64,000 bases of DNA, taken from assembly GCA_017609285.1 (NCBI GenBank), contig JAFCEE010000003.1, positions 75,529 through 139,528 of the forward strand, given 5' to 3'. The notes below the pieces were generated by a model that was not told where the DNA came from, did not search any database, and saw nothing but the letters and a program-made list of their open reading frames with translations. Shown here piece by piece: positions 1-64,000 of the stretch (its first letter is position 1; the number at the start of each line of letters is the position of its first letter). The stretch comes from Candidatus Pacearchaeota archaeon. GTDB lineage: Archaea > Nanobdellota > Nanobdellia > Pacearchaeales > GW2011-AR1. A program made the translations under genes and the position numbers.

Positions 1-948
1 AAATATTTTCAAATATTGAAAGCTTACATCAATATCTGGATTACCTCCTTTTTCTCTATGTTCTGTAATTGTTGATTGCCCTCCTGAAAAAGCATATTTT
101 TTTATTTTCCTTTCAACTTCTTTTTGAGAATCTGTTGTATAAATTACTGTTTCTTTATTACCAGAAGAAGACATTTTTCCTTTAATTCCAGTTAAAGGAG
201 GGATAAAAGAACACTGAATAGAAGCAGGTTTATAATATCCTAATTTTGGTAAAATATCTCTTGTCAACCTGAAATGAGGGTCTTGATCAATAGCATGAGG
301 AATTAAACAAGGAATATTTTTTTTCTTTAAAACAGACGGCAAAAATGCAGGAACTGCTTGAACAGAAGTATAAAAAATACTTCCAATATTATTGCTATCT
401 TTAAATCCAAAACTTGATTTAACCATGCTAAAAGTTATTTTTCTTGCCACTCTTGTTGCTTGTTTGTATATCAGCCCTGCATGTTTTGTATCAATTAAAA
501 AATAAGTTTTTTTAGGATTAAATCCCAAAGCAATCACATCTAACATGTTATCTTCCATTATTTTTTGTATTTCTTTATAAGATTTATTACTAAACAAATA
601 TTTTTCATCATCTGTAAATTGAAAATAAAGTTCTACATTAAATTTATCCTGAAGCCATTTTGTAAATATCCAAGGAATTAAATGTCCAATATGAACTTTT
701 CCAGAAGGCCCCCTTCCAGTATAAAGAAAAAATTTATTTCCTTTTTCATATTCATCTAAAATCCAGTTCAAATCCCGATGAGCAAAAAATAAACCTCTCT
801 TTAACATTGGATTAAGTTCTCCAGTATGCTTTTTAATTTTTTCAAGAAGTTTTTCACTAATTTTAGAAACCCCAAATTCCTTAATCAACCTCTCATAATC
901 TACTTCCCCCTTAACTTCCCAAGGAGTTACTTTAAACTCTTTTTTCAT
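1..948 (-). CDS. trpS: tryptophanyl-tRNA synthetase (archaeal/eukaryotic type); C-terminal part runs off the window
   Basis: Absent from the ORF track because no stop lies in the window. The reverse complement from the ATG at 948-946 reads MKKEFKVTPWEVKGEVDYERLIKEFGVSKI...FFLYTGRGPSGKVHIGHLIPWIFTKWLQDKFNVELYFQFTDDEKY. It has the TPW..G..DY..LI..FG N-terminus and the class I HIGH motif typical of TrpRS. Confidence 0.8.
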   Translation of the reverse strand, partial: MKKEFKVTPWEVKGEVDYERLIKEFGVSKISEKLLEKIKKHTGELNPMLKRGLFFAHRDLNWILDEYEKGNKFFLYTGRGPSGKVHIGHLIPWIFTKWLQDKFNVELYFQFTDDEKYLFSNKSYKEIQKIMEDNMLDVIALGFNPKKTYFLIDTKHAGLIYKQATRVARKITFSMVKSSFGFKDSNNIGSIFYTSVQAVPAFLPSVLKKKNIPCLIPHAIDQDPHFRLTRDILPKLGYYKPASIQCSFIPPLTGIKGKMSSSGNKETVIYTTDSQKEVERKIKKYAFSGGQSTITEHREKGGNPDIDVSFQYLKIF

Positions 949-1024
949 TTTTTAAATAAGAAAATTGGATTTAAAAATCCTTTGAAAAAGTTTAAATATT
1001 ACCTTATTTTAGGAATTTTATAAA

Positions 1025-3028
1025 ATGAGGCAGAAATTATTACCAATATGCTTAATACTTGTTCTCGTAACAATTCTATCTTTGAATATAATCTCAGCTG
1101 AGATTATGTTATCTCAACCTAGTTCGGTCTATAATCTTGGAGATTTGCTTGAAATGAAAGCTACAATAAAACCAACTCAAGATTCTTCAGATTTTTTTGA
1201 TTTAGATTTAGTTTGCAATGAGAGCAAAAATTTTTATAGAGAATATTTAGACCTTGAAGCAGATGAAGAGAAAATTGTTGGAGCTTCTTTAATATTAACT
1301 AGAAAATTTCTCGAAAATTTTACAGGAAATTGTTATGTTAAACAATTATTCAAGATTTCTGATAATATATATATTGGCTTAAATGTTGAAAATTTCAGTA
1401 TAGAGCCTGGGAAGAAAATGGAATTAAAGGGGGAAGCGATAAAAGAAAATGGCGAGAAAGTAGAAGGATTTTTAGAATTGAGTGTAGAGGATACAGAAAT
1501 TAAAATTTTAAATAATGTTAAGAATGGAAGTTTTATTTCTAACCTGGAAGTTCCTGAAAATATGACTTCTGGTTATTATACTTTAAAGGCAAGAGTATAT
1601 GAAAAAGCTGGAGAAGAGATAACTAATGAGGGCTTATTAAAAACAAGCTTATATGTAAAGCAAGTGCCAAAAAAAATTGATATTTCTTTAGAAAATGCAA
1701 GTGTGATTCCAGGCAAGAATATGAGTTTTAAAGTGACAATAAAGGATCAAGCAGGAGATGAAGTTGCGGGAAATATTGGGGTTAAGGTACATAATGTTAA
1801 TAACGAAATAGTTTTTCAAAAAATTTTAGAATCAGGAAAAGAAGAAACTTTACATTTTGAAAATAATGCAACTCCTGGTTATTGGAGAATTGAAGCTGAT
1901 GCATTTGGTTTAGCTAGCCAAAAACTTTTTTATGTAGAGGAATTAGCAAAAGCAAGATTTGAGATTGAGAATGAAACATTAATTATTACTAACATAGGGA
2001 ATATTGTCTACAGAAAGCCGATAGAGGTTTCTATAAATGACTTTAAAGAAATAAAAAACGTGGATATTGAATTAGGGGAGAGCATGAAGTTAAAACTCTC
2101 TGCACCTGAAGGCGAGTATGAAGTTAAAGTAAGTGATGGCGTATCTGAATTTGTCGCAAGCGGAGTTCCTTTAACTGGAAACATTGTGGGGGTTGCTGAA
2201 CTGAAAAGAGAATTTAATTTAGTTTCAAGATACCCTATTATCTTGTTATTTTTAATGTTAGTATTTGGTTTATTTATTTTTTTTATGGGAAGAAAAGTTT
2301 TTAGGAAAAAAGCTTATGCTTATCCAATTACAGCAACACCAACAAAAATTAAGGTAGAAGAAAAAAAGAAAACTGAAAAAGAAGAAAAAGAAGAATTAAA
2401 AGTACCTCTTCCCACTAAAATAGGAGAAGCAGAACATTCTTTAGTTTTGCATGGAAGAAAAGAAAAGACTGGAATTCTTACTGTTAGAATAAAAGACTTA
2501 AATGTTGTAAAGAAGACAGCTCAAGAGACAATAAATGATATTGTAAGAATAATTGTAGAGAATAATGGTGTGGTGTATGAAACATCTGACTATATTTTTG
2601 GAATATTTTCTTCTTTAACTACAAGAACCTTTAATAATGAGATGTTAACTATTAAGACCTCGAAACAAATAAATGATATTATAGGGGAGCGTAATAAAAA
2701 ATACAAAGAAAAGATTTTTTATGGAATATCTGTTAATTCGGGAGATCTTATATTGAAAAAAGAGGCTAATAAATTAAAATTCACAAGTGTAGGCAATACT
2801 ATAAACTTAGCTAAAAGAATAGCGTCTTTATCTAATGAAGAGATTTTGATGTCTGAGCCTCTCCATAACAAAGTCATGTCAGAGGTTAAAGCAGAAAAAG
2901 AAGTTAGAGATGGCATTAATGTTTATCACATTAAAAATATAATTGAAAGAGATAGATATAAAGAATTTATTTCAGATTTTTTACAAAGATTGGGTGAAGA
3001 AGGAAAGGGTTTAGAAGGAAAGAGATGA
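1025..3028 (+). CDS. single-pass surface receptor-like protein with a cytoplasmic class III nucleotidyl-cyclase-like domain
   Basis: 667-aa ORF. N-terminal signal/TM (LLPICLILVLVTILSLNIISA), long beta-rich ectodomain, one TM (IILLFLMLVFGLFIFFMG), a K/E-rich linker, and a ~200-aa C-terminal domain ending ...GISVNSGDLILKK..FTSVGNTINLAKRIASLSNEEILMSE. Confidence 0.6.
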   Translation: MRQKLLPICLILVLVTILSLNIISAEIMLSQPSSVYNLGDLLEMKATIKPTQDSSDFFDLDLVCNESKNFYREYLDLEADEEKIVGASLILTRKFLENFTGNCYVKQLFKISDNIYIGLNVENFSIEPGKKMELKGEAIKENGEKVEGFLELSVEDTEIKILNNVKNGSFISNLEVPENMTSGYYTLKARVYEKAGEEITNEGLLKTSLYVKQVPKKIDISLENASVIPGKNMSFKVTIKDQAGDEVAGNIGVKVHNVNNEIVFQKILESGKEETLHFENNATPGYWRIEADAFGLASQKLFYVEELAKARFEIENETLIITNIGNIVYRKPIEVSINDFKEIKNVDIELGESMKLKLSAPEGEYEVKVSDGVSEFVASGVPLTGNIVGVAELKREFNLVSRYPIILLFLMLVFGLFIFFMGRKVFRKKAYAYPITATPTKIKVEEKKKTEKEEKEELKVPLPTKIGEAEHSLVLHGRKEKTGILTVRIKDLNVVKKTAQETINDIVRIIVENNGVVYETSDYIFGIFSSLTTRTFNNEMLTIKTSKQINDIIGERNKKYKEKIFYGISVNSGDLILKKEANKLKFTSVGNTINLAKRIASLSNEEILMSEPLHNKVMSEVKAEKEVRDGINVYHIKNIIERDRYKEFISDFLQRLGEEGKGLEGKR

Positions 3029-3654
3029 ACTCGAAAATTTTGCTTTTTGATTTTGATGGCACAATAGTTGATTCTAAGCAAGTTTATTATAAAGCTATGA
3101 TTAAACATCTTAATCCTTTTGGTTTCAGCAAAAAGAGGATTGACAAAGAAATTAAGATTGGTTTAAGTGTTGCTAAAACACTAAAAAAATTAGGGTTTTC
3201 TTTTATTGAAAATTGGATTTTGAAAAGAAAGATTATGAAGGATGTTTTAAAGTATACAAAAGAAATAAAAAAATGCAAAGATGTTGACAGTATAAAAAAT
3301 TTGAAGATAAAAAAAGTTTTAATTTCAAATTCTACTTCTGATTTTGTTTTTCCTATTTTAAAACATTTAAAACTGAAAAAAGAATTTGAAGAGATTTATA
3401 CTGCTGATAATTTTAATGATAAAACTGAATTTATTAAAGAATATTTGAAAGATAAAAAAATTAAAAACAAAGATGCTTATTATATTGGTGATAGGGTTGC
3501 TGATGTTTTGCTTGCTAAAAATATTGGATGTAAAAGTATTATTGTAGTGGGAAAATGTTCGTGGGATTCAAGAAAAGAAATATTGAAAGCTGAGCCAGAT
3601 TTTGTTGTCAGTAGTTTATCTGATATTAAGAAGATTTTATCTCAAACTTCTTAA
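3025..3654 (+). CDS. HAD-superfamily hydrolase (phosphatase-like)
   Basis: LLFDFDGTIVDS (DxDGT motif I), ISNS (motif II) and GDRVADV (motif IV). Its start overlaps the upstream stop in an ATGA arrangement. Confidence 0.75.
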   Translation: MNSKILLFDFDGTIVDSKQVYYKAMIKHLNPFGFSKKRIDKEIKIGLSVAKTLKKLGFSFIENWILKRKIMKDVLKYTKEIKKCKDVDSIKNLKIKKVLISNSTSDFVFPILKHLKLKKEFEEIYTADNFNDKTEFIKEYLKDKKIKNKDAYYIGDRVADVLLAKNIGCKSIIVVGKCSWDSRKEILKAEPDFVVSSLSDIKKILSQTS

Positions 3655-4546
3655 TTTTATGTTTAGAATATTTTCTTATGAGTGTTTTTGCTTTTTTAAT
3701 TAATTTTTCTTTATTTTGCTTCTTTTCTAGCCTAATTAATGCAGTAGGGCCGGGTTGTTCTGGTATGATTTTAATCCCTTTTTCCTTCTCAAGTAATTTA
3801 TTCTCTTGTTCATTTTTTCCTAAAATAATTTGGCTGGCAAAAAAATGCCTTCCTATACTTAAAAGTTTTATATCTTGATAAGTTAGTTTTTTTTTCAGTA
3901 GGAATTTTAATTTTTTACAATACTCTTTTTCGCATAAGAGACAGCCGCCCCCAGGTGATGGAAAAGTTATATTATATTTTTTAGCAAGAAAAATCTGTTT
4001 TTTTCTTTGCCTTCCTTGAATATCGAGAAGTTTATTCCTTTCAATTAAACCTTTTTTTTCTGCTTCTGTTTCAGGCAAGAGTTTAGCTGATAATGGTCTT
4101 AACACCTTTTCTTTTAAGCCAGCTTCTTTTTCAATTAACAATAAGGCTTTTTTATTCTGAGAAAGAGGACGCTCGCCAAGAACTTCACCTGTTACTATAA
4201 TATCTACTTTTATTTTTTTAGCTAACTTTTTAGCTTTTTTCAGCATAAAAATATGACAATCTATACATGGATTTAAAGCGGTACCTCTAGAAAATTTAGG
4301 CTTTCTAATCATATCCATATACTCTTTAAACAATTTTCCTTTGGTGCAGTCAACAATGTGCAATTTTATTTTATTTTCTTTACAAAATTTCTTAATTTCC
4401 TTTGTCTTGTCTTTTGAAAAAGGAAGCTTTAGATATAAAGTTTCTATTTTTGCTTGTTCCTGAAGCAATTTACTTACCAATAATGAATCTAAACCTCCGG
4501 ATAGTAAGATTAGAGCTTTAACTTTTTTATCCTTATTTTTTATCAT
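3626..4546 (-). CDS. PP-loop ATP pyrophosphatase, ThiI/MnmA-like predicted tRNA thiolation enzyme
   Basis: ALILLSGGLDSLL (SGGxDS PP-loop), NPCIDCHIFMLKKA...IIVTGEVLGERPLSQ, C-terminal PSPGGGCLLCEKEY. Confidence 0.65.
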   Translation of the reverse strand: MIKNKDKKVKALILLSGGLDSLLVSKLLQEQAKIETLYLKLPFSKDKTKEIKKFCKENKIKLHIVDCTKGKLFKEYMDMIRKPKFSRGTALNPCIDCHIFMLKKAKKLAKKIKVDIIVTGEVLGERPLSQNKKALLLIEKEAGLKEKVLRPLSAKLLPETEAEKKGLIERNKLLDIQGRQRKKQIFLAKKYNITFPSPGGGCLLCEKEYCKKLKFLLKKKLTYQDIKLLSIGRHFFASQIILGKNEQENKLLEKEKGIKIIPEQPGPTALIRLEKKQNKEKLIKKAKTLIRKYSKHKIKKFEIKSS

Positions 4547-4550
4547 TAAG

Positions 4551-4886
4551 TTATAAAGAATTATCTTTTTTTAAGTTTTCTTCTAATTTTTTGTTTAAAA
4601 GGAAAAAACTCTCAAATTCTTCTATAACTTCCTCTTTAACTTTATTTTCTTTCAGTATTTCTAATATTCTTTCTGCAGTATCCATTGACACAAGTGTATT
4701 TTTACAGACTATACATTCTCCTGGTCTAAGTTTAATTGTTTTTAATTCCTCATTTATTTGTCTCTTTACTTCCTCGTCTAAATCTTTCCATTTTTCATTT
4801 GTCCAAGAGTTTATTTCATGTGAGAGACATCTAGAACATAGATGCAATGATTTTAATGGATTTTGGATAGATGTTAGTTTTGTCAT
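4551..4886 (-). CDS. hypothetical zinc-ribbon-like protein
   Basis: 111-aa ORF with CSRC...CIVC cysteine pairs, co-directional and adjacent to the PP-loop gene. No family recognised. Confidence 0.45.
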   Translation of the reverse strand: MTKLTSIQNPLKSLHLCSRCLSHEINSWTNEKWKDLDEEVKRQINEELKTIKLRPGECIVCKNTLVSMDTAERILEILKENKVKEEVIEEFESFFLLNKKLEENLKKDNSL

Positions 4887-5107
4887 TTTAGAAATGAATC
4901 CTGCTTAAGTTTCTTTATGGAAACTTAGCAGGAATAGGGTATGAATTTAATTCCTGTAAAGCAGACATAACCTAAAGTAGTTAAATGTTTAGAATTCTTA
5001 TTCCATCTTCCTAGATTTATGTCTACTTGCATGTTTTTTAAAGAAAGAATATATTTAAATAGGTTTCGTTTATATAATATATATTATTTTTGAAGAGAGA
5101 TATAAAA

Positions 5108-6058
5108 ATGGCAAAAAAAGAACGTCTTTATTCTGGTAATGAAAATATAGGGCATTATGATGTTTGTATACTCGGGGGAGGTCCTGCAGGTTTGACATCA
5201 TCTATTTATTCAGGAAGATATGGTTTACATACAGTTTTAATAAGCAAAGATATTGGTGGTATGGCTAATTTAGCTGAGAAAATAGAGAACTATCCTGGTT
5301 TTGAAGGCACTGGTCTTGAGTTAATGAAAAAGTTTTGGGAACAAGCTAAAAAATTTGGTGCAGAGTTTTTGAATTCAGAAGCAGTTAATTTACACAAAAA
5401 TAAGACAGGATTTATCATTGAATTAAAGGACAGAAGAGTTGTACATTCTAAATCTATTATATTAGCTTTAGGAACTAAAAAAAGAAAATTAAATATTCCT
5501 GGAGAGGAACAGTTTTTAGGAAAAGGAGTGAGTTATTGTGCAACTTGTGATGCTAATTTTTTTAAGGGGAAGGTGGTGGGAGTAATAGGAGGAAGTAATT
5601 CTGCAGCTAAATCAGCTTTAATATTGTCAAGAATTGCTAAAAAAGTTTATATTATTTATAGAAGGGGAGAGTTGAGATGTGATAAGGTAGAGAAAGAAAA
5701 GATTAAGAAAGCAGGAAATATAGAGGTAATTTATAATTCTGTTCCTTTAAAAATTAAAGGTAAAGATAAAGTGACAGGAATAGAGATTATTGATAAAGAT
5801 AAAGATAAAAGAGAGATAAAGCTGGATGGTGTTTTTGTTGAGATTGGTAGTATACCTTTAACAGCAATAGCAAAAAGATTAGGGGTTAAAACTAATAAAG
5901 AAGGATATATTATTGTTGATAATGATATGGCTACGAATGTAAGAGGAGTTTATGCAGCTGGTGATGTAGTAGAAAGTAAGCTGAAGCAGGTAATTGTTTC
6001 TGCAAGTCAAGGAGCTTTAGCTGCTCACTCAGTTAAAGATTATTTATCTCAGAAATAA
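5108..6058 (+). CDS. trxB: thioredoxin reductase (FAD pyridine-nucleotide disulfide oxidoreductase)
   Basis: YDVCILGGGPAGLTSSIY (FAD GxGxxG), redox CATCDANFF, second dinucleotide fold VGVIGGSNSAAKSA, AAGDV. The ORF track begins at TTG 5090; ATG 5108 (MAKKERLY) is the more likely start. Confidence 0.85.
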   Translation: MAKKERLYSGNENIGHYDVCILGGGPAGLTSSIYSGRYGLHTVLISKDIGGMANLAEKIENYPGFEGTGLELMKKFWEQAKKFGAEFLNSEAVNLHKNKTGFIIELKDRRVVHSKSIILALGTKKRKLNIPGEEQFLGKGVSYCATCDANFFKGKVVGVIGGSNSAAKSALILSRIAKKVYIIYRRGELRCDKVEKEKIKKAGNIEVIYNSVPLKIKGKDKVTGIEIIDKDKDKREIKLDGVFVEIGSIPLTAIAKRLGVKTNKEGYIIVDNDMATNVRGVYAAGDVVESKLKQVIVSASQGALAAHSVKDYLSQK

Positions 6059-6365
6059 TTGTTCCCTACTTATAGAAATTTTAGTTTTTCCTTTACTAAA
6101 CTTTGCTCTTTATTTTAAAGAAGTTCAGTAGAAAAGATTTGTTTCTTTATTTGGCCTTATTTCTGATATTATTTACTACTGACTTTACAATGAGATTAAC
6201 TTCTAGAAAAGAAATTATTGATCTTGTTTTTTCTTCACAGAAATCTCTGGCATATAGATTTCCATCGTATTTGTTTTAGTTTTATTGCTAGAACAGTTAA
6301 AATATTGGAAGAAGTAAAATTTATATATCCTTGAATTTTAAAATCATAATAATAAAGAGGTAAAA

Positions 6366-6542
6366 ATGAAAGTTAAAGTTGATAAAGAAAAATGCATTGG
6401 CTGTGGCGCCTGCGTTTCTGTATGTGGTGAGGTATTTGAGATGAAAGACGGAAAAGCAAATGTGAAGGAAAAAGAGACAGATAAGAAATGTGTAAAAGAA
6501 GCTGAAGAGAGCTGTCCTGTTCAGGCTATAAAAATTGAATAA
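6366..6542 (+). CDS. small 4Fe-4S ferredoxin (58 aa; below the ORF-track length cutoff)
   Basis: Hand translation: MKVKVDKEKCIGCGACVSVCGEVFEMKDGKANVKEKETDKKCVKEAEESCPVQAIKIE*. It has a CxxCxxCxxxC cluster motif plus a distal CP, and AAAGAGG lies 4 nt upstream of the ATG. Confidence 0.8.
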   Translation: MKVKVDKEKCIGCGACVSVCGEVFEMKDGKANVKEKETDKKCVKEAEESCPVQAIKIE

Positions 6543-6632
6543 TAAATTTAATAAAAAGCAGGGAAAATTCTGATTTTAAAACATATCCTTAATTACAATA
6601 ATATATTTAAATTAAGATCCTGTTGTTTTGTT

Positions 6633-7061
6633 ATGATTAGGAGAAAAATTCTGTTCGCAGTTATTTTAATATTTTTTGCTTTGTCTATTGTTGGAGTTTC
6701 TGCATTTTCCTTGAGTGAGGAGTATAAAGAATATCCAGGAAATTATGATATTTGGTATTATAAAGAGGATTTACATGGACATAACCAAGGATTTACATTA
6801 AGACATTATTACAGTTCGCCCTCTCATTCTTATAGTGTAAGTTATGATTCTAACGATGATGTGGAGTGGAATTATTATTCTCCTTATGGAAGGCGGGAAA
6901 ATTATTATAGTTACAGAAACAGAGATGAAAATGCTGTTTATGCTGCTTTTAGTGTTTATGGAGCGAGAAGATATAGGGGATATTATGGAAGTTATGGCTC
7001 TTATGGTAGAATATGGGGCAGTTATTATGGTTCTGGAGGTTATGTTAGGAATTATTGGTAA
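6633..7061 (+). CDS. secreted or membrane-anchored Tyr/Gly/Ser/Arg-rich low-complexity protein
   Basis: 142 aa. N-terminal hydrophobic signal (ILFAVILIFFALSIVGVSA) followed by an extremely Tyr-rich sequence (YYSSPSHSYSVSY...YRGYYGSYGSYGRIWGSYYGSGGYVRNYW). Confidence 0.55.
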   Translation: MIRRKILFAVILIFFALSIVGVSAFSLSEEYKEYPGNYDIWYYKEDLHGHNQGFTLRHYYSSPSHSYSVSYDSNDDVEWNYYSPYGRRENYYSYRNRDENAVYAAFSVYGARRYRGYYGSYGSYGRIWGSYYGSGGYVRNYW

Positions 7062-7134
7062 GTTTTGTGATTTGTTCTATTTAACTATTTTAAAAAACCG
7101 CAAGATTTATAAATGAGTTAACAATAGTAAACTT

Positions 7135-7506
7135 ATGTATAATCTTCCGCAAGAGATAGAGGTTTGGTATATAATTCCTGCTGTAAGAAAAGAATTTGCT
7201 AAAATTCTTACTCGAAAATATAAACTAACTTTTGAAAAAACAGGTAAGATTTTAGGAATCAGTAAATCTGCTATAAGCCAGTATTTAAAAAGAAAAAGGG
7301 CTGATAAAGTGAAATTTCCTGAAAAAATAAAAAAAGAAATTGAGAAATCAGCTGGTAGAGTTGTTAAAAATGAAAGTCTTGCTTTAAAGGAAATTATTAG
7401 GATATTAAATTTGATTAAAAAATCAGGTTGCAGTTGTCAGGCTTGTAGGAAATATAATAAAGGTATTTTGAAATTATGTAAAACAAAACCTATTACTGGA
7501 GAGTAA
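7135..7506 (+). CDS. HTH transcriptional regulator with C-terminal Cys cluster
   Basis: Helix-turn-helix FEKTGKILGISKSAISQYLKRKRA and C-terminal CSCQACRKYNKGILKLC. It is the first gene of the ISC block. Confidence 0.6.
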   Translation: MYNLPQEIEVWYIIPAVRKEFAKILTRKYKLTFEKTGKILGISKSAISQYLKRKRADKVKFPEKIKKEIEKSAGRVVKNESLALKEIIRILNLIKKSGCSCQACRKYNKGILKLCKTKPITGE

Positions 7507-7507
7507 G

Positions 7508-7663
7508 ATGAAAGTAAAATTTTGTCCAAAATGTAAAAGTGAAGTGGTTGAGATGGTGATTGGAGGAAAAATAGGTTTATGGGAATGTAAAAAATGTGGA
7601 TATAGAGGAAGCATTTTTCCTGAAAAAGAAATTAAAGTAAAAGAAAGGAGAAAAGAAAAATGA
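7508..7663 (+). CDS. small zinc-ribbon protein (51 aa; below the ORF-track cutoff)
   Basis: Hand translation: MKVKFCPKCKSEVVEMVIGGKIGLWECKKCGYRGSIFPEKEIKVKERRKEK*. It carries CPKC...CKKC, and its stop overlaps the iscS ATG (ATGA). Confidence 0.5.
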   Translation: MKVKFCPKCKSEVVEMVIGGKIGLWECKKCGYRGSIFPEKEIKVKERRKEK

Positions 7664-8832
7664 TATACTTAGATAATGCTGCCACTACGCCTTTAGACGA
7701 GAAAGTATTGAAAGTTATGTTGCCATATTTTACTCAGAAGTATGGAAATGCAAGCTCTTTACATTCTAAAGGCAGAGAGGCTAAACAAGCATTAGAAAAT
7801 GCGAGGAAAACAATAGCCAAAAGCATAAATGCTAAACCTTCTGAAATAGTATTTACTTCAGGAGGGACAGAAAGCAACAACTTAGCTATAAAAGGTATTG
7901 TTTTTGCTAATAAAGAAAATAAAGAAAAAAATAATATTATAACTACCAAGATTGAACATGATTGTGTTTTGAATGCTTGTAAATGGTTAGAAAAACAAGG
8001 TTGGAAAGTTACTTATTTGAATGTAGATAAAAAGGGGTTTATTTCTTTAGATGATTTAGAAAAAGCTATAACAAACAATACTTTGTTGGTTTCTATAATA
8101 CATGGAAATAATGAGATTGGAACAATACAAAACTTAGAGGAAATTGGAAAGATATGTAAAAATAAAGGAACACTTTTTCATACTGATGCTTGTCAGAGTT
8201 ACACTAAAACTTTACTTGATGTGAAAAAAATGAATTTAGATTTAGTAACCTTAAATGCTCATAAAATTCATGGTCCTAAAGGTGTTGGAGCTTTATATAT
8301 TCGGGAAGGAATAAAAATTACTCCACTTGCTCACGGAGGAGGTCATGAAAAAGGTTTAAGGTCAGGAACAGAGAATATACCTGGTATTGTAGGGTTTGCA
8401 GAAGCTGTTAAGCAAATGAAAAAATCCGACATAAAAAAAATGACTAAACTTAGAGACAAGCTTATTAAAGGAATTGAAGAGAAAATTCAAGAAGTTAGGT
8501 TAAATGGGCCTCTAGGAGACAGAAGATTATGCAATAATATTAATTTTTCTTTTGAGGGAGTTGAAGGAGAAGCAATAGGAATGATGTTAGATGCTAAGGG
8601 AATTTGCAGTTCAACAAGTTCTGCTTGTTCAAGCAAAAGTTTAGAACCTTCACATGTTTTGAAAGCTATTGGTTTAAGTGAAAAGGAAGCTCGTGGCTCT
8701 TTAAGGTTATCTCTTGGTAAGGAAAATACCGAAGAGGAAGTTGATAAAGTTCTTGAGATAATGCCAAAGATAATAGAAAGATTAAGGAAGATATCACCCT
8801 TTGACAAGTTAATAAATAAAGTTGTGAAATAG
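7660..8832 (+). CDS. iscS: cysteine desulfurase (IscS/NifS class)
   Basis: MIYLDNAATTPLD, TSGGTESNN, LNAHKIHGPKG (PLP lysine), catalytic-loop SSACSS. Confidence 0.9.
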   Translation: MIYLDNAATTPLDEKVLKVMLPYFTQKYGNASSLHSKGREAKQALENARKTIAKSINAKPSEIVFTSGGTESNNLAIKGIVFANKENKEKNNIITTKIEHDCVLNACKWLEKQGWKVTYLNVDKKGFISLDDLEKAITNNTLLVSIIHGNNEIGTIQNLEEIGKICKNKGTLFHTDACQSYTKTLLDVKKMNLDLVTLNAHKIHGPKGVGALYIREGIKITPLAHGGGHEKGLRSGTENIPGIVGFAEAVKQMKKSDIKKMTKLRDKLIKGIEEKIQEVRLNGPLGDRRLCNNINFSFEGVEGEAIGMMLDAKGICSSTSSACSSKSLEPSHVLKAIGLSEKEARGSLRLSLGKENTEEEVDKVLEIMPKIIERLRKISPFDKLINKVVK

Positions 8833-8853
8833 GAGGTTGAAAAGTTAAGGAAA

Positions 8854-9078
8854 ATGGGAACGAGGAAAAGACAAGAAAAAGGAAAAATAACAAAAAAAAT
8901 GACTTTTGCTTCTGTATTGAAAAAGTATCCAGAAACAGCTGACATATTTGTACAAGAGGGTTTGCATTGTATTGGCTGTCCTTTTGCTATGATGGAAACT
9001 ATTGAAGATGGATGTAAAGCTCATAACATTAATCCTGACAAGTTAGTTGAGAAGATAAATAAGGCAATAAAAAAGTAA
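8854..9078 (+). CDS. DUF1858-type redox-disulfide domain protein (hybrid-cluster-protein-associated family)
   Basis: MTFASVLKKYPETADIFVQEGLHCIGCPFAMMETIEDGCKAHNI. An alternative start is ATG 8899. Confidence 0.6.
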   Translation: MGTRKRQEKGKITKKMTFASVLKKYPETADIFVQEGLHCIGCPFAMMETIEDGCKAHNINPDKLVEKINKAIKK

Positions 9079-9091
9079 GAAGGATGCTAAA

Positions 9092-9502
9092 ATGTTCAAG
9101 TATAGTAAGAAGGTAATGGAACATTTTTTGAAACCAAAAAATGTTGGAGAAATTAAAAAAGCAGATGGTGTAGGGAAAGTTGGAAATCCAATATGTGGCG
9201 ATATTATGTACGTTTATATTAAGGTTGGCAAAAGAAAAGGGAAAGGAAAGGAAGAAGAGTATATAAAAAACATAAAATTTCAGACTTTGGGATGTCCAGC
9301 TGCCATAGCTTCTTCTGATGTTTTATGTGACTTGGTGAAGGGAAAAACCTTGAAGGAAGCAGAAAAAGTGAGGGGGAAGGAGATAGTTAAAAAATTGGGA
9401 AATCTGCCTGCAATAAAATTACATTGCTCTGTTTTAGGAGAAAAAACATTAAAGAAAGCAATAGAAAATTATAAGAAAAACAGAGAGAAAAAAGGAAATT
9501 AA
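9092..9502 (+). CDS. iscU: Fe-S cluster scaffold IscU/NifU-like
   Basis: GNPICGDIMYVYIKV, FQTLGCPAAIASS and LHCSVLGE give the three conserved scaffold cysteines. Confidence 0.85.
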   Translation: MFKYSKKVMEHFLKPKNVGEIKKADGVGKVGNPICGDIMYVYIKVGKRKGKGKEEEYIKNIKFQTLGCPAAIASSDVLCDLVKGKTLKEAEKVRGKEIVKKLGNLPAIKLHCSVLGEKTLKKAIENYKKNREKKGN

Positions 9503-9547
9503 AGATTGAAATTTTTTAATTTGATTGTATCATAATCTCAAAAAACT

Positions 9548-9790
9548 TCATTTCTTTCTCTTAACTTTCCCAGTTTTCTTTCCTAATTCAGAAAAAATAA
9601 AAATGTAGAGAATTTCTAAAATACCGAGAGTATTTATCACTAATAAAACAATGAACCATACTAATTGTCTTTTTCTTGCTGATTTCCACAAAGCAAGACC
9701 TTTCCATGTTAGAGACCAGATTAAAACTACTCCTAATAATAATGGAGATACATCTAATAAACTTGCAATGTTAACAATATCAAACACCAT
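9548..9790 (-). CDS. small two-TM membrane protein
   Basis: 80 aa, hydrophobic, with a WKGLALWKSARKRQLVWFIVLLVINTLGILEILYIF motif common in small-genome archaea and CPR bacteria. The family name is not certain. Confidence 0.45.
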   Translation of the reverse strand: MVFDIVNIASLLDVSPLLLGVVLIWSLTWKGLALWKSARKRQLVWFIVLLVINTLGILEILYIFIFSELGKKTGKVKRKK

Positions 9791-9840
9791 TTTTAATTGA
9801 AAAATAAAAACTTTTTAAATCTTCCTTTTTAGTAACAGAC

Positions 9841-10458
9841 ATGAGATTTAGCAAGATAGAGGTTAGGGAACTAATTAAAGCATGGTTTTTTATTTCTCTT
9901 GCCTTTGCCATTTTGTTTTCTGGAGGCATTAATGTTTTATTTTCTCTTTCTTTTTCTTTTCTTCTTGCTTTCATAATCTCTGGCTTTACTGTTGGTTTAG
10001 CTTTTCTTTTTCACGAACTTGCCCATAAATTCGTAGCTGAAAAATATGGTTATAAAACTGAATTCATAGCTTTTGACAAGATGTTATGGCTTGCCTTATT
10101 GTTTAGTTTTTTTGGTTTTATAATAGCTGCTCCTGGTGGCGTTATGATTAAAGCTTTTCATATCACTAAGGAAAGAAATGGAAAAATATCTTTAGCAGGA
10201 CCCTTAACTAATATTGTTCTAGCTTTCTTTTTTCTTATTCTCTATTTAGCTCTGATTCCTTCTGGGTTGCTTGAAACATTTTTTATTTTCGGATTCAGGA
10301 TAAATTCATTATTAGCTGTATTTAATTTAATTCCTGTTATGCCTTTTGACGGAAGAAAAGTTTTTGTGTGGAGCAGAAAAATTTGGGGTCTTGTCACAGG
10401 ACTAGCCGCAATTTTATTTATAACAAGTTTTTATCTAGTTTGGTTAGATATATTCTAA
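9841..10458 (+). CDS. M50-like (site-2 protease family) membrane metalloprotease
   Basis: HELAHKFVAEKYG (HExxH in a TM helix) and NLIPVMPFDGRKV (second metal-ligand motif). Polytopic. Confidence 0.7.
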   Translation: MRFSKIEVRELIKAWFFISLAFAILFSGGINVLFSLSFSFLLAFIISGFTVGLAFLFHELAHKFVAEKYGYKTEFIAFDKMLWLALLFSFFGFIIAAPGGVMIKAFHITKERNGKISLAGPLTNIVLAFFFLILYLALIPSGLLETFFIFGFRINSLLAVFNLIPVMPFDGRKVFVWSRKIWGLVTGLAAILFITSFYLVWLDIF

Positions 10459-10546
10459 AAAATATATTTTCTTTTATATATATTAAAACATACCTTTTTT
10501 CTTAACAAAATATTTATAAATAAATCATAATTAGATATTATTATAA

Positions 10547-10597
10547 ATACAATAAGTTGTGTTTATTTTTTAATATGATACAATATGTTGTGTTTAT
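10547..10597 (+). promoter_or_regulatory. tandem NrdR boxes upstream of nrdR-nrdD
   Basis: ATACAATAAGTTGTGTTTAT (10547-10566) and ATACAATATGTTGTGTTTAT (10578-10597) are a 19/20 direct repeat. Each contains the ACAAxxxxTTGTGT palindrome-like core and they are offset by 31 nt. They lie between a TATA-like TTTATAAATA (~10513) and the nrdR ATG at 10621. Confidence 0.6.
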
Positions 10598-10620
10598 GAT
10601 AAACATAAGATAAAGAAAAA

Positions 10621-11061
10621 ATGAGGTGTCCGTATTGCGGCAATGGAGAAACAAAAGTTACTGATAAAAGAGATTGTAAAGAAGAAGGAATCACAAGAAG
10701 AAGGAGAGAATGTTTGAAATGTAAGAGAAGATTTACAACTTATGAGAGGCCAGAGATTGAGATTGTAGTCATGAAAAAGGATGGCAGAAGAGAGCCATAC
10801 AATAGAGATAAATTATTGTTAGGTATGATAAAGGCTTGTGAGAAAAGGCCAATTTCAAGAGATAAATTAAATAAAGTTGTTGATGAAATTGAAGAAAAAC
10901 TAAGGAAGAAAGGCAAGGAAATAGAAAGCAAATATATTGGTAAGCAAGTAATGTCAAAGTTAAAGAAACTAGACAAGGTGGCTTATATTCGTTTTGCAAG
11001 TGTTTATAGAGATTTTAAAGATGTTAAAGATTTTAAAGAGGAAATTAAAAGTTTAAAATAA
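10621..11061 (+). CDS. nrdR: transcriptional repressor NrdR (zinc ribbon + ATP-cone)
   Basis: MRCPYCGNGETKVTDKRD...RRRRECLKCKRRFTTYER is the canonical NrdR N-terminus. The ATP-cone follows (VVMKKDGRREPYNRDKL...). Confidence 0.9.
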   Translation: MRCPYCGNGETKVTDKRDCKEEGITRRRRECLKCKRRFTTYERPEIEIVVMKKDGRREPYNRDKLLLGMIKACEKRPISRDKLNKVVDEIEEKLRKKGKEIESKYIGKQVMSKLKKLDKVAYIRFASVYRDFKDVKDFKEEIKSLK

Positions 11062-11114
11062 CAGGAGAATATAAAAAAGAGAAGAAGGAAAGAAAGTAGG
11101 GGAAAAAAGAGGAA

Positions 11115-13142
11115 ATGGTAAGCAAGATAAGAAAAAGAGATGGAAGAGTTGTAAAATTCAAAAAAGAAAAAATAGTTGAAGCTATCTGGAATGCTGCCAA
11201 AGCTGTTGGAGGAAAAGATAGAGAAAGAGCAGAGGAATTGGGGGAAAAAGTTGTTGAGGAGGTAGAAAAAAAATTTCATGAAAGAATTCCAAATGTAGAA
11301 GATGTTCAAGATATTGTTGAAAAAATTTTGATAGAAGAAGGGCATGCAAAAGTAGCTAAAGCTTATATTTTGTATAGAAAGAGTCATCAGGATTTAAGAG
11401 AGGCAAAGGCAATATTTGATACAATTAATGTTGTTGAGGACTATGTCGGAGAAAAGGATTGGTCAATAAAAGAAAATTCTAATATGGGATTCTCTTTACA
11501 AGGTTTAAATAATTATATAACTGAAAAAATAATTAAGAATTATTGGCTAAACAGGATATATCCAGAAGCGATAAGAAAAGCTCATCAACATGCTAAAATA
11601 CATATCCATGATTTAGGAGTTCTTGGTCCTTATTGTGTTGGTTGGGACTTAAAAGATTTATTATCATCTGGGTTTACAGGAGTTTCAGGAAAAATTCATT
11701 CAGCTCCTGCTAAGCATTTAAGAACTGCTTTGGGGCAGATGGTCAATTTTTTTTATACTTTACAAGGGGAGGCAGCTGGAGCACAAGCTTTCTCAAATTT
11801 TGATACTTTACTTGCTCCTTTTGTAAGATATGACAACCTCAATTACAAAGAAGTTAAGCAATGCTTACAAGAATTTTGTTTTAATATGGCTGTTCCTACT
11901 CGAGTAGGTTTCCAAACACCTTTTACCAATATAACTCTTGATTTGAAAGTGCCAGAATATATGAAAAATGAAGCAGTTATGATAGGAGGAAAACCGCAAA
12001 AAGAAACCTATTCAGAATTTGTTGAGGAGATGAAAATGATTAATCGCGCTTTTGCTGAAGTTATGACAGAAGGAGATGCTTCTGGTAGAGTTTTCACATT
12101 TCCTATACCAACTTACAACATAACAAAAGATTTTGACTGGGATAATCCTGATTATGATCCCATTTGGGAAATGACTGCTAAGTATGGAATACCATATTTT
12201 TCAAATTTCATAAATTCAGATATGAAACCTGAAGATGCGAGAAGTATGTGTTGCAGATTAAGGCTTGACCAAACAGAACTAAGAAAGAGAGGTGGCGGCT
12301 TATTTGGAGCTAATCCTTTAACAGGAAGTATAGGAGTGGTAACTATAAATATGCCTCGTTTAGGGTTCACTTCTGCTAATGAAAAAGAATTTTTTGAAAA
12401 ACTTGAAGAATTAATGGATTTAGCTAAGGAAAGTTTAGAGATTAAAAGAAAAGTTTTGGAAAACTTTACTGAAAAAGGCCTATATCCTTATTCAAAATTT
12501 TATTTAAGAAACATTAAAAAAAGATTTGGGAATTATTGGGAAAATCATTTCTCAACAATAGGCCTTTTAGGAATGAACGAGGCTATTATGAATTTTATGC
12601 CTGGAGAAAATATTGTGACCAAAGAAGGAAAAAAGTTTGCATTAAAAGTTTTAGATTTTATGAGGGAGAAAATTGGAGAATACCAAAATGAAACTAATCA
12701 TATTTATAATTTAGAAGCAACCCCTGCTGAAGGCACTACATACAGATTTGCAAGAGAGGACAAAAGGAGATTTGGTAAAATTAAAACAGCTAACGAGGAG
12801 GCTGTTAAAAATGGAGCAAAACCCTATTATACAAATTCTACCCAACTTCCTGTTAATTTCACAGATGACTTGTTTCTTGCCTTAGAATTACAAGATCCCT
12901 TACAAACAAAATATACTGGAGGAACTGTTTTCCATGCGTATGTTGGAGAAAGATTAGAAAAAGAAGGTGTTAAATTATTAGTAAAGAAAATAGCAGAAAA
13001 CTTTAAAATGCCTTATTTTACAATAACGCCAACTTTCTCTATTTGTCCAATACATGGCTATATTGAAGGTGAACATGAGTATTGTCCTATATGCGAATTA
13101 ATTCCTGAAGAAAAAATAAAAGAGGAGGTTAGAATAAAATGA
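11115..13142 (+). CDS. nrdD: anaerobic ribonucleoside-triphosphate reductase (class III) large chain, lacking its glycyl-radical tail
   Basis: N-terminal ATP-cone (IRKRDGRVVKFKKEKI), core TFPIPTYNIT...MCCRLRL, and C-terminal Zn site FSICPIHGYIEGEHEYCPIC. The ORF stops just before the expected glycyl-radical motif. Confidence 0.9.
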   Translation: MVSKIRKRDGRVVKFKKEKIVEAIWNAAKAVGGKDRERAEELGEKVVEEVEKKFHERIPNVEDVQDIVEKILIEEGHAKVAKAYILYRKSHQDLREAKAIFDTINVVEDYVGEKDWSIKENSNMGFSLQGLNNYITEKIIKNYWLNRIYPEAIRKAHQHAKIHIHDLGVLGPYCVGWDLKDLLSSGFTGVSGKIHSAPAKHLRTALGQMVNFFYTLQGEAAGAQAFSNFDTLLAPFVRYDNLNYKEVKQCLQEFCFNMAVPTRVGFQTPFTNITLDLKVPEYMKNEAVMIGGKPQKETYSEFVEEMKMINRAFAEVMTEGDASGRVFTFPIPTYNITKDFDWDNPDYDPIWEMTAKYGIPYFSNFINSDMKPEDARSMCCRLRLDQTELRKRGGGLFGANPLTGSIGVVTINMPRLGFTSANEKEFFEKLEELMDLAKESLEIKRKVLENFTEKGLYPYSKFYLRNIKKRFGNYWENHFSTIGLLGMNEAIMNFMPGENIVTKEGKKFALKVLDFMREKIGEYQNETNHIYNLEATPAEGTTYRFAREDKRRFGKIKTANEEAVKNGAKPYYTNSTQLPVNFTDDLFLALELQDPLQTKYTGGTVFHAYVGERLEKEGVKLLVKKIAENFKMPYFTITPTFSICPIHGYIEGEHEYCPICELIPEEKIKEEVRIK

Positions 13143-13354
13143 AAACAAAATGTGAAGTGTATAGTAGAGTTGTAGGATATTTAAGACCAGTTAGTCAGTG
13201 GAATGAAGGTAAGGCAGAAGAATTCAAAGATAGAAAACATTTTGAAATAGCAGAAAAAAGAGCAGAAGGAGAATCTATAAGTGAAGATAAAGAGATTAAA
13301 AAAACAATTCAAATACCCCCACAACAAGAACAGATAGGGCAGGTTATTTGGTAA
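13139..13354 (+). CDS. nrdD: class III RNR glycyl-radical domain encoded as a separate overlapping ORF
   Basis: MKTKCEVYSRVVGYLRPVSQWNEGKAEEFKDRKHF carries the RV.GY glycyl-radical motif and WN.GK..E...R. The ATG overlaps the nrdD stop (ATGA), and GGAGG at 13124-13128 lies 10 nt upstream. Confidence 0.75.
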   Translation: MKTKCEVYSRVVGYLRPVSQWNEGKAEEFKDRKHFEIAEKRAEGESISEDKEIKKTIQIPPQQEQIGQVIW

Positions 13355-13355
13355 G

Positions 13356-14069
13356 ATGCAGATAGCTGATTTACAAAAATTAAGCTTAATTGACTATCCT
13401 GGAAAAGTAGCTTGTACTATTTTTTTATTTGGCTGTAATTTTAGATGTGGTTTTTGTCATAATCCTGAATTGGTTTTACCTGAAAAGGCTATTACGGGTT
13501 ATAAAGAGGAAGAGGTCTTAGAATTTTTAAAAATAAGAAAGAAGTATTTGGATGGTGTATGTATTACAGGAGGCGAACCATTAATAAATTCCGATATTAT
13601 TGAATTTCTCGATAAAATTAAAAGATTGGGATATAATATAAAAATAGACACTAATGGCTCTAATCCTGAATTGCTTAAAAATATTATTGAAAAAAAATTA
13701 GTAGATTATATCGCCTTAGATGTTAAGGCAGACAAAAATAATTATGATTTAGTTATTGGAAAAAGTGTAGATTTAAAAAAAATCGAAGAGAGTGTTGGGT
13801 TAATTTTGGACTCTGGTTTAGATTATGAATTTAGGACTACTGTTGTTAGAGGATATCATAATCAAAAAAATCTGAAAGAGATTGGCGAGTGGTTATTTAA
13901 AATTAGAGAAAGTAAGCCTAGAAGATATGTAATACAAAATTTTATTCCAAGAGAGAGAAAGCTTATAGACGAGAAATTTGAGAAAATAAAATCTTTTGAA
14001 AATAAAGAGCTTGAGGAAATGAAGAATGCTGTTTCCAAATATTTTGAGGAGGTAATTGTTAGGAGCTAA
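13356..14069 (+). CDS. nrdG: anaerobic RNR activating enzyme (radical SAM)
   Basis: LIDYPGKVACTIFLFGCNFRCGFCHNPEL (CxxxCxxC) and GVCITGGEPL. It starts 1 nt after the upstream stop. Confidence 0.85.
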   Translation: MQIADLQKLSLIDYPGKVACTIFLFGCNFRCGFCHNPELVLPEKAITGYKEEEVLEFLKIRKKYLDGVCITGGEPLINSDIIEFLDKIKRLGYNIKIDTNGSNPELLKNIIEKKLVDYIALDVKADKNNYDLVIGKSVDLKKIEESVGLILDSGLDYEFRTTVVRGYHNQKNLKEIGEWLFKIRESKPRRYVIQNFIPRERKLIDEKFEKIKSFENKELEEMKNAVSKYFEEVIVRS

Positions 14070-14122
14070 AATATATTTTCTCTAACATATTTATTTTTAA
14101 ACCATAATTTTTACAAGTAAAT

Positions 14123-15148
14123 ATGATAATTGGATTGACTGGCACAAAAGCTGGTGGGAAAGGAGCAGTTGCTGAGATATTGAAAGAGAAAGGTTTCTTC
14201 TATACATCCCTTTCTGATAGAGTTAGAGAAGAAGCTGTTGAAAGAGGTTTAAATAATTATACTGTCAAAGATTTGCAGGATATAGGAAATGAGTTAAGAG
14301 AAAAATTTGGAAATAATGTTCTTGTTAAAAGAACTATTCAGATGATTGAAGGAAAAGAAAATGTTGTTATAGATGGGATAAGAAATGTTGGAGAAATTCA
14401 AGAACTCAAAAAAGATGGTGCTATAATAATTGCGGTTGATGCTCCTCTTAACATAAGATATGAAAGATTAATAAGAAGAGGCAGAGATTCTGATCCAAAA
14501 GACTGGAATTCTTTTATTGAAATGGATAGAAGAGATAAAGGGATAAATGAAGAAAATTCAGGACAGCAAGTAGAAAAATGTATAGAGTTAGCAGATTATA
14601 AAATTTATAATGATAGTAGTTTAGAAAATTTGAAAAGAAAGGTAGAGGGGATTTTAATGAATATTAATTTAGATAAAAAAAGGGCAAGCTGGGATGAATA
14701 TTTTATGAAAATGGCTGCATTAATTGCTGAACGTTCGACTTGTTTGAGGCATCATGTAGGGGCGGTAGTTGTAAAAGGAAAAAGAGTTTTGACTACCGGT
14801 TATAATGGGGCTGCAAGAGGGACAAAAGATTGTTTAGAATTGGGCTGTTTAAGGGACGATTTAGGAATTGAATCTGGGACAAGACACGAAATATGCAGGG
14901 CTATACATGCAGAACAGAACGCTATTATACAAGCAGGATTACATGGCATTAATATTGACGGAAGTGTAATGTATTGTACTCATACGCCCTGTATGATTTG
15001 TGCAAAAATGATTGTGAATGCAGGAATAAAAGAAGTTGTAAGTTATCATGATTATGCTGATGAAGAAGCTAGAAAATTTTTAGAGGGTGCAGGAGTTAAA
15101 TTGAGAAAAATTTCCAAACCTGATAATATTATAAAATTTAAAGATTAG
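14123..15148 (+). CDS. fusion of a P-loop nucleotide kinase-like domain and dCMP deaminase
   Basis: N-terminal MIIGLTGTKAGGKGAV (Walker A). The C-terminal half has HAEQNAI and THTPCMICAKMI (CMP/dCMP deaminase zinc motifs). Confidence 0.8.
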   Translation: MIIGLTGTKAGGKGAVAEILKEKGFFYTSLSDRVREEAVERGLNNYTVKDLQDIGNELREKFGNNVLVKRTIQMIEGKENVVIDGIRNVGEIQELKKDGAIIIAVDAPLNIRYERLIRRGRDSDPKDWNSFIEMDRRDKGINEENSGQQVEKCIELADYKIYNDSSLENLKRKVEGILMNINLDKKRASWDEYFMKMAALIAERSTCLRHHVGAVVVKGKRVLTTGYNGAARGTKDCLELGCLRDDLGIESGTRHEICRAIHAEQNAIIQAGLHGINIDGSVMYCTHTPCMICAKMIVNAGIKEVVSYHDYADEEARKFLEGAGVKLRKISKPDNIIKFKD

Positions 15149-15208
15149 AAAACTTTATTAATACTCATTTCTGAAATCTTGATTATAAGAAAGCGGGGAA
15201 AAATAAAA

Positions 15209-15541
15209 ATGGCAGAAGTTGAGAATGGAGTTGATGAAATTTCAGAAAAAGAATTTCAGGAGAAGATTAATGAGATGTTTGTAGTAGTAGATTTTTTTGC
15301 CGAGTGGTGTATGCCCTGTTTAATGATGTCTCCTATTATTGAGGAACTTGCTAAAAAATTTAAAGGCAAGATAGAATTTGTAAAAGTTAATGTAGATGAT
15401 AATTCTTCTCTTGCAAATAAATTAGGAATCATGAGTATACCAACCCTTGTTATTTTTAAAGAAGGAAAAGAGATAGAAAGATTAACAGGAGCTATATCAA
15501 GTGAACAATTAGAAGAGAAACTAAAAAGCTTGGTAAGATAA
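15209..15541 (+). CDS. trxA: thioredoxin
   Basis: VVDFFAEWCMPCLMMSP (CxxC active site, CMPC variant) and MSIPTLVIFKEGKE. The ORF track starts at 15179; ATG 15209 (MAEVENG) is more likely. Confidence 0.85.
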   Translation: MAEVENGVDEISEKEFQEKINEMFVVVDFFAEWCMPCLMMSPIIEELAKKFKGKIEFVKVNVDDNSSLANKLGIMSIPTLVIFKEGKEIERLTGAISSEQLEEKLKSLVR

Positions 15542-15581
15542 GTCTAAAGATTTTTAAATATAAAATTATTCTTAAACTCGC

Positions 15582-15687
15582 GGCTCCGTAGCTCAGCCTG
15601 GTTAGAGCACCGGCCTTTTAAACTGAACTATAACAGGAGATAAACAAAGAAAGCCGGGTGTCGAGGGTTCAAATCCCTCCGGGGCCA
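15582..15687 (+). tRNA. tRNA-Lys(UUU) with a 31-nt intron at the canonical 37/38 position
   Basis: Acceptor GGCUCCG/CGGGGCC; D arm GCUC-AGCCUGGUUA-GAGC; anticodon stem CCGGC/GCCGG with loop CU-UUU-A then intron 15621-15651 then A; variable GUGUC; T arm GAGGG-UUCAAAU-CCCUC; discriminator A. No CCA is encoded. An AT-rich TATA-like element lies ~25 nt upstream. Confidence 0.85.
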
Positions 15688-15804
15688 TAACCAAAAAGTT
15701 TAAAAAGGTAAAATTCTGACTTTTAGTATTGTTGAGTTGTAAAAGGTAATTATGCAACTTTCCTCAATAAATATAAATAAAATCCTCTTGTGCCTTACAA
15801 AAAG

Positions 15805-16011
15805 ATGCATATTCTTCAACCAAAACATTCTAAATTAAAATCTGATGAAGCTCAGAAGCTACTTTCAGATCTAAATATATCTCTGTCTCAACTTCCTAAA
15901 ATTAAATTAGAAGATCCTGCTCTACCCTCAGGTTGTAAGGTTGGAGATGTTATTAAAATAGAAAAAAAGGAGGAAGGCAAGACTATTGTTTTTTATAGGG
16001 TTGTTGTTTAA
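15805..16011 (+). CDS. rpoH: DNA-directed RNA polymerase subunit H (Rpb5 homolog)
   Basis: HILQPKHSKLKSDEAQKLLSDLNISLSQLPKIKLEDPA...GDVIKIEKK...VFYRVVV, immediately upstream of rpoB. The ORF track starts at GTG 15790. Confidence 0.85.
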   Translation: MHILQPKHSKLKSDEAQKLLSDLNISLSQLPKIKLEDPALPSGCKVGDVIKIEKKEEGKTIVFYRVVV

Positions 16012-19000
16012 ATGGACAAACATCTTATAGTTAAAAAATATTTGAAAGAACATAGTTTAGTAGAGTCAAACATACTCTCTTTTAATAATTTTATTGAAGA
16101 GAGGATGCAAGAGATTGTAAATGATTTAAATGAGAGTTTGTCTAATGAAGATATTGAAATTAAGTTGGGTAGGATAAGAGTAGAAAAGCCAAATATTATT
16201 GAGGCAGATGGCTCAGTTAGTATTTTAACTCCTACCGAGGCCCGGTTAAGAAATTTAACTTATTCTGCTCCTATATTTTTAGAAATAAGTGTAAAGCAAG
16301 CTGAACAGACAGAAAGTCGCGATGTAGAGATAGGAAGAATTCCTGTAATGGTAAGAAGTAAGATTTGTAATACATATGGAATGACAAAAGAGGAAATGGA
16401 GAAACATCATATAGATCCGTTAGATCCTGGTGGTTATTTTATAATCAATGGTAATGAAAAAGTTATGGTTTTAACTGAAGACCTAGCAGCTAATCAAACT
16501 TTCATTGAGAAATCTAAAAATAAATTGATGTTAAGACTTTTTTCTCAAAGAGGGGCTTATAGAATTCCTATATCAATCCAAGAAACTCCAGAGGGCATAA
16601 TAGAAGTCTCGTTTTCCAGATTTAAAAACATTCCTGCTATAATCTTATTAAAATCTTTAGGATTAACAAAAGAGGCTGATATCGCTAAATATATAGCAAA
16701 AGAAACTGATAGCTTAATAGTTAATTTGTATGAAGAAGAATTTACCAATATTTCAAATAGTGAAGAGGCAATGATGTTTATTGCAGAAAAGTCAGCATTA
16801 CAGGGAACAAAAAAAGAAATTCTGGATAGAGTAAAACAGAGAATAGATAATTATTTTATGCCACATATAGGAACAAAAAAAGAGAGCAGAACAGAAAAAG
16901 CCATAACTTTGTGTAAATTCATAAAGCAGTTTTTAGTAGCAAGAGAGAACCCAGAAATAGTTACTGATAAAGATCACTATGCTAATAAAAGAGTAAAATT
17001 ATCTGGTGATTTGTTGAGTGATTTGTTTAGAGTAAACTTAAATATTTTAGTTAGGGACATACAATATAGTCTTTCAAAAACAATAAAAAGAAGAAGATTT
17101 TATAGTTTAAAGACAATAGCTAAATCAACACTTTTTTCTAGAAGAATAGAATCAGCAATAGCAACTGGTTCTTGGATTGGTGAGAGAAAAGGAGTAACTC
17201 AAAATATGGATAAAACTAATTATTTATCTATACTTTCTCAGTTACAGAGGGTTTCTAGTATCTTACCAGGAGAACAGGAGAATTTTTTGGCAAGAACTTT
17301 GCATCCAACCCATTACGGAAGATTTTGTCCTATAGAAACACCAGAAGGAACAGAAATTGGTTTAAGAAAAAATCTAGCATTACTTGCTAGGATTTCTACT
17401 GCTATCTCGCTTGATGAGGCTGTTTTCTTAAATACTTTAGGAAAAATGGGGATGCAAAAACATATCAATACCGGCGAGGGATTTGATATTTTTTTCAATG
17501 GCAGGTTTATAGGAAGTGTAGAATCTGGAGAAGATTTTGTTACAAAATTAAGGGAGGAAAGAAGAAAAGGGGCCTTGCCAATAGAGATGAGTGTAAGATT
17601 GGATAAAACAGTTAAAATAGTATATATCTCAACCGAGGTAGGAAGAGTTTTAAGACCTTTAATTATTATTGATGATGGCAAGAGTAAATTAACGGAGGAG
17701 CATGAAAAATTATTGGGAGAAGGAAAGATAAGTTGGGACGATTTATTACAGCAAGGCATTATCGAGTATTTGGATGCGAGTGAGGAGGAAAATGCTTTGG
17801 TAGCTTTAAGAAAACAAGATTTAACAGAAGAACATACTCACTTAGAAATTGATGCTGTTGCTTGTCTTGGTATAATTACAAGTTTAGTTCCATATGCAAA
17901 TCATAATCAACCATCAAGGCTTTTAAGAGGAAGTAAAACATTAAAACAAGCATTAGGTATTTATGCAGCAAACTTTCCAGTAAGATTAGATACCGATATC
18001 TCCATATTGCATTATCCTCAAAAACCGATTGTAAAAAGTTTTGTTTATGATACTCTCAATATACATCCTGCTGGCCAAAATTTGGTTGTCGCAATAATGA
18101 CATATGAAGGCTATAATTTAGAAGATGCTATAGTTCTTAACAAAGGAAGTATAGATAGGGGAATGGGTAGAAGTACTTATTTTAGGCCTTACACCTCAGT
18201 AGAATTACATTATGCAGGTAATTTAAAAGACGAAATATGTATTCCAGAAAAAGATACATCTGGTTATAAAACCGAAGAATCTTATAGGTATTTGGAAGAT
18301 GATGGAATTGTTTACCCTGAAGCAAAATTAAATGAAGGAGAAGTTGTCATTGGTAAAACAAGCCCCCCAAAATTCTTGTCAGAGGCAAGAGATATAACTA
18401 TAAGGACAAGAAAAGAGGCTTCTTCAGTTATAAGACAAGAGGAAAAAGGCATAATAGATATGGTTTTTGTGACAATAGATAATGAAGGAAATAAAATAGT
18501 TCAGGTAAGGACAAGAGATGCAAGAAATCCGGAGTTAGGTGATAAATTCTCTACACCGCATGGACAGAAGGGGGTTGTTGGTGCGATAATTCCTGAAGAA
18601 GATATCCCCTTTACAGCTAGTGGCATAAAACCTGACATAATTTTCAATCCTCACGGTATTCCTAGTAGAATGTCTGTTGGTTATCTCCTAGAGTTGTTAG
18701 CTGGTAAGGTTGGTTGTATTTCTGGAAGGACCATAGATGGAACCTCATTTTCTGGCGAAAGTGTAGAGAGTTTAGAAAATGAATTAAAGAGATTGGGATT
18801 TAGATTTGATGGCAAAGAAGCAATGTATGACCCTATAACAGGGAGATTAATGAAAGCCAAGATTTTTATTGGAGATATGTACTATCTAAAGCTAAAATAT
18901 ATGGTAAGCAATAAGATGCATGTCAGAGCTTCTGGTAAAGTACAGCTTTTGACAAGACAACCTATAGAAGGAAGGGCAAAAGGAGGGGGGTTAAGATTAG

Positions 19001-19269
19001 GAGAAATGGAGCAACAAGCTTTAGTTGCTCATGGAGCTTCACTCTTATTAAAAGAGAGATATGATTCTGACAAGGTCGTAGTTTATATTTGTAATAAATG
19101 TGGGGGTATTGCAGTCAAAGACCATATTAAAAATAAGGTTAAATGTCCTGTCTGTGGCAGTGATGAAGCAGAAGGGATAGAAATCTCCTATGCTTTCAAA
19201 TTATTACTCGAAGAGTTACAAGGAATGCATATTGCTACTAAATTTGAATTGAAAAATAAATATGAATAA
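16012..19269 (+). CDS. rpoB: DNA-directed RNA polymerase subunit B (unsplit)
   Basis: 1085 aa. Contains GYFIINGNEKV, HPTHYGRFCPIETPEG, GDKFSTPHGQKGV, GGLRLGEMEQ, and the C-terminal Zn ribbon CNKCG...CPVCG. Confidence 0.95.
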   Translation: MDKHLIVKKYLKEHSLVESNILSFNNFIEERMQEIVNDLNESLSNEDIEIKLGRIRVEKPNIIEADGSVSILTPTEARLRNLTYSAPIFLEISVKQAEQTESRDVEIGRIPVMVRSKICNTYGMTKEEMEKHHIDPLDPGGYFIINGNEKVMVLTEDLAANQTFIEKSKNKLMLRLFSQRGAYRIPISIQETPEGIIEVSFSRFKNIPAIILLKSLGLTKEADIAKYIAKETDSLIVNLYEEEFTNISNSEEAMMFIAEKSALQGTKKEILDRVKQRIDNYFMPHIGTKKESRTEKAITLCKFIKQFLVARENPEIVTDKDHYANKRVKLSGDLLSDLFRVNLNILVRDIQYSLSKTIKRRRFYSLKTIAKSTLFSRRIESAIATGSWIGERKGVTQNMDKTNYLSILSQLQRVSSILPGEQENFLARTLHPTHYGRFCPIETPEGTEIGLRKNLALLARISTAISLDEAVFLNTLGKMGMQKHINTGEGFDIFFNGRFIGSVESGEDFVTKLREERRKGALPIEMSVRLDKTVKIVYISTEVGRVLRPLIIIDDGKSKLTEEHEKLLGEGKISWDDLLQQGIIEYLDASEEENALVALRKQDLTEEHTHLEIDAVACLGIITSLVPYANHNQPSRLLRGSKTLKQALGIYAANFPVRLDTDISILHYPQKPIVKSFVYDTLNIHPAGQNLVVAIMTYEGYNLEDAIVLNKGSIDRGMGRSTYFRPYTSVELHYAGNLKDEICIPEKDTSGYKTEESYRYLEDDGIVYPEAKLNEGEVVIGKTSPPKFLSEARDITIRTRKEASSVIRQEEKGIIDMVFVTIDNEGNKIVQVRTRDARNPELGDKFSTPHGQKGVVGAIIPEEDIPFTASGIKPDIIFNPHGIPSRMSVGYLLELLAGKVGCISGRTIDGTSFSGESVESLENELKRLGFRFDGKEAMYDPITGRLMKAKIFIGDMYYLKLKYMVSNKMHVRASGKVQLLTRQPIEGRAKGGGLRLGEMEQQALVAHGASLLLKERYDSDKVVVYICNKCGGIAVKDHIKNKVKCPVCGSDEAEGIEISYAFKLLLEELQGMHIATKFELKNKYE

Positions 19270-22200
19270 AATGATAAACATAATAAGGAAACAGGTCAAG
19301 GCATTATCATTTAGTTTACTTTCTCCAGAAGTAATAAAGAAATTGTCATCTACTAAAATAGTGACTCCTGAATTGTATGATGTTGATGGCTATCCTGTTG
19401 ATGGCGGCCTAATGGATTTGAGATTAGGGGCAATAGAGCCAGGTGTAAGGTGTAGGACTTGCGGCGGTACTCTAAAAGAATGTTTAGGACATGCTGGAAG
19501 TATTGATTTGGCTAGGCCAGTATTGCATGTTAAATATGTCCCTTTAATTGAACTCTTCTTAAGAAGATTTTGTGAAGCTTGTGGTAAAATACTTCTTAGC
19601 GAGGAAGAGATTAAAAAATATAATATAAGTCAAAGGATAAAGAAAGCAAAAGATGTAAAGAAATGCCCTCATTGTCAGGCTGTTCAAGAAAAAATAAAGC
19701 TAGAAAAGCCAACAACATTTTACGCAGGGAAAAGAAGGATTTTCCCTACAGAGATTAGAGAAAGACTTAGTAGAATTCCTGATGAGCATTTAAGATTTGT
19801 TGGAACAAATCCTGAAACATGCAGGCCAGAATGGGCAGTTCTTACTTTGTTGCTCGTTCCGCCAGTTACAGTAAGACCTTCTATTACCTTAGAAACAGGT
19901 GAGAGAAGTGAAGATGATTTAACCCATAAGCTAGGAGATATTATCAGAGCAAACCAAAGATTGTGGGAGAACTTAAATGCCGGAGCTCCAGAAGTTATTG
20001 TCGAAGATTTGTGGGATTTGTTGCAATATCATGTTACAACTTTTTTTGATAACAGTGTTACAAGAATTCCGCCAGCAAGGCATCGTTCAGGCCAGCCCCT
20101 TAAGACAATAACAGAAAGAATTAAAGGTAAGGAAGGGAGAATTAGACACAATCTTGCGGGTAAAAGAGTCAACTATTCTTCTAGGAGTGTCATAAGTCCT
20201 GACCCTTTCCTAGAACTTAATGAAATAGGAGTTCCTTTAGAAATTGCTAAAGTAATTACTGTAGCAGAAGGAGTGACTACATCAAATCTTGAGTTGATGA
20301 AAAAATTGATTTTATCTGAGGACTATCCTGGAGCAAATTATATAATCAGACCTGATGGTAAAAGAAAGAAAATAACTCCTGATTTAAAAGAGGAGATTTT
20401 AGAGGAGTTGCAACCAGGTTATATAGTAGAAAGACATTTGCAAGAGGGAGATATAGTATTATTCAATAGACATCCTTCTCTACATAAACAGAGTTTAATG
20501 GCTCATTATGTTAAGGTTCTTCCTTACAAAACTTTTAGGTTGCATCCTGCTGTAACTCACCCATATAATGCTGATTTTGATGGGGATGAAATGAATATTC
20601 ATTCTCCTCAGACCGAGGAAGCTAGAAGTGAAGCCAAAATTTTATTGAATGTGGACCAAAATCTTATAAGTTCTAAAAATAATACAAATCTTCTTGGATG
20701 TATAGCTGACGCAGTCACAGGAAATTATCTTTTGAGTATAGACAAGATAGATAGAGATGTAGCCTTACAAACATTATTTGAAGCTGGGATTGAAACTGAG
20801 ATAAGCAAGAAAAATATTGAAGGAAGAGAAATTTTCTCTAAATCGTTTCCAAAAATTAATTTCTCAACCAAAGCAAAAACCTGTCTTGGAAAAGATTGTG
20901 TTTGGTATAATAATTGTAAAAAAGAGAAATGTCCTTATAATGCCTATCTAAGCATAAAGGAAGGCAAATTATTGTCTGGAATAATTGATAAAAATGCTTT
21001 TGGTGTTGAAGATGGAACCCTAATCAAGTTCTTTGATAAAGAAGTTGGTAGGAGAAAAACTTTAGATATACTAAAGAGAGTGTTTGCTCTTGGTACAACT
21101 TATCTTTCACGACAGGGATTCAGTATTTCCCTTTCTGACTTAAAGGTAAATGAAAAAACAGTTCAGGAAACAGAAAAAATAATTTCTGGTGCTGAAGAGA
21201 AAACACAACAGATTATCAAATCTTATTATGATAATACTTTAGAATCTATTCCAGGTAAGACAAAAGAGGAAAGCAGGGAAATTAAAATTTTACAAACACT
21301 AAATGAGATAAGAACAAAGATAGGGAAAGTTATAAAAGAGGAATTTCCAAAAGATAATCCAGTTAATATAATGATAAGGTCAGGTGCCGGAGGTAATATT
21401 TTAAATGTTACTCAAATTGCCTGCTCTGTCGGGCAACAAGCTCTATGGGCTAAACGTATAAGTCTTGGATATACTAACAGAACACTTTCTTTTTTTAAAG
21501 AACATGATTTAAGTCCAAAAGCGAGAGGTTTTATATATTCTTCTTACTTAAAAGGTTTAGAACCTTATGAATTTTTCTTTGGAAGCATGACAGGGAGAGA
21601 TGCTTTAATGGACACGGCTTTAAGAACTCCGAAATCTGGATATCTCTATAGAAGACTTGCCAACGCATTACAAGATTTGAAATCAGAATATGATGAAACT
21701 GTAAGAGACGCTTCTGAGAATATAGTCCAGTTTAAATACGGAGATGATGGCTTAGATGTTTCTAATCTACACAAGAACAAAAAAATCCCTCCTGCAGAAG
21801 CTGTGGGTATTGTTACTGCTCAGTCTTTCGGCGAACCATCAACTCAAATGGCATTGAATGTGTTCCATTTTGCTGGAGTTCAGGAGATGCAAATAACTCT
21901 TGGTTTGCCAAGATTAATAGAAATATTTGACGCAAGAAAGCAACCCTCTACACCATTAATGGAAATTCATTTAGAGCAGAAATATAATAATGAAAAAGAT
22001 GCTCGTATGATAGCAGAAAAAATTAAAGAAGTGAGAATGCAAGAAATAATGTCTGAAATAAAAATTAATTTTTCAGATAAAAGAATAGAGGCTCTATTAG
22101 ATAATAATTTTGTTAAATCTATACATTTATCTATTAAAAAAATTGTAGAGAAACTTAATGAGAAAGGATTTAAAGTTAGGGTTAAAAATAACATAATTTA

Positions 22201-22858
22201 CATAGCTGACACAAAACTTGACTTCAAAGGACTTTACAAATTAAAAGAAAAATTGAAAGATACAATAATCTCTGGAATTAAAGGGATAAATCAGGTTTTG
22301 GTAGTTAAGAGAGAAAGAGATTATGTTATTTTAACTGCAGGTTCTAATTTAAAAGAAGTATTTAAAGTTAAAGGAGTTAATAAAGAAAGGACAGTTACTA
22401 ATAATATACATGAGATTGCAGAGGTTTTGGGAATAGAGGCAGCAAAACAAACAATTATAAATGAAATAAAGAAAGTTATAGATCAACAAGGTTTGGATGT
22501 TGACAAGAGGCATATTAAGTTAGTAGCAGATGCTATGACTTACAAAGGAGATGTTAAAGGAGTTACAAGGATGGGTATTATTTCTGAGAAAAGCAGTATT
22601 TTAGCGAGGGCAAGTTTTGAAACTCCAATTAAGCAGTTTGTTAATGCAAGTATTAAGGGAAGTAAAGATAGATTGGCGAGTGTTGTAGAGAATATAATCT
22701 TAAATCAACCTGTTCCTGTTGGCACTGGCTTGCCTGGTTTATTAGTTAAGGTTACAGGTCCTTTAGTAAAAAGAGTAGGTAAAGAAGGAACAGAAAAAGT
22801 TAAAAAGGGAAAAATCAAAAAAGAGAAAGAAAAAGTGAAAACAGAGAAGAAGAAATGA
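19262..22858 (+). CDS. rpoA: DNA-directed RNA polymerase subunit A, with A' and A'' regions in one continuous ORF
   Basis: 1198 aa. The A' hallmark YNADFDGDEMNIH and the A'' hallmark AEAVGIVTAQSFGEPSTQMALNVFHFAGV are in the same frame with no intervening stop. Confidence 0.9.
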   Translation: MNKMINIIRKQVKALSFSLLSPEVIKKLSSTKIVTPELYDVDGYPVDGGLMDLRLGAIEPGVRCRTCGGTLKECLGHAGSIDLARPVLHVKYVPLIELFLRRFCEACGKILLSEEEIKKYNISQRIKKAKDVKKCPHCQAVQEKIKLEKPTTFYAGKRRIFPTEIRERLSRIPDEHLRFVGTNPETCRPEWAVLTLLLVPPVTVRPSITLETGERSEDDLTHKLGDIIRANQRLWENLNAGAPEVIVEDLWDLLQYHVTTFFDNSVTRIPPARHRSGQPLKTITERIKGKEGRIRHNLAGKRVNYSSRSVISPDPFLELNEIGVPLEIAKVITVAEGVTTSNLELMKKLILSEDYPGANYIIRPDGKRKKITPDLKEEILEELQPGYIVERHLQEGDIVLFNRHPSLHKQSLMAHYVKVLPYKTFRLHPAVTHPYNADFDGDEMNIHSPQTEEARSEAKILLNVDQNLISSKNNTNLLGCIADAVTGNYLLSIDKIDRDVALQTLFEAGIETEISKKNIEGREIFSKSFPKINFSTKAKTCLGKDCVWYNNCKKEKCPYNAYLSIKEGKLLSGIIDKNAFGVEDGTLIKFFDKEVGRRKTLDILKRVFALGTTYLSRQGFSISLSDLKVNEKTVQETEKIISGAEEKTQQIIKSYYDNTLESIPGKTKEESREIKILQTLNEIRTKIGKVIKEEFPKDNPVNIMIRSGAGGNILNVTQIACSVGQQALWAKRISLGYTNRTLSFFKEHDLSPKARGFIYSSYLKGLEPYEFFFGSMTGRDALMDTALRTPKSGYLYRRLANALQDLKSEYDETVRDASENIVQFKYGDDGLDVSNLHKNKKIPPAEAVGIVTAQSFGEPSTQMALNVFHFAGVQEMQITLGLPRLIEIFDARKQPSTPLMEIHLEQKYNNEKDARMIAEKIKEVRMQEIMSEIKINFSDKRIEALLDNNFVKSIHLSIKKIVEKLNEKGFKVRVKNNIIYIADTKLDFKGLYKLKEKLKDTIISGIKGINQVLVVKRERDYVILTAGSNLKEVFKVKGVNKERTVTNNIHEIAEVLGIEAAKQTIINEIKKVIDQQGLDVDKRHIKLVADAMTYKGDVKGVTRMGIISEKSSILARASFETPIKQFVNASIKGSKDRLASVVENIILNQPVPVGTGLPGLLVKVTGPLVKRVGKEGTEKVKKGKIKKEKEKVKTEKKK

Positions 22859-23271
22859 AACAAACATTAGATATGAGATTTATTAGATACTTGAACTTGT
22901 TTGAAAGAGTTATGGGTGTCAGAAGTAAAAACTGTTTTTTCTATAATAATTATGTGATTTTCGCTGTTCCTAGCAGCCTGGTTTCCAAAGCTATAGGAGA
23001 AAAAGGTAAGAATGTTAAAAAACTTATGCCTATATTAGGAAAGAAAATAAAAATAGTTGCTTTACCCAAAAGTATTGAAGATACAGAGAGATTTATCTCT
23101 GAAATTGTAGGCCCTGTACAGTTCAAAAATCTTGAAATTACTCAAAAAGAAATAATAATTTCAGCAAGTAAGCAAAGTAAGGCTGCTTTAATAGGAAGGA
23201 ATAAAGTTAGATTTAATGAGCTAAAAAAAATTATTAACGAGTTTTTTGGTAAAGATTTGAAGATTATTTAA
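22855..23271 (+). CDS. nusA: archaeal NusA-like KH-domain transcription factor
   Basis: 138 aa with two KH-like segments (SKAIGEKGKNVKKL; ALIGRNKVRFNELKK), in the conserved position between rpoA and S12. ATGA overlap with rpoA. Confidence 0.75.
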   Translation: MKQTLDMRFIRYLNLFERVMGVRSKNCFFYNNYVIFAVPSSLVSKAIGEKGKNVKKLMPILGKKIKIVALPKSIEDTERFISEIVGPVQFKNLEITQKEIIISASKQSKAALIGRNKVRFNELKKIINEFFGKDLKII

Positions 23272-23325
23272 TCTACTCTGGGGGTTAAATTTAAAAATCA
23301 AGCTTTGATTTTTATAAAAGTTAAA

Positions 23326-23748
23326 ATGGGATTGAAAAGTGCGAAAAAATTATCGAAGACAAGAAAAAAATTTAGATGGAAGTCTAGAAAATATAAAATT
23401 AGAAAGTTGGGCTTGTATGCTAAATCTGATCCTCTGGAAGGGAAGCCACAAGCTAAAGGGATAGTGTTAGAAAAAGTACAAAAAGAAGCAAAACAGCCAA
23501 ATTCTGCTATGAGGAAGTGTTGTAGAGTTCAACTTATTAAAAATAGTAAGACAGTAACTGCTTTTATTCCAGGAAATCTTGCTCAAAAATTTATAGACGA
23601 GCATGATGAGGTATTGATAGAAAGAATAGGAGGAAAACAAGGAAGAAGCAAAGGAGATATTCCTGGTGTTAGGTTCCAAGTTATAAAAGTAAATGACCAG
23701 CCTTTATCAAGATTAGTTAAAGGTAAGATAGAAAAAGGTAGAAGATGA
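23326..23748 (+). CDS. rps12: 30S ribosomal protein uS12
   Basis: [33 protein letters not shown]...VTAFIPG...VLIERIGG...[13 protein letters not shown]. The ORF track starts at 23305; ATG 23326 is more likely. Confidence 0.9.
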
Positions 23749-23969
23749 GAACAAAAGTTTATGATAGAGAAGGGCATCCATTTTTATATAGATTTTTTTT
23801 TGGAATAGATAAAGATGGGAACGAATATAAAAGACAGACCTTTACTGATTATTTTAGATTAATTGTTGATTTGCCTTTGGTAGTTGTAGAACAGGGTCTG
23901 GAAAAAATGATTGAATTAATTAGTTGTGGAGGAGAAAAAGAAGAAAAGACAGATGGGGGGCTTATTTAA
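23745..23969 (+). CDS. hypothetical 74-aa protein inserted between uS12 and uS7
   Basis: The ORF has an ATGA overlap with the S12 stop and ends 1 nt before the S7 ATG. No recognisable motif. Confidence 0.4.
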
Positions 23970-23970
23970 G

Positions 23971-24558
23971 ATGAAAATTTTTGATTTATATGAGACTAAG
24001 AATGTGAAAGTAGAAGACCTTGGTTTAGCTAAGTATATCAACTTAGATGAGAAATTAGTTTTAAAAAGTCATGGAAGAAATACAGGAAAATTTGGGAAAG
24101 CTAATGTAAATATAATAGAAAGATTAGTTGGACTAATCGGCGTTCCTGGACATAGAGGCAAAAAGCATAAGATTCAGACTTCTTGGAGTAGTGGAAAATA
24201 TAGTAAAAATATGAAAACTGTTCTTAATTGTTTGAAAATTATAGAATCTAAAACTAAAAAAAATCCAATTCAGATTCTTGTGAAGGCTATAGAGAATTCA
24301 GCTCCAAAAGATGAAGTTACAACAATAGAATATGGAGGGGCAAGGTATCCGCAAGCTGTAGATGTAAGCCCTCTAAGAAGGCTTAATCTTGCTTTAAGAA
24401 ATTTAGTACATGGAGGGTATGATAAAAGCTTTAATAAAAAAACAAAGATAAGCGAGGGATTAGCTCAAGAAATTTTGTTGGCAAGTGAAAATTCTAATGA
24501 AAGTTTAGCTATACAAAAAAGGAATGAAAGTGAAAAGCAGGCAGATGCTGCAAGATAA
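23971..24558 (+). CDS. rps7: 30S ribosomal protein uS7
   Basis: MKIFDLYE...IIERLVGLIGVPGHRGKKHKI...ENSAPKDEVTTIEYGGARYPQAVDVSPLRRLNLALRNL. The ORF-track start at 23926 would overlap the upstream ORF; ATG 23971 is preferred. Confidence 0.9.
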   Translation: MKIFDLYETKNVKVEDLGLAKYINLDEKLVLKSHGRNTGKFGKANVNIIERLVGLIGVPGHRGKKHKIQTSWSSGKYSKNMKTVLNCLKIIESKTKKNPIQILVKAIENSAPKDEVTTIEYGGARYPQAVDVSPLRRLNLALRNLVHGGYDKSFNKKTKISEGLAQEILLASENSNESLAIQKRNESEKQADAAR

Positions 24559-24576
24559 GGATGTAGCTATGTAAAA

Positions 24577-26745
24577 ATGGCAGATGATAAAACAGAAAAA
24601 GTTAAGGAATTAATGCATCAGCTAGAGAAGATTAGAAATATAGCTATAGCTGCGCATATTGATCATGGCAAGACAACTTTCTCAGATAATTTGCTTGCTG
24701 GAGCTGGGATGATGTCTGAAGAATTAGCTGGCAAGCAACTTGTTCTTGATTTTCATGAAGATGAAAGAACGAGGGGAATAACTATAGATGCTGCTAATGT
24801 AAGTATGGTACATAATTTTGAGGGACAAGATTATTTAATCAACCTTATTGACACGCCCGGCCATGTAGATTTTGGTGGAGATGTTACAAGAGCTATGAGA
24901 GCTGTTGATGGTTGTATTGTTTTAGTTTGCGCAAGTGAAGGAGTAATGCCTCAAACAGAAACTGTAGTACGACAGGCATTAAGAGAAAGAGTAAAACCTG
25001 TTTTATTTATAAATAAAGTAGACAGGTTAATCAGAGAGGTGAAGTTAACTCCTGAGCAAATGCAAGAGAAATTTGTGAAAATAATAAACCAGGTAAATGA
25101 ATTAATAAAGCAATTAGCTCCTGAGGAATTTAAAGAAAAATGGCAAGTCAGTGTTCAAGATGGTTCTGTAGCGTTTGGCTCAGCTGTCCATAACTGGGCT
25201 TTGTCTTTTTCTTTTATGAAAAAACAAGGGATTAGTTTTAAAGATATTATTGAAGGGTATCAGGAAGGGGGAGAAAAATATAAAGAATTAGCTAAGAAAG
25301 CTCCTTTACATAGAGTTATTCTTGATATGGTAATAAAACATATTCCTAATCCTAAACAAGCTCAGAAATATAGGATTCCTAAAATATGGCACGGAGATGT
25401 TGAGAGTGAAGAAGGGAAGGCCTTAATTAATTGTGATGAAAAGGGTAAGATGGCATTTGTCTGTACAAAAATAGTTGTAGATAAACATGCAGGAGAAATA
25501 GCTGCAGGAAGATTATTTTCAGGAAAGTTAAAACAGGGGGATGAGGTTTATATGAATTTAGCAAAAAAAAGAGCAAGACTACAACAGGTTTTTATTTATA
25601 AGGGAGCAAAAAGAATACAAATAGATGAGGTTGTGGCTGGCAACATAATTGGTTTAGGTGGTTTGAAAGGGATATATGCCGGTGAAACTATAAGTTCTGA
25701 ACCTATAGAACCCTTTGAAGCGATAAAACATATTTTTGAGCCTGTTGTTACGAAGAGTATTGAAGCTAAGACACCTGCTGACTTACCAAAACTGATAGAG
25801 GTATTAAAACAGGTTGCCAAAGAGGATCCTAGCATTGTTGTCGAGATAAATGAAGAAACTGGTGAGAATTTAATTAGCGGTATGGGTGAATTACACTTAG
25901 AAATAATTGAAAATAGGATAAGAACAGAAAAGGGTTTAGATGTTACTACAAGTAGTCCAATAGTTGTTTATAATGAAACTGTTGTACAAGAGAGTAAGGC
26001 TTTCGAAGGTAGGAGTCCTAATAAACACAACCAATTTTTTATTAAAGTTGAGCCTTTAGAAGAAGAAGTTTATGAGGCAATCAAGGCAGGAGAAATAAAA
26101 GAAGGCAGGATTAAGAAGAAAGATGAAGCTCTCGCTACTAAATTGAGAGAATTAGGTATAGGGGGAGACGAAATAAGACAATATCGAGACGTCTACAAAG
26201 GAAATGTTTTCCTCGATAAAACAAGGGGAGAGGTTCATATTGGAGAGGTAATAGAATTAATATTAGATGCTTTTGAACAAGTATGTGATAGAGGTCCTTT
26301 AGCTCGAGAACCTTGTATGAAAATGAAAGTTTCTTTAGTAGATATAAAATTGCATGAAGATGCTATTCATAGAGGTCCAGCCCAAGTATATCCTGCTGTC
26401 AGAGATGCCTTATATGCTGCTATGAAGGATGGAAAAGCTTGTTTACTCGAACCTGTTCAAATACACCAAATTGAAGCTCCTCTTAAATTTATGTCAGAGT
26501 TAACTAAATTAATAACTAGCAAAAGAGGACAATTATTAGATGTTAAACAAGACGAAATAGTGACGATAAGAGCAAAAATTCCTGTAGCTGAAATGTTAGG
26601 ATGGAGCAATGATTTAAGGTCAGCGACTGAAGGTCGCGGCGTGAGTAGTCTTGTAGATCAAAAGTTTGAGAGAGTTCCAAGTGAGATGCAAGAAGAAATT
26701 ATTAAAAAGATTAGACAGAGAAAAGGTTTAGCTGAAAATCAGTAG
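24577..26745 (+). CDS. fusA: translation elongation factor 2 (aEF-2)
   Basis: IRNIAIAAHIDHGKTTFSDNLL, DTPGHVDFGG, NKVDRL, and the diphthamide-site loop HEDAIHRGPAQ. Confidence 0.95.
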   Translation: MADDKTEKVKELMHQLEKIRNIAIAAHIDHGKTTFSDNLLAGAGMMSEELAGKQLVLDFHEDERTRGITIDAANVSMVHNFEGQDYLINLIDTPGHVDFGGDVTRAMRAVDGCIVLVCASEGVMPQTETVVRQALRERVKPVLFINKVDRLIREVKLTPEQMQEKFVKIINQVNELIKQLAPEEFKEKWQVSVQDGSVAFGSAVHNWALSFSFMKKQGISFKDIIEGYQEGGEKYKELAKKAPLHRVILDMVIKHIPNPKQAQKYRIPKIWHGDVESEEGKALINCDEKGKMAFVCTKIVVDKHAGEIAAGRLFSGKLKQGDEVYMNLAKKRARLQQVFIYKGAKRIQIDEVVAGNIIGLGGLKGIYAGETISSEPIEPFEAIKHIFEPVVTKSIEAKTPADLPKLIEVLKQVAKEDPSIVVEINEETGENLISGMGELHLEIIENRIRTEKGLDVTTSSPIVVYNETVVQESKAFEGRSPNKHNQFFIKVEPLEEEVYEAIKAGEIKEGRIKKKDEALATKLRELGIGGDEIRQYRDVYKGNVFLDKTRGEVHIGEVIELILDAFEQVCDRGPLAREPCMKMKVSLVDIKLHEDAIHRGPAQVYPAVRDALYAAMKDGKACLLEPVQIHQIEAPLKFMSELTKLITSKRGQLLDVKQDEIVTIRAKIPVAEMLGWSNDLRSATEGRGVSSLVDQKFERVPSEMQEEIIKKIRQRKGLAENQ

Positions 26746-26840
26746 GGAGCGGCGTGTATTGTTAAGTTAAGGGTTGCTTATTATCTTCTAGAAAAATTTG
26801 TCTTTGCTAGAACAAATTCAACCAATATGGAGAATAACCT

Positions 26841-27746
26841 CTATATTTTGGAGCCATCTTCAAAAGTATCATAATGGCCTCGATGTAAATTTCTATTAAG
26901 TCTAAATAATCTTTTTTTAAACTTTTTATCCCTTAAGATCACATAAAGGTCTGTAAACTGTTGGCCTGTTAGGCTGCTTCCCCTCCTGTTAAATAAACCT
27001 GACATAGATGACACAGATGCAGATTCTAAAAACCTCAAAAAAGCCTCCTTGGTTATATAAGTTTCTTGAGAATTATGATGAATTAAATTTCTGAACCCAT
27101 TAAAGAGCGAGTCTCCAACAGATCTCGTCCTCTGGTCCCACACCGCCCTCACTAGATACAAAGCAGGATCTCTACCTAAATCTTTTTTGTCTCTTGGTCT
27201 TAAAGTGATAATTGCTCCATTAACAGAAGGTTCTGGATCAAATCTATCTGAAGGCACTTCCCTCTCATAGGATGTATGAAAATAAGCGTTTGTTAATAGA
27301 GGAAGTCTTCTGGATGTTATTTCCTCAAGCTCTCCTAATTTGTACATCTCTATTAATTTAGCCATATTATCTCCAATTAAAAGAGAGGCTAATTCAAACT
27401 TAGTGCCATACAACCTTTCAAATAAAGGCTCTGTGATATTAAAGGGAATATTTGAAACAATTTTATCAATTTTTCTTGGCCATGGGCAAGTAAGAGCATT
27501 TCCAACAACCACCTCTAAACTAGGATGTCGAGAAAATTGTCTTCTTAAATCATTCGCAAGATTTGGATCAGATTCAATTGCAATAACTCTCTTTGCCCTT
27601 CCGATTAGTTCCTTAGTTATAAAACCGTCTCCGGGCCCTATCTCCAAAACACAATCACTAGCATTAATTTCTGCCAAAGAGACCATGTATTGGCTTACTT
27701 GGGGATCTCTTAAAAAATGCTGATTTGTATAGTTTAATCTTGACAT
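26841..27746 (-). CDS. rRNA adenine N6-methyltransferase family protein (KsgA/Erm-like), compositionally atypical
   Basis: NQHFLRDPQV...VLEIGPGDGFITKEL...VIAIESDPNL...IVSNIPFNITEPL. The protein is Arg-rich and Lys-poor. Two hand-counted 60-nt lines gave 42% and 52% GC, against ~35% in rpoB. Confidence 0.75.
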   Translation of the reverse strand: MSRLNYTNQHFLRDPQVSQYMVSLAEINASDCVLEIGPGDGFITKELIGRAKRVIAIESDPNLANDLRRQFSRHPSLEVVVGNALTCPWPRKIDKIVSNIPFNITEPLFERLYGTKFELASLLIGDNMAKLIEMYKLGELEEITSRRLPLLTNAYFHTSYEREVPSDRFDPEPSVNGAIITLRPRDKKDLGRDPALYLVRAVWDQRTRSVGDSLFNGFRNLIHHNSQETYITKEAFLRFLESASVSSMSGLFNRRGSSLTGQQFTDLYVILRDKKFKKRLFRLNRNLHRGHYDTFEDGSKI

Positions 27747-27805
27747 GATAAACTATATTTTTTATGACTATTTAAATTCTATTATTATAAAGTGAAAAAC
27801 TAATT

Positions 27806-28774
27806 TTAAAACAAATAAGAGGGTTTTTTCGGAAGAAAATTTGAGTTTTTTTCCATACTGATAATTAGAGTATTCTCGATTGATTTAATATACTCTTGAA
27901 AATTACTTCTAATAGAATTCAAACAATCTCGCAATTCTTCGGGACTTCTTACTAAAATATCAAAATTAACGATATTTGAGATTCCGGGTGTTATAAAAGT
28001 TACACTTGAGCAATTTTTAAGATATTCAATAAATTTTTTGTCTTTATATTTTTTTGTTTCAACCAAAACACTGTTCCAAATAAAACCAAGCTTGCCAAAG
28101 TTGATAATTGGGCTAAATCCGATTATTACCTTCTTGTTAAGAAGATTTTTAATATGGTCTTTAGCGGTAGGAATACTTATTTTGACTTCTTCTGCGACAT
28201 CTAATATATTAATTCTACAATCTCTAGACAAAATCTTAAGTATTTTAAAATCAATTAATGAAATGTGATTCTTAGAACCTTCACCAGAGATAAAACAAGG
28301 GAAATCCTTTTTATCCTGGAAAATATTTTTTAAAGGAAGGCTGTAATTTTTAAGATTATGTAAAAGTAAACTTTCGATTATCCTTCCTTTTAGGATACAA
28401 AAAATTTTCTCTATAACTTGATTTAATTCAGAGAAATCTTCATAAAAAAGAGTAATAATCAAATCCCATTTGCCACAGCATCTCGCAAGCCACCCAATAT
28501 TTTTTATACGACATAGTTGATTAACTTTATTTTCAAGGTTTTGTTGGTCTAATTTTAGTTTTAAGAAAAAAGTTGAACATTCAAAGCCTATTTTGTGATA
28601 ATCTATGACTGCCCAAAATCCCATAAGAATTTTTTTCTTCATAAGGTTATGAATTCTTTTGCTAACTAATTGTTTTGATGTTCCTAATTTTTTAGCAATT
28701 CTAGAATAAGTTTGCCTAGCATTTAATATTAGCTCGTATAAAATATTTTTATCTATTAAATCCAGTTCGAACAT
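27806..28774 (-). CDS. tandem-duplicated Lrp/AsnC-type transcriptional regulator
   Basis: Two HTH modules, LDLIDKNILYELILNARQTYSRIAKKLGTSKQLVSKRIHNLMKKKIL and SLIDFKILKILSRDCRINILDVAEEVKISIPTAKDHIKNLLNKKVI. Each is followed by an effector-like domain. The gene is divergent from queD. Confidence 0.7.
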   Translation of the reverse strand: MFELDLIDKNILYELILNARQTYSRIAKKLGTSKQLVSKRIHNLMKKKILMGFWAVIDYHKIGFECSTFFLKLKLDQQNLENKVNQLCRIKNIGWLARCCGKWDLIITLFYEDFSELNQVIEKIFCILKGRIIESLLLHNLKNYSLPLKNIFQDKKDFPCFISGEGSKNHISLIDFKILKILSRDCRINILDVAEEVKISIPTAKDHIKNLLNKKVIIGFSPIINFGKLGFIWNSVLVETKKYKDKKFIEYLKNCSSVTFITPGISNIVNFDILVRSPEELRDCLNSIRSNFQEYIKSIENTLIISMEKNSNFLPKKPSYLF

Positions 28775-28796
28775 TAGTTTACAGAAGTAAATATCC

Positions 28797-28829
28797 TTTA
28801 TAAATTTTTTTTATTTGTCAATTTATAAA
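28797..28829. promoter_or_regulatory. bidirectional promoter with inverted TATA-like repeat between the regulator and queD
   Basis: TTTATAAATT (28797-28806) and its exact reverse complement AATTTATAAA (28820-28829) are 13 nt apart. The palindromic TTTATAAA cores lie ~23-30 nt from the regulator ATG (28774) and ~33-40 nt from the queD start. Confidence 0.5.
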
Positions 28830-28861
28830 ATGAAAAGTTTAATATAGAGTAATGAAGTTTA

Positions 28862-29227
28862 TTGAATATGATTATAGGCAGAGAATTTATATTTGACTCC
28901 GCCCATAAATTAGATTGGCATAAAGGTGACTGTAAAAATCTACATGGGCATACATATAAACTCCAAATTTTGATTAAAGGAAAAATTTCTTCTGACGGGA
29001 TTATTATAGATTTTGGAGATTTGGATAAAATTGTAAAGGGGGAGATACTATCAAAATTAGATCATCAACTGCTAAATGATATAATAGAAAACCCAACAGC
29101 AGAAAAGATCTCAATTTGGATTTGGGAAAAATTAAGTAAGAAAGTAAAAGGATTATATGAAGTTAGAGTATGGGAAACACCCAAATCTTTTGCTATTTAT
29201 AGAGGTGAAGACAATGAAGATAAATGA
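28862..29227 (+). CDS. queD: 6-carboxy-5,6,7,8-tetrahydropterin synthase (QueD/PTPS family)
   Basis: REFIFDSAHKLDWHKGDCKNLHGHTYKLQILIKG...LDHQLLND; 121 aa. TTG 28862 or ATG 28868 are both possible starts. Confidence 0.85.
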   Translation: MNMIIGREFIFDSAHKLDWHKGDCKNLHGHTYKLQILIKGKISSDGIIIDFGDLDKIVKGEILSKLDHQLLNDIIENPTAEKISIWIWEKLSKKVKGLYEVRVWETPKSFAIYRGEDNEDK

Positions 29228-29843
29228 GATATTTTTAAGTATTCAGGGAGAAGGGATATTAAGTGGATTGCCAACAATATTTGTCCGAACAACAGGATGC
29301 AATTTAAGGTGTGTTTGGTGTGACACGAAATTTTCTCGTAGTAAAGGGCAAGAAAAATCTGTCGGGGAGGTTCTCAAACAGATCAAAAGATTAAAGTTCA
29401 AAAGAGTCTGTCTAACAGGGGGTGAACCACTAATACAAGAAGAACTTCCTTTACTGATTGAACAGCTATTAAAAAGAAAGTATCAATTATCTATTGAAAC
29501 AAATGGTTCTAAAGACATTTCAATGTTGCCCAAAGAGGTAGTAATTTCTCTAGATATTAAATGCCCTTCTTCAAATGAGAGTCAGAATATTCTTTTTACG
29601 AATCTAAATTTTTTATCAAAAAAAGACCAATGTAAATTTGTAATTAGAAATAAAAAAGATTATGAATATGCAAAAAGAATCATTAGAGAGTATAATTTAA
29701 ACAAAAAAACTAACGTTATACTTACCCCTGTAGGAGGAATAAAGGCTGAAAAAATTGTTGAGAGAATTTTAAGAGATAAACTGGATGTAAGAATAGGCTT
29801 ACAGTTACATAAAATTATATGGGGGAGAAAGAGGGGTGTGTAA
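29214..29843 (+). CDS. queE: 7-carboxy-7-deazaguanine synthase (radical SAM QueE)
   Basis: MKINEIFLSIQGEGILSGLPTIFVRTTGCNLRCVWCDTKF...VCLTGGEPL. Overlaps queD by 14 nt. The ORF track extends to 29157. Confidence 0.85.
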   Translation: MKINEIFLSIQGEGILSGLPTIFVRTTGCNLRCVWCDTKFSRSKGQEKSVGEVLKQIKRLKFKRVCLTGGEPLIQEELPLLIEQLLKRKYQLSIETNGSKDISMLPKEVVISLDIKCPSSNESQNILFTNLNFLSKKDQCKFVIRNKKDYEYAKRIIREYNLNKKTNVILTPVGGIKAEKIVERILRDKLDVRIGLQLHKIIWGRKRGV

Positions 29844-29844
29844 A

Positions 29845-30636
29845 ATGAAAGATGTGCAAAAAATGAAAGATAATCGGAACTTACAAATTGATAGGGTGGG
29901 GATAAAAGATTTTAGATTTCCTATAAAGATAATGGGAAAAGTTAAGGAACAATCTACAATAGCAAAAATAAATATGTATGTAACCTTACCACATTATTTC
30001 AAAGGCACACACATGAGTAGATTTGTGGAAGTTTTAAGTAAATATCAAAATAAAAAAATAGATCTAAAAATTTTGGATAATGTTATTGAAGAAATAAATA
30101 AAAAATTGAAATCAAGATTTGCTGAGATAACTTTGGGATTCCCTTACTTTGTTGAAAAAATCTCGCCGATATCTAAGAAAAAAAGCCTTCTGTGTTATGA
30201 ATGTAAATTTATTTGTTCTGGAAATAAAAAAAAAGAAAGAGTATTGGAAGTTAATGTACCAGTAACTACACTATGTCCTTGTAGTAAGGAGATAAGTAGG
30301 AATAATGCACATAATCAAAGGGGATTTGTAAGAGTGAGAATAAGTTCGTCTGAGCCACTATTTATTGAAGATATAATCCGAATTGTAGAAGATGAAGCTA
30401 GCTGTGAAATATTTTCATTATTAAAAAGAGAAGATGAAAAATATGTTACCGAAAGAGCATACAATAATCCTAAATTCGTAGAAGATATGACCAGGGCCGT
30501 AGTAAAAAGATTAAAGGAGGATAAAAGAATTAATTGGTTTAGTGTAGGGACTGAAAATGAAGAGAGTATTCATAACCACAATGTCTTTGCATACATAGAA
30601 GGAGGTAAAAAAACAAAATGTATGTTCTTGGATTAA
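29845..30636 (+). CDS. folE2: GTP cyclohydrolase FolE2/MptA family (GCYH-IB type)
   Basis: DVQKMKDNRNLQIDRVGIKDFRFPIKI...YVTLPHYFKGTHMSRFVE...TLCPCSKEISRNNAHNQRG. The ATG lies 2 nt after the queE stop. Confidence 0.8.
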   Translation: MKDVQKMKDNRNLQIDRVGIKDFRFPIKIMGKVKEQSTIAKINMYVTLPHYFKGTHMSRFVEVLSKYQNKKIDLKILDNVIEEINKKLKSRFAEITLGFPYFVEKISPISKKKSLLCYECKFICSGNKKKERVLEVNVPVTTLCPCSKEISRNNAHNQRGFVRVRISSSEPLFIEDIIRIVEDEASCEIFSLLKREDEKYVTERAYNNPKFVEDMTRAVVKRLKEDKRINWFSVGTENEESIHNHNVFAYIEGGKKTKCMFLD

Positions 30637-32294
30637 ATGGGTTTGGTAAGAGAACACATGATGCTTCTGCATGTATTTTTAAGGATGGTATTTTAATAGC
30701 TTTTGCTGAAGAAGAAAGATTCACAAGGAAAAAACATGCATATGATTCTTTTCCATATAATTCAATTAAGTTTTGTCTTCAAGAAGCAAAAATAACTGAA
30801 AAAGAGATAGATATAGTAGCTCTATCCTGGGATTATAAGAAACTTTATCAGATAGCAAATAAACCTTTCTATAATAAAAAAGAAGTGATTGAATTATTAT
30901 TTCCAAAAAAATATTTTCAAGAAATAAATCCTAAAATCGTATTTGTTAACCACCATTTATCTCATGCATCTTCAGCCTATAGGTGTTCTGGGTTTAAAGA
31001 TGCTGCAATTCTTGTTGTAGATGGACAGGGAGAAGATGTCTCAACAACATTATGGAAAGCAAAAGATGGGAAAATTTCCTTGCTCAAAAAATTTCCTGTA
31101 AAAGATTCTATAGGGTATTTCTATGAAGCCGCAACCTCTTTTTTGGGCTTTAAAATTGACGATGCTGGAAAAACTATGGGATTGACATCATATGGAAGAT
31201 CAAACGAAAATTTTAGAGATATAATAAAACTATCTAGTGACGGGTACTCTTTTAAAATAAAACAAAAAAAAGGGGATGGGTTAGACAAACAGGAAGAAAT
31301 AATTGGAGAATGGATGAAATATTTTGAAAAAAAAATAGGAACAAGAAATAAACCTAAAACAAGTTTTGATTTTAAAAATGCAGGGATAAGACAGGATTTA
31401 GAATTTAATAAAAAATACAAAGATTTTTCTGCATCTGTTCAAGAAATAGTAAATAAGTTAATGGTCCATTTATCTAAAATTGCTTTGAAGTTAGCAGAAT
31501 CAGACAATTTATGTATTTCTGGGGGGGTTGGATTAAATTGTGTAGCTAATGGAAAAATATTAGAAAGTAAAATATGTAAAAAATTTTTTGTTCAGCCCAT
31601 ATGTAATGATGCGGGAACAAGTATTGGGGCAGCAATGCAAGTTCTTTCTGATATAGGGATAAATCCAGAATTTGAGATGAAACATGTCTACTTTGGTCCA
31701 GAGTTTAGTAATGATACAATCAAAAAAATTTTGGATGAAAGAAAATTAAGATATAATTTCATCCAAAATCCTGCTGAAGTTGCCGCAAAATTAATTGCCG
31801 AAGGTAAAATAGTTGGATGGTTCCAAGGAAAAATGGAGGGTGGGCCAAGGGCATTAGGAAATAGAAGTATTTTAGCAAATCCTACTATTCCTAAGATGAA
31901 AGATCTTGTGAATATTGTAAAATCTAGAGAGTTGTGGAGGCCTTTATGTCCTAGTATAATAGAAGATTCAAAAGAAGAATATCTAGAGAACCCCGCGAGA
32001 TCGAGATTTATGATTTTAAACTTTAAAGTCAGGAAGGATAAATTGGATAAGATTTCCTCAGTAGTGCATATAGATGGTACTGCCAGGGTTCAAACAATTG
32101 AAAAAGAGATAAACCCACTATATTGGGAATTAATAAATAAAGTAGGGGAGTTGTCGGGGGAGCCGGTTGTATTAAATACTTCTTTAAATGGGAAGGGGGA
32201 ACCAATTGCCTGCAGTCCGAAAGACGCCCTAAATAATTTTTTTTCTTCCGCAATGGATGTTTTGATAATAGGGAATTACATTATCGAAAAATGA
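30618..32294 (+). CDS. carbamoyltransferase (NodU/CmcH/TobZ family)
   Basis: MYVLGLNGFGKRTHDASACIFKDGILIAFAEEERFTRKKH...VNHHLSHASSAY...ISGGVGLNCVANG...GPRALGNRSILANP...VHIDGTARVQT. Overlaps folE2 by 19 nt. Confidence 0.85.
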   Translation: MYVLGLNGFGKRTHDASACIFKDGILIAFAEEERFTRKKHAYDSFPYNSIKFCLQEAKITEKEIDIVALSWDYKKLYQIANKPFYNKKEVIELLFPKKYFQEINPKIVFVNHHLSHASSAYRCSGFKDAAILVVDGQGEDVSTTLWKAKDGKISLLKKFPVKDSIGYFYEAATSFLGFKIDDAGKTMGLTSYGRSNENFRDIIKLSSDGYSFKIKQKKGDGLDKQEEIIGEWMKYFEKKIGTRNKPKTSFDFKNAGIRQDLEFNKKYKDFSASVQEIVNKLMVHLSKIALKLAESDNLCISGGVGLNCVANGKILESKICKKFFVQPICNDAGTSIGAAMQVLSDIGINPEFEMKHVYFGPEFSNDTIKKILDERKLRYNFIQNPAEVAAKLIAEGKIVGWFQGKMEGGPRALGNRSILANPTIPKMKDLVNIVKSRELWRPLCPSIIEDSKEEYLENPARSRFMILNFKVRKDKLDKISSVVHIDGTARVQTIEKEINPLYWELINKVGELSGEPVVLNTSLNGKGEPIACSPKDALNNFFSSAMDVLIIGNYIIEK

Positions 32295-33409
32295 ACCTTA
32301 AAAAAATAAAAGAAAAAAATAAAAAGGATGTCTTAGAATCGGAGAAGAAGAGAGAGGCCATAAATAGAGGTTTTCCATTAAGGATTAATATCTCAACAAC
32401 CAATAGATGTAACTTAAACTGTGTTATGTGTAAATACCACGGACAGACCAAGATTCGAAGAGAGGATCTTCCACTTAAAAAATTTAGAGAGATTGCAGAA
32501 GAATTTTTTCCATATTGTGAGGAAGTACATCCAGTAATCGATGGGGAGCCTTTTTTATCTCCTTATTTTTATGAAATTGTTAGTTTATCTAAGAAATACC
32601 AAGTGAGATTAAATATAGCTACAAATGGGATGTTATTAAACGATAAGATATCGAAATCTATATTGCCTATTCTAAGGGATATAAAATTTTCATTCGATGG
32701 TGCAAGAAAAAAAAGCTTAGAAAGTATTAGGAGGGGGGTTAAATATAAAATTCTAATAGAGAAAATAGAAAACTTTGTGAAGCTGAGAAATAAATATGTA
32801 AAAGAAAATAAAAAAGATTTAGTTTATCCCACTATAACTCTCCAAACTGTTTTAATGAACAGAAACATAAAAGAGCTCCCCCAGATAGTTAGATTAGGAA
32901 AGAAAATGGGGATCGATAGGGTTAAGGGTTTAAATCTGGTAGTAACTAATATAAGATGCCTCAAAGAATCTACTCTAATAAACAAAAAGCAAGCTAATAA
33001 ATATCTAAAAAAAGCAAAAGAATTGGCGAAGAGATATGGATTAATAGAGGATTATCCAAGTTTATTTGATTTGAAAATAAATCTCAAAGAAGGGGATAAG
33101 AATTTTAGAGAAAGATTAAATCCTCCACGATGTTGCGATTTTTTATGGAGGCAGATCTGTATTGAACCAAATGGGAATGTTAGAGCATGTTGTCATATAA
33201 ACAGCCCTGTGATGGGGAATATTTTTAAACAAAAAGTAAGTGAAATATGGAACAACCAAAAATACCAGGATATGAGGAAAAGATTAGATTCCGAAGAACC
33301 ATATATCTGTTGTAAACACTGTCCTATGATGTCAGAAAATGTGGTAGATTTTAAGGCATATATCAATTTACCTCAAAAACAAATAAGAAAATTTAAGTTT
33401 TTGATATAA
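32291..33409 (+). CDS. radical SAM enzyme with C-terminal SPASM/twitch-type Cys-rich domain
   Basis: INISTTNRCNLNCVMCKY (CxxxCxxC). The C-terminus has CCDFLWRQICIEPNGNVRACCH...PYICCKHCPM. ATGA overlap with the carbamoyltransferase gene. Confidence 0.8.
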   Translation: MNLKKIKEKNKKDVLESEKKREAINRGFPLRINISTTNRCNLNCVMCKYHGQTKIRREDLPLKKFREIAEEFFPYCEEVHPVIDGEPFLSPYFYEIVSLSKKYQVRLNIATNGMLLNDKISKSILPILRDIKFSFDGARKKSLESIRRGVKYKILIEKIENFVKLRNKYVKENKKDLVYPTITLQTVLMNRNIKELPQIVRLGKKMGIDRVKGLNLVVTNIRCLKESTLINKKQANKYLKKAKELAKRYGLIEDYPSLFDLKINLKEGDKNFRERLNPPRCCDFLWRQICIEPNGNVRACCHINSPVMGNIFKQKVSEIWNNQKYQDMRKRLDSEEPYICCKHCPMMSENVVDFKAYINLPQKQIRKFKFLI

Positions 33410-34046
33410 CATAAATTCCTTTCTTCCTTTTACATTTTGGACAAATAATGTTTATTATTTTCTTTTTTTTGAGATTATTTTTTTTCAAATATTTGTAAAA
33501 TTTTGATAAGTCATAGTTATAATTTTCATCTCTTAAATTTATTTCAAAAACTGCAATTCCTGTTGATTTCAAAATATAGTAAATATTTTTTAAAAAGGGG
33601 CCAAGATTTAGATAATAAATTGTTTCGTTACATAATATTATATCAAAAAAATGATTTTGGAATGGAGGTTTTTTATTAGCATCCCAAGTAATAAATTTTC
33701 CAAATCCTATGTTTTTTCTTGCTTCTTTTAGAGCATTCTTACTTATGTCTATAAAATAAAAATTTCCTCCGGATGAAAATTCTTGGATTATTTTTTTATC
33801 CTTTAATCCATTCCCCACACCAATATCCAAAACATTAAATTTTTCCATCCCGGTGTTTTCTTTTATAATTTTTTTAATCTCATTTATACTCTTGATCTCC
33901 CATCTATTTAGTTTTTTATGCATCCAGGGATCTTTTGATATCTTAAATAGTTTTTCAAAATCTTTTTTATGTTTTAGTGGCCCAGAAAATTTTTCAAAAT
34001 CTACTTTAGGGTTGTTGCACATACCACAGATATAATATTTATTCAT
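33393..34046 (-). CDS. class I SAM-dependent methyltransferase flanked by zinc-ribbon-like CxxC pairs
   Basis: FNVLDIGVGNGL (motif I), FDIILCNETIYY, N-terminal CGMC and C-terminal CPKCKRK. Its 3' end overlaps the convergent radical SAM gene by 17 nt. Confidence 0.7.
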   Translation of the reverse strand: MNKYYICGMCNNPKVDFEKFSGPLKHKKDFEKLFKISKDPWMHKKLNRWEIKSINEIKKIIKENTGMEKFNVLDIGVGNGLKDKKIIQEFSSGGNFYFIDISKNALKEARKNIGFGKFITWDANKKPPFQNHFFDIILCNETIYYLNLGPFLKNIYYILKSTGIAVFEINLRDENYNYDLSKFYKYLKKNNLKKKKIINIICPKCKRKKGIYVISKT

Positions 34047-35247
34047 GTTGTTTTTTATAAAATTCTAAGTTTTTTTCTATTCTTTGTTTAGAAATTTTTA
34101 TTTTATTTAATTGTTTCTTTCTATCTCTAATTTTTTTCTTAAAAAAAGTTTTTTTCTGATTATAAAAATCTAGAATTTCTTTTGGTAACATAGACTTATA
34201 TTTTGATAATGCTATTAAAAAATCAACTTTTCTTATATTATCCCATTCATTAAAGTTGGGGAGATAGTAGTCTCTTATTATTCTTCCTTCATCCTTTAGA
34301 GGCTCCTTTAAAAATTTATTATCTTCTACACCCGCAACTATCCCATTTATTCTACGATAATAGCAACTGGAACACTCGCCACAATTATTTCCGGTATAAC
34401 AGGTCATAGTGTCTTTAACGGAAATACCAAATTTCTTTTTCCATTTCTTTTCCCAGTAATATAAGATTTCAGATTTATTGAAATTATAAAAGGGAGTTGT
34501 TACTCTTATCTTCCTTCCTGTAAAAGAGGAGAAAAGATTTGATATATCCTTATAAAATTTCGGGCTTTTATCATTGTGCTGTTCAGTTATTTCTCCTCTG
34601 GCGGCACAAAGATATACATCTACCTTTTCTTTTTTTGTATTAGAAATAAAAAGTTCAGCAAAGGACAGCAACATAAAATTTCTCGCAGGAATTATCCCAA
34701 ATTTCCAAACATCCCATCCTTTGTCAATATATTTCTTTAAATTAATTTTAACTTTTAATATGTCTATATTAAGCTTTTTTTTGAGATTATTAATTACTGT
34801 CTTTTCGGCAGCTATATTTTTCTGACCAAAATCTATCCACATGGGTAAAACTTTGATTTTATTATCCAAACAGTAAAGCAAGGCAGCTACACTGTCTATC
34901 CCGCCACTGAGCATTAAAATAACATCAAAATCAGAATCCTGTAAGATTTTCTTACCCAATTGTCTTTTTAAAGGAGAGTATTTTATCCTAATATCAAAAT
35001 TTTTTGAAACAGCTTTCTTAAAATTTAAATTAAGATCAGCAAATTCTTTAATATTGATTAGCTTAGATATGTCTTTATCATAAACATTAATGTAATTTTC
35101 AAATTTATATCCGGCTAAAACTAAGAGGATAGAAGTTTTTGTAATAGAATCTAGTTTATTTACTTTATAATTAGTTTCTATTCCTATTTTTTTTGTGTTA
35201 AAAACTTCCTTTCCAACTTCTCCAAGAGTATCATTTATCTTATACAT
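34039..35247 (-). CDS. QueC-family PP-loop ATPase (7-cyano-7-deazaguanine synthase-like) with N- and C-terminal extensions
   Basis: Core VILMLSGGIDSVAALLYC...WIDFGQKN...IIPARNFMLLSFA...CYTGNNCGECSSCYYRR matches the QueC order SGGxDS / YGQ / PARN / C..C..C..R. It is 402 aa, against ~220-230 aa as I recall for typical QueC. Confidence 0.7.
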   Translation of the reverse strand: MYKINDTLGEVGKEVFNTKKIGIETNYKVNKLDSITKTSILLVLAGYKFENYINVYDKDISKLINIKEFADLNLNFKKAVSKNFDIRIKYSPLKRQLGKKILQDSDFDVILMLSGGIDSVAALLYCLDNKIKVLPMWIDFGQKNIAAEKTVINNLKKKLNIDILKVKINLKKYIDKGWDVWKFGIIPARNFMLLSFAELFISNTKKEKVDVYLCAARGEITEQHNDKSPKFYKDISNLFSSFTGRKIRVTTPFYNFNKSEILYYWEKKWKKKFGISVKDTMTCYTGNNCGECSSCYYRRINGIVAGVEDNKFLKEPLKDEGRIIRDYYLPNFNEWDNIRKVDFLIALSKYKSMLPKEILDFYNQKKTFFKKKIRDRKKQLNKIKISKQRIEKNLEFYKKQHE

Positions 35248-35812
35248 TTTCTAATATTTCTCTAACTTGCTTAACTATGTCTTGTTTATTACCATTATTA
35301 TAGATGATATATTTTTTAACCCTAGTTCCTGTCTTTCTAAAGTTTTCAAAAATTAAATTAAACTTATCAAAAGTTATATTTTTAATCGAGTCAATATTAT
35401 TTTTATACTCTTTACTTATTTTTTTGCTCTTTTTTATTCTGTTTAGTAAAATTTTTGTATCTGTATCTATTAGTATAAAAATAAATTTAATATCTTTTGA
35501 AACCATATTTTTTATCATATTTGGGGTTATTGCTTCTTCATAATTTTTAGAAAAATCTCTTCTAATGCCATGTAGAATGTCCTCCCCCATATCTTCTGAA
35601 GGGACAGCATAATGTAAGTCTAAAACAATCTTGTGGAATTTATATGCTTCGTTTTTAATAAATTTTCCGGTTTCAAGTTCGGTTTCAGGCCAAGGTTTAT
35701 TAATTTTATTTATTATATTATAAAGTTTATATTTCTTTATGCTTTTGATATTTCTTAATATTAAACTCTTTCCTACACCCCTAACTCCCCCCAAAAAGAT
35801 TATTGTGCTCAT
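35240..35812 (-). CDS. P-loop NTPase / small-molecule kinase-like protein
   Basis: MSTIIFLGGVRGVGKSLILRNI (Walker A at the extreme N-terminus); 190 aa, the size of a nucleoside- or sugar-kinase-like fold. Overlaps its neighbours by 8 and 4 nt. Confidence 0.55.
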   Translation of the reverse strand: MSTIIFLGGVRGVGKSLILRNIKSIKKYKLYNIINKINKPWPETELETGKFIKNEAYKFHKIVLDLHYAVPSEDMGEDILHGIRRDFSKNYEEAITPNMIKNMVSKDIKFIFILIDTDTKILLNRIKKSKKISKEYKNNIDSIKNITFDKFNLIFENFRKTGTRVKKYIIYNNGNKQDIVKQVREILENV

Positions 35813-36591
35813 TTTTGTTTTATTGATTTATAACCTAAGAAGAAGAATAAATACCAAATGCTAAGATATATCCCTACAATTAATCCTTTCCTTCTGGTTC
35901 CTTCAATCAAGTATTTTAAAAATCCTCTCAAAAAATTAGGGTTTTTTTCTTTTTTTTGGAATAGGTGTTTTTGTTTTCTACCAGAACCATAGTTAAATGC
36001 ACTCCTCAGATCATCTTTAATATTTAGAGGTGCATGGATAATTTTTGCATTGGGGAGATACCCCCACGAAATCTTCTCCCTTTCAATTCTATCAGCCATT
36101 TCTGCATCGGCTGCATGGTCTATTTCTGTATTGAACAACCCTATTTTTTCAAAAACTTTTTTTTTGAAGATAACTCCAGGGATATATAGATTTGGGAAAT
36201 CAGAAGTTGTAAACTCTCTTGCTTTAGCTATTATTTTAGAAATTAATGAGTCAAAAGAAAAGATGACTTTTCCTTTTACTATATCATATTTTTTTGTTTT
36301 TTTATATAATTTAAACAAAGTATGTTTTTCAAAGATGCAATCTGCGTCCATAAAAAAAATAAGATTATACGAAGAATTCCTTATCCCTAAATTATAGAAT
36401 CTCGAAAAAGAAAATTTTTTCATTTTAAGAATTTTTATTTTTCTTTTTTTTAATTCACTTTCTATTTTCTTATCATATTCCCCATTTAAAACAACTATAA
36501 TTTCTAAGTTAGCATCTATAGAATCTATACAATCGAGTACCCTAAAGTCATCACAAACGGGAATTATTACACTTATAGGGAGTCTGACCAT
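35809..36591 (-). CDS. family 2 glycosyltransferase
   Basis: ISVIIPVCDD...IVVLNG...LIFFMDADCIFE (DxD-type) and a C-terminal hydrophobic helix. Confidence 0.75.
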   Translation of the reverse strand: MVRLPISVIIPVCDDFRVLDCIDSIDANLEIIVVLNGEYDKKIESELKKRKIKILKMKKFSFSRFYNLGIRNSSYNLIFFMDADCIFEKHTLFKLYKKTKKYDIVKGKVIFSFDSLISKIIAKAREFTTSDFPNLYIPGVIFKKKVFEKIGLFNTEIDHAADAEMADRIEREKISWGYLPNAKIIHAPLNIKDDLRSAFNYGSGRKQKHLFQKKEKNPNFLRGFLKYLIEGTRRKGLIVGIYLSIWYLFFFLGYKSIKQK

Positions 36592-37190
36592 TTTTTTATT
36601 TTAAATGCTTCGGCATAATTGGTATTACCCCCCATGATTCCTCTAAAAGAGTTTAAAGACTTAACTGCTTTGTCATACCTTCTATGATTTAGTTGAGACT
36701 TATAGATCCTCAACAAATCTATTTTCTTATTTATAAAATTTGAAATGTCTTCGTAATAATTTACTCCGTACATCGGGGTATGAACTTCATATAATAAGAT
36801 ACCGAGAGGATTTAATTTTCCCTTTGAGTTAATTTTAGACATCCAAATTGCTTCTCTAGCTATCTCATAAGTTTTTTTATGGTCCCTATCTCCATCATTT
36901 TCATGGGGAAGGAAGATTATTGAGGGGTTGATCTCTCTTATTATTTTTTTTAATTTGTTTAAATTTTCAGAATTAAACTCTAAAGGTTCTTTTAGTTTAA
37001 GAAAAAAAATTTCCTTGATTCCTGCTTTAATTCTTACTTTTTCGGCTTCCTTTTCTCTAACAGAATCTCCTAAATAAGTCATGAAAACAACATAGACCTC
37101 ATTCCCTTTTTCTATATTCTTCAATAAAGTTCCTCCACAACCGATTATCTCATCATCCGGATGGGGAGCAATAACTAATATTTTTCTCAT
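36573..37190 (-). CDS. PIG-L/LmbE-family N-acetylglucosaminyl deacetylase
   Basis: ILVIAPHPDDEIIGCGGTLLK and HENDGDRDHKKT (zinc-ligand motifs). Confidence 0.8.
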   Translation of the reverse strand: MRKILVIAPHPDDEIIGCGGTLLKNIEKGNEVYVVFMTYLGDSVREKEAEKVRIKAGIKEIFFLKLKEPLEFNSENLNKLKKIIREINPSIIFLPHENDGDRDHKKTYEIAREAIWMSKINSKGKLNPLGILLYEVHTPMYGVNYYEDISNFINKKIDLLRIYKSQLNHRRYDKAVKSLNSFRGIMGGNTNYAEAFKIKKWSDSL

Positions 37191-37258
37191 AATTCTTATA
37201 ATCAGGAGGGATATAAAAGGTTACCTGTTTAATTTAGTTACAAAAGATAAAAATACTA

Positions 37259-38014
37259 TTAAAAAATTGTATTTCGTAAATGTTCTCTTAGCCTTATCAA
37301 AAATTTTCCAGTAATTCTCTTAACAGACTTTTCTAGAATCTTCTCGTTTAGATTCATATTAGCTAAAATCTCTCTTGACATTCTTTTAGTTTTTCCTTCT
37401 TCAACTAAAGAATAAATTATTGCATTTTTGATTTTTCCATTTTTACATAATATTCTTTTTAGTACGTTATCTACCATATTTAGTTTTTTTTTCTTTGTAA
37501 GTTTAATAATCCATGAATTTACTTTTGGTGGAGGCATAAAACTTTTTTTCTTGACTTCACAAATATAATTTATATTAAAAAATAAATTTGCGATTATCCC
37601 GATTTTTCCTTCTCTCTTCTCTAGAATATTCTTAAATTTCTCTCCTGCAATAACTACAATTTCTTCAATGTTATCTCTTATTGCTTTTAGAACTAAATCC
37701 CCTGAAATAAAATAAGGAATATTTGAAACAATTTTATTATACCCTCGCCAGTCGCTTTTTAAAGCATCCGAGTACATAATTTTTAAATTGTTATATTTTT
37801 TGGATATCCTGTCTAAATCTTTTTTAAATTTTTTATCTATCTCAAAAGCTAAGACTGTTTTAGCTTTTTTAGTTAACTCTTGTGTGAGAATTCCTTTTCC
37901 TGCCCCAATTTCTATTATTTTATCTTTATTAGATATTTCTGCTTCTTTAATTTCTCTTTCAATTATTTTTTTATCTATTAAAAAGTGCTGGCCCTTATTA
38001 AAATCTATATCCAT
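37259..38014 (-). CDS. ksgA: 16S rRNA dimethyladenosine transferase (KsgA/Dim1), host-like composition
   Basis: GQHFLIDKKIIEREI...IIEIGAGKGILTQEL...VLAFEIDKKF...IVSNIPYFISGDLV. Lys-rich and AT-rich like the core genes. Confidence 0.8.
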   Translation of the reverse strand: MDIDFNKGQHFLIDKKIIEREIKEAEISNKDKIIEIGAGKGILTQELTKKAKTVLAFEIDKKFKKDLDRISKKYNNLKIMYSDALKSDWRGYNKIVSNIPYFISGDLVLKAIRDNIEEIVVIAGEKFKNILEKREGKIGIIANLFFNINYICEVKKKSFMPPPKVNSWIIKLTKKKKLNMVDNVLKRILCKNGKIKNAIIYSLVEEGKTKRMSREILANMNLNEKILEKSVKRITGKFLIRLREHLRNTIF

Positions 38015-38371
38015 ATAAAGAGGTAAGAATAAGGATTTTAAAAATTGTTCTGTTTCATTTTTTTCTTAATTGTATCATCTTCAACCATTCATTATTAGAG
38101 TTTAGTTTCAATTTCCATAATGGCAATTTTATAAGTAAATAAAATTTTTATAAGAAAGTTTACAATTATTTTAGGGCTAGTTAGTATTATTGGATTTGTT
38201 TGTGGTAATTATTAATGGTATTTTTATTAGAATACAAAGTTTCTCTTTGTAGATAGACCATTAAAAATTATTAGGATAACTAACTCTCTATAACTTAACA
38301 ATGCAAATCAAACGAAAGATTTAAAAACCTAAAATTTCATTAAATTTTGCATTAAAAAGAAATGTTAAAAA

Positions 38372-39652
38372 ATGGCAAAAGAAAAACCAAATATGAATGT
38401 TGTGTTTGTAGGTCATGTTGACCATGGTAAGTCAACATGTATAGGTAGACTTATGTTTGAGTCTGGAGCAATACCAGAACAGCAGATGAAAAAATTAAAA
38501 GAAGAGGCAGAAAAGCATGGAAAAGTAGGTTTTGAATTTGCTTTTGTTATGGACAAGTATAAAGAAGAAAGAGAAAGAGGAGTTACAATTGATTTAGCTT
38601 ATCAAAAATTAATGACTGATAAGTTCCAAATTACTGTTATAGATGCTCCTGGACATAAAGACTTTGTTAAGAATATGATTACTGGTGCAAGTCAAGCAGA
38701 TGCTGCTTTTCTTGTTGTTGCTGCTGATGCAGGAGTACAGCCACAAACAAAAGAACATCTTTGGCTTTTAAGAACGATGGGTGTTGAACAATTAGCTGTT
38801 TTAATAAACAAGATGGATGTTGTTAATTATGACGAAGCCAAGTTTAATAAAGTTAAAGAAGACATAACTTCTTTGCTTAGAACAGTAGGCATAAATCCTG
38901 AAAAAGTTCCTTTCTTAGCTGTTTCTGGCTTAAAGGGAGATAATATTGTGAATAAAAGCGAAAATATGTCTTGGTACAAAGGTCCTACTTTAAAAGAACA
39001 GTTTGATAATTTTGAAGAACCTAAAAAACCTATTGATTTACCATTGAGGATGCCTGTACAAGATGTTTATGAGATTACTGGTATTGGTACTGTCCCTGTA
39101 GGAAAAATAGAAACAGGGATAATGAAGCCAGGACAAAAAGTTGTAATATTGCCAGGAAGGACTGGTAAAGGTATTGAAGGAGAAATAAAAAGTATAGAGA
39201 TGCACCACGAACAATTACCTCAGGCAGAAGCAGGAGATAATGTTGGTATCAATATTAGGGGAGTTGGAAAGAAAGACATTGCAAGAGGCGATGTTATATG
39301 TCAGGCAGACAAACCAGCTACAGTTGTAAGCGAGTTTACTGCTCAAATAGCTGTTATAAATCACCCCACTGTTATTGCTAAGGGTTATACACCTGTTTTC
39401 CATGTACATACTGCTCAGGTGCCATGCCAATTTATTGAGTTACAAAAAAAATTAGACCCAAAAAGTGGACAGGTGGCTGAAGAGAACCCTGATTTCTTAA
39501 AGAATGGCGATGTTGCTATAGTAAAGATAAAGCCAATGGGAAATCTCGTTTTAGAAAAGCAGTCTGATAATCCTCATATGGCAAGATTTGCTATAAGAGA
39601 CGCTGGAGCAACAGTAGCAGCTGGAGTTTGTATAGATTTAGTTGCCAAATAA
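38372..39652 (+). CDS. tuf: translation elongation factor 1-alpha (aEF-1alpha)
   Basis: [26 protein letters not shown], and a typical EF-Tu/EF-1A domain 2/3 sequence. Confidence 0.95.
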
Positions 39653-39857
39653 GATTTCTTATTCTGTTAAGTCGAATGAAAACCACTTTTATCAATAGCT
39701 TTATCAATAATAGATATAATATATCTTGGTAAAATGAGTTATTTTTTGGCATACTATCGCTTTTAACTAACAACATCTCTTATTAAAATTTTAATTATTC
39801 AGTATTTTTACTAACAAAATTAAAAAAATAAAGAAAAAGAAATTTTGTTTTGAGAAG

Positions 39858-39950
39858 TTATTCGTCATCAAGCTCTAAATCAGCTAAATCTTCTTCGTCT
39901 TCTTCTACATCTAAATTATCTTCGACATCAAACCCAAATTCATTATCCAT
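39858..39950 (-). CDS. possible 30-aa highly acidic micro-protein
   Basis: Hand translation: MDNEFGFDVEDNLDVEEDEEDLADLELDDE*. A TTTATAAA element lies ~45 nt upstream on the same strand. Below the ORF-track cutoff and could be fortuitous. Confidence 0.25.
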   Translation of the reverse strand: MDNEFGFDVEDNLDVEEDEEDLADLELDDE

Positions 39951-40230
39951 TTTTCTCACTCTTTTTTATTTGTTTTTTTCTGCATATTTTAATTTATAAA
40001 CTTTTCTATGAACAAGGAGAGCAGAGAAAGATTTATAAATATTCTAATATGTGTTTATAGAAGAAAGATATCATAAGATAAGAATCATTAATCACAATCA
40101 ACTTTCATTTATCATTCAGCTCATACTAATTTTTGAGAGCTTTAAATGTGGGAGTGAATTGTAAAGTGTAAAGTAGTAAGGAGATATCTTTCTTTATATA
40201 AATTTAAACTAAATTCAATTAGGAGGTAAA

Positions 40231-41382
40231 ATGGCAAAAATTAGTCCAATAGCAATCAAATATATGATTCATGCTAATCTTGTTGCAGATAGTTTAGTAG
40301 AAAAGCCAGATGTAATTGGAGCTATATTTGGTCAGACAGAGGGTTTGCTAGGAAGTGATTTGGAAATGAGAGATTTGCAAAAAGAAGGAAAAATAGGAAG
40401 AATAGAAGTTTTCTTAAAAACTGAAGATGGCAAAACTACTGGAAAAATTGAAATTCCTTCTGCATTGGATAAAGCTGAAACAACATTAATAGCTGCAGCA
40501 ATAGAAACAATAGAGAGAGTAGGGCCGAGTAATGCTAAGATACAAATAGAGAGAATAGAAGATGTAAGAGGGAGTAAAAGAGAGTATATTTTAGAGAGGG
40601 CAAAGAGCTTACTTAAAAGTATAGAGGAAGGGATGCCAAAAACAAGAGAAATAGCAGAGAATTTAAAAGTTGGGGCAAGAATCAGAAAGCTAAGAGAGTA
40701 TGGGGAGGAGAAATTACCTGCAGGTAACTTGGAATCTGATGACATAATAGTGGTAGAAGGAAGAGCAGACGTCATCAACTTGTTGAGAAATGGTATAGAG
40801 AATGTTATAGGGATGGACGGCACTAAATTGCCTGAAGCAATTAAAGAACTAAGTTATGACAAAGAGGTAACTTTATTTGTAGATGGTGACAGGGGTGGAA
40901 AACTGATAGCCAAGAATGTTATAGATAATGCAAGGATAGATTATATAGCATTTGCTCCAGACGGCAAGGAAGTAGAAGAGCTAACAGAAAAAGAAATCTT
41001 AACTAGTTTAAGGAAAAAAATTCCAGTTCAGGAATTTTTGAAGAATTCAGGCAAGAGAAGAAGACAATATTTTAAGAAAAGGGTAGTAAGGGACACTGAA
41101 GAAAAAGTGGACTTGGACAGTAAGAAATTAAAAAAATTTTTAGAAGATGTAGAAAATAGCCGGTTAGCAATACTTCTCGATAAAAATTTAAAAGTTATAA
41201 GCAAAACATCTACCAAATCTCTTTTTTCTACCTTAAACAGAATGAGAAGAAAAACATATGTTATTATTGTAGATAAAGCTACTCCTAGTGTGATAAAAGC
41301 AGCAGAAGAGAACAATGTGGAAAATATTGTTGCAAAAAATTTTACTTCAAGTAGCAAGAGAATTAATTTGATAAGTTTATAA
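40231..41382 (+). CDS. dnaG: archaeal DnaG-type primase / exosome-associated Toprim protein
   Basis: IKYMIHANLVADSLVEKPDVIGAIFGQTEGLLG...IIVVEGRADVINLLRNGIENVIGMDGT...LFVDGDRGG (Toprim). AGGAGG SD before the ATG. Confidence 0.85.
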   Translation: MAKISPIAIKYMIHANLVADSLVEKPDVIGAIFGQTEGLLGSDLEMRDLQKEGKIGRIEVFLKTEDGKTTGKIEIPSALDKAETTLIAAAIETIERVGPSNAKIQIERIEDVRGSKREYILERAKSLLKSIEEGMPKTREIAENLKVGARIRKLREYGEEKLPAGNLESDDIIVVEGRADVINLLRNGIENVIGMDGTKLPEAIKELSYDKEVTLFVDGDRGGKLIAKNVIDNARIDYIAFAPDGKEVEELTEKEILTSLRKKIPVQEFLKNSGKRRRQYFKKRVVRDTEEKVDLDSKKLKKFLEDVENSRLAILLDKNLKVISKTSTKSLFSTLNRMRRKTYVIIVDKATPSVIKAAEENNVENIVAKNFTSSSKRINLISL

Positions 41383-41407
41383 GAAAATTTAAAAAGGCTA
41401 AAAAACT

Positions 41408-41860
41408 ATGGGTAGTATGGAAAAGAGGGGTATAATTGTAGTCAGTCTAATAATTATAGTAGTGATAATAGCAAGTTATTTTACTTTTTTCTATTCAAAG
41501 AGGTGTAGAGATTCTAGCTGTTTTAATGCTGCTTTATTGAAATGTAGGAAAGCAAGTTATATGAATGATGCTAAAGATGCGACTTGGTTTTATAAAATAA
41601 AGGGAAAGAGTAAAGGAGAATGTAAAATAAGGGTAGAGATCTTGCAAGTGAAAGAAGGAACTACTGACATGGCTTCTTTAGAAGGTAAAGCTATGTACTG
41701 TTATTTGCCTTTAGGAGTTGTTTCAAATCCTCAAGAGAATTTAGAGAGATGTCACGGCTTACTTAAGGAAGAGATGCAAAAATTAATTATAAGCAGATTG
41801 CATAATTATATTATGAGCAATTTAGGAGAGATTTCTGAAGAACTAGAAAAGCCGTTGTAA
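41408..41860 (+). CDS. hypothetical N-terminally anchored Cys-containing protein
   Basis: 150 aa; one N-terminal TM (IIVVSLIIIVVIIASYFTFFY) followed by a soluble Cys-containing domain. No family recognised. Confidence 0.5.
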   Translation: MGSMEKRGIIVVSLIIIVVIIASYFTFFYSKRCRDSSCFNAALLKCRKASYMNDAKDATWFYKIKGKSKGECKIRVEILQVKEGTTDMASLEGKAMYCYLPLGVVSNPQENLERCHGLLKEEMQKLIISRLHNYIMSNLGEISEELEKPL

Positions 41861-41861
41861 A

Positions 41862-42644
41862 ATGATGAGATTTGGGCCAGCAGGGCTTGGTGGAGTAAAA
41901 GAAGCGATTTCTAATCTGAAAAAATATTCTGAATTAGGATTAAAAGCTTGTGAGATTGCTTTTACTTATGGAGTTTATATTAAGGAAAAGCAGAAGAAAG
42001 AGATTAAGGAAATTAAAGAACAGGCAAAAAAACTAGATATAAAATTAAGCATACATGCTCCTTACTGGCTAAACTTAAATAGTAAAGAAAAGAAAAAGAT
42101 AGAAGAAAGCAAAAAAAGAATTTTGCAGTGTTGTAAAATAGGAGAAATGTTGGGATCTTACCTTGTAGTTTTTCATCCCGGATATTATGGTAAGATGAAT
42201 GAAAAAGATACCTACAATAACATAAAAAAAGCTATAATTGAGATTCAGAAACAAATTAAAAAAAATAGATGGAAAATTAAACTTGCTCCAGAAACTACAG
42301 GAAAAATAAATGTTTTTGGTAAAGAAGACGAAATTTTAAATCTTGTGAAAGAAACTAAATGTAGTTTTTGTTTGGACTTTGCACATCTCCTCGCTCGTTC
42401 AGGAGGAAAGGAGAGTTATAAAGAGATGTATGGTAAGTTTAAAAAATTCAAAAGCTTGCATGCGCATTTTTCTGGTATTGTTTGGGGTGAAAAAGGAGAA
42501 AGGAGACATAAAATTACGCCAACCAATGAATTAAAGAAATTGCTGAAAATTTTGCCAAAAAATAAAGACATCACGCTCATAAATGAAAGTCCAAACCCTG
42601 TTGCTGATTCTGTTAAAGCGCTAAAAATTTGGAATCAACTATAA
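41862..42644 (+). CDS. AP endonuclease family 2 / endonuclease IV-like TIM-barrel protein
   Basis: MRFGPAG...ACEIAFTYG...LSIHAPYWLNLNS...VVFHPGYY...PETTG...LDFAHL, a pattern typical of the Endo IV / xylose-isomerase-like fold. Confidence 0.6.
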   Translation: MMRFGPAGLGGVKEAISNLKKYSELGLKACEIAFTYGVYIKEKQKKEIKEIKEQAKKLDIKLSIHAPYWLNLNSKEKKKIEESKKRILQCCKIGEMLGSYLVVFHPGYYGKMNEKDTYNNIKKAIIEIQKQIKKNRWKIKLAPETTGKINVFGKEDEILNLVKETKCSFCLDFAHLLARSGGKESYKEMYGKFKKFKSLHAHFSGIVWGEKGERRHKITPTNELKKLLKILPKNKDITLINESPNPVADSVKALKIWNQL

Positions 42645-43024
42645 CTTCTAATCTGTTTTTTCAATTCAAAAAGAAGAGATTTATTTAAAATTGATTCAGC
42701 TCTAATTAGTTTAGCTTTTAATTTTGGTTTTGTCTTAATATCCCTTTTAATTACAGAAATAGGTATTATGCTTATTTTTAATTTTCCATTCATGATTATT
42801 TTTCTTAGGTTAGTTGATATAGCTAGAACTTCTATTGGTTTTTTATTTAAAATATATATGCCAATCAGATCTATAAAATATTGTTCCAGAAGCTTAATGA
42901 CTTCTTTTCTTATGTTGATAGGTCTATTTATAACAGTAATTTTAACTTCACTTCCAAGCAATTTCTTCGGCAACAATACTCCTGCACTATTCCCTACTTT
43001 AATTGCTTTTTTCAAAAATTCCAT
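42635..43024 (-). CDS. AbrB/MazE/SpoVT-type DNA-binding domain protein
   Basis: N-terminal KAIKVGNSAGVLLPKKLLGSEVKITV (swapped-hairpin motif) plus an uncharacterised ~90-aa C-terminal part. Confidence 0.5.
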   Translation of the reverse strand: MEFLKKAIKVGNSAGVLLPKKLLGSEVKITVINRPINIRKEVIKLLEQYFIDLIGIYILNKKPIEVLAISTNLRKIIMNGKLKISIIPISVIKRDIKTKPKLKAKLIRAESILNKSLLFELKKQIRSYS

Positions 43025-43167
43025 GTTATAACAATGTTATAACTCCTTTTAATACTTTTCGGCAATTTTTCACTATAAAATGGTAGTGAATTTGTAGTCA
43101 CCACAAAGTTTATAAAGCATATAAAACTATTTCTCTCAACTAAATTAAATTTGACTAAGGGAGGAAA

Positions 43168-44391
43168 ATGAATACTAAAATTTTGGTTTCCTTGATGACA
43201 ATTTTAGCATTACTTACAGTCATGCCTTTAGTTGCAGCAACTGGTGTTGTAACTACTAATTCAGTTGAAGTAGATGGCATGTATGTTGGGAGTGAAGGAA
43301 ATACCTGGCATAATGTATCAGTTGAAGCTGGTCAAGTGGTTCCTTTAAGAGTAGAGTTTACAGCAAATACTAATGCAAGTGATGTAGAGATTTCTGCTTG
43401 GATTAGAGGACATAGAAGTGATTCTGTTAGTAAAGATCTTCCAGACTTACTTGAGGGAAGTAACTACAATGCAAAAAAACTTTCTTTGAGAATTCCATCA
43501 GACCTTGATGAAACTGAAGAAGATTTGGTTTTAGTTATTGAAATTGAAACAGACGAAGGTAGTATAAAAGAAGAGTATACTTTAAAGGCACAAAGAGAAC
43601 CTTACAAAGCAAACATCTTATTTGTTGAAGCTGACAAGACAGTAGTAGCAGGTTCGTCTCTTCCTGTAGATGTTGTTGTCAAGAACTTAGGAAGGCATGA
43701 ACTTGAAGACCTTGTTGTATCTGTAGGAATTCCAGAATTGGGCTTAGAAAAAAGAGCTTATTTTGGTGACTTAACACCTCTTGACGACTGGCAAGATGAT
43801 GACGAAAACGAAGATGCAGTTGAAAGAAGAATCTATTTGAAAGTACCTGTAAGTGTTAATGCTGGTGACTATGAGTTAGTTGTAGAAGTGTATAATGAAG
43901 AGTCAAATGATATTGTAAAGAGAGATATAGCAGTGGTAGGTACTGAAGAAGCAACTCAAGTTGTTGTTCCTGTATCAAGTAAAGAGTTGTCTACTGGAGA
44001 AACAAAGACTTACACTTTAGTGATTGTAAACGCTGGGAAGAATATAGGTGTATATGAGATAATACCAGAAACAGCAGAAGGAGTAATTGTTTCTGTATCT
44101 AATCCGGTAGTTACAATACCAGCAGGTTCAAGTAAAGCAGTAGAAGTTGAAGTTAAAGCAGGAAGCAGGGAAGGAACATATAATTTTGCTGTTGGCGTAA
44201 CATCTCAAGGGAAACTTGTTAAGAGAGTTGTTATGAATGCAAATGTTGTTAAGGGAAAAGTAGTTAGAGGAGATTTGACAATCTTAACTATAATCTTGGC
44301 AATAATTTTTGTTGTCTTGCTTATAGTGTTAATAGTATTGTTAACAAGGAAGCCTACAAAAGCAGAAGAGCTTGAAGAAAGCTACTACTAA
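43168..44391 (+). CDS. candidate S-layer / major surface protein with C-terminal membrane anchor
   Basis: Signal peptide (ILVSLMTILALLTVMPLVAATG), acidic V/E/T-rich beta-type repeats, C-terminal TM (LTILTIILAIIFVVLLIVLIVLLT) then RKPTK. Strong SD (AGGGAGG) and T-rich terminator tracts downstream. Confidence 0.6.
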   Translation: MNTKILVSLMTILALLTVMPLVAATGVVTTNSVEVDGMYVGSEGNTWHNVSVEAGQVVPLRVEFTANTNASDVEISAWIRGHRSDSVSKDLPDLLEGSNYNAKKLSLRIPSDLDETEEDLVLVIEIETDEGSIKEEYTLKAQREPYKANILFVEADKTVVAGSSLPVDVVVKNLGRHELEDLVVSVGIPELGLEKRAYFGDLTPLDDWQDDDENEDAVERRIYLKVPVSVNAGDYELVVEVYNEESNDIVKRDIAVVGTEEATQVVVPVSSKELSTGETKTYTLVIVNAGKNIGVYEIIPETAEGVIVSVSNPVVTIPAGSSKAVEVEVKAGSREGTYNFAVGVTSQGKLVKRVVMNANVVKGKVVRGDLTILTIILAIIFVVLLIVLIVLLTRKPTKAEELEESYY

Positions 44392-44448
44392 ATTTTTTAG
44401 TTTTTTAATTTTTATTTATTTTTTTATTTTTTATTTTTGTTCAAGGTA
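44392..44448 (+). terminator. oligo-T tract cluster after the surface-protein gene
   Basis: Five runs of five or more T directly after the stop codon (TTTTTTAGTTTTTTAATTTTTATTTATTTTTTTATTTTTTATTTTT), resembling archaeal oligo-T termination signals. Confidence 0.5.
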
Positions 44449-44458
44449 ATAAGAAAAA

Positions 44459-44668
44459 ATGAAAGAATGCGCAGACGAGAGAATAAGAGTTTTAAAGGCT
44501 GCAAAAAAAGAGGCAGAACAAGCTTTAGCATTATTAAACAGTTCTTATGAAAAATTAAAAAAAGATTATGTGATGGAGTTTGGATTAATGTACATGCAAT
44601 GCCGTGACATTTTAAATACTTACATAAGAAGAACAGAGGAAATTTCTAATGGAATTACAAGAGAATAA
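44459..44668 (+). CDS. hypothetical small coiled-coil protein
   Basis: 69-aa ORF, helical and K/E-rich. Its stop abuts the convergent SMC-like gene stop. Confidence 0.35.
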   Translation: MKECADERIRVLKAAKKEAEQALALLNSSYEKLKKDYVMEFGLMYMQCRDILNTYIRRTEEISNGITRE

Positions 44669-47533
44669 CTAAACTTCTAAACTTACAATTTTGCTTATGC
44701 CTTCTTGCATGCTTATCCCATACAAAACTGTAGATTCAGTAATAATTGCATCATTGTGAGTTATAATGATATACTGACCTGTTTTCATATATTTTTTGAT
44801 TAGTGCTGCTAATCTTTCTGAATTTCTTTTATCTAAGGCAGCATCTACTTCATCAAAGATGTAAAAGCAGTATGGCTTATATTCTTGTATAGCAAATATG
44901 AGAGATAAAGCCACGAGAGTCTGTTCTCCTCCGCTTAAAGAAGTAACATCAAAATATTTCCCTTTTCCTATTTTAATAACTATATCCAAACCTCCAGAAA
45001 ATATGTCTTCTTTATTTTCCAGTTCAAGAAAAACCTGTCCTTTTGTTGAAAGTTGTATGAAGTTTCTGTTAAATAATTCATTGATTGCTTTTAATGTCCT
45101 AAGAAAAGTTCTTTTCTTTTTTTTGTCAATTTCTTCAATAATTTTCAGGATTTCCTGTTTTTCTTTTTCCAAAACAGAAGCTTTATCAGCTATAACATCA
45201 TATTGTTTTTTTATTGAGTCGTAAACTTCTAGAGCTTTTAGATTCACATTTCCAATATTGTCAAGAGCTGTCTGAGTTTTATTAAGCCTTTCTTCTAAAA
45301 TATATGGTGGCAGGTTGAATATTTTAATATTTTTGTAAGGTTCAAAATCTATCCCTAAATTCTCTTGTTCTGCCTTCAATCTTGCTATTTCTATTTTTAG
45401 ATTATTTATTTTTTCATCAATAAGAGATATTCTATTTTGGCTCTCTAATAAAGAAGAGTTATTTTTATGAATCTCTTTTTCGAATAACCTTCTTTTTTCA
45501 ATTAATTTCTGGAATTTGGCTTCTAGTCTTCTGTTCTCTTCTTCTTTTTCAGATAATTGTTGTTGTTTCTCTGTTATTTCTCCATTTATTTCTTCTATTT
45601 CCTGTTTTAAATCCTGTTCTTGCCTATTTAACTGTTTTAAAGTAAGTTTGAAATTTTCAAAATTTTTTTCTTTAAATTGTAACTCTGTGTTTATGTTCTC
45701 TTTAGTTCTTGAAGAAATTTCTTGTATATCTAAAATAATTGTATCATATCTTTCTTCTACATCGTTGTATTGTAGAATTTTTTTCTGTAAAGTTCCTTTC
45801 TCTTTTTCTAAAAGTTTTATTTCTTTTTGTAAGTCTTCTTGTTCTTCAGAAAGGGTTTTTATCTGTTGTTTTTTATCTTCTATGTTCTCTAATTTTATAA
45901 GGTCTGTTTCTGCTTTTAGTATGTTAGATTGCAAGGAAGTAAGTTGTGATTTTGTCTGTTGGATTTCTTTTTCTATTTGTTTTAATGATTTCTGTTTTGT
46001 TTGTATTTTCTGTTCAAAGTCAGATATTTTTTCATTTGACTCTCTGAAAACCTGCTTAATGTGTTCTTTAGTAATTTTACTCTTGCAAAGAGGACAGATA
46101 TCTAGTTTGCTTACTTGGGTTTTTATTTTTTCTAAATTAGAGATTTCTGTTTTATAAGAGAAAATTAGGTTTTCTTCTTGTTTTGCTTGTTTCTGTAATT
46201 TCTCAAAGTCAGTTTCTGCTTCTTCTTTTTGTTTCTTTAATTTTTGGATTTCTTCTTTACAGTTTTCTTTTTGAAAAAAAGAAAGATGTTGGGAAATTTT
46301 GTCTGATTCTTTAATTAAGAAAAAGATGTTATTTTTATTTTTTTGTAATTGTTGTTGTTTGTCTTTTAATTTTTCTTTTACAGTATTGAGTTTTTCTTTT
46401 ATAGTATAATAGGTTTCCCGCTCTTTTTCTATTTGCTCTAACTGCTCTTTTTTTTCTTCAAGTTCTTTCTGTTTCTTTGCTTGTGTCGGAAACTCTTTTC
46501 TTAATTTTTCTATATCCTGTTTTAGAGTTTCTAGATTTGATTTAATTTTATCTTTTCTGGATAAAAGTTCCTCCAGCCTATTTTCATTATTCTCTTTTCT
46601 TACATCTAAACCTGCAAGTTCTGCTCTTAAATCTGAAATTTCCCTGTTAAGTTCATCCTGCTCTTTGCCAGATGATGTTTGTATTTGAGAGTTTATTTTT
46701 TCTATCTCTCCTTCTAACTCATGTATTTTTTTTGTAATTCTTGCTTCATTCCCTTTTTCATCTTCCTTTTTTTTCTCTTTATCTTCTAATTGTTTTGTAA
46801 AATTTGAAAGCTCTTTTTCTTTTTCTTTTAATCTCCTCTTTATTATACTTGCTTTATATCTCTCTATATCTTCCTTTAATTTTTTATATTTTAGAGCTTG
46901 TTTTCTTTCTTCTTCCAAATTTCGTAAATATGTAGCTCTCTCCCTTAATGTTACTCCTACTTGTTTTAATTTCTCTTCTGTTTTTTCCAATTCTCTTAAA
47001 CTTTTTTCTTTCCTTACTTCATATACAGAAATACCAGCAACTTCTTCTATAACTTTTCTTCTTTCTTCCCCAGACATTCTTATTATATTGTTTATTTCTC
47101 CTTGGAGGACTATATTAAAACCATAAGGATCTATTCCTGCTTGTCCTAAAAGCTCGAGAACTTCTTGTCTTGTTTTAGTTTTATTATTTATTTTGTATAT
47201 GCTTTGTCCACTACTCCTTACTATTCTCTCTATTATTATTTCTTTCTCCTCCAAAGAAAATTTTTTATCTGTGTTGTCTAGAATTAATTTAACAGATGCT
47301 TCCATCGCGGGCCTATGTTGTTTAGTTCCTGCAAAAATTAAGTTTGCTGATTTTGCTGCTCTTAAACTTTTTATGCTCATTCTTCCTAAAACAAAGCAAA
47401 TTGCATCTGTGATATTGGACTTGCCAGAACCATTAGGCCCGACTATCACATTCATACTATTTACAAAAGAAATTTCTGTTTCTTTTGGAAAACTTTTGAA
47501 ACCTTTTAACACCAATTTTTTTATATAAACCAT
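44669..47533 (-). CDS. SMC-family ATPase with a central CxxC hook-like motif and no recognisable hinge domain
   Basis: N-terminus MVYIKKLVLKGFKSFPKETEISF...VGPNGSGKSNITDAICFVLG (SMC-type Walker A). C-terminus LSGGEQTLVALSLIFAIQEYKPYCFYIFDEVDAALD (signature + Walker B). About 700 aa of K/E-rich coiled coil lies between them, with LDICPLCKSK at the midpoint (codons at 46086-46097). Confidence 0.8.
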   Translation of the reverse strand: MVYIKKLVLKGFKSFPKETEISFVNSMNVIVGPNGSGKSNITDAICFVLGRMSIKSLRAAKSANLIFAGTKQHRPAMEASVKLILDNTDKKFSLEEKEIIIERIVRSSGQSIYKINNKTKTRQEVLELLGQAGIDPYGFNIVLQGEINNIIRMSGEERRKVIEEVAGISVYEVRKEKSLRELEKTEEKLKQVGVTLRERATYLRNLEEERKQALKYKKLKEDIERYKASIIKRRLKEKEKELSNFTKQLEDKEKKKEDEKGNEARITKKIHELEGEIEKINSQIQTSSGKEQDELNREISDLRAELAGLDVRKENNENRLEELLSRKDKIKSNLETLKQDIEKLRKEFPTQAKKQKELEEKKEQLEQIEKERETYYTIKEKLNTVKEKLKDKQQQLQKNKNNIFFLIKESDKISQHLSFFQKENCKEEIQKLKKQKEEAETDFEKLQKQAKQEENLIFSYKTEISNLEKIKTQVSKLDICPLCKSKITKEHIKQVFRESNEKISDFEQKIQTKQKSLKQIEKEIQQTKSQLTSLQSNILKAETDLIKLENIEDKKQQIKTLSEEQEDLQKEIKLLEKEKGTLQKKILQYNDVEERYDTIILDIQEISSRTKENINTELQFKEKNFENFKLTLKQLNRQEQDLKQEIEEINGEITEKQQQLSEKEEENRRLEAKFQKLIEKRRLFEKEIHKNNSSLLESQNRISLIDEKINNLKIEIARLKAEQENLGIDFEPYKNIKIFNLPPYILEERLNKTQTALDNIGNVNLKALEVYDSIKKQYDVIADKASVLEKEKQEILKIIEEIDKKKKRTFLRTLKAINELFNRNFIQLSTKGQVFLELENKEDIFSGGLDIVIKIGKGKYFDVTSLSGGEQTLVALSLIFAIQEYKPYCFYIFDEVDAALDKRNSERLAALIKKYMKTGQYIIITHNDAIITESTVLYGISMQEGISKIVSLEV

Positions 47534-47602
47534 GAAGACAATAAAGGAAGAGTATATTTAAAGTTTTATTTTAAGTTTTTGAAAAAAGGACAAACCGAAA
47601 GA

Positions 47603-47610
47603 TTTATAAA
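47603..47610 (+). promoter_or_regulatory. TATA-like box upstream of the structured RNA
   Basis: TTTATAAA lies 23-30 nt upstream of the first paired nucleotide of the RNA (47633). Confidence 0.4.
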
Positions 47611-47632
47611 CACTAAAAACCTTTAAAAATTA

Positions 47633-47758
47633 ATGATGGAGCTGGTGGAGTAATCAAGTTTGGATCTTCGGATTTAAACTTGGCTTCGGACATCAGCAGG
47701 CGGAAGAAACAAGTGGAGTCTTCGGACAATACTTGTCTTCGGTCGCCTTTTCCATCAT
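47633..47758 (+). ncRNA. unclassified ~126-nt structured RNA (three-way junction, four cUUCGg motifs)
   Basis: Closing helix ATGATGGA (47633-40) / TCCATCAT (47751-58). Arm 1: GCTGGTG (47641-47) / CATCAGC (47691-97) encloses an 11-bp hairpin AAGTTTGGATC-TTCG-GATTTAAACTT (47656-81, two G-U pairs). Arm 2: GGCG..AAGA (47699-707) / TCTT..CGCC (47736-47) encloses ACAAGT-GGA-GTC-TTCG-GAC-AAT-ACTTGT (47709-36). The G-U pairs and UUCG loops only work on the + strand. A T5 run follows at 47774-78. Confidence 0.6.
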
Positions 47759-47901
47759 ATGTGTTTCTCTAGATTTTTAGGATTTTGTTAAGTTAATAAT
47801 ATTAGAATTTAATAAACTATGAAATAGTTCTAATATCCTCGACATTTATATCCTGGGGCTAAATGGTTATTTAGAATAGGAGCATTTTTTTTCTTTTTTT
47901 T

Positions 47902-48336
47902 TTGGCTATATTTTTATCTGTTTTTCTTGGTTTTGTGGCCTTGTCTCTTATGGGCGGTACAGGAATCTTGATATTAATAATTTTCATAATAATATTTACA
48001 ATTGTTGCGTCTGAGATATATGCTAGACTAGCTTATAAAAACTGGAAGTATGAATTTACTCCTACTAATCTAAAAATAGAAAGAGGTATTATATGGAAAA
48101 GATACTCTAACATTCCTTATGAGAGAGTTCAGAACGTTGATATTTATAGAGGTATTTTAGCTCGAATTTTAAGATTTTCTAGTGTAATGATTCAAACTGC
48201 GGGCTATTCGGTAGGTTATGGAAGACATGGAAGAGTAAGGCCAGAAGGTTATCTTCCTGCTGTAGGTATGGAGGAAGCTGAAAAAATTAGAAATTTTTTA
48301 ATAAAAAAGATTGTAAAATCGAAAGGTGGGCTCTAA
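47902..48336 (+). CDS. membrane protein with bacterial PH-like (YdbS/DUF304-type) domain
   Basis: Two N-terminal TM helices, then YEFTPTNLKIERGIIWKRYSNIPYERVQNVDIYRGILARILRFSSVMIQTAG. TTG start in the ORF track. Confidence 0.6.
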   Translation: MAIFLSVFLGFVALSLMGGTGILILIIFIIIFTIVASEIYARLAYKNWKYEFTPTNLKIERGIIWKRYSNIPYERVQNVDIYRGILARILRFSSVMIQTAGYSVGYGRHGRVRPEGYLPAVGMEEAEKIRNFLIKKIVKSKGGL

Positions 48337-48337
48337 T

Positions 48338-49009
48338 TTAAAAACTAGATAATTTTTTCTGTTTTTTTTCTCCATTAACTTTTCTCCACGTAACCCAGGT
48401 TTCTCTGAAAATGCCGTCTTTTTTAAATTTTGAAGAATGGTTTTTGAGGAATTCCTTTGTTCTAGGATCTGAAGGATAACCAGAACCGAAATCTAATCCC
48501 AATTTTCTTTTTATTTTCCCTACTTCTTTTTCGCGAGTTGACTTAGCAAGGATAGATGCAGCTGCAACTGCGATATGATTAGAGTCTGCTTTATGTTCGC
48601 AATAAAGTTCAAGATTTTCAGTGTTAGTGATATGACTCATTAGAATAGCACGCCATTTTCTTGCATTAGGGGAAGGACAGTCTACTATTACTATTATCTT
48701 ATCCAGACCTTTATTCATCTTATTTATTATCTCTCCTGCTTTAATTGCTTCTATTCTATTTAGATTTATTCCTGCGTTAGTTTTTCCGTCTATTTCTTTT
48801 GGCGAGATAATTGAAATATGGTAAGAGAAAGCTTTTTTTCTTATTATTTCAGCTAGAATTTCTCTTCTTCTTGGAGTTAATTTTTTACTGTCTTTAACTC
48901 CTAACTGTCTTAATTCTTTTTCAAGTTCAGAGTCGATTAAAACTCCAACTAGAATCATTGGACCTATTACAGGGCCTCTTCCACTGTCATCTATTCCTAA
49001 AATCAGCAT
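48338..49009 (-). CDS. rnhB: ribonuclease HII
   Basis: MLILGIDDSGRGPVIGPMILVGV...VDCPSPN...EHKADSNHIAVAAASILAK...GSGYPSD. Confidence 0.9.
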   Translation of the reverse strand: MLILGIDDSGRGPVIGPMILVGVLIDSELEKELRQLGVKDSKKLTPRRREILAEIIRKKAFSYHISIISPKEIDGKTNAGINLNRIEAIKAGEIINKMNKGLDKIIVIVDCPSPNARKWRAILMSHITNTENLELYCEHKADSNHIAVAAASILAKSTREKEVGKIKRKLGLDFGSGYPSDPRTKEFLKNHSSKFKKDGIFRETWVTWRKVNGEKKQKKLSSF

Positions 49010-49070
49010 AATGTTTATTGTGATTTTAGATTATTAAATGTTTTCATAATTTGCTCTCTATGAATAAGAA

Positions 49071-49201
49071 TAGCGGGGGCGGGAATTTCATGCGCTCCTT
49101 TTGAGGAACCCAATTTGAACCACGCGACCTCGAGGTTATGGGCCTCGCGAGCACTCCAGGTTGAGCTATGCATCAAAAATACATATCTGCTCCACCCCGC
49201 T
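49071..49201 (-). tRNA. tRNA-Met(CAU), A1:U72 initiator-like, with at least two non-canonical insertions (introns)
   Basis: The minus strand reads AGCGGGG-UG-GAGC-AG[~26 nt]CCUGGAGU-GCUC-G-CGAGG-CCCAUAA-CCUCG-AGGUC-GCGUGG-UUCAAAU[~29 nt]CCCGC-CCCCGCU-A. Acceptor, D-stem, anticodon arm and T-loop are recognisable, but the locus is 131 nt. Exact splice sites were not resolved by eye. Confidence 0.7.
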
Positions 49202-49253
49202 ATAATTATTCTCATATCAACAAGCTTTTAAACCTTTTTGTCTCCTTATTCTT

Positions 49254-49496
49254 ATGACAGGTGAAGGTGAAGGAAAAATCAAGTTAGGTAAGGCAAATGT
49301 ATATATACATTTGAAAGGTAAAAGTAGGGCAAGAATTACTCATATAGATGTAGAGTTAGATGAGATAAACAAGGTAATAGAGCCAGGAGAATCTACATAT
49401 TGTCAAGGAAAAGAAGGAGGAGTTTTTCTTGGTTTAAAAAAAGAGGCGATTAAAAGAGCTGAAAAATTAGCTAGAAAAAAAAGTAAGAAAGAGTAG
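49254..49496 (+). CDS. hypothetical protein
   Basis: 80-aa ORF with a basic C-terminus. No family recognised. Confidence 0.4.
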   Translation: MTGEGEGKIKLGKANVYIHLKGKSRARITHIDVELDEINKVIEPGESTYCQGKEGGVFLGLKKEAIKRAEKLARKKSKKE

Positions 49497-49623
49497 AATG
49501 GGAAAAGTGAGATGTTTTTATATGCGACAATTGCTTCCTTTTTTCAAATATCGTTGTTATATCTCTGATTCTAGAAAAGGCAAGAGGTAAAATTTAAAAG
49601 TTCCTGATTCTCTACAATTCCAA

Positions 49624-49707
49624 GCCCGGATGGCCCAGTGGTTACGGCGCGAGGTTGCTAACCTCGTTTCCCTTGTGGATTCCCAGGTTCGAATCCTGGT
49701 CCGGGCG
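49624..49707 (+). tRNA. tRNA-Ser(GCU), type II with long variable arm
   Basis: Acceptor GCCCGGA/UCCGGGC, 3-bp D stem, anticodon arm CGAGG-UU-GCU-AA-CCUCG, long variable arm UUUCCCUUGUGGAUU, T arm CCCAG-GUUCGAAU-CCUGG, discriminator G. Confidence 0.9.
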
Positions 49708-49801
49708 TTCTTCTGACTGAACAAGTACAGAAATTTTGAAGAAAATTTGGGCAAGGTTTATAAATCTCTTTTGTTTCAACTGAGAAGAAAAGGAGTGAAA
49801 A

Positions 49802-50071
49802 ATGGCAGAAAAGTTAAATGCTGTAAAATTTGGTTTGGCAGGAGGTGTTGTAACAGCAATATGTGTAGCTTTAACTACTATAATGGGTATATTCGGATTT
49901 TTCCCTGAGTATACTGCTTTGTCTTTTGAGTGGCTTGAGAGTATCTATGGATTTTTAGGTTATTCTGGAGCTAACTGGTTATCAGTTATATTGGGAGCAT
50001 TATACAGTTTTGTAGACGGATTTATATTTGTGTGGATATTTGCTTTGATTTATAATAAACTTGTTAGCTAA
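49802..50071 (+). CDS. small membrane protein
   Basis: 89 aa with three hydrophobic segments. GGAGTG SD-like sequence upstream. Confidence 0.5.
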   Translation: MAEKLNAVKFGLAGGVVTAICVALTTIMGIFGFFPEYTALSFEWLESIYGFLGYSGANWLSVILGALYSFVDGFIFVWIFALIYNKLVS

Positions 50072-50072
50072 G

Positions 50073-50450
50073 ATGAGGGTAAAAGAAATTATGAAGAGAG
50101 CAATAGTTATAGAGCAGGATGTAAAAGTTAGAGAGGCAGCTGGAATAATGTCTGAAAAAAGGATAGGAAGTTTGATAGTTTTAAAAGGGAAAAAAATTGT
50201 TGGAATAATTACAGAAAGAGATATAATGAGAAATGTCAATAAGTTAAATAGAAAGGTCTCTGACATAATGTCAAAAAATGTTATAACTATAGATAAAGAA
50301 GATAGTATAGATGATGCTGCCTCTTTAATGGCAAATCATAAAATTAAAAAACTTCCTGTTTTAGAAAATAGGAGATTGGTCGGAATTATAACAGCAACAG
50401 ATTTGATTGCAAATTCTGATGAGTTAAATGAAGAGTTTTTTTTTGATTAA
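50073..50450 (+). CDS. CBS-domain pair protein
   Basis: Two CBS repeats (VKEIMKRAIVIEQD...IGSLIVLKGKKIVGIITERDI; VSDIMSKNVITIDKE...KIKKLPVLENRRLVGIITATDL). The ORF track starts at TTG 50061. Confidence 0.8.
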   Translation: MRVKEIMKRAIVIEQDVKVREAAGIMSEKRIGSLIVLKGKKIVGIITERDIMRNVNKLNRKVSDIMSKNVITIDKEDSIDDAASLMANHKIKKLPVLENRRLVGIITATDLIANSDELNEEFFFD

Positions 50451-50451
50451 G

Positions 50452-51006
50452 CTATAATACAATAATTTTATTCTTTGTTTCCTTAGCTTTGTATAAAGCT
50501 TTATCAGCTCTTTTTTTAAAACTTGTTTCGCTGTCTCTTTTCTTATATTCTGTTAAGCCGGCAGAAATAGTAATATGAAAAGATTTTAATTTTTCTTCAA
50601 CAGATTTTCTTATTCTTTCTGCCACCTTTTTTGCTTTAATTGATGTGGTATTTGGTAACAAAACTATAAACTCTTCTCCTCCGAACCTTGCCACTATATC
50701 GGATTTTCTTACACAACTTTCAATTATTTTCGCTATTTTTATCAAGAATTTATCAGCTTTTATGTGGCCAAATTTTGTATTTATTTGTTTAAAATTATCT
50801 ACATCAAATATAGCTAAACTTAAATTTTCACCTCGTTTAGCTTTTTCAAATTCTATATTTAGGATTTCTTGAAAAAATTTATAATTATATAATCCTGTTT
50901 TTTCATCTTTTGTTGCTATCTCATATAAAGCATTTATATTTTTGTCAATATTTTCAATAAGTGATTTTAAATTTTCTCTTAAATGTTTTAAATTTTTAAC
51001 TTCCAT
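50452..51006 (-). CDS. GGDEF-domain diguanylate cyclase (stand-alone, short coiled-coil N-terminus)
   Basis: KDEKTGLYNYKFFQEIL...SLAIFDVDNFKQINTKFGH..ADKFL...RKSDIVARFGGEEFIVLLPNT...ITISAGL...ADKALYKAK. GGEEF active site, with RxxD exactly 5 residues upstream. Confidence 0.85.
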   Translation of the reverse strand: MEVKNLKHLRENLKSLIENIDKNINALYEIATKDEKTGLYNYKFFQEILNIEFEKAKRGENLSLAIFDVDNFKQINTKFGHIKADKFLIKIAKIIESCVRKSDIVARFGGEEFIVLLPNTTSIKAKKVAERIRKSVEEKLKSFHITISAGLTEYKKRDSETSFKKRADKALYKAKETKNKIIVL

Positions 51007-51008
51007 GT

Positions 51009-51800
51009 TTACTGCTTCTTTACATCGCTTGTTCTTTTATACCTTACGTTGAGATGATTTAATAATTTTATTGTTTCTTGTCTTTCTCTACTCTTTAAAC
51101 CTTTCCAGTCCATCAAAGCAAGAGGGTCTTGTTCTTCTGTCTTATTAACTGCCTCTTTCAACATTTCTTCTGTAATTGGAAAAGCATATTGTGGAATAAT
51201 GTGTCCTAAAGCATATTCGCTATTTAACTGAATTTTGTTAAAATTAGGACAGTAGTGAGGTCCTCCTATCCCTATTGCCACTTTCCATTTTCCTAATTTT
51301 TCCCTATTAAAAGTTTCAATTGATTTTTTTATTGTTTCTGCTATTACCTTACCTGCTTGTTTATCTTGCCATTCTTCCTCGCTACTACCTATTTCAATAA
51401 AACAGCAAGGCTTTTCTATATAAGGGCCATGATGAGTTACTTCAAGAGTAACTTCATATCCAGAATTTTTTGCTTGCTCGTTGAGAGTTTGAAATAAGTG
51501 CTTGAGAAAAAAAGCTGATGTTCCGCAAACTTGCCCTTCCCTACCACCAAGCTCAGCTTTTTTCCAGTTGCCAGGTGCATGTATGCTTAAAGTTTTTCTC
51601 TGTTGTTGAGAGGCATGTTTACTTGCAAAGATTACAAAGTCTGCTTCTATCTGCTCTTTTTCTATTTCTTCATCTATATTCTCTGCATAAATTATTTCTT
51701 TTTCTGTTAAGTATATTGGCAAGCTGTTTAATTTTTCCAACTCCCCTACTATGTTCATTCCTGCTTTATCTTTTTTACTTGCTATTATTGCTGGTTTCAT
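51009..51800 (-). CDS. dtdA: D-aminoacyl-tRNA deacylase, archaeal DTD2 type
   Basis: MKPAIIASKKDKAGMNI...FASKHASQQQRKTLSIHAPGNW....GG...VTLEVTHHGP...GGPHY. Confidence 0.75.
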   Translation of the reverse strand: MKPAIIASKKDKAGMNIVGELEKLNSLPIYLTEKEIIYAENIDEEIEKEQIEADFVIFASKHASQQQRKTLSIHAPGNWKKAELGGREGQVCGTSAFFLKHLFQTLNEQAKNSGYEVTLEVTHHGPYIEKPCCFIEIGSSEEEWQDKQAGKVIAETIKKSIETFNREKLGKWKVAIGIGGPHYCPNFNKIQLNSEYALGHIIPQYAFPITEEMLKEAVNKTEEQDPLALMDWKGLKSRERQETIKLLNHLNVRYKRTSDVKKQ

Positions 51801-51944
51801 AAATGAGAATATATTATTAGTTATATAAAAGTTTATATGTCAGTTATTTAATCAGATATCGGTATACTGAATTTATTATAAAGAAGTTTTTTCCTAGCCT
51901 AATTGTTTAGATAATTATAAAAACCGAGGAATTTTAGATAAGTT

Positions 51945-52196
51945 ATGATACAAATAATTTTAATCATAGTGATATTGTTGCTCGCTTTTCCTCTTGGTTA
52001 CTTATTAGCTTATCTTGCGAGAGATGAATTAGTGGAGGGAAGAAAATGGTTTAAATTACTAGCTTTTGTTTCTGGAATTTTTGCCATAATTTTTTTGTTT
52101 TTTTCTCTTGCTACAAGTTTAACTTTAGTGTTCATATCAATTGTAAGTTTAATAAGTTTGATTAAAAGTTATGATAAGAAATTTGTTAAGGGTTAA
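51945..52196 (+). CDS. small two/three-TM membrane protein
   Basis: 83 aa, hydrophobic. No family recognised. Confidence 0.4.
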   Translation: MIQIILIIVILLLAFPLGYLLAYLARDELVEGRKWFKLLAFVSGIFAIIFLFFSLATSLTLVFISIVSLISLIKSYDKKFVKG

Positions 52197-52199
52197 TGA

Positions 52200-52334
52200 T
52201 TAAAAAGGCAAGGAATTTTTTACTCTTTCTATAATTGGCAGTAGGGGAGATAAATTAAAACCTAAAACTCCGAGCATAGTTACAGGAAACATTATTGCTA
52301 AGATTATGTAAATTAATAAATTCCTCTTTTTCAT
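52200..52334 (-). CDS. possible 44-aa membrane micro-protein
   Basis: Hand translation: MKKRNLLIYIILAIMFPVTMLGVLGFNLSPLLPIIERVKNSLPF*. Below the ORF-track cutoff and weakly supported. Confidence 0.25.
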   Translation of the reverse strand: MKKRNLLIYIILAIMFPVTMLGVLGFNLSPLLPIIERVKNSLPF

Positions 52335-52444
52335 TTTTTCTCTTTAAGAAAAAGAGATTCTTAAATTTTTTTGATTTAGAAACAATTAAAAATATTGGAA
52401 TTTTAATTTGATAAAAGAGGTAAGAGAGGCGGAGAGATAGAAAA

Positions 52445-53164
52445 ATGTTTTATTTAATTGGTTTGGGTTTGAGTTTAGAGAGCATAAGTAAAGAAGCTCT
52501 TGATGTTTGTAAGAAAGCTGATAAAATTTATTTAGAAAATTATACTGTGGAATTTCCTTATAAACCTGAAAAATTAGAAGAAGTTGTGGGGAAGAGAGTA
52601 TTCCCTTTAACAAGAATTATGGTGGAAGATGAGAAATTTTTAGAAGAGGCAAAGAAAAAAAATATTGTTTTATTAGTTTATGGCTCCCCTCTTATTGCAA
52701 CTACTCATGTATCTTTAATTTTAAAATGTTTAAATGAGGACATAAATTATAAAATTTTGCATAATTCCTCTATTTTAGATGCTATAACTGAAACAGGTTT
52801 ACAGATTTATAAATTTGGCAAGATAGCAAGTATGCCAAAATTTGATGAAAATTATAAGCCAAAAAGTTTTGTAAATATTATAAAACAAAACAAAAAAATT
52901 TCTGCACATACATTAATCTTAGTTGATATTGGTTTGACTTTTCCAAATGCTTTAAAACAACTTATAGATGTATGTAAAAGAAAAGTCAAAATTGATAAAT
53001 TGATAGTGTGTAGTCAATTAGGGACTAATGAAAGTAGAATTTATTATGCCAATCCTGATTCATTATATGGGGCTGAGATATATCATCCTTTTTGTTTTAT
53101 TATTCCTTCTGATTTACATTTTCTTGAAGAAGAATTTTTAGAGAGAGTTAAAGAAAAAATTTAA
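52445..53164 (+). CDS. dph5: diphthine synthase (Dph5)
   Basis: MFYLIGLGLSLESISKEALDVCKKADKIYLENYT...VLLVYGSPLIATTH...(tetrapyrrole-methylase fold). The diphthamide target loop is present in aEF-2 in this window. Confidence 0.85.
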   Translation: MFYLIGLGLSLESISKEALDVCKKADKIYLENYTVEFPYKPEKLEEVVGKRVFPLTRIMVEDEKFLEEAKKKNIVLLVYGSPLIATTHVSLILKCLNEDINYKILHNSSILDAITETGLQIYKFGKIASMPKFDENYKPKSFVNIIKQNKKISAHTLILVDIGLTFPNALKQLIDVCKRKVKIDKLIVCSQLGTNESRIYYANPDSLYGAEIYHPFCFIIPSDLHFLEEEFLERVKEKI

Positions 53165-53264
53165 AAACTTTTTATTTTTAAATTAAGCATGGCTAAAGAT
53201 AACAGTTTTTATTTTAGAACTTCTTCAATCTTAGCCATAGCTTCTATTATAATTATTATTTAGA

Positions 53265-53516
53265 TTGCAGTCTCGTTTTTCTGGGGCTGCAAAAGTTAAG
53301 ATGTCAGTTGAAAATATAGAACAGCTCGTGAATTCCAATAAAAAATTCGAAGAAGTGTTGAATGAGTTTAATGAGCTAGTAATACAGGGAAGGTTTTCAA
53401 AAAAAGAAAGAGAAAAAGCTTGGGCTTATTTTAGACAACTACCTGAAAAAATACAAAGGGATGTTCAAAAAAATTCGAGAAGCTGGTATAATACCTTACG
53501 ATTTTATAGTATGTAA
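53265..53516 (+). CDS. hypothetical protein
   Basis: 83-aa ORF (TTG start in the track; ATG at 53301 is an alternative). No family recognised. Confidence 0.35.
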   Translation: MQSRFSGAAKVKMSVENIEQLVNSNKKFEEVLNEFNELVIQGRFSKKEREKAWAYFRQLPEKIQRDVQKNSRSWYNTLRFYSM

Positions 53517-53550
53517 ATAAATTTATAAATCAAAATTGATTAAAAAGAAA

Positions 53551-56367
53551 ATGTATAATTTTAAAGAAGTAGAAAAAGAAATTTTAAAATTCTGGAAGGA
53601 AAAGAAGATTTACGATAAAGTTAAATCTAAAAATAAAAAAGGGAAAAAATTCTATTTGATGGACGGACCTCCATATGCTACAGGGAATATACATATGGGA
53701 ACTGCCTTAAATAAGGTTTTAAAGGACATAGCAATGAGAAGCCAAAGATTGCAAGGAAAAGATGTTTTTGATAGAGCAGGTTATGATACCCATGGTTTGC
53801 CTATAGAATATCAAGTTGAAAAAGAATTGGGGTTTAAAACAAAAAAAGACATAGAAAAGCATGGTGTTAAGAAATTTATCAAGAAATGTAAAGATTTTGC
53901 TACAAGATATATAAATGTGATGAATTCTGAATTTGAAAATCTTGGTGTGTGGATGGACTTTGAAAATTCTTATTTAACTTTAAATCCAGGGTATGTCGAA
54001 ATAATATGGGACGTTTTCAAGCAGGCTAATAAGAAGAATTTACTTTATTTAGGGAAATATCCTATTCATATTTGCCCAAGATGTGAAACAGCTGTTTCTT
54101 ATAACGAGATTGAGTATGCAAGAATAGAAGATACGAGCATTTATGTAAAATTTAAATTAAGAGACAGGCAAGTTTATCTTTTAATTTGGACAACTACACC
54201 ATGGACATTACCAGGAAATACAGGGGTTATGGTAAATCCTGATTTTGATTATGCTGAAGTAGAAGTAGATTTTAGAGATGGAAAAAAAGAAGTTTGGATT
54301 ATGGCTAAAGAGTTAGTAGAAAAAATAATGTCTCAATTCGGTTATAAATATCAAATCAAGAAAATATACAAAGGGGAAAAGATGGAGGGTTGGAGATATC
54401 ATAATCCTTTAATTGAGCATTTAAAATTAAACTTAGATAAAGAAAAAAATTATAGGGTTGTTTTAAGTAGGAGATATGTTAATTTAGAAGAGGGAACAGG
54501 GTTAGTTCATTCTGCTCCAGGACACGGAAGGGAAGATTATGAAGTTGGGAAAGAGTATAGTTTAGATATGCCTTCTCCAGTAGCATTAAATGGATTAATG
54601 ACAGAAGAAGCTGGGAAATATGCGGGGAAAAAAGCAAGAGTTGTAGACAAAGAAATTATAAAAGATTTGGATGAAGAGGGGATGTTAGCAAGAATAGAGC
54701 CTTATGTCCATGATTATCCTCTATGTTGGAGATGTAAAGAGCCATTATTAATGATTTCGCAGCCACAATGGTTTTTGAAAATTTCAAGTATACAAAAAAA
54801 ACTATTGGAAGAAAACGAGAAAACTAAGTGGATTCCTTCTTGGATGGAGTTGAGAATGAAAGCCTGGCTAGAAGGCTTAGGTGATTGGCCTGTTTCGAGG
54901 AAAAGATACTGGGGCACTCCTCTTCCTATTTGGACTTGTGAAAAATGTGAGAAAAAAATAGTTATTGGTAGTATAAATGAGTTAGAGAAATTATCTAGTA
55001 GGAGTATTAGGGAAGTTCACAAACCTGAAATTGATTCTGTAACTATTAAATGTAAATGTGGTGGTTTAATGAAAAGAGTAGAAGACGTATTAGATGTTTG
55101 GTTTGATTCTGGTGTAAGTAGTTGGGCTGCTTTAAATTATTTTAAAGATAAGAAATTGTTCAAAAAATTTTGGCCTGCTGATTTGAATGTAGAGGGGAAA
55201 GACCAAATAAGAGGATGGTGGAATTCTCAGCTTATACTTTCAGAAATAAAATTTGAAAAAAAACCTTTTGAAAATATAATGGTTCATGGTTTAGTTCTAG
55301 ATTTAGGTAAGAGAAAAATGTCAAAGAGTTTGGGAAATATTATAACTCCCAAAGAGATTATAGAAAAATTTGGAAGAGATTATATAAGATATTATTTTGC
55401 AAAAGTGTCAAAGGGAGAAGATTTTGCTTTTGACGAGAAAGAATTTTTATCCATTAAAGAATTTTTTAGGGTTTTAGTTAATGTTAATAATTTTATTAAT
55501 CAGTTAGAAAATAAAAAATCTAAGATAAGAGTAGAGGACACTTGGATATTAAGCAAGTTTAATTCGCTTGTTAAAAAAGTTGAAGAGAGTTATAATAAAT
55601 TTAGATTTCCTGAAGTTATTCTTGCTTTAGAAAATTTTTTAATTTTTGATTTGAGTAAGAGCTATATTCAAATGATAAGAGAAAGGCAAAACGAGGTTTG
55701 TAATATTTTAGATAGTATAAGATTAGGATTATTAAAATTATTAGCTCCTATCTGTCCTTTTGTAACAGAAAAAATATGGCAAGACTTAAGGAAGCAAGGA
55801 ATAGTTAAGGAAGAATCAATTCATTTATCCTCGTGGCCAAAATATGATAATAAAAAAATTAATAAAAATTTAGAAGAGAAATTTGAATTAGCAAAAAGAA
55901 TAATAGAGGCAGGTTTAAGAGAGAGGGATAAAGCTAAAATAGGATTGAAGTGGCCTTTAAGCAAGGCTATAGTTATAACTGAGAAAAAATTGAGTGGGAG
56001 TTTAAAAGAAATCTTGAAGAGGCAGTTGAATGTTAAAGAAATTGAAGTGAAGAAAGGAAAATTAAATGTTAAATTAGATACTAAATTAACAAGAGAGTTA
56101 GAAGCTGAAGGTTATGCTAGGGTTTTGACTAGAAAAATACAGGAGGAAAGAAAGAAAGTAGGATTAGTGAAAAAAGAGAAAATTGATTTAATAATTATCG
56201 TCGGAGAAAATTTATTAGAAATGTTAAGAGAACAAAAAGAGTTTATTAAAGAAAGAGTAAATGCTGAGAAAGTTTTATTGCTATCTGAGAGTAAGGAAAA
56301 ATTTAAATACTCTTCTGAATTTAAAATTAAAGAAAAAAAAGTGGGTGTTACCTTTAAGAAAGCATAA
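53551..56367 (+). CDS. ileS: isoleucyl-tRNA synthetase
   Basis: FYLMDGPPYATGNIHMGTALNKVLKD, GYDTHGLPIE, TTPWTLPGN, KMSKSLGN, and zinc-type CPRC/CWRC/CEKC pairs. The ORF track starts at TTG 53536. Confidence 0.9.
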   Translation: MYNFKEVEKEILKFWKEKKIYDKVKSKNKKGKKFYLMDGPPYATGNIHMGTALNKVLKDIAMRSQRLQGKDVFDRAGYDTHGLPIEYQVEKELGFKTKKDIEKHGVKKFIKKCKDFATRYINVMNSEFENLGVWMDFENSYLTLNPGYVEIIWDVFKQANKKNLLYLGKYPIHICPRCETAVSYNEIEYARIEDTSIYVKFKLRDRQVYLLIWTTTPWTLPGNTGVMVNPDFDYAEVEVDFRDGKKEVWIMAKELVEKIMSQFGYKYQIKKIYKGEKMEGWRYHNPLIEHLKLNLDKEKNYRVVLSRRYVNLEEGTGLVHSAPGHGREDYEVGKEYSLDMPSPVALNGLMTEEAGKYAGKKARVVDKEIIKDLDEEGMLARIEPYVHDYPLCWRCKEPLLMISQPQWFLKISSIQKKLLEENEKTKWIPSWMELRMKAWLEGLGDWPVSRKRYWGTPLPIWTCEKCEKKIVIGSINELEKLSSRSIREVHKPEIDSVTIKCKCGGLMKRVEDVLDVWFDSGVSSWAALNYFKDKKLFKKFWPADLNVEGKDQIRGWWNSQLILSEIKFEKKPFENIMVHGLVLDLGKRKMSKSLGNIITPKEIIEKFGRDYIRYYFAKVSKGEDFAFDEKEFLSIKEFFRVLVNVNNFINQLENKKSKIRVEDTWILSKFNSLVKKVEESYNKFRFPEVILALENFLIFDLSKSYIQMIRERQNEVCNILDSIRLGLLKLLAPICPFVTEKIWQDLRKQGIVKEESIHLSSWPKYDNKKINKNLEEKFELAKRIIEAGLRERDKAKIGLKWPLSKAIVITEKKLSGSLKEILKRQLNVKEIEVKKGKLNVKLDTKLTRELEAEGYARVLTRKIQEERKKVGLVKKEKIDLIIIVGENLLEMLREQKEFIKERVNAEKVLLLSESKEKFKYSSEFKIKEKKVGVTFKKA

Positions 56368-56408
56368 AAACATTTAAAAATAATCAAATCTTAAAGAAAT
56401 AATAAAAA

Positions 56409-57215
56409 ATGATTGTAAAAGACGAGTTTTTATCAAGATTAAGAAAAATTTTTGACTTGAACTTATATGAGGTTAAGGTATGGACTGCCTTATTGTCTCG
56501 TGGCGTGAGTACTGCCGGAGAATTAAGCAGTATTGGCGATGTTCCAAGGAGCAGAACTTATGATATTTTAGAAAGTTTGGAGAAAAAAGGATTTATTTTA
56601 ATGAAGTTAGGAAAGCCAATTAAATTCGTTGCCTTAAAACCGGAAGAGGTTGTAGAGAGGGTAAAAAGAAATTTAATAAAAGAGGCGCGAGAAAAATCAA
56701 AAAGATTAGAGCAGTTGAAAGGAGATGAAGTTTTGAAAGAATTAACAACATTATTTGCACAAGGTATTAAATTTGTACAGCCATCTGACCTAAGTGGGAG
56801 TTTAAGAGGTAGACAAAACATTTACAATCATTTAGATATGATGGTTAGAGATGCTGAAAAAACAATTACTTTAGTTACTAGTGCTGATGGATTAAATAGG
56901 AAGTTAGAGGCATTGATGCCAAGTTTAGAAAAAGCAAAAAAAAGAAAAGTTAATATAAGAATTGCTGCTCCAATTACTAAAGAAAACGAAAAGGTGGCAA
57001 AAGAGTTGAGTAAAGTAGCTGAAGTAAGAAGCATACCGGATTTGAAAGCTAGATTTAGTATAGTTGATGGAAATCAAGTGATGTTTATGTTGATGGATGA
57101 TGATAAGATACACCCTAACTATGATGTAGGAGTCTGGATAAATACAGATTTCTTCGCAAAATCCTTAGAGCAAATGTTTGAGAATGCTTGGAAAAAAGGA
57201 AAGCCTATTAAGTAA
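56409..57215 (+). CDS. TrmB-family transcriptional regulator
   Basis: LNLYEVKVWTALLSRGVSTAGELSSIGDVPRSRTYDILESLEKKGF (winged helix) plus a C-terminal TrmB-like effector domain. Confidence 0.75.
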   Translation: MIVKDEFLSRLRKIFDLNLYEVKVWTALLSRGVSTAGELSSIGDVPRSRTYDILESLEKKGFILMKLGKPIKFVALKPEEVVERVKRNLIKEAREKSKRLEQLKGDEVLKELTTLFAQGIKFVQPSDLSGSLRGRQNIYNHLDMMVRDAEKTITLVTSADGLNRKLEALMPSLEKAKKRKVNIRIAAPITKENEKVAKELSKVAEVRSIPDLKARFSIVDGNQVMFMLMDDDKIHPNYDVGVWINTDFFAKSLEQMFENAWKKGKPIK

Positions 57216-57286
57216 GTTTGCGTGAAAAGGGAAGGGGATTTCGCGAAACTATTTTGACTAAAGAATAAAAAGAAAGGTTAAATTTT

Positions 57287-58390
57287 CTATTTTTGTTTAT
57301 ATTGTTTATAAATCTGCACTAATTTCTTTATTCTCTCTTTTACTAAATTAACTGGCAATTGTTTTAATTTTGCTGCTTGTGTTCCTTTCATAGCCCAATA
57401 TCTTGAAAGATTAAGTTGTTGCGGCTTGATTTTTTTTATGATTTTAAGAGTCTCTTGAAAATCTTTTTCAGTTTCAGATGGAAATCCCACTATGATGTCT
57501 GTAGATAAAAATAAATCTGGAATTTCTTTTCTAAATTTCTTTACTATTTTCAGAAAATCAGAAACAGAATATTTTCTATTCATTGCTTTCAAAATTTTAT
57601 CTGAACCAGATTGTAAAGGTAAATGGAGAAAGGGTTTCATCTTCTCGTGTTTGTAAATTTTAATCAAATCAGAAAGAATAGGCAAAACATTTTCAGGATT
57701 CATCATTCCTATTCTGACTTTAAATTTTCCTTTTAAACCCAGAATTTTTTTTAATAATTTTGGAAGCTCTCTTTTTTCTCTATCTAAACCATAAGAGGCA
57801 TTATCCTGGCTTGTGAGCCAGATTTCTTTTGCTCCTGCTTTTACGTCTCTCTCGACGTTTTCTATTATTTTTTCTTTTGAATAAGAAAATAAAGAATGTT
57901 TAGCTAGTCTTACTATACAAAAACTGCAATTTCCGAGACAGCCTTCAGAAATTTGAGTTATACCTACTTCTTTTTTTATAGAAATTTTCGGAAGGCATAG
58001 TTTTTCTTCATATCTCAAAGATAAAAATTCCTCTTCTTTGTACTTGTTTTCGTAAATCTTCCTAATTAGTTTAGGCAAATCTTTAACATGATGTGTTCCA
58101 AGTAAGTACAAATTATTATATCTTAATCTATCTGCTCTAACTTCTGGCATACAACCAGCGATTATAATTGGCTTTTCTGGACATTTTTTTCTTAAATCTT
58201 GTAACCTTCTTTCTATTTTTTTCTCAGTTGGCTCTTTAACTACGCAAGTATTTATAATAAGAATGTCAGCGATGTCTGGATTTGAAGTTATTTCTAATCC
58301 TGCCTGCCTAACCAAACCTTTCATAATTTCTGTATTATTCTGATTGGCTACACAACCATAAGTTTCAAAGTAAATATACAATTGTTCCAT
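57287..58390 (-). CDS. MiaB/MtaB-family radical SAM methylthiotransferase (apparently without a TRAM domain)
   Basis: YFETYGCVANQNNTEIM (UPF0004 N-domain) and SEGCLGNCSFCIV (CxxxCxxC). At 367 aa it ends soon after the radical SAM core. Confidence 0.75.
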   Translation of the reverse strand: MEQLYIYFETYGCVANQNNTEIMKGLVRQAGLEITSNPDIADILIINTCVVKEPTEKKIERRLQDLRKKCPEKPIIIAGCMPEVRADRLRYNNLYLLGTHHVKDLPKLIRKIYENKYKEEEFLSLRYEEKLCLPKISIKKEVGITQISEGCLGNCSFCIVRLAKHSLFSYSKEKIIENVERDVKAGAKEIWLTSQDNASYGLDREKRELPKLLKKILGLKGKFKVRIGMMNPENVLPILSDLIKIYKHEKMKPFLHLPLQSGSDKILKAMNRKYSVSDFLKIVKKFRKEIPDLFLSTDIIVGFPSETEKDFQETLKIIKKIKPQQLNLSRYWAMKGTQAAKLKQLPVNLVKERIKKLVQIYKQYKQK

Positions 58391-58425
58391 ATTATCATTT
58401 AAACCACAAAGTTTTTAAATCTTAA

Positions 58426-59067
58426 ATGGATATCATAAATATGAAAAAAGTTTTGGTGTCTTTAATTTTAGCATTGTTTTTAATTAGTTCCTTAGCCCTT
58501 GTATATGCAGCTGGGAATGGACAGGGAAATCAAGGACTGGTGCAAGAGCAGGGACAAAGACAAGTAAATGAAAGCCAGGGATTAGGACAAATAATAAGAA
58601 ATCAGGTTAGGGCAGGAGTTTATACTTCTCCAAATGGAGAACAGATAAGAGTTTCCGAGATGGCAAGAAATAAGATAAGATTAAAAGTTAGAAATGTTTC
58701 TGCAGATTGTGAATTAAATATTACCCAAGAACGAGTTCAGAACAGGACAAGATTAAAAGTTATGTTGAGTAATGGCAGAAATACAGAAATTAAAATAATG
58801 CCAGATGTAGCAGCAGAGAGAGCTTTGGAAAGATTGAGGTTGAGAGTGTGTGGTGGGGAAAATAATTGTAGTTTGCAATTAAAAGAGGTTAGAAAAGGTA
58901 ATGAAACAAAACTTGCTTATGAAGTTCAGGTAGAAAGACATATGAGGATTTTAGGTTTATTTAGAACTAAGGCGAGGGTTAAAGCTGAGGTAGATGCTGA
59001 GAATGGCGAGATAATAAGAGTTAAGAAACCTTGGTGGGCTTTTTTGGCAAGTGAGCCAGAAGAATAA
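58426..59067 (+). CDS. secreted hypothetical protein
   Basis: Signal peptide (VLVSLILALFLISSLALVYA), Q/G/N-rich linker, then a basic beta-rich domain. No family recognised. Confidence 0.5.
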   Translation: MDIINMKKVLVSLILALFLISSLALVYAAGNGQGNQGLVQEQGQRQVNESQGLGQIIRNQVRAGVYTSPNGEQIRVSEMARNKIRLKVRNVSADCELNITQERVQNRTRLKVMLSNGRNTEIKIMPDVAAERALERLRLRVCGGENNCSLQLKEVRKGNETKLAYEVQVERHMRILGLFRTKARVKAEVDAENGEIIRVKKPWWAFLASEPEE

Positions 59068-59089
59068 TTAGAAAAAATTTAAACAGAAT

Positions 59090-59989
59090 TTAAACAGGCA
59101 CTGCTTCTGGTATTTGTTCTGATTCAGGAATATTATCATATAAATTTTGGATTTCACTAAAAACCTCTTTTGTTTTTTTAAGTTGTTTTTTATCCCTTGC
59201 ATAAGCAACCGGATCAAATGCTTTTTTGTATTCTGGAATTGTTTTTCTTATTGTATTCCTTATGTATTTTTCTAAAGTTAGCAATTGTTTTCTTAACAAA
59301 GAATATCTAGACCCTTCGTTTGTAGAATCATATTTTCTTGTCGTAGCAATAAATTGGTCAGAATATTTTTCTATTTTTTCTAAAACCCAGATTAAGTCTC
59401 CTCTGTAGTTTCCTGATTTTATTGCTTTATAAATTTCTGAGACTAATTGGGGTTGGGATTTTTGGGTTTCTAGTTCTGTAAGTTCTAATGCCAAAAATGC
59501 TACATCTATTGTAGGACTTTTAGTTGTTTTTCTTAAACTTAATTTTTTGGCTAAACCATTAACGGATTTTTTTATTTTTGAAATAGAATCAAAAAAATAA
59601 CTTCTTTGATTAGCGTTATTTGAGTATGAAGAATTTCCTTTAATTTCAGGATTATTTGCTACTCTGGCCTCTAATGTTTTTGGAGATTGCATTATTCTCT
59701 GTGCTTTGAAATCTTCTCCAAAGCCATAGAAATCTTTTCCTGTTGCTTTCTCATAAGTTTCTTCTATTCCTAACATTTCATCTAAATTAGCTCTCCATTG
59801 AAGATACTCTTCAGTTCCTTTTTTAGGGATGTGCCCAACTTTTCTACATATATCTCCATTTTGCCTTGCAAGTTGAAAATATTTTTCTGCTAAAGCCAAA
59901 AAATAATTTTCTCTTCGTTTTTTAATTGTATAAGCCAATCTAGAAAATAACTTGCTATGTTTCTTTCCCAAAATATCACCTATTCTCAT
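59090..59989 (-). CDS. hypothetical protein
   Basis: 299-aa ORF, helical. No recognisable motif. Confidence 0.5.
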   Translation of the reverse strand: MRIGDILGKKHSKLFSRLAYTIKKRRENYFLALAEKYFQLARQNGDICRKVGHIPKKGTEEYLQWRANLDEMLGIEETYEKATGKDFYGFGEDFKAQRIMQSPKTLEARVANNPEIKGNSSYSNNANQRSYFFDSISKIKKSVNGLAKKLSLRKTTKSPTIDVAFLALELTELETQKSQPQLVSEIYKAIKSGNYRGDLIWVLEKIEKYSDQFIATTRKYDSTNEGSRYSLLRKQLLTLEKYIRNTIRKTIPEYKKAFDPVAYARDKKQLKKTKEVFSEIQNLYDNIPESEQIPEAVPV

Positions 59990-60148
59990 GGAAATAATAA
60001 AAAAAGGGGGTTTTTAAACTTTACTATTGTGACTATTTAAGAGTTACATCATTTCTAAAACTTGATTCCAAAAGCAGGTAAAGAGCTTTTTAGCTTTAGA
60101 ACTAAAAGAACAATTCTTTATTTTTCTGTTTTTAATTTGCTCTTATTT

Positions 60149-60622
60149 TTAAGTTATTTTTGATAGTAAATCTCCAACAAAATGAGTTATAATTATAACT
60201 ATGACTGCTATAATTAAATGTTCTGCTACTATTTTTTCTGGTTTTTTATGCTGTTGTTTAGCTATATGAAAACTGAAAATTGTAATAAGAGAAAGGCCAT
60301 AAATTATGCTTACAATTATTGCAGTAGAAAGTTTAAATAACAAGACAGGGATTACAAAAGATAATGCAAAGATGAATTTAAAAAAGAAAGTTGAAAAAGT
60401 TGCTCTCCAAATAGTCCTTGCCTGATGTTTATTTTCAGATTCCTCTGACATATGTATTCCTAAAGCGTCAGAGCAAGCATCTGCTATTGCTATAGTTAAT
60501 ATTCCTGCTAAAACAACAAGTTTTGAATGAGTCCCTGAATATAGGCCGACCATTAAACCTAACGTTGTAGTTACCCCTGAAGTTAATCCAAAACTGAAAC
60601 CAACTTTTGTTGAGTGTCTCAT
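60149..60622 (-). CDS. VIT1/CCC1-like membrane protein (tentative)
   Basis: GFSFGLTSGVTTTLGLMVGL...LAGILTIAIADACSDALGIHMSEESE plus C-terminal TM helices. The resemblance to the VIT family was judged by eye only. Confidence 0.45.
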   Translation of the reverse strand: MRHSTKVGFSFGLTSGVTTTLGLMVGLYSGTHSKLVVLAGILTIAIADACSDALGIHMSEESENKHQARTIWRATFSTFFFKFIFALSFVIPVLLFKLSTAIIVSIIYGLSLITIFSFHIAKQQHKKPEKIVAEHLIIAVIVIIITHFVGDLLSKIT

Positions 60623-60623
60623 T

Positions 60624-62318
60624 TTACATCTCCTCTAAAACTTCAATTCCTAATAACTCCAAACTTTTTTTCATTACAATTCTAAACGCTTCTACTAATG
60701 CTAACCTAAAATTCCCCTCTATACTCCCTAAAACCTGGCAATTATGGTAGAATTCATTAAATATTTGAGCAAGTTGAAAAGAATAATTAGCTATTATGCC
60801 AGGATTTAATTGCTGTCTTGCTTTTTTGATAATTTCTGGAAATTCTGCTAATTTTTTTACCAGTTCAATTTCCTGTTCTTTTAAGTCAACAACTTTAATT
60901 TGTAGTTTTTTTGTCTTATTAAATTTCTCGGCTTTTCTTAAAATTGAAGAGGCACGGGCATATGAATATTGTAAGTATGGACCAGTATTGCCTTCAAAAT
61001 CTATGGCTTTGTCAGGATTAAAAATTATACCTTTTTTAGATTCAATTTTTAAAAAGAAATATTTTATAGCAGAAAGGGCAATTGCTAAACTCCTCTTTTT
61101 TAATTCTTGTTTTTTTAACTTATATCTCTTTTTTAATTCTTTTTCTGCCAACTTTAGCATTTCCTCAATTAAATCATCAGCATCAACTACTTTTCCTTCT
61201 CTACTTTTCATTTTACCTTCTGGTAAGAAAACCATCCCATAAGACAAATGATGTAGAGACTCTGCAAAAGGATATTTTAAAAGCTTAAGAATTTTAAATA
61301 AAACTTTAAAATGATAATCTTGTTCATTAGCGACAACATAAATCATATCATCAAATTTATATTCTTGATATCTTAATTTTGCAAGATAAAGGTCTTGAGT
61401 TATATATACAGAAGTACCATCTGATCTTAACAAAACTTTTTCTCCTAACTCTTTTCCTAAATTTATGATAACTGCATTATCATCTCTTTTCTTAAATAAA
61501 CCTTTCTTTAAACCTTCTTCAATAATTTCTTTCCCTTTTTTATATATCTTACTTTCATAATAATGCTTGTCAAACTTAACCCCTAAAATTTTATAAGTAT
61601 TTTCTATTCCTTTTATCGCCCAACTATTCATTTTTCTCCATAATTCTCTTACATTTTTATCCCCAGATTCCCATTTCCTCAACATTTCTCTTGCTTCCTC
61701 TTCAAGTTTTTTGTTTGTTTTTGCTTTTTCGTTAAATAAAACATAAAAATTTCCTACAAACTTGTCTGATTTTTCTTTTGTTTTTTCAGGAGTCTTGTTT
61801 TTTCCGTATTTTTGATAAGCTAACATCGACTTAACTATATGAATGCCTCTGTCATTGTAAAGGTTAACTCTTTTTATATTATTTCCTGAAAATTCCAAAA
61901 TTCTTGCTATGCTCTCACCAACCAACATATTTCTTAGATGTCCTAAATGTAAGGGTTTGTTTGTGTTTGGAGAAAGAAATTCTATTACTACTTTTTCATT
62001 TTCTTTTCTTTTTCCATATTTTTCTCCACTAGTTAATATTTTCTTAATTAAATTTTCAGCTAAAATTTTTTTATTGATAAAGAAATTTAGGTATGGGCCA
62101 GAAGCTTTAACTTGCGAGATCTCTTTTGTAAGTTTAATTTTTTTTGTAAGTTCTTCTGCAATTTTATTTGGATTTTTTTTCAATTTTTTTGTTAAAACAA
62201 AACAAGGAAAAGCATAATCTCCTAATTCTGGAGATGGTGGCACCTCCACCAAATTCCAAAGTTCTTTTTTATCCAGCTTTACTTCTTTTGATAATAATTT
62301 AACAATGAGTTCTTTCAT
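60624..62318 (-). CDS. argS: arginyl-tRNA synthetase
   Basis: EFLSPNTNKPLHLGHLRNMLVGESI, the SREG segment in the class I KMSKS-loop position, an anticodon-binding domain, and the characteristic terminal ...LEEM. Confidence 0.9.
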   Translation of the reverse strand: MKELIVKLLSKEVKLDKKELWNLVEVPPSPELGDYAFPCFVLTKKLKKNPNKIAEELTKKIKLTKEISQVKASGPYLNFFINKKILAENLIKKILTSGEKYGKRKENEKVVIEFLSPNTNKPLHLGHLRNMLVGESIARILEFSGNNIKRVNLYNDRGIHIVKSMLAYQKYGKNKTPEKTKEKSDKFVGNFYVLFNEKAKTNKKLEEEAREMLRKWESGDKNVRELWRKMNSWAIKGIENTYKILGVKFDKHYYESKIYKKGKEIIEEGLKKGLFKKRDDNAVIINLGKELGEKVLLRSDGTSVYITQDLYLAKLRYQEYKFDDMIYVVANEQDYHFKVLFKILKLLKYPFAESLHHLSYGMVFLPEGKMKSREGKVVDADDLIEEMLKLAEKELKKRYKLKKQELKKRSLAIALSAIKYFFLKIESKKGIIFNPDKAIDFEGNTGPYLQYSYARASSILRKAEKFNKTKKLQIKVVDLKEQEIELVKKLAEFPEIIKKARQQLNPGIIANYSFQLAQIFNEFYHNCQVLGSIEGNFRLALVEAFRIVMKKSLELLGIEVLEEM

Positions 62319-62578
62319 AATGAAAAGAGGAAATATGAATTAATAAAGTTTATCTTTCAGATTAATTTTATCCTAATTTGGTAAGTAATTAGCGATAAGG
62401 TTCTTGGAATTCAGAATAGTTTACGTAAGTGGAAAGTAGGCATGATTATTTAAATCAGATTTTTTATACCAAAAATATTGATAAAGAAAAAAGACAAATT
62501 AATCCTAGAACTAAAAACCAAACCTATTTTTTTTCATATTTTAATTAAAAAGAATAAGTATAAAAATATTTGTATCCT

Positions 62579-62902
62579 TTAAGGGCTTGGAGGCATTGGT
62601 CCTGGTCCTGCTGGAGCTTCATGATGATGCCCTCCACCACCTCCTCCACTAGATACAATAATTCCAACAGTTGCAGCAAGAGTTGCAGCATCAACTGCAA
62701 AATAAGCTTTTTCCTCTTTTGTAGCTTCTCCTTTAAGAACTTTATTAAGGTCATACTTATGCATTGCACACATACATCCTGAAGAAAAAGTTAACATTCC
62801 TGCTAATCCAACTCCAGTTATTATTCTTCTTAATCTTGAAGAAGAACTATAAATTCTTTCTCCATCTTCCCTATTCTGAACAGAGTATATTCTTTCTCCC
62901 AT
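62579..62902 (-). CDS. hypothetical small membrane/lipoprotein-like protein with a Gly/His/Pro tail
   Basis: 107 aa. Duplicated GERIYS motif at the N-terminus, one TM (IITGVGLAGMLTFSSGC), and a C-terminal SSGGGGGGHHHEAPAGPGPMPPSP. Two overlapping alternative-frame ORFs were judged less likely. Confidence 0.45.
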   Translation of the reverse strand: MGERIYSVQNREDGERIYSSSSRLRRIITGVGLAGMLTFSSGCMCAMHKYDLNKVLKGEATKEEKAYFAVDAATLAATVGIIVSSGGGGGGHHHEAPAGPGPMPPSP

Positions 62903-62936
62903 TCTGTCTTAATTTTTTAGTAGTTTATAAAGATTG

Positions 62937-64000
62937 TTATATTAAAGAACAATCATTTTTAGTTCTTATCCAGTAACCTAATCCCGGCTCTAAAACATCA
63001 ACACTACATCCGCATCTCCAAACTCCATACTCTTCCCTGCAATCTTCGTATTTTCCATTATAATTTTCAACTCCCTTACAAGTATTAACACCATAAACAT
63101 ATTTTATTGCTCCAATTCTGTTATAAAGATTACATGTTCCTTGATTAAATAATTCTTTTTGTGAAGTTGCTCCCATTAAATTCCAACCTGTCTTCAATTT
63201 TCCAGTTCCCAAATAACCAATTTTTTCTTGTCCAAATAATCCACCTTTAAAAACAATATAACAGTCATTTTGAACATTAATAAAATAACCTTGTCCAGGA
63301 TATAATGTATCATTAACATCCAAACAAACATAATTTGAAATATCTAAATCATCTGTTGGTTCATAATAAGCAAAAGGCTTTGAACATATATTTAAATCTT
63401 TTAACTCACAGTTTGTATAAAATTTATCAAAACTTTTTTCTTCAACTTCTCTCGGTAACGAAAAAATACTTTGCCCTGAAGGTATATTAATTCTAATATT
63501 ACATATACCTTTATCACATCCATAAGCACATTCTTCTACTAATTCTTCATCTATATAAACATTATCAAAACAACTAGCTCCATCTAAATCTGAACATCCT
63601 ATACTATGACAAGTCCTTGAATGATAAACATCATCATTTTTACAATAATTTTCTCCCCAATTTTCACAATAACTCTCCCCGCAATCCTCGATCAATACTT
63701 GCACATTTTCATAATTACATTCACAGTCATCACAACTATAACTTCTGTTATCTTGATAAAGATCATTATTAGAACAATAAGGCTCTCCTGCTAAACCATC
63801 ATCTCCACAATCCTCTTTAACTTCACATTCAGCATTACACTCCTCTATACTGCACACATGAGTTATACTTTCATCTCCTATTGTACAAGAATCTGTTTCT
63901 TCATCACAAGTTGAAGTAAAAGCTAGCCTGAAATCAAAAGTGAAAGGATTATTATCAGGATCATTTGTACAAGTTGCTATGCCAGGGATATTGAAGAGAG
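62937..64000 (-). CDS. Cys-rich extracellular protein; N-terminus beyond the window
   Basis: The reading frame stays open upstream of the first Met (63857) to the window edge. Dense Cys/Asp/Tyr/Asn pattern (CGDDG..YCSNNDLY...CDDCEC...YCENWGENYCKNDDVY..C). Confidence 0.6.
   Translation of the reverse strand, partial: LFNIPGIATCTNDPDNNPFTFDFRLAFTSTCDEETDSCTIGDESITHVCSIEECNAECEVKEDCGDDGLAGEPYCSNNDLYQDNRSYSCDDCECNYENVQVLIEDCGESYCENWGENYCKNDDVYHSRTCHSIGCSDLDGASCFDNVYIDEELVEECAYGCDKGICNIRINIPSGQSIFSLPREVEEKSFDKFYTNCELKDLNICSKPFAYYEPTDDLDISNYVCLDVNDTLYPGQGYFINVQNDCYIVFKGGLFGQEKIGYLGTGKLKTGWNLMGATSQKELFNQGTCNLYNRIGAIKYVYGVNTCKGVENYNGKYEDCREEYGVWRCGCSVDVLEPGLGYWIRTKNDCSLI

Follow-up and report, generated by a model that had tools for sequence, protein, structure and literature searches.

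A 64,000-nucleotide stretch of archaeal DNA (the window), from a metagenome assembly with a genome G+C content of 30.5%, encodes a class III ribonucleotide reductase (RNR) as two genes. The nrdD gene stops just past the zinc ribbon, and the glycyl-radical loop is the product of a small, separate open reading frame. The pair is very likely a natural, obligate two-subunit class III RNR; complex formation and activity are inferred, and there is no direct evidence for either. The data show the two-gene architecture and its conservation, along with signals for independent initiation, purifying selection on both pieces and a catalytic core that is intact. Class III RNR is the textbook example among glycyl-radical enzymes and may represent the ancestral RNR, and to our knowledge no characterised member carries its radical off the catalytic chain. 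The features of the locus are as follows.

10621-11061, + strand, nrdR-like regulator gene (Pfam Zn_ribbon_NrdR, E = 2e-16; ATP-cone, E = 2.7e-21)
11115-13142, + strand, nrdD large subunit, 675 aa, stop codon TGA at 13140-13142
13044-13094, + strand, zinc-ribbon coding segment (C644-x2-H647 ... C657-x2-C660)
13095-13139, + strand, 15-aa large-subunit tail, ELIPEEKIKEEVRIK, an insertion relative to fused NrdDs
13124-13129, + strand, Shine-Dalgarno sequence GGAGGT (GGAGG at 13124-13128), 9-10 nt 5' of the small-ORF ATG
13139-13142, + strand, ATGA overlap of the small-ORF start and the large-ORF stop, -1 frame
13139-13354, + strand, small subunit, 71 aa (Pfam NRDD positions 531-562 of 562)
13356-14069, + strand, nrdG activase, radical SAM (NCBIfam TIGR02495 NrdG2, 213 bits against a cut-off of 131)
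14123-15148, + strand, fusion of a kinase-like AAA_18 domain and a dCMP deaminase (Pfam dCMP_cyt_deam_1, E = 3.7e-26; AAA_18, E = 1.2e-11)
15179-15541, + strand, thioredoxin (Pfam Thioredoxin, E = 3.8e-29)

The large ORF belongs to the class III RNRs by sequence and exceeds the curated cut-offs. It matches Pfam NRDD (PF13597) over positions 1-528 of 562 (E = 4e-183, 610 bits, cut-off 26) and NCBIfam PRK08270 with 1060 bits (cut-off 548). The chain contains an ATP-cone, the catalytic barrel, the finger-loop MCCR cysteines (aa 378-381) and a zinc ribbon, which is its last conserved element. All 185 columns with a conservation of 95% or more across 47 fused NrdDs are present. The ten-stranded alpha/beta barrel with a finger loop for the radical cysteines, a structural hallmark of the class, is present: an AlphaFold2 model of the barrel has a pLDDT of 80-97 and a low-confidence finger loop (pLDDT <50), and its top Foldseek matches are all class III RNRs (8P2C, 9D3X, 4COI and 1H78; E = 1e-20 to 1e-31). 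The zinc site, C644-P-I-H647 ... C657-P-I-C660, draws all four ligands from the large chain; its counterpart in Thermotoga maritima NrdD (PDB 4COI) is the CxxxH...CPVC segment, to which it aligns. The class feature that is not met is a zinc site and an RVxGY loop on the barrel polypeptide. The glycyl-radical loop is absent from the large subunit and its RVVGY sequence lies on the 71-aa product. The two chains are classed as a variant rather than a standard NrdD because the radical loop is on a separate chain.

The small ORF has the radical motif SRVVGY at residues 9-14, with Gly13 encoded by nt 13175-13177. Its core (aa 1-35) is MKTKCEVYSRVVGYLRPVSQWNEGKAEEFKDRKHF, followed by a 36-aa lineage-specific C-terminal extension. 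Family matches were found only to NrdD models (PF13597 positions 531-562, E = 1.7e-10, 40.6 bits), and no match to PFL/Gly_radical or GrcA models was detected at E values up to 0.01. A homologue search returned 955 proteins, of which the 120 best range from 39 to 98 aa. An exhaustive search of 1.84 billion representative proteins gave the same size class: among the top 150 clusters (50% identity), 147 are stand-alone Gly-loop proteins of 40-95 aa, all shorter than 100 aa. Methionine is the first residue in 241 of 265 short Gly-loop proteins and no upstream CxxC is found in 250 of the 265; the most frequent N-terminus of the free protein is MKTKC. The conserved Cys5 was considered as a zinc ligand and rejected, given the four ligands (C, H, C, C) on the large chain; the equivalent residue in T. 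maritima NrdD is Val. Both pieces are under purifying selection. Comparison with the relative L001 (~86% identical in NrdD) showed 11 synonymous and 2 non-synonymous codon changes in the small-ORF core and 211 synonymous and 95 non-synonymous changes in the large ORF.

The two ORFs meet at position 649 of the PRK08270 profile, and together they cover the Pfam and NCBIfam profiles contiguously. The sole difference from T. maritima NrdD at the junction is the 15-aa insertion between CPVCG and KAKVDEYMRIVGYL. The cut coincides exactly with the hinge that joins the zinc ribbon to the radical loop. The inserted tail contains the ribosome-binding site for the small ORF, and an in-frame TAG (13130-13132) lies two codons 5' of its ATG. 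GGAGGT occurs only 19 times in the window, both strands counted, and Shine-Dalgarno motifs precede only 7 of its 36 genes (background 0.11). Chance falls far short of explaining this fit of profiles and signals. These observations confirm the layout described in the original prediction, namely a 675-aa NrdD ending with TGA at 13140-13142 right after its zinc site, a glycyl-radical motif in a 71-aa ORF in the -1 frame that starts at ATG 13139 in an ATGA overlap, and the GGAGG and TAG upstream of that ATG.

DNA was available for 16 junctions. The small ORF starts with ATG in 16/16, and GGAGG or GGAGGT is located 1-9 nt 5' of this ATG in 12, while 3 others have a weaker, purine-rich match. The geometry around these signals is free. 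The spacing of the pieces runs from -29 to +124 nt, their relative frame is 0, 1 or 2 in 4, 6 and 6 cases, and TGA, TAA and TAG are all used as large-ORF stops. The ATGA overlap recurs in L001, L007 and the bacterial locus L086. A one-A difference in the run between L002 and L004 shifts the large-ORF stop and frame and leaves the small ORF unchanged. In the Bacillota locus L020, nrdG sits between the two pieces. The own ATG and Shine-Dalgarno sequence and the variety of junctions make it very likely that the small ORF initiates independently of nrdD, in the absence of expression data. The prediction of independent initiation and a separate radical subunit is therefore supported by the splits in relatives, the free junction geometry, the conserved ATG and Shine-Dalgarno sequence, and the L020 arrangement.

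The original prediction would have failed if relatives all carried an uninterrupted nrdD with an otherwise identical sequence; most do not. NrdD ends after the zinc ribbon (CPxC), without the Gly loop, in 116 of the 120 closest homologues (73-84% identity), and the 4 fused homologues are scattered within the split clade. The large-subunit tails of the 116 are unconserved and vary from 4 to >100 aa. The relative L001 comes from a different sample and has the identical ATGA overlap. The split state spans a clade with about 25% sequence divergence and several phyla, and the same cut site is found in DPANN archaea, Patescibacteria, Hippea-like bacteria and Bacillota. Because the neighbor-joining trees lack support values, how often the gene was split and re-fused is uncertain; every genome concerned is a metagenome assembly from an uncultured organism. 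When 50,697 phage records were searched by tblastn with the core peptide, 4 matches were obtained and no split nrdD was seen among them. Three matches lie under an annotated nrdD, including a fused NrdD in an Oceanotoga phage (the sole phage annotation inspected), and the fourth record is unannotated.

The gene neighborhood is also retained. The nrdR-like gene, consisting of a zinc ribbon and an ATP-cone, opens the cluster and has an equivalent position in relatives L001-L005. A dedicated NrdG encoded alongside, a further feature of class III RNRs, is present: nrdG starts 1 nt past the small-ORF stop and also follows the small ORF in L001-L005, L061 and L086-L089. The order nrdR, nrdD, small ORF, nrdG was found repeatedly in archaea and bacteria. 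The AAA_18/dCMP deaminase fusion gene is kept in L001, and its role in nucleotide metabolism as a member of the nrdD cluster is inferred from sequence alone. The thioredoxin is the likely reductant for the double-cysteine (MCCR) NrdD; the MCCR class is linked to thioredoxin (PMC9669993). In the L002 group, the gene next after nrdG is thioredoxin-reductase-like.

The proposed mechanism starts with separate synthesis of the 71-aa product from its own GGAGGT and ATG, which would be translationally coupled to the end of nrdD. The peptide would then provide the buried radical loop in trans to the 675-aa chain, and NrdG would convert Gly13 to a stable glycyl radical. Homology to solved NrdD structures and the PFL-YfiD precedent suggest that the peptide loop enters beside the finger-loop cysteines and that NrdG activates the peptide either free or docked. 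The enzyme is expected to work only as a two-chain complex because the large subunit lacks a radical glycine. Expression, complex formation, activity, glycyl radical formation and NTP reduction by the split enzyme are inferred without direct evidence. AlphaFold2 prediction on the concatenated chains gave a pLDDT of 35 without an alignment, and a pseudo-fusion with a 149-row alignment gave a good barrel with a pLDDT <50 for residues 640-746. Radical-loop docking rests on homology alone because no confident loop placement was obtained. A second complete nrdD or another RNR class may exist beyond the visible 64 kb.

The canonical NrdD and NrdG systems (T4, Escherichia coli, T. maritima and P. copri) share the ATP-cone, barrel, MCCR, zinc ribbon and RVxGY motif with the system described here, as well as the nrdD-nrdG operon and fold. 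In canonical NrdD, the zinc ribbon, radical loop and C-terminal tail form one C-terminal domain on the same chain (PMC11226230), whereas here the chain stops past the zinc ribbon and a second gene encodes the radical loop. NrdD's glycyl-radical domain is mobile as a unit and can be disordered throughout (PMC11226230).

The small ORF resembles GrcA/YfiD (and T4 Y06I) in being a small stand-alone glycyl-radical loop protein and, on the proposed mechanism, in being activated by the cognate radical-SAM enzyme and pairing in trans with a large barrel subunit. A glycyl-radical domain given in trans restores pyruvate formate-lyase (PFL) activity (PMC8683613), and a 2026 review lists formate lyases as the only glycyl-radical enzyme class with known spare parts (PMC13450708). 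The likeness to GrcA that had been predicted holds as an analogy only. GrcA belongs to the PFL family and the small ORF to the NrdD family. GrcA duplicates a domain of an intact enzyme and is a spare used only after oxygen cleavage, whereas the peptide here is obligatory. The defining feature of a spare part, a host enzyme with its own radical domain, is not met since the adjacent NrdD lacks the loop. Only the loop is detached here, and the zinc ribbon stays with the large subunit. The spare-part feature is better fitted by a separate family of orphan NrdD-type radical domains of ~116 aa in Desulfobacterota. The orphan domain of L072 and the complete NrdD of L059 share one metagenome-assembled genome, the sole case that could be checked. 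These orphan domains may be GrcA-like spare parts because a complete NrdD is encoded in the same genome, a suggestion that rests on this one genome.

Two other systems divide an RNR gene. In Pseudomonas aeruginosa and some phages, the class II NrdJa/NrdJb chain is cut near the C-terminus into adjacent genes (phage cases, PMC3653736), and both products are required and active as (NrdJa-NrdJb)2 (PMC4520616). That class is B12-dependent, and NrdJb holds the C-terminal redox-active cysteines rather than the radical site. Phage nrdD genes with group I introns, inteins or homing endonucleases are also in several pieces (PMC3653736), but there the intervening elements are spliced out at the RNA or protein level, or the fragmentation is unexplained and occurs in single phages. 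The 15-aa tail and 4-aa N-terminus found here are too short for such elements, and the junction consists of a stop, a Shine-Dalgarno sequence and a start.

The alternative that survives best is neutral gene fission, in which the two chains are permanently assembled, behave as a fused NrdD, and the break is merely tolerated at the hinge. Split genes are common in DPANN archaea (PMC6349945), the fused forms scattered in the split clade suggest easy interconversion, and the large-subunit tails are unconserved. Against it are the identical cut site in distant lineages, the predominance of the split form in its clade (116/120), and the existence of the separate orphan family. None of the three is decisive, and the balance tips slightly against neutral fission. 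Taken together, recurrence, dominance and the orphan family hint at an inherent benefit of a free radical module. It is not settled whether the split is neutral or adaptive, in the latter case as a cheap, replaceable and oxygen-sacrificial module or through easier NrdG access.

The original prediction offered a programmed -1 frameshift as an alternative to independent initiation: tRNA-Lys would slip on A-AAA at the TGA and yield a fused full-length NrdD. On a strict version of this view, the fused protein is the functional enzyme and the small ORF merely the latter part of a recoded gene. At the junction, the window, L001 and L007 read ATA/GTA-AAA-TGA, and a -1 slip would join the frames exactly. 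The slip is possible in these three loci, but as a general mechanism it fails on the other members, in which the stop is in the same frame, the gap is long or a slippery run is missing. The stop is in the same frame and followed by 2-5 codons in L002, L006, L010 and L056; gaps of 14-124 nt separate the pieces in L019, L061, L067 and L071, and L031 has a 29-nt overlap. L086 has the ATGA overlap without a slippery run (TTA-TGA), and in L020 nrdG lies between the pieces. There is no common recoding signal, all three frame relations occur among the 16 junctions, and slippery A-AAA is present in few. No small ORF lacks an ATG of its own, a strong Shine-Dalgarno sequence precedes nearly all of them, and the commonest free-protein start is MKTKC. 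The frameshift explanation is very unlikely, and a minor fused product in the sub-lineage of the window, L001 and L007 remains possible.

A decaying nrdD pseudogene in a reduced symbiont genome, with the small ORF as a remnant, is also very unlikely. DPANN archaea have reduced genomes with known fragmented genes (PMC6349945), but the conserved catalytic and structural columns are intact (185/185), synonymous changes are in excess in both pieces, and the split persists across the diverged clade and several phyla. The nrdG gene still adjoins, and its product is not known to have a substrate other than NrdD. A sequencing or assembly artefact, in which a homopolymer indel in the A-run broke a normal nrdD, had been raised originally and is all but excluded. 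The junction is A-rich and the sequence comes from a low-G+C metagenome assembly, but many assemblies and samples of independent origin share this architecture (JGI, NCBI, ENA and Logan), one indel cannot yield a 15-aa insertion, stop, Shine-Dalgarno sequence and ATG at once, and L001 retains the overlap despite 306 diverged nrdD codons. An alternative genetic code with TGA as sense was rejected, as TAA, TAG and TGA all serve as large-ORF stops among relatives, in different frames. The 15-aa tail and 4-nt overlap leave no room for a split intein or an intron, and both were likewise rejected; neither ORF has an intein Pfam match at the junction and no Rfam intron was found in the window.

The literature searched, which covered few subscription journals, yielded no account of a split class III RNR or of a stand-alone radical protein of the NrdD type. 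If the two-subunit reading is correct, no natural substrate of a glycyl-radical activase is known that is smaller than this peptide of 40-70 residues, and the zinc ribbon and radical loop are separable modules. A split system would simplify the study of NrdG access to the glycine and of loop entry into the barrel. It also makes spare-part repair beyond PFL, so far only speculation in the PFL field (PMC8683613), directly testable.

The original prediction went further and described a detachable radical cofactor. A separate subunit is supported, and its exchangeability is only inferred. A bolder reading, possible at most, is that the peptide is a diffusible, exchangeable protein cofactor whose free 5-8 kDa form is activated by NrdG. 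The activated peptide may dock into the barrel and may be replaced by a new copy after oxygen cleavage at the glycyl radical, and the Desulfobacterota domains could be the matching spare parts for fused NrdDs. An exchangeable peptide would provide cheap, built-in RNR repair for anaerobes with tiny genomes and would extend radical-domain replacement to a second glycyl-radical enzyme family.

Annotation pipelines call the large piece a complete NrdD, and the small ORF is often missed or mislabelled. Because of this mislabelling, metabolic reconstructions of DPANN and CPR organisms and RNR alignments may count the genes as truncated or lose the radical site.

Profile matches to Pfam and NCBIfam show that one NrdD is divided over two ORFs. 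Positions 1-528 of Pfam NRDD match the large ORF and 531-562 match the small ORF, and the large- and small-ORF matches to NCBIfam PRK08270 abut at position 649. The two pieces and the adjacent activase gene are as follows.

11115-13142: nrdD large ORF, 675 aa; ATP-cone, NRDD barrel, MCCR finger-loop motif at aa 378-381, zinc ribbon
ATG at 13139: small ORF, 71 aa, in the -1 frame; ATGA overlap with the large ORF
13356-14069: nrdG, beginning 1 nt past the small-ORF stop; TIGR02495, 213 bits

The finger-loop motif is the double-cysteine MCCR, and the zinc ribbon (C644-P-I-H647 ... C657-P-I-C660) is followed by a tail of 15 residues, ELIPEEKIKEEVRIK, and the stop TGA at 13140-13142. A GGAGGT at 13124-13129 lies 9 nt 5' of the small-ORF ATG, and an in-frame TAG is found two codons 5' of the same ATG. 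The small protein begins MKTKCEVYSRVVGYLRPVSQWNEGKAEEFKDRKHF, and its glycyl-radical motif includes Gly13 (nt 13175-13177). The original prediction of a class III RNR split into two overlapping ORFs held exactly for the ORFs, stop, overlap, Shine-Dalgarno (SD) motif and in-frame TAG when the sequence was rechecked.

The cluster order is nrdR-like, nrdD-large, small ORF, nrdG, kinase-like/dCMP-deaminase fusion and thioredoxin, with a tRNA and rpoH/rpoB on the 3' side. The genome is that of an AT-rich archaeon (30.5% G+C), and its closest NrdD relatives carry the labels Woesearchaeota, Pacearchaeota or Nanoarchaeota. The gene directly 5' of nrdD (10621-11061) encodes an NrdR-type repressor (zinc ribbon plus ATP-cone) in an archaeon, and it occupies the same place in the related archaeal loci L001-L005. 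The fusion gene (14123-15148) joins an AAA_18 kinase-like domain to a dCMP/cytidine deaminase domain; its place beside nrdD, nrdG and thioredoxin and its retention in L001, a relative ~86% identical in NrdD, suggest that the cluster is a compact dNTP-supply operon. The 106-nt tRNA between the thioredoxin gene and rpoH (15582-15687; Rfam, 59 bits; not reported by ARAGORN) is likely an intron-containing archaeal tRNA.

The split is widespread. A search with the small protein retrieved 955 homologues, of which the top 120 all fall between 39 and 98 aa. A profile built from 24 of these homologues was used for an exhaustive search of 1.84 billion representative proteins and gave 4,978 matches; 147 of the 150 top clusters (50% identity) were shorter than 100 aa. 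The short proteins are not fragments of fused genes because most start with M (241/265) and lack a CxxC ahead of the Gly motif (250/265). Their commonest N-terminus is MKTKC. The comparison of nrdD in related genomes proposed with the original prediction gave the same answer: 116 of the 120 closest large-subunit homologues (73-84% identity) stop soon after CPxC with unconserved tails. The other four are fused and dispersed within the split clade of a neighbour-joining tree, a pattern that suggests an old split and occasional re-fusion, a conclusion that remains tentative because the tree lacks support values.

When one genome was scanned for each species, 80 loci with the radical motif were located and then classified as split or fused. 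Split forms were found in 6/6 Woesearchaeota, three further archaea, one Patescibacteria, one Hippea and one Bacillota. Fused forms were found in Paceibacteria/Parcubacteria, Thermoplasmata, Bathyarchaeota, one Aenigmarchaeota, many bacteria and, with a long linker, a Nanoarchaeota archaeon. Most split forms cluster in the neighbour-joining tree, with fused Thermoplasmatales and a Saccharibacteria sequence nested among them, and the split Patescibacteria case is placed far away. Therefore, fission at this hinge, or transfer of the split operon, likely took place repeatedly. In this group several of the NrdD genes, fused and split alike, encode ~1000-1150 aa (L009:986-4171, L016:956-4120, L017:1028-4126; P0278, P0289, P0293, P0323). 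The long NrdDs with Pfam annotation have intein/LAGLIDADG domains (PF14528, PF14890) within the barrel, and L009, L016 and L017 are possible intein candidates by length alone. These insertions have no relation to the hinge split.

The pseudo-fused window sequence aligns throughout with Thermotoga maritima NrdD (4COI) save for one 15-residue insertion between CPVCG and KAKVDEYMRIVGYL. The cryo-EM structure of P. copri NrdD orders the radical domain as structural zinc site, buried radical-glycine loop and C-terminal tail (PMC11226230). Therefore, the gene is cut at the hinge between the zinc site and the radical loop. The inserted segment provides the stop, ribosome-binding site and start, as seen when the fused Aenigmarchaeota relative (CPKC-E-K-KTKCEVYSR) is set against the window (CPIC-E-(LIPEEKIKEEVRIK, stop, M)-KTKCEVYSR). 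The window small protein also has a 36-aa C-terminal extension, EIAEKRAEGESISEDKEIKKTIQIPPQQEQIGQVIW (nt 13244-13351), common only to its closest relatives P0002-P0005; most homologues stop 5-15 residues past the core. The C-terminal tail of P. copri NrdD crosses the surface at the matching position (PMC11226230).

What the sequence shows is a pair of genes whose translation signals are coupled, a catalytic subunit that is intact but has no radical glycine, a radical peptide that is conserved, and an activase gene next to them. The peptide is predicted to put its loop into the barrel beside C379/C380, like the covalently linked loop of the T4, T. maritima and P. copri enzymes of known structure, and NrdG would take the hydrogen from Gly13. 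AlphaFold2 models of the pseudo-fusion left the radical domain unresolved, so docking of the peptide remains inferred. A trans-acting loop is plausible because NrdD has a radical domain of high mobility that can be wholly disordered (PMC11226230), YfiD/GrcA activated by PFL-AE restores pyruvate formate-lyase (PFL) in trans (PMC8683613), and a split class II RNR is active as (NrdJa-NrdJb)2 (PMC4520616). The MCCR motif, placed among the known finger-loop classes of NrdD (PMC9669993), and the adjacent thioredoxin gene point to an NrdD that is likely of the thioredoxin-dependent type, although this is inferred; the L002 group of related loci has a thioredoxin reductase in the cluster. Hippea-like bacteria (L061:60-636, L086:1468-3677) have the large-subunit tail KQEKLDAIEEEIRLLESKLKEV and the small-protein N-terminus TKKDIERRIAELENQKSK. 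Judged by eye only, these look like charged heptad-like helices and may form a coiled-coil tether of the two chains.

Oxygen cleaves glycyl-radical enzymes (GREs) at the radical glycine (PMC13450708, PMC8683613). A split enzyme would lose only a replaceable 5-8 kDa peptide to oxygen, but this exchangeable-module reading is inferred and we lean against it. NrdG may also gain easier access to a free peptide. A neutral break at a hinge that tolerates it, in lineages where split genes are common (PMC6349945), accounts for the data just as well.

A -1 slip on A-AAA-TGA was the second reading in the original prediction and would yield a fused NrdD. The run is present at the junctions of the window, L001 and L007, where slippage is physically possible, but it is neither needed nor general. 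In 16 junctions with DNA, the large-ORF stop and the small-ORF ATG overlapped by as much as 29 nt or lay up to 124 nt apart; the relative frame was 0, +1 or +2 (4, 6 and 6 junctions), and TGA, TAA and TAG were all used as stops. The small ORF started with ATG in all 16, with GGAGG or GGAGGT 1-9 nt 5' of it in 12 and a weaker match in three more. In the near-identical genomes L002 and L004 (3960-4001 in each), the 9-10-nt A-run of the large-subunit tail is one A longer in one than in the other. The change shifts the large-ORF stop and frame and leaves the small ORF unaffected. One tail ends ...KKKIIARR and the other ...KKK, which indicates the tail is not under constraint. In a Bacillota MAG (L020:70-1747), nrdG (812-1591) intervenes between the nrdD body (end ...CPKCEAEEKAKNNE) and the small Gly-loop ORF (GTG, 1607-1747). 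Bacterial genomes with UvrA and Fur neighbours have the arrangement NrdD(678)-ATGA-58 aa-ATGA-NrdG, and their TTA-TGA junction lacks a slippery run. Independent initiation of the small ORF, the reading originally preferred, therefore held. SD motifs are scarce in the window (before 7/36 genes among long ORFs, background 0.11; 19 GGAGGT in 128 kb, both strands), so GGAGGT before the small ORF is a specific signal. Full GGAGG occurs chiefly before internal operon genes (13139, 30618, 40231, 43168), a placement that suggests most first genes are leaderless.

Selection acts on both pieces. Of the columns conserved in ≥95% of 47 fused NrdDs, 185/185 have the consensus residue in the large subunit. 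Codon comparison with L001 gave 11 synonymous and 2 non-synonymous differences in the small-ORF core (aa 1-35) and 211 and 95, respectively, in the large ORF. These data are evidence against a pseudogene and a sequencing artefact, and the sequencing error raised in the original prediction fails since L001, from another sample, has the same ATGA overlap and synonymous excess.

By all but one of the criteria tested, the window system is a class III RNR; the exception is a defining feature, in that part of its radical domain lies off the catalytic chain, unlike that of standard members. The predicted likeness to GrcA/YfiD held in part. The small protein is likewise a free radical-bearing protein, but it is outside the GrcA family and is not a spare. 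NrdJa/NrdJb is also a C-terminal split of an RNR and differs in RNR class and in the functional element cut; a 2015 paper on NrdJ presents it as a unique split RNR of a free-living organism (PMC4520616). The RNR family surveys searched do not mention a split class III RNR, and within a literature search that excluded most subscription journals it appears to be an undescribed form of a known enzyme class.

Seven Desulfobacterota/Thermodesulfobacteriota loci encode a monocistronic orphan protein of ~93-117 aa.

L018:3770-4108, orphan radical protein
L046:3764-4114, orphan radical protein
L047:3764-4111, orphan radical protein
L072:3761-4099, orphan radical protein
L074:3761-4099, orphan radical protein
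L039:3779-4099, orphan radical protein
L037:481-759, orphan radical protein
L091-L095, further orphan loci

The protein combines its own CxxC...CxxC ribbon with an NrdD radical loop (CHDC...KCxxC...NFQKCEVYSRVVGYLRP), and its match to the NRDD profile is confined to the final ~50 positions. No nrd genes were found near the orphan loci. We regard it as a candidate spare part of class III RNR in the manner of GrcA, possibly the NrdD-type counterpart of that protein. A June 2026 review lists formate lyases as the sole GREs with known small spare-part proteins, and a true spare part here would be of a type unknown outside them (PMC13450708). The orphan proteins form at least 120 clusters at 90% identity, and in MAG JASFPT01 an orphan (L072) occurs together with a fused NrdD that is complete (L059).

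What the first reader, a model, noticed from the sequence alone, without database searches (positions are those of the whole stretch)
28862..37190. Convergent 10-gene cluster joining a full preQ0-type 7-deazapurine pathway to aminosugar-style tailoring enzymes: candidate undescribed archaeal system
Plus-strand operon: QueD, QueE, FolE2-type GTP cyclohydrolase, NodU/TobZ-type carbamoyltransferase, radical-SAM/SPASM enzyme. Its junctions are a 14-nt overlap, a 1-nt gap, a 19-nt overlap and a 4-nt overlap. Minus-strand operon: PIG-L deacetylase, GT2 glycosyltransferase, P-loop kinase, extended QueC-like ATPase, SAM methyltransferase, with junction overlaps of 19, 4, 8 and 8 nt. The two operons converge and their 3' ends overlap by 17 nt (33393-33409), leaving no intergenic space across 8.3 kb. 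FolE2, QueD, QueE and QueC are the established GTP-to-preQ0 route. In archaea that route normally feeds archaeosine in tRNA and needs none of the other six enzymes. A GT paired with a PIG-L deacetylase is the classic way to install a glucosamine unit via GlcNAc (mycothiol, bacillithiol, GPI, 2-deoxystreptamine aminoglycosides). Carbamoyltransferase, radical-SAM/SPASM dehydrogenase-type enzymes and kinases are also typical aminoglycoside or nucleoside-antibiotic tailoring functions. The QueC homolog is embedded inside the tailoring operon, which argues that the association is functional. My inference is a glycosylated, carbamoylated and/or methylated 7-deazapurine small molecule, or a hypermodified base. 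This is conceptually similar to actinomycete pyrrolopyrimidine products (toyocamycin/sangivamycin and glycosylated preQ0 derivatives such as dapiramicin/huimycin, cited from memory), but in a reduced archaeon, where such chemistry has not to my knowledge been described.
Basis: partly seen in the sequence, partly recalled or inferred. Interest (0 to 1): 0.85.

Follow-up and report, generated by a model that had tools for sequence, protein, structure and literature searches.

The report
Deazaguanine–aminosugar gene cluster of ultra-small microbes
A tightly packed gene cluster in a tiny symbiotic archaeon, also found in ultra-small CPR bacteria, probably joins a modified guanine base to a carbamoylated amino-sugar; a dedicated extra ribosomal-RNA methylase travels with it in the archaeal copies, which hints at an undescribed antibiotic-like molecule.

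Summary
The ten ORFs, their junction overlaps and their domain assignments are as described.

The deazapurine genes and the sugar-tailoring genes form one conserved unit. I found the same core in about 15 independent loci at 35-60% identity: QueC-like enzyme, TobZ-like carbamoyltransferase, GT2 and PIG-L deacetylase. These loci come from DPANN archaea, CPR/Patescibacteria bacteria and one CPR (pro)phage.

Three corrections apply:
- The QueC homolog is not a canonical preQ0 synthase. It belongs to a rare family (46 representatives among 1.84 billion) with QatC-like N- and C-terminal extensions and a Cap9-like core. The canonical His and Tyr are lost, but the Asp that reads the deazaguanine edge is invariant. 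It is best read as a ligase joining 7-carboxy-7-deazaguanine (CDG) to an amine.
- The unit is larger than reported (26841-38014). It includes a regulator and a rare KsgA/Erm-family paralog that is bound to the cluster in the archaeal loci.
- It is not specific to archaea.

Non-orthologous replacements support a CDG–aminosugar small molecule: FolE2 versus FolE, de novo genes versus the Vut_1 transporter, deacetylase versus oxidase plus aminotransferase, and P-loop versus APH kinase. No TGT or DpdA was found in any neighbourhood examined. The product and its target remain inferred.

The parts
26841..27746 (-). RrnaAD_L: rare KsgA/Dim1/Erm-family rRNA adenine methyltransferase paralog (301 aa) bound to the cluster; candidate self-protection gene
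   Evidence: Pfam RrnaAD E 1.4e-32. It scores Erm 134.9 and KsgA 132.7 bits, both below their cut-offs. The GxGxG and NIPF motifs are read from the sequence. Only 8 homologs reach E<=1e-20. All three homolog contexts lie divergent from a QueD operon.
27806..28774 (-). Regulator with two AsnC/Lrp-type HTH domains (322 aa), transcribed divergently from the QueD operon
   Evidence: HTH_24 and HTH_AsnC-type, two stretches each. A 43%-identical ortholog sits in the same position in L001.
28775..28861 (.). 87-nt AT-rich divergent intergenic region; presumed promoter region for both operons
   Evidence: Read from the sequence. No promoter test was possible because the tool does not cover archaeal promoters.
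28862..29227 (+). QueD (6-carboxytetrahydropterin synthase)
   Evidence: PTPS E 1.4e-33. TIGR03367 95.6 bits, above the 89.25 cut-off.
29157..29843 (+). QueE (7-carboxy-7-deazaguanine synthase, radical SAM); probable true start at 29214
   Evidence: TIGR04349 228.7 bits, with the alignment starting at residue 20. Radical_SAM E 3.6e-17.
29836..30636 (+). FolE2-type GTP cyclohydrolase I; probable start at 29845
   Evidence: PF02649 297.8 bits. NF010200 275.5 bits, above the 215 cut-off. Replaced by FolE (PF01227) in L001 and the CPR loci.
30618..32294 (+). TobZ-like O-carbamoyltransferase (core gene)
   Evidence: Full-length match to TobZ (3ver_A), E 2e-118, 399.6 bits. Present in 10 of 12 mapped loci.
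32291..33409 (+). Radical-SAM/SPASM enzyme (accessory, seen only in this window)
   Evidence: Radical_SAM plus SPASM. Only weak PDB matches, to the GDGT synthase and to the auxiliary-cluster domain of BtrN. No homolog in any related locus.
33393..34046 (-). Class-I SAM methyltransferase (accessory)
   Evidence: Methyltransf_11, _25 and _31. A methyltransferase of a different size also occurs in L009/L010.
34039..35247 (-). Extended QueC-family PP-loop ATPase (402 aa); inferred CDG:amine ligase (core, signature gene)
   Evidence: PF06508 86.9 bits, but TIGR00364 66.5 against a cut-off of 150.3. Family motifs from the alignment. Best PDB sequence match is Cap9. AF2 model pLDDT 90.8. The top Foldseek match is QatC over the full length. 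PADLOC Cap9-type 'QueC' model 94.8 bits. 46 representatives at E<=1e-30 among 1.84e9.
35240..35812 (-). P-loop kinase-like protein (190 aa)
   Evidence: AAA_18 weak match and no PDB sequence match. Orthologs in L009, L099 and L183, and fused to GT2 in L008. Replaced by APH-family kinases in CPR loci.
35809..36591 (-). GT2 glycosyltransferase (core)
   Evidence: Glycos_transf_2 E 1.3e-11. The DAD motif is read from the sequence. Present in 10 of 12 mapped loci.
36573..37190 (-). PIG-L/LmbE-family de-N-acetylase (core)
   Evidence: PIG-L E 1.2e-22. Best NCBIfam match is BshB1, 80.4 bits, below its cut-off. Present in 10 of 12 mapped loci.
37259..38014 (-). RrnaAD_S: housekeeping-type KsgA/Dim1 (251 aa), 68 nt upstream of the minus-strand operon and on the same strand
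   Evidence: RrnaAD E 1.4e-39 and KsgA 154.2 bits. 176 homologs at E<=1e-20, named Pacearchaeota or Nanoarchaeota. Also adjacent to the cluster in L001, L179 and the P0006 locus.

Best explanation
This is a conserved, horizontally mobile biosynthetic gene cluster for a small molecule in which 7-carboxy-7-deazaguanine (CDG) is amide-linked to an O-carbamoylated amino-sugar glycoside.

**Proposed steps**
1. FolE2, QueD and QueE convert GTP to CDG. This follows from family membership at or near equivalog level.
2. GT2 transfers GlcNAc from a nucleotide sugar to an unidentified acceptor, which may be phosphorylated by the P-loop kinase. PIG-L then removes the acetyl group and exposes a free amine. 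This step is inferred.
3. The extended QueC-family enzyme adenylates the CDG carboxylate through its PP-loop. It then uses the sugar amine as nucleophile in place of ammonia. Cap9 and QatC do the same with protein N-termini, and RoyL does it with amino acids. This step is inferred.
4. The TobZ-like enzyme O-carbamoylates a sugar hydroxyl. This step is inferred from 400-bit full-length similarity to TobZ.
5. Lineage-specific tailoring follows. In this window it is a radical-SAM/SPASM enzyme and a methyltransferase. In CPR bacteria it is AdoMet decarboxylase with a BpsA-like aminopropyltransferase, APH kinases and an MA-type peptidase.

**Likely target.** The rare KsgA/Erm-family paralog RrnaAD_L travels with the cluster in archaea. 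It is most simply explained as a self-protecting rRNA methyltransferase, which would make the product a ribosome-directed agent. This is the weakest step. The double AsnC-type regulator controls the divergent operons.
For: **Conserved co-localisation**
- The core (QueC-like, carbamoyltransferase, GT2, PIG-L) recurs in L001, L004, L006, L008, L009, L011, L012, L015, L016, L099-L102, L179 and L183. Identity is 35-60% and gene orders differ.
- Titled genome records are Amesbacteria, Woesebacteria, Patescibacteria and Nanoarchaeota.

**Non-orthologous replacements that keep the same function**
- FolE2 (window, L179, L181, L183) versus FolE/PF01227 (L001 and CPR loci).
- De novo FolE, QueD and QueE versus the Vut_1/YhhQ-type 7-deazaguanine transporter plus a small QueF-like T-fold protein (L009, L099, L102, P0006 locus).
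- GT2 plus PIG-L versus GT-A, FAD oxidoreductase and DegT aminotransferase in L014. Both routes end in an amino-sugar.
- P-loop kinase versus APH kinases.

**The QueC-like enzyme is kept even where precursors are salvaged, and it is non-canonical**
- TIGR00364 scores 66.5 against a cut-off of 150.3.
- YxQxHxxE is changed to an invariant FGQxN(x)3E, and YPDC to (H/N)(N/T)DK with the Asp invariant. This is judged against the signature and mutagenesis data in PMC13329287 and the Cap9 Y115/D117 roles in PMC13279940.
- The best PDB sequence match is Cap9. The best fold match is QatC over the full length, followed by Cap9 with TM 0.81. The PADLOC Cap9-type model scores 94.8 bits.

**Precedents for QueC homologs as CDG:amine ligases**
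- Cap9 and QatC and RoyL.

**Fusions**
- GT2 fused to the P-loop kinase in L008.
- QueC-like fused to His_Phos_1 in P0041, and a weak GT2 fused to QueC-like in P0032 and P0034.

**Other support**
- TobZ match of 399.6 bits.
- No TGT or DpdA in the listed genes of any neighbourhood or among the large ORFs of the window.
- RrnaAD_L has only 8 homologs, against 176 for the housekeeping RrnaAD_S. All three independent homolog contexts sit beside the QueD operon.
- An MFS transporter abuts the cluster in L183.
Against: - No product has been observed and every chemical step after CDG is inferred.
- The GT2 acceptor is unknown.
- No exporter is conserved across loci.
- The QatC-like extensions bind a protein partner in QatBC, so a macromolecular substrate is not excluded.
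- One locus (L179) uses two short QueC paralogs in place of the extended one.
- In CPR loci I could not show that the linked RrnaAD gene is a second copy rather than the housekeeping ksgA. Archaeal and bacterial cluster-linked RrnaADs do not form one clade by BLAST scores.
- RrnaAD_L could methylate something other than rRNA.
- The QueC-like enzyme might still make preQ0 for tRNA, because the rest of the genome could not be searched for a canonical queC or arcTGT.
Confidence: 0.5

Rival explanations
1. Nucleic-acid hypermodification. The cluster builds a glycosylated, carbamoylated 7-deazaguanine in tRNA, rRNA or (pro)phage DNA. The base would be inserted by a TGT or DpdA encoded elsewhere. 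The QueC-like enzyme, GT2, PIG-L and carbamoyltransferase would act on the polymer, and the RrnaAD paralog would act on the same RNA.
For: - RrnaAD-family genes are linked to the cluster in most loci.
- The archaeal loci lie beside translation genes (EF-2, EF-1a, S10).
- One locus sits between portal and major-head genes of a (pro)phage, and phages are known to place 7-deazaguanines in DNA (PMC13329287).
- The QatC-like extensions suggest a large substrate.
- From my own knowledge, GT2-family QTGAL glycosylates queuosine in vertebrate tRNA.
Against: - No TGT or DpdA appears in the +/-10 kb gene lists of the loci examined or among the large ORFs of the 64-kb window.
- The IMG/VR scan found only canonical viral QueC (22-30% identity) and no member of the extended family.
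- The carbamoyltransferase is closest to TobZ, which acts on a small molecule.
- The replacement of GT2 and PIG-L by an FAD oxidoreductase and a DegT aminotransferase in L014 is typical small-molecule sugar chemistry.
- DNA-insertion enzymes are usually co-located with their deazaguanine genes (bioRxiv 10.64898/2026.04.15.718813).
Confidence: 0.17
2. Protein deazaguanylation, as a defence or regulatory system. The QueC-like enzyme would conjugate CDG to the N-terminus of a protein, as Cap9 and QatC do, with the sugar enzymes acting on a separate or secondary substrate.
For: The closest sequence and fold relatives are Cap9 and QatC. QatC also has N- and C-terminal extensions, which it uses in part to hold QatB.
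Against: - No CD-NTase, Cap10, QatA, QatB or QatD equivalents are present, and PADLOC finds no partner.
- No conserved protein of unknown function recurs across loci to serve as substrate.
- None of the cluster proteins begins with Met-Gly.
- The NCBIfam QatC model scores only 22 bits against a cut-off of 280.
- The base-reading Asp is retained, unlike in QatC.
Confidence: 0.08
3. A non-antibiotic metabolite made by mycothiol- or bacillithiol-like logic. The same CDG–GlcN conjugate would serve as a cofactor, a compatible solute or a cell-surface or host-interaction molecule. RrnaAD_L would then be a passenger, or would use or modify the compound.
For: - The enzyme order (kinase, GT, phosphatase, PIG-L deacetylase, ATP-dependent ligase onto the GlcN amine) mirrors the MshA/A2/B/C and BshA/B/C pathways as I know them.
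- The best NCBIfam match for PIG-L is BshB1.
- There is a fusion of the QueC-like enzyme to a histidine phosphatase.
- No conserved exporter was found.
Against: - The distribution is rare and patchy, and the cluster is associated with mobile elements. That pattern is unusual for a core cofactor.
- The presence of TobZ-like and APH-like genes, together with a duplicated rRNA methyltransferase, is the classical signature of a ribosome-directed antibiotic cluster. This last point is from established knowledge.
Confidence: 0.17
4. Coincidental neighbours: a supply operon for archaeosine or queuosine precursors sitting next to an unrelated glycan operon.
For: FolE2, QueD and QueE are ordinary members of the preQ0 route. 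GT2 and PIG-L are common in glycan pathways.
Against: - The association recurs in about 15 loci across two domains with shuffled gene order.
- The QueC-like gene sits among the sugar genes.
- Fusions link a GT2 (strongly to the P-loop kinase in L008; only at threshold level to the QueC-like enzyme) and a phosphatase (to the QueC-like enzyme).
- Salvage-type loci keep the QueC-like gene.
Confidence: 0.03

Closest known systems
RoyL-type peptidyl-7-deazapurine clusters (roseomycin A, Streptomyces)
   Same: Both have CDG-supply genes without a TGT. Both have a divergent QueC homolog proposed or shown to form an amide between AMP-activated CDG and an amine instead of making preQ0 (bioRxiv 10.64898/2026.04.15.718813).
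   Different: - RoyL uses amino acids and keeps the Y41/H45/E48 motif. Here that motif is FGQxN(x)3E.
- The enzyme here carries QatC-like N- and C-terminal domains.
- The partners are sugar enzymes (GT2, PIG-L, TobZ-like) rather than ATP-grasp and TauD enzymes.
- The hosts are DPANN and CPR organisms, not actinomycetes.
- A direct sequence comparison with RoyL was not possible because its sequence was not at hand.
Cap9 (type IV CBASS) and QatC (QatABCD), the protein deazaguanylation ligases
   Same: These are the closest relatives by sequence (Cap9 9nto_B, 46 bits; PADLOC Cap9-type model, 94.8 bits) and by fold (QatC 9y01_B over the full length; Cap9 TM 0.81). They share the PP-loop, the RN motif and the Zn-Cys cluster. 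The F/YxQ(x)5E spacing matches Cap9.
   Different: No CD-NTase, Cap10, QatA, QatB or QatD is present. The base-stacking Tyr is lost, unlike in Cap9. The base-reading Asp is kept, unlike in QatC. The genomic partners are sugar-tailoring enzymes.
Huimycin and dapiramicin clusters (glycosylated preQ0, actinomycetes)
   Same: Both combine 7-deazaguanine genes with a glycosyltransferase that uses GlcNAc and with a methyltransferase. A carbamoyltransferase gene lies next to the hui cluster (PMC7439116).
   Different: - The hui cluster has a canonical QueC/ToyM (72% identical to ToyM) and a GT of the PF13439 family.
- It has no deacetylase.
- Its neighbouring carbamoyltransferase is dispensable.
- It has no linked rRNA methyltransferase.
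Aminoglycoside pathways (tobramycin, kanamycin, neomycin, butirosin)
   Same: - TobZ-like carbamoyltransferase (399.6 bits).
- GlcNAc transfer followed by LmbE/PIG-L deacetylation.
- An FAD oxidoreductase with a DegT aminotransferase in variant L014.
- APH-family kinases.
- A weak BtrN-like auxiliary-cluster domain.
- The pathway-level parallels are from established knowledge.
   Different: There are no 2-deoxy-scyllo-inosose synthase or cyclitol genes. The GT belongs to GT2, not GT4. A deazaguanine carboxylate and a PP-loop ligase are present. The linked resistance-like methyltransferase is of the KsgA/Erm family, not the Arm or Kam families.
Mycothiol and bacillithiol biosynthesis (MshA/A2/B/C; BshA/B/C)
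   Same: The logic matches: a GT adds GlcNAc, an optional phosphatase acts, a PIG-L-family deacetylase exposes the amine, and an ATP-dependent ligase acylates the GlcN amine. The best NCBIfam match for the deacetylase is BshB1.
   Different: The acyl donor would be CDG, not cysteine. The ligase is a QueC-family PP-loop enzyme. The BshB1 score of 80.4 is far below the 182.5 cut-off, and no thiol chemistry is implied.

Membership tests
[quoted passage not shown] | SGGxDS PP-loop | tested here: met
   LSGGIDS. S114, G116, D118 and S119 are invariant and G115 is nearly invariant in the family alignment.
[quoted passage not shown] | YxQxHxxE motif (Y35 essential in E. coli; PMC13329287) | tested here: not met
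   The family has an invariant F140-G-Q142-x-N144-xxx-E148. His is replaced by Asn and the Glu is shifted by one residue.
[quoted passage not shown] | VPxRN motif (R99 essential) | tested here: met
   IPARN. P187, R189 and N190 are invariant.
[quoted passage not shown] | YPDC motif (Y131 needs an aromatic ring) | tested here: not met
   The window has H-N-D-K and the family has (H/N)(N/T)DK. Only the Asp (D226) is invariant.
[quoted passage not shown] | C(x)8CxxCxxC zinc site | tested here: inconclusive
   Four invariant Cys are present, but the spacing is C(x)5CGxCxxC.
[quoted passage not shown] | Curated equivalog score and single-domain length of about 220-230 aa | tested here: not met
   TIGR00364 scores 66.5 against a cut-off of 150.3. 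The protein is 402 aa, with structured extensions of about 100 aa at each end.
[quoted passage not shown] | Converts CDG, NH3 and 2 ATP to preQ0 | not testable with these tools
   Needs an enzyme assay or complementation of a queC deletion strain.
QatC (QatABCD defence) | QueC core with an N-terminal alpha/beta extension and a C-terminal helical extension | tested here: inconclusive
   The top Foldseek match is 9y01_B, E 8.9e-9 over 417 columns, but TM is only 0.49/0.46 and rmsd 10.4. The secondary-structure layout is compatible.
QatC (QatABCD defence) | Neighbours QatA, QatB and QatD; curated QatC model | tested here: not met
   NF041925 scores 22.2 against a cut-off of 280. PADLOC finds no Qat partners. 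None appear in any neighbourhood.
Cap9 (type IV CBASS) | Cap9-type QueC profile and F/YxQ(x)5E variant motif | tested here: met
   PADLOC PDLC00911 scores 94.8 bits. The best PDB sequence match is 9nto_B. The motif spacing matches.
Cap9 (type IV CBASS) | Adjacent CD-NTase and Cap10; minimal length of about 185 aa; Tyr that stacks on the base | tested here: not met
   No CD-NTase or TGT-like gene is present. The protein is 402 aa. The Tyr is replaced by His or Asn.
RoyL-type deazapurine amide-bond synthetases | QueC homolog in a CDG-supply cluster without TGT, ligating CDG to an amine | tested here: inconclusive
   The context criterion is met. The Y41/H45/E48 residues described for RoyL are not conserved here.
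7-deazapurine secondary-metabolite gene cluster (toyocamycin, huimycin or roseomycin kind) | GTP cyclohydrolase I, QueD and QueE co-located with tailoring enzymes and lacking TGT or DpdA | tested here: met
   The criterion is as stated in bioRxiv 10.64898/2026.04.15.718813.
7-deazapurine secondary-metabolite gene cluster (toyocamycin, huimycin or roseomycin kind) | A detected deazapurine metabolite | not testable with these tools
   Needs heterologous expression and LC-MS.
Dpd / phage 7-deazaguanine DNA modification, and the archaeosine tRNA pathway | DpdA, or arcTGT with ArcS, QueF-L or GAT-QueC, linked to the que genes | tested here: not met
   None appears in the window's large ORFs or in the gene lists of related loci. 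The rest of the genome could not be examined.
KsgA/Dim1 (RsmA) or Erm rRNA adenine dimethyltransferases (for RrnaAD_L) | RrnaAD fold with the SAM motif and the N(I/L)P(Y/F) catalytic motif | tested here: met
   PF00398 113.3 bits. EIGPGDG and NIPF are read from the sequence. The best PDB matches are archaeal KsgA/Dim1 proteins.
KsgA/Dim1 (RsmA) or Erm rRNA adenine dimethyltransferases (for RrnaAD_L) | Equivalog-level assignment to KsgA (16S A1518/A1519) or Erm (23S A2058) | tested here: not met
   KsgA scores 132.7 against a cut-off of 171 and Erm 134.9 against 212, so the target site is undetermined.
TobZ/NodU O-carbamoyltransferases | Full-length two-domain architecture (Kae1-like N-terminal domain and YrdC-like C-terminal domain) | tested here: met
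   Carbam_trans_N and Carbam_trans_C. The TobZ match covers residues 1-558 against 7-572, E 2e-118.

The most novel reading that the evidence does not exclude
Ultra-small episymbionts of both domains (Pacearchaeota-like DPANN archaea and CPR/Patescibacteria bacteria), and at least one of their (pro)phages, share a mobile pathway for a previously unseen class of ribosome-directed agent. This would be a carbamoylated aminosugar acylated by 7-carboxy-7-deazaguanine. It would be made by a new branch of the QueC family acting as a CDG:aminosugar ligase. The producer would be protected by a dedicated KsgA/Erm-like rRNA methyltransferase paralog. That would be the first antibiotic-type cluster family characteristic of these organisms, and a fourth use of the QueC scaffold.
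Probability: 0.25. Interest if true: 0.85.

Novelty: new variant of a known kind. Interest (0 to 1): 0.72.

Why it matters
- **Unexpected hosts.** DPANN archaea and CPR bacteria have tiny genomes and are generally thought to carry little specialised metabolism. A 10-13-gene pathway that is conserved, horizontally shared and costly suggests it matters for their symbiotic or competitive life.
- **A new role for the QueC scaffold.** It would extend the recently recognised repurposing of QueC (preQ0 synthesis, protein deazaguanylation by Cap9 and QatC, amino-acid ligation by RoyL) to sugar amines.
- **A testable target hypothesis.** It pairs aminoglycoside-like logic with a deazaguanine warhead. 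The cluster-bound duplicate of a housekeeping rRNA methyltransferase points to the small ribosomal subunit or its maturation as the target.
- **Not in the searched literature.** I found no description of this cluster in the open-access literature searched. Large-scale mining of 7-deazapurine clusters has centred on Streptomyces.

Tried and rejected
- **Exact look-up of the window's QueC-like protein.** This found nothing, so the source contig could not be extended. The genome was also absent from the species-representative scan. I therefore could not search the rest of the genome for arcTGT, ArcS or a canonical queC.
- **Viral origin.** The IMG/VR scan returned only canonical viral QueC at 22-30% identity. 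I rejected a typical phage system, although one CPR (pro)phage does carry the cluster.
- **Known defence system.** PADLOC found no partner proteins, so I rejected this.
- **Cross-domain clade of cluster-linked RrnaADs.** BLAST scores show separate archaeal-long, archaeal-short and CPR groups. Co-transfer of the methyltransferase across domains is not supported.
- **ABC-F ribosome-protection gene.** An ABC protein lies next to L006, but it is not conserved in other loci, so I dropped it.
- **Membrane-anchored GT2 acting on a lipid carrier.** The C-terminal hydrophobic helix is conserved, but in the L008 fusion it lies in the middle of the protein. It is probably not a transmembrane segment, and I left the point open.
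- **Middle domain of the 817-835-aa fusions.** It is not the P-loop kinase and not the window-type GT2.
- **PDB sequence searches.** Those for the P-loop protein and GT2 gave nothing useful.
- **Literature searches.** Searches for the gene combination and for CPR or DPANN deazaguanine clusters found no description.

Full report
**1. The observation**

The 19-nt, 4-nt, 8-nt, 8-nt, 4-nt and 19-nt junction overlaps and the 17-nt convergent overlap at 33393-33409 follow directly from those coordinates. The '14-nt overlap' and '1-nt gap' require internal starts at 29214 for QueE and 29845 for FolE2. These are plausible because the QueE profile alignment begins at residue 20.

Profile searches confirm every assignment:
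- QueD: TIGR03367 above its cut-off.
- QueE: 228.7 bits.
- FolE2: NF010200, 275.5 bits against a cut-off of 215.
- Carbam_trans_N and Carbam_trans_C, Radical_SAM with SPASM, a class-I methyltransferase, QueC (PF06508, 86.9 bits), a weak P-loop match, GT2 and PIG-L.

**2. Context and true extent**

The cluster lies between EF-2 (24577-26745) and EF-1alpha (38372-39652), downstream of RpoB, RpoA, a NusA-like KH protein, S12 and S7. It sits inside the conserved archaeal translation and transcription gene string.

The unit is larger than reported:
- A regulator with two AsnC-type HTH domains (27806-28774) is transcribed divergently from QueD. It is followed by a 301-aa RrnaAD-family gene (26841-27746), which I call RrnaAD_L.
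- A second RrnaAD-family gene of 251 aa (37259-38014), RrnaAD_S, lies 68 nt upstream of PIG-L on the same strand.

GC content is 0.29 for the island, against 0.33 and 0.31 for the flanks. No TGT-like protein occurs among the large ORFs of the 64-kb window.

Named homologs of RrnaAD_S are from Pacearchaeota and Nanoarchaeota. The host is therefore most likely a Pacearchaeota-like DPANN archaeon. This is an inference.

**3. Is the association conserved?**

Yes. The QueC-like protein defines a small family of 20 word-index hits. An exhaustive profile search found only 46 representatives at E<=1e-30 among 1.84 billion, of which about 24 are full length.

I examined neighbourhoods of its members and mapped them by tblastn and clustering. 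The QueC-like enzyme, the TobZ-like carbamoyltransferase, GT2 and PIG-L occur together in L001, L004, L006, L008, L009, L011, L012, L015, L016, L099-L102, L179 and L183. Gene orders vary and identity is 35-60%.

Titled genomes are Candidatus Amesbacteria, Candidatus Woesebacteria, a Patescibacteria group bacterium and a Nanoarchaeota archaeon. Bacterial context genes such as EF-P, Lgt, LspA, GroES/EL and RecG confirm that about half of the loci I recovered are bacterial.

**4. Informative variation**

| Function | One solution | Alternative solution |
|---|---|---|
| GTP cyclohydrolase | FolE2 (window, L179, L181, L183) | FolE/PF01227 (L001, CPR loci) |
| Deazaguanine supply | De novo FolE, QueD, QueE | Vut_1 (YhhQ-type transporter) plus a 108-aa QueF-like T-fold protein that keeps the catalytic-type Cys but lacks a recognisable NADPH motif (L009, L010, L099, L102, P0006 locus; L016 has Vut_1) |
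| Amino-sugar formation | GT2 with PIG-L (and the carbamoyltransferase) | GT-A 'Nucleotid_trans', FAD oxidoreductase and DegT/EryC1 aminotransferase (L014, Woesebacteria) |
| Kinase | P-loop protein (window, L009, L099, L183; fused to GT2 in L008) | APH-family kinases (L004, L011, L012, L014) |

The QueC-like gene is retained in the salvage-type loci.

Most CPR loci add AdoMet decarboxylase with a BpsA_C-type aminopropyltransferase. Four add an MA-type peptidase.

Fusions exist between the QueC-like enzyme and His_Phos_1 (167 bits). A GT2 match that is only at threshold level (24 and 23 bits) is also fused to the QueC-like enzyme.

Every variant keeps the same functional set: a deazaguanine carboxylate supply, a QueC-family ATP-dependent enzyme, a glycosyl transfer, generation of a sugar amine, and a phosphotransfer.

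**5. The QueC homolog**

It fails the canonical signature defined and mutagenised in PMC13329287:
- SGGxDS and (V/I)PxRN are kept.
- YxQxHxxE becomes an invariant FGQxN(x)3E.
- YPDC becomes (H/N)(N/T)DK.
- The zinc-site spacing is C(x)5CGxCxxC.
- It scores 66.5 against the TIGR00364 cut-off of 150.3.

In Cap9 the Tyr of this motif stacks on the base and the Asp reads the Watson-Crick edge. QatC replaces both with Thr (PMC13279940). Here the Asp (D226) is invariant and the Tyr is lost. Recognition of a 2-amino-4-oxo deazapurine is therefore plausible, but in a remodelled pocket.

Its closest relatives are the ligases:
- The best PDB sequence match is Cap9 (46 bits), against 37 and 24 bits for two QueC structures.
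- The PADLOC Cap9-type model gives 94.8 bits.
- A confident AF2 model (pLDDT 90.8, pTM 0.91) matches QatC best and over its full length (E 8.9e-9, TM about 0.48). Cap9 follows with a target-normalised TM of 0.81, then QueC.

Cap9 and QatC ligate CDG to protein N-termini. RoyL ligates CDG to amino acids in roseomycin biosynthesis. The simplest reading is a CDG:amine ligase whose amine comes from the deacetylated, or transaminated, sugar.

One locus (L179) uses two short QueC paralogs instead. Both lack the canonical His.

**6. The other core enzymes**

- The carbamoyltransferase aligns end to end with TobZ, the tobramycin 6''-O-carbamoyltransferase (E 2e-118). It aligns much less well with the novobiocin and geldanamycin enzymes.
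- The best NCBIfam match for PIG-L is the bacillithiol deacetylase BshB1, below its cut-off.
- The order kinase, GT, phosphatase, PIG-L deacetylase and ATP-dependent acylation of the GlcN amine mirrors mycothiol and bacillithiol biosynthesis. It also mirrors the paromamine step of aminoglycosides. Both parallels are from established knowledge.
- The radical-SAM/SPASM gene has no counterpart in any other locus, and the window's methyltransferase has none either. A differently sized methyltransferase occurs in L009/L010. Both are accessory.

**7. The rRNA methyltransferase paralog**

RrnaAD_S has 176 homologs at E<=1e-20, all KsgA/Dim1-like proteins of related archaea. It is the housekeeping enzyme.

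RrnaAD_L has only 8 homologs. Starting from those homologs, independently of the QueC-like gene, all three contexts examined place it divergently next to a QueD-QueE-FolE2-carbamoyltransferase operon (L179/L180, L181, L182). L183 also has an RrnaAD_L ortholog inside the cluster.

RrnaAD_L keeps the SAM and NIPF motifs. It reaches neither the KsgA nor the Erm equivalog threshold.

A duplicated housekeeping rRNA methyltransferase embedded in a biosynthetic cluster is the classical mark of self-resistance in antibiotic producers. Kinases of the APH or P-loop type are another such mark. Both statements rest on established knowledge. I therefore infer a ribosome-directed product, but this is the least secure step.

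In CPR loci a 296-351-aa RrnaAD gene is also linked. I could not show that it is a second copy. The archaeal and bacterial linked copies do not form one clade by BLAST score.

**8. Mobility**

- In L004 (a 297-kb Patescibacteria contig) the cluster sits between a portal/adaptor gene and a major head protein gene (phrog_1328, E 2.4e-32).
- In L014 an rve integrase and an HTH gene abut it.
- In L001 toxin-antitoxin and Fic genes lie nearby.
- In three archaeal loci it lies beside EF-1alpha or S10 (window, L179, L183).
- IMG/VR holds no member of the extended family.

**9. Rivals**

- **Nucleic-acid hypermodification.** It is kept alive by the RrnaAD link, the translation-gene neighbourhood, the phage locus and the QatC-like extensions. 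It is weakened because no TGT or DpdA was found in any neighbourhood examined and because the partner enzymes have small-molecule character.
- **Protein deazaguanylation or defence.** It lacks all partner proteins and any conserved substrate candidate.
- **A non-antibiotic CDG-GlcN metabolite.** This fits the chemistry equally well and differs only in purpose.
- **Coincidental adjacency.** This is excluded by the conserved synteny.

**10. Novelty and verdict**

Gene clusters for 7-deazapurine natural products are known, including toyocamycin, huimycin and roseomycin. QueC homologs acting as amide ligases are also known.

I found no description of this combination: an extended QueC-family enzyme, a TobZ-like carbamoyltransferase, GT2 with PIG-L, and a dedicated KsgA/Erm paralog, shared by DPANN archaea and CPR bacteria. 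The literature searched includes the 2026 QueC-family survey and the 2026 genome-mining preprint.

I rate it a new variant of a known kind, of high interest. The product, the acceptor and the target are all unproven.

Noticed in passing
window 24577-26745 and 38372-39652; L179 12994-13302; L183 11861-13547: The island is inserted between EF-2 and EF-1alpha of the conserved archaeal rpoB-rpoA-S12-S7-EF2-EF1a gene string. Related archaeal loci also lie beside EF-1alpha or S10, so this location seems ancestral for the archaeal version.
   Followed up: partly
L004 2099-3988 and 18127-19296 (Patescibacteria MAG JBGSJG010000008.1): The whole cluster, about 12 kb including RrnaAD, BpsA-like and AdoMetDC genes, sits between a portal/adaptor gene and a major head protein gene. 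It is cargo inside a (pro)phage head module of a CPR bacterium.
   Followed up: partly
L014 11849-17146 and 19346-20230 (Woesebacteria MAG): A variant cluster in which the carbamoyltransferase, GT2 and PIG-L are replaced by an FAD oxidoreductase, a DegT aminotransferase, a GT-A transferase and two APH kinases. An rve integrase and an HTH gene lie next to it.
   Followed up: partly
L009 9981-10307; L102 8840-9163; P0006 locus: Salvage-type loci carry a 108-aa QueF-like T-fold protein with a conserved Cys but no recognisable NADPH motif, next to a Vut_1/YhhQ-type transporter. Its role is unexplained; it might convert preQ0 back to an amide or acid, or form an amidine.
   Followed up: partly
P0041; P0032, P0033, P0034; P0018 (L184 35-2065): Multidomain members of the QueC-like family exist: QueC-like with a C-terminal histidine phosphatase, and 676-835-aa proteins with a long N-terminal extension (GT2 match only at threshold level) before the QueC-like part. 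The roughly 270-aa middle region has no match.
   Followed up: partly
L179 4305-5679: This archaeal locus has two short QueC-family paralogs (248 and 214 aa) in tandem instead of one extended protein. Both lack the canonical His of YxQxHxxE.
   Followed up: partly
L016 340-1405 and 1512-3058; L183 5441-6014: The QueC-like and carbamoyltransferase genes (L016) and the P-loop gene (L183) appear split into two ORFs. This could be pseudogenisation or assembly frameshifts.
   Followed up: no
window 19262-22858: RNA polymerase subunit A is a single 1198-aa ORF carrying Rpb1 domains 1-5, whereas most archaea split it into A' and A''. RpoB is also a single 1085-aa ORF (16012-19269; identity inferred from position and size, not checked by profile search).
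   Followed up: no
window 15582-15687: A 106-nt tRNA is found by Rfam (59.4 bits) but not by ARAGORN. It probably contains an intron, which is consistent with an archaeal host.
   Followed up: no
window 11115-15148: A nucleotide-metabolism block: anaerobic ribonucleotide reductase NrdD with an ATP-cone, an NrdG-like radical-SAM activase (13356-14069), and a fusion of a P-loop kinase (AAA_18) with a dCMP/cytidine deaminase (14123-15148).
   Followed up: no
L001 17342-20083: HicAB, a PIN-domain protein and a Fic protein lie within a few kb downstream of the cluster in this archaeal contig, suggesting an island-like region.
   Followed up: no
L183 2753-3931: An MFS_1 transporter lies immediately upstream of PIG-L in this archaeal locus. 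It is the only candidate exporter seen next to any version of the cluster.
   Followed up: no

What the first reader, a model, noticed from the sequence alone, without database searches (positions are those of the whole stretch)
47633..47758. GC-rich ~126-nt RNA with four cUUCGg tetraloop motifs and a 5S-like three-way junction
In an otherwise AT-rich 368-nt spacer, the hexamer CTTCGG occurs four times within 77 nt (47666-71, 47684-89, 47720-25, 47737-42). The segment folds by eye into a closing 8-bp helix and two arms, each carrying a long hairpin capped by C(UUCG)G. Several pairs are G-T on the plus strand, which fixes the polarity. A TTTATAAA box lies ~25-30 nt upstream and a T5 run ~15 nt downstream. 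The length and Y-shaped topology match 5S rRNA, but I could not find the conserved 5S loop sequences, nor C/D (no CUGA D box), SRP or RNase P signatures. It is either a highly divergent 5S rRNA, which is often missed in DPANN genomes, or a new structured RNA class.
Basis: seen in the sequence. Interest (0 to 1): 0.6.

Follow-up and report, generated by a model that had tools for sequence, protein, structure and literature searches.

The report
Modular UUCG-hairpin RNA of DPANN archaea
This is a real small structured RNA gene in a tiny-genome (DPANN) archaeon, but it is not a 5S rRNA: it is two tandem copies of one hairpin module, and that module defines an RNA family, absent from Rfam, of unknown function.

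Summary
Four CTTCGG motifs lie at the stated positions and the + strand folds into an 8-bp closing helix with two arms (-55 kcal/mol, z = -6.8). An archaeal BRE/TATA box lies upstream and a T-run downstream.

The 5S interpretation fails. No Rfam family matches, even at E <= 10. Arm 2 is a diverged copy of arm 1. Homologs in 16 other loci carry one, two or three copies of the same ~50-60-nt module. Among relatives chosen only by their SMC protein, the gene is present in 6 and absent near SMC in 5. It also sits in unrelated gene contexts.

Each module has four parts: a covarying basal stem, an almost invariant internal loop (5' G-R-R-N-A-A-W / 3' K-CUUCGG-R), a length-variable upper stem, and a UC[UUCG]GA cap. 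On 25 modules 92.5% of cells are paired and 17 of 20 pairs show compensatory changes.

Tests for tRNA, SRP RNA, C/D, H/ACA, K-turn and strict bulge-helix-bulge were not met. My best reading is a clade-specific, free-standing stable ncRNA. That it acts in trans as a multivalent protein-binding scaffold or decoy is inferred, not shown.

The parts
47597..47610 (+). Archaeal BRE/TATA-type promoter box GAAAGATTTATAAA, 23-36 nt upstream of the RNA 5' end
   Evidence: Sequence. The same box (cgaaagNTTTAWATA) precedes every homolog. A similar box lies ~25-35 nt upstream of the tRNA at 15582. The motif is enriched in the window (34 found vs 18 expected). Transcription itself is not shown.
47633..47640 (+). 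Closing helix, 5' strand AUGAUGGA (reads like a C box, but is fully Watson-Crick paired)
   Evidence: MFE fold. It covaries in relatives: L106 GUGAUGGA/UCCAUUGC, L061 GUGAUGA/UCAUCAU, L071 CAAGCU/AGCUUG.
47641..47697 (+). Module 1: stem 47641-47/47691-97; 5' loop strand GAGUAAU 47648-54; upper stem 47655-66/47671-82 with UUCG loop 47667-70; 3' loop strand GCUUCGGA 47683-90
   Evidence: CM R1 70 bits, R2 73 bits, E = 4e-25; covariation on 25 modules.
47698..47748 (+). Module 2, a diverged copy: stem GGCG 47699-702 / CGCC 47744-47; GAAGAAA 47703-09; upper stem 47710-20/47725-35 with UUCG loop 47721-24; UCUUCGGU 47736-43
   Evidence: CM R2 37.1 bits, E = 2e-12 with filters off. The same second-module type occurs in L112, L106 and L061.
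47751..47758 (+). Closing helix, 3' strand UCCAUCAU
   Evidence: covariation as for the 5' strand.
47774..47778 (+). T5 run, likely archaeal oligo-T terminator (a shorter TTT lies at 47764-66)
   Evidence: Sequence. Every homolog is followed by a T-run within ~5-25 nt. The bacterial-type terminator scan found none, as expected for an archaeon.

Best explanation
The segment 47633-47758 (+) is a free-standing small RNA gene of a family that I could not find in Rfam or the searched literature. The family is restricted to a subclade of Pacearchaeota/Woesearchaeota-like DPANN archaea.

The conserved unit is a ~50-60-nt hairpin module with four parts:
- a 5-9-bp basal stem;
- an internal loop whose 3' strand K-CUUCGG-R and whose 5' strand positions G1, A5, A6 never change;
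- an 11-20-bp upper stem of free sequence;
- an apical UC[UUCG]GA cap.

Genes carry one to three modules in tandem. In the window two modules are enclosed by an 8-bp terminal helix, which gives the Y shape.

Shown: sequence signals for independent transcription (promoter box, T-run), strand polarity, secondary structure with strong covariation, modular duplication, patchy phyletic distribution, and no conserved neighbouring gene.

Inferred: the RNA is stable and acts in trans. Each invariant internal loop (and possibly each CUUCGGA-bearing cap) is a docking site for one copy of an unidentified protein. The RNA would then work as a multivalent RNP scaffold or decoy whose valency changes by module duplication.
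For: - Structure: -55 kcal/mol, z = -6.84.
- Homologs: 16 other loci, by SMC synteny and by a metagenome pattern scan that left both stems free.
- Covariation on 25 modules: 92.5% of cells paired vs 29-51% in slid controls; 17 of 20 pairs with compensatory changes; score 0.641 vs 0.259 in shuffles (0 of 500 reach it).
- Loop conservation in 26 modules: X1, X5, X6 and Y2-Y7 are invariant, X2 and X3 are purine-only, and X7/Y1 switch together (U.G in 21, A-U in 5).
- Module number is 1 (L003, L004, L068, L104/L107), 2 (window, L112, L106, L061, L092, L071, L034, L077, L083, L090, L094, L099) or 3 (L088).
- A conserved BRE/TATA box and a T-run flank every copy.
- Flanking genes differ between loci: SMC/RNase HII; Lon-like protease; arginase/LigT; Memo; pentapeptide; AdoMet decarboxylase.
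- No Rfam match, and no phage or plasmid match.
Against: - There is no expression data, so transcription and stability rest on sequence signals only.
- No protein partner is identified, and none is encoded next to the gene.
- Invariant loops fit other roles equally well: small-molecule or ion binding, catalysis, or RNA-RNA contacts.
- UNCG tetraloops are usually folding nucleators rather than protein sites.
- The exact pairing inside the loop is unresolved. Three registers fit the data.
- The gene is absent near SMC in 5 of 11 protein-selected relatives. So it is dispensable or relocated, and the whole-genome distribution is unknown.
- The metagenome hits were found with a pattern that fixed the loop motifs, which inflates their apparent invariance. 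However, second modules and the synteny-selected loci were not constrained and show the same motifs.
Confidence: 0.4

Rival explanations
1. Substrate of the archaeal splicing endonuclease. The internal loop forms a relaxed bulge-helix-bulge: a 3' GGA bulge, a 3-4-bp helix GRR(N)/(C)UUC, then a 5' AA(W) bulge. Cleavage and ligation would release a small (circular) RNA carrying the conserved upper hairpin, or leave a 7-bp hairpin with a 7-nt loop.
For: Register 1 pairing (X1-Y5, X2-Y4, X3-Y3) is possible in 26 of 26 modules, and the bulges lie on opposite strands with the same handedness as in tRNA-intron BHBs (the handedness comes from established knowledge of the BHB). Terminal modules of L088, L090, L094 and L099 have a clean 4-bp GAGC/GCUC helix next to a 3-nt AAU bulge. 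The lineage has intron-rich tRNAs.
Against: The strict hBHBh' form (two 3-nt bulges exactly 4 bp apart) is not met. The fourth pair is C.C or U.C in 16 of 26 modules, and X7-Y1 pairing leaves a 2-nt bulge or an extra nucleotide. BHB recognition depends on structure, so the near-invariant loop sequence is unexplained. The strongest conservation lies in the would-be 'intron'.
Confidence: 0.1
2. Ligand-binding or catalytic RNA. Each module would be an aptamer or small ribozyme whose invariant internal loop is the active site, with tandem copies as in tandem riboswitch aptamers.
For: The internal-loop nucleotides are invariant between freely covarying helices, a pattern typical of aptamers and ribozymes. 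Tandem arrangement is common.
Against: No downstream co-oriented gene is consistently present, so it is not a cis riboswitch. No Rfam ribozyme or riboswitch model matches. The loop is small (about 6 x 7 nt).
Confidence: 0.1
3. Highly divergent 5S rRNA.
For: The length is ~126 nt. The fold is a three-way junction closed by paired 5' and 3' ends. It is GC-rich in an AT-rich genome and has its own promoter. No 5S gene lies in the 64-kb window.
Against: No 5S model hit even at E <= 10. The arms are duplicates of one module. Close relatives have one-arm (~75 nt), tandem two-arm or three-arm versions. The gene is absent near SMC in L001 and L108-L111. None of the 5S loop A/C/E sequences is present. 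Standard tools report 5S genes in other DPANN MAGs (PMC8561730).
Confidence: 0.03
4. Modification guide RNA: an atypical multi-hairpin H/ACA sRNA, or a C/D sRNA.
For: Archaeal H/ACA sRNAs have 1-3 hairpins, each with a lower stem, an internal loop and an upper stem. N. equitans has a single two-hairpin H/ACA RNA (PMC3491384). Here the 3' loop strand plus the basal stem total ~15 nt, the usual pocket-to-ACA distance. The 5' ends of window-type RNAs read RUGAUGR, like a C box.
Against: No ACA or ANA box follows the basal stems. The upper stem has no K-turn or K-loop. The loop strands are the same in all modules rather than target-specific. The C-box-like 5' end is Watson-Crick paired to UCAUCA, and no D box is conserved (CUGA occurs only in L003 and L112).
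Confidence: 0.04
5. Not an RNA gene: a DNA-level or cis-acting element tied to the divergent SMC gene, for example a protein-binding inverted repeat, an insulator or terminator hairpins.
For: It lies in the SMC-RNase HII gap in about half of the loci.
Against: Pairs are kept through G.U on one strand only, so selection acts on RNA of the + strand. The element has its own promoter box. It also occurs in loci without SMC, and SMC loci without it exist.
Confidence: 0.03

Closest known systems
5S rRNA (Rfam RF00001)
   Same: About 120 nt. In the window version, a three-way junction closed by the paired 5' and 3' ends. A GC-rich island with its own promoter.
   Different: No model match. The two arms are paralogous copies of one module, not the distinct helix II/III and helix IV/V arms. 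No loop A/C/E signatures. Homologs have 1-3 arms. The gene is absent near SMC in some close relatives.
Archaeal multi-hairpin box H/ACA sRNAs
   Same: One to three hairpin units per RNA, each with a basal stem, an internal loop and an upper stem, transcribed as free-standing genes.
   Different: No ACA box and no K-turn or K-loop. The loop sequence is invariant between units and species rather than being a target-specific guide.
Multi-module protein-sequestering sRNAs (bacterial CsrB/RsmY/RsmZ type; Y RNAs as scaffolds)
   Same: A free-standing stable sRNA built from a variable number of repeated stem-loop modules, each presenting the same short invariant motif. Copy number varies between relatives.
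   Different: This is a functional analogy only. The organisms are archaea, which have no CsrA. The motif (CUUCGGA plus GRRNAA) is unrelated, and no partner protein is known.
Bulge-helix-bulge (BHB) substrates of the archaeal splicing endonuclease
   Same: Two bulges on opposite strands separated by a short helix, with the same strand handedness as in pre-tRNA.
   Different: Bulge sizes and spacing deviate from the 3-4-3 rule in most modules. The sequence is invariant, whereas BHBs are defined by structure only.

Membership tests
5S rRNA | Matches the 5S covariance model (sequence plus structure) | tested here: not met
   No Rfam hit at gathering threshold in the window, and none at E <= 10 with permissive filters on 47500-47900.
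5S rRNA | Fixed three-helix-junction architecture with two non-equivalent arms, conserved in all relatives | tested here: not met
   Arm 2 is a copy of arm 1 (37 bits). Relatives have 1, 2 or 3 modules.
5S rRNA | Universal, essential gene present in every genome of the lineage | tested here: inconclusive
   The RNA is absent within 3-10 kb of SMC in L001 and L108-L111, which are close relatives. Whole genomes could not be scanned, and a canonical 5S in the same genome could not be looked for.
Box H/ACA sRNA | ACA (ANA) box immediately 3' of the lower stem | tested here: not met
   The trinucleotides after the basal stems are AGG, UCA, AAC, AAU, GGG, CCA, UGA, UUU and others, with no ACA consensus.
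Box H/ACA sRNA | K-turn or K-loop in the upper stem for L7Ae | tested here: not met
   The upper stem is an almost perfect 11-20-bp duplex capped by UUCG.
Box H/ACA sRNA | Pocket strands are target-specific guides that differ between hairpins | tested here: not met
   The 3' strand is CUUCGG in 26 of 26 modules, and 5' strand positions G1, A5 and A6 are invariant.
Box C/D sRNA | C box (RUGAUGA) and D box (CUGA) forming a terminal K-turn, plus internal C'/D' boxes | tested here: not met
   The 5' RUGAUGR is Watson-Crick paired with 3' UCAUCA. CUGA occurs at the 3' end only in L003 and L112. There are no internal boxes.
Kink-turn motif | 3-nt bulge followed by tandem sheared G.A/A.G pairs between a C helix and an NC helix | tested here: not met
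   No orientation places G-A after a 3-nt bulge in all modules. X4 is C or U in 16 of 26, X2 is G in 8 of 26, and Y8 is U or G in 5 of 26.
Bulge-helix-bulge (hBHBh') | Two 3-nt bulges on opposite strands separated by exactly 4 base pairs | tested here: not met
   In register 1 the fourth pair is standard in only 10 of 26 modules, and the 5' bulge is 2 nt if X7-Y1 pair. A relaxed BHB cannot be excluded.
tRNA / tRNA-like | Cloverleaf recognised by tRNA models | tested here: not met
   ARAGORN and the Rfam tRNA model find other tRNAs in the window but nothing here.
Archaeal SRP RNA / RNase P RNA | Match to the family covariance model (helix 8 motif with GNAR loops; P4/CR regions) | tested here: not met
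   No Rfam hit at E <= 10. The loops are UUCG, and the RNA is 75-190 nt in homologs.

The most novel reading that the evidence does not exclude
This is a previously undescribed class of archaeal ncRNA. It is a copy-number-variable array of a ~55-nt 'double-CUUCGGA' hairpin module, specific to a Pacearchaeota-like DPANN subclade. It would work either as a multivalent RNP scaffold or decoy for an unknown protein, or as a sequence-specific relaxed-BHB substrate that yields small circular RNAs.
Probability: 0.55. Interest if true: 0.65.

Novelty: categorically new. Interest (0 to 1): 0.55.

Why it matters
DPANN archaea have very small genomes and almost no characterised non-coding RNAs beyond rRNA, tRNA and a few guide RNAs. 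A strongly covarying, promoter-equipped RNA family with invariant loop nucleotides in such streamlined genomes implies a selected function. That function could lie in RNA processing, translation control or host interaction.

Its modular build, with 1-3 copies, gives a natural experiment in valency. The module is short enough (~55 nt) for direct biochemistry: pull-downs, structure determination and endonuclease assays.

The result also removes a false lead. The RNA should not be annotated as the 'missing' 5S rRNA of DPANN MAGs.

Tried and rejected
- Rfam at gathering threshold on the window and on ~270 kb of related loci found only tRNAs. Rfam at E <= 10 on the region found nothing.
- The bacterial promoter/terminator scan was uninformative for an archaeon.
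- A viral-contig pattern scan gave 5 hits, all chance matches that do not fit the structure.
- SMC-anchored loci from genome contigs (51 loci, SMC 38-60% identical): only L034 carries the RNA. Regions upstream of SMC in distant relatives hold no comparable GC-rich island.
- Weak model hits were rejected. L035 lies inside a coding region. L070, L069 and L097 do not form the stems.
- RNAalifold on six full-length RNAs recovered both arms but not the closing helix, because the ends were misaligned. I checked the closing helix by eye instead.
- Thermodynamic folding did not settle the internal-loop register. Alternatives lie within ~1 kcal/mol and differ between modules.
- A second exact copy of the promoter box at 40026 sits in a 578-nt gap, but no structured GC-rich RNA follows it.
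- I could not name the organism or get its record. The SMC cluster carries no name, and the exact protein is not in the gene-position index.
- Five literature searches found no description of this RNA.
- There is no match in phage or plasmid collections.
- I could not test whether a canonical 5S gene exists elsewhere in the same genome.

Full report
OBSERVATION. CTTCGG occurs four times on the + strand at 47666, 47684, 47720 and 47737. The whole 64-kb window has only 11 occurrences on both strands, against 5.6 expected. The segment is a local GC peak of 0.46, against 0.22-0.30 in the flanks. RNA folding of 47633-47758 (+) gives an 8-bp closing helix (AUGAUGGA/UCCAUCAU) and two long arms at -55 kcal/mol. 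The z-score is -6.84, and none of 200 shuffles folds as well. The reverse strand is clearly worse (-38.4, z = -4.7). TTTATAAA lies at 47603-47610 and a T5 run at 47774-47778. No ORF of 50 aa or more overlaps the 368-nt spacer. One correction applies: two CUUCGG motifs cap the hairpins, and the other two sit on the 3' strand of each arm's internal loop.

ORGANISM AND CONTEXT. The window carries an intron-containing tRNA. Its SMC protein (44669-47533, minus strand) has its best relatives in MAGs labelled Nanoarchaeota, Pacearchaeota or Woesearchaeota, so this is a DPANN archaeon. The RNA lies between the divergently transcribed SMC gene and a bPH_2 membrane protein, which is followed by RNase HII.

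KNOWN FAMILIES. Rfam 15 finds only two tRNAs in the window at gathering threshold. On 47500-47900 it finds nothing at all at E <= 10 with permissive filters. ARAGORN finds nothing there either.

HOMOLOGS. Contigs encoding SMC proteins 62-64% identical keep the RNase HII - gap - SMC synteny. L003 and L004 carry a shorter RNA of ~75 nt with a single arm in the gap, and it has the same promoter box and T-run. L001 has a 195-aa ORF there instead. Of 51 SMC-anchored loci from reference genomes (SMC 38-60% identical), only L034 (59%) carries the element. There it is two tandem arms with only a short (~4-bp) closing helix.

I ran one metagenome scan with a pattern that fixed only loop and junction motifs and left both stems free. 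Combined with a covariance model, it gave 13 loci with real matches. Most have two adjacent modules, L088 has three, and L068 and L104 have one.

Six further loci were chosen only by SMC protein identity (54-62%). Two carry the RNA: L112 is a near-replica of the window's two-module form, and L107 has one module. Four lack it (L108-L111), including L110, which has the same bPH_2-SMC arrangement as the window.

About half of all loci keep the SMC/RNase HII neighbourhood. The others sit next to a Lon-like protease, arginase and LigT, Memo, a pentapeptide protein or AdoMet decarboxylase. No neighbouring protein is conserved. The RNA has no match in the phage or plasmid collections.

THE UNIT IS A MODULE. 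The six first-found arms align with invariant blocks. The window's arm 2 (47698-47748) scores 37.1 bits (E = 2e-12) against the module model, and arm 1 scores 73 bits. A module consists of a basal stem of 5-9 bp, a 5' loop strand X (7 nt), an upper stem of 11-20 bp capped by UC[UUCG]GAUU, a 3' loop strand Y (8 nt), and the return strand of the basal stem.

On 25 modules aligned to the model, 92.5% of cells form standard pairs. The slid controls reach only 29-51%. Seventeen of 20 pairs show changes on both sides. The covariation score is 0.641 against 0.259 in shuffles, and 0 of 500 shuffles reach it. All seven basal-stem pairs covary. Because the alignment was fitted to the model it leans toward the structure, but the pattern used for retrieval did not constrain either stem. 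One pair is G.U in 16 modules and A-U in 8, which fixes the transcribed strand.

The closing helix of the two-module forms also changes in a compensatory way. It is AUGAUGGA/UCCAUCAU in the window, GUGAUGGA/UCCAUUGC in L106, GUGAUGA/UCAUCAU in L061 and CAAGCU/AGCUUG in L071. The Y shape is therefore real for this subgroup.

THE INTERNAL LOOP. In 26 modules, X is G-R-R-N-A-A-W and Y is K-C-U-U-C-G-G-R. X1, X5, X6 and Y2-Y7 are invariant. X2 and X3 are purines only, while X4 is C, G or U. X7 and Y1 switch together (U.G in 21 modules, A-U in 5). Because these five are all second modules and could stem from few events, this counts as weak covariation.

Three pairing schemes fit:
- GRR pairs with UUC, leaving a 3' GGA bulge and a 5' (N)AA bulge.
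- AA pairs with UU, next to a 3x3 purine loop (G.A, R.G, R.G).
- Y forms a one- or two-pair C(UUCG)G mini-hairpin, making a three-way junction.

Because Y never varies, covariation cannot choose between them, and thermodynamic folding is ambiguous. In the terminal modules of L088, L090, L094 and L099 the CUUCGGA strand is replaced by GCUCUGA/GCUUUGA, which pairs with GAGC and leaves AAU as a 3-nt bulge.

TRANSCRIPTION SIGNALS. A box cgaaagNTTTAWATA lies ~35-45 nt upstream of the first module in every locus (~23-36 nt before the predicted RNA 5' end in the window), and a T-run follows the last module. The box is a general archaeal BRE/TATA type. It is enriched in the window (34 vs 18 expected), and a similar one precedes the tRNA at 15582 at the same distance. 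Transcription itself is inferred.

WHAT IT IS NOT.
- 5S rRNA: no model match, paralogous arms, 1-3 arms in relatives, and patchy presence. 5S genes are routinely found in other DPANN MAGs with standard tools (PMC8561730).
- H/ACA: no ACA box, no K-turn, and invariant 'pocket' strands. By contrast, the single two-hairpin H/ACA RNA of N. equitans has ACA boxes and K-turns (PMC3491384).
- C/D: the C-box-like 5' end RUGAUGR is simply base-paired, and no D box is conserved.
- K-turn: no orientation fits all modules.
- Strict BHB: the 3-4-3 geometry is not met in most modules, although a relaxed BHB remains possible.
- DNA-level or cis element: one-strand G.U conservation, its own promoter and variable context argue against it.

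MOST LIKELY MECHANISM. The pattern is freely covarying helices that frame short invariant loop strands, repeated one to three times in a free-standing, promoter-driven gene with no fixed neighbour. This is the pattern of stable trans-acting RNAs that present a recognition site to a partner. I consider a multivalent protein-binding scaffold or decoy the best reading (about 0.4). A relaxed-BHB endonuclease substrate and a ligand-binding or catalytic module follow at about 0.1 each. The structure, modularity and distribution are shown. The partner and the mode of action are inferred.

NOVELTY AND SCORE. Nothing in Rfam 15 or in five full-text literature searches corresponds to it. It failed every membership test that could be run, so I rate it as a new RNA family of unknown kind, restricted to a DPANN subclade. 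It is a solid, testable discovery-type finding rather than a paradigm change: interest 0.55.

Noticed in passing
window 50452-51006 (-): A 184-aa protein with a strong GGDEF diguanylate-cyclase domain (E = 5e-41) in a DPANN archaeon. To my knowledge c-di-GMP signalling is rare in archaea.
   Followed up: no
window 15582-15687 (+): A tRNA (anticodon UUU by reading) with a 32-nt intron after position 37. The Rfam tRNA model found it (59 bits) but ARAGORN missed it. Several related loci have tRNAs of ~145-180 nt, which implies long introns.
   Followed up: partly
proteins P0038, P0044, P0045, P0101, P0114: SMC homologs of ~1470-1484 aa with LAGLIDADG and intein-splicing domains, i.e. intein-containing SMC genes in related DPANN lineages.
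   Followed up: no
L001 9312-9899 (minus strand of locus): In a close relative (SMC 63% identical), a 195-aa ORF with no Pfam hit on record occupies the RNase HII-SMC gap where the RNA lies in other relatives.
   Followed up: no
L014, ~450 nt upstream of SMC: Two to three tandem direct repeats of a ~60-nt unit (tttatttcctttttatttaatcgtcatgctcgaaaatttcttgttttcgttgtatgtca) lie in the SMC upstream region of a Woesearchaeota MAG.
   Followed up: no
L088 405-452, L090 9958-10029, L094 1457-1534, L099 2700-2777: The last module of these RNAs has a much longer upper stem. It replaces the invariant CUUCGGA strand with GCUCUGA/GCUUUGA, which pairs with GAGC. It is either a degenerate module or a terminator-proximal variant.
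   Followed up: partly
window 47633-47639; L106, L061, L092, L112, L003 5' ends: The first nucleotides of the RNA read RUGAUGR, like a box C. L003 and L112 also have CUGA near the 3' end. In L003 the ends could form tandem G.A pairs instead of a Watson-Crick helix.
   Followed up: partly
window 39653-40230: A 578-nt gap without long ORFs holds an exact second copy of the promoter box GAAAGATTTATAAA (40026-40039) and a tiny acidic ORF on the minus strand (~39858-39950). No GC-rich structured island was seen.
   Followed up: partly
L110 2832-3000: The bPH_2-SMC gap of this relative lacks the RNA but contains a duplicated ~25-nt segment (aaaaacttccatac...).
   Followed up: no
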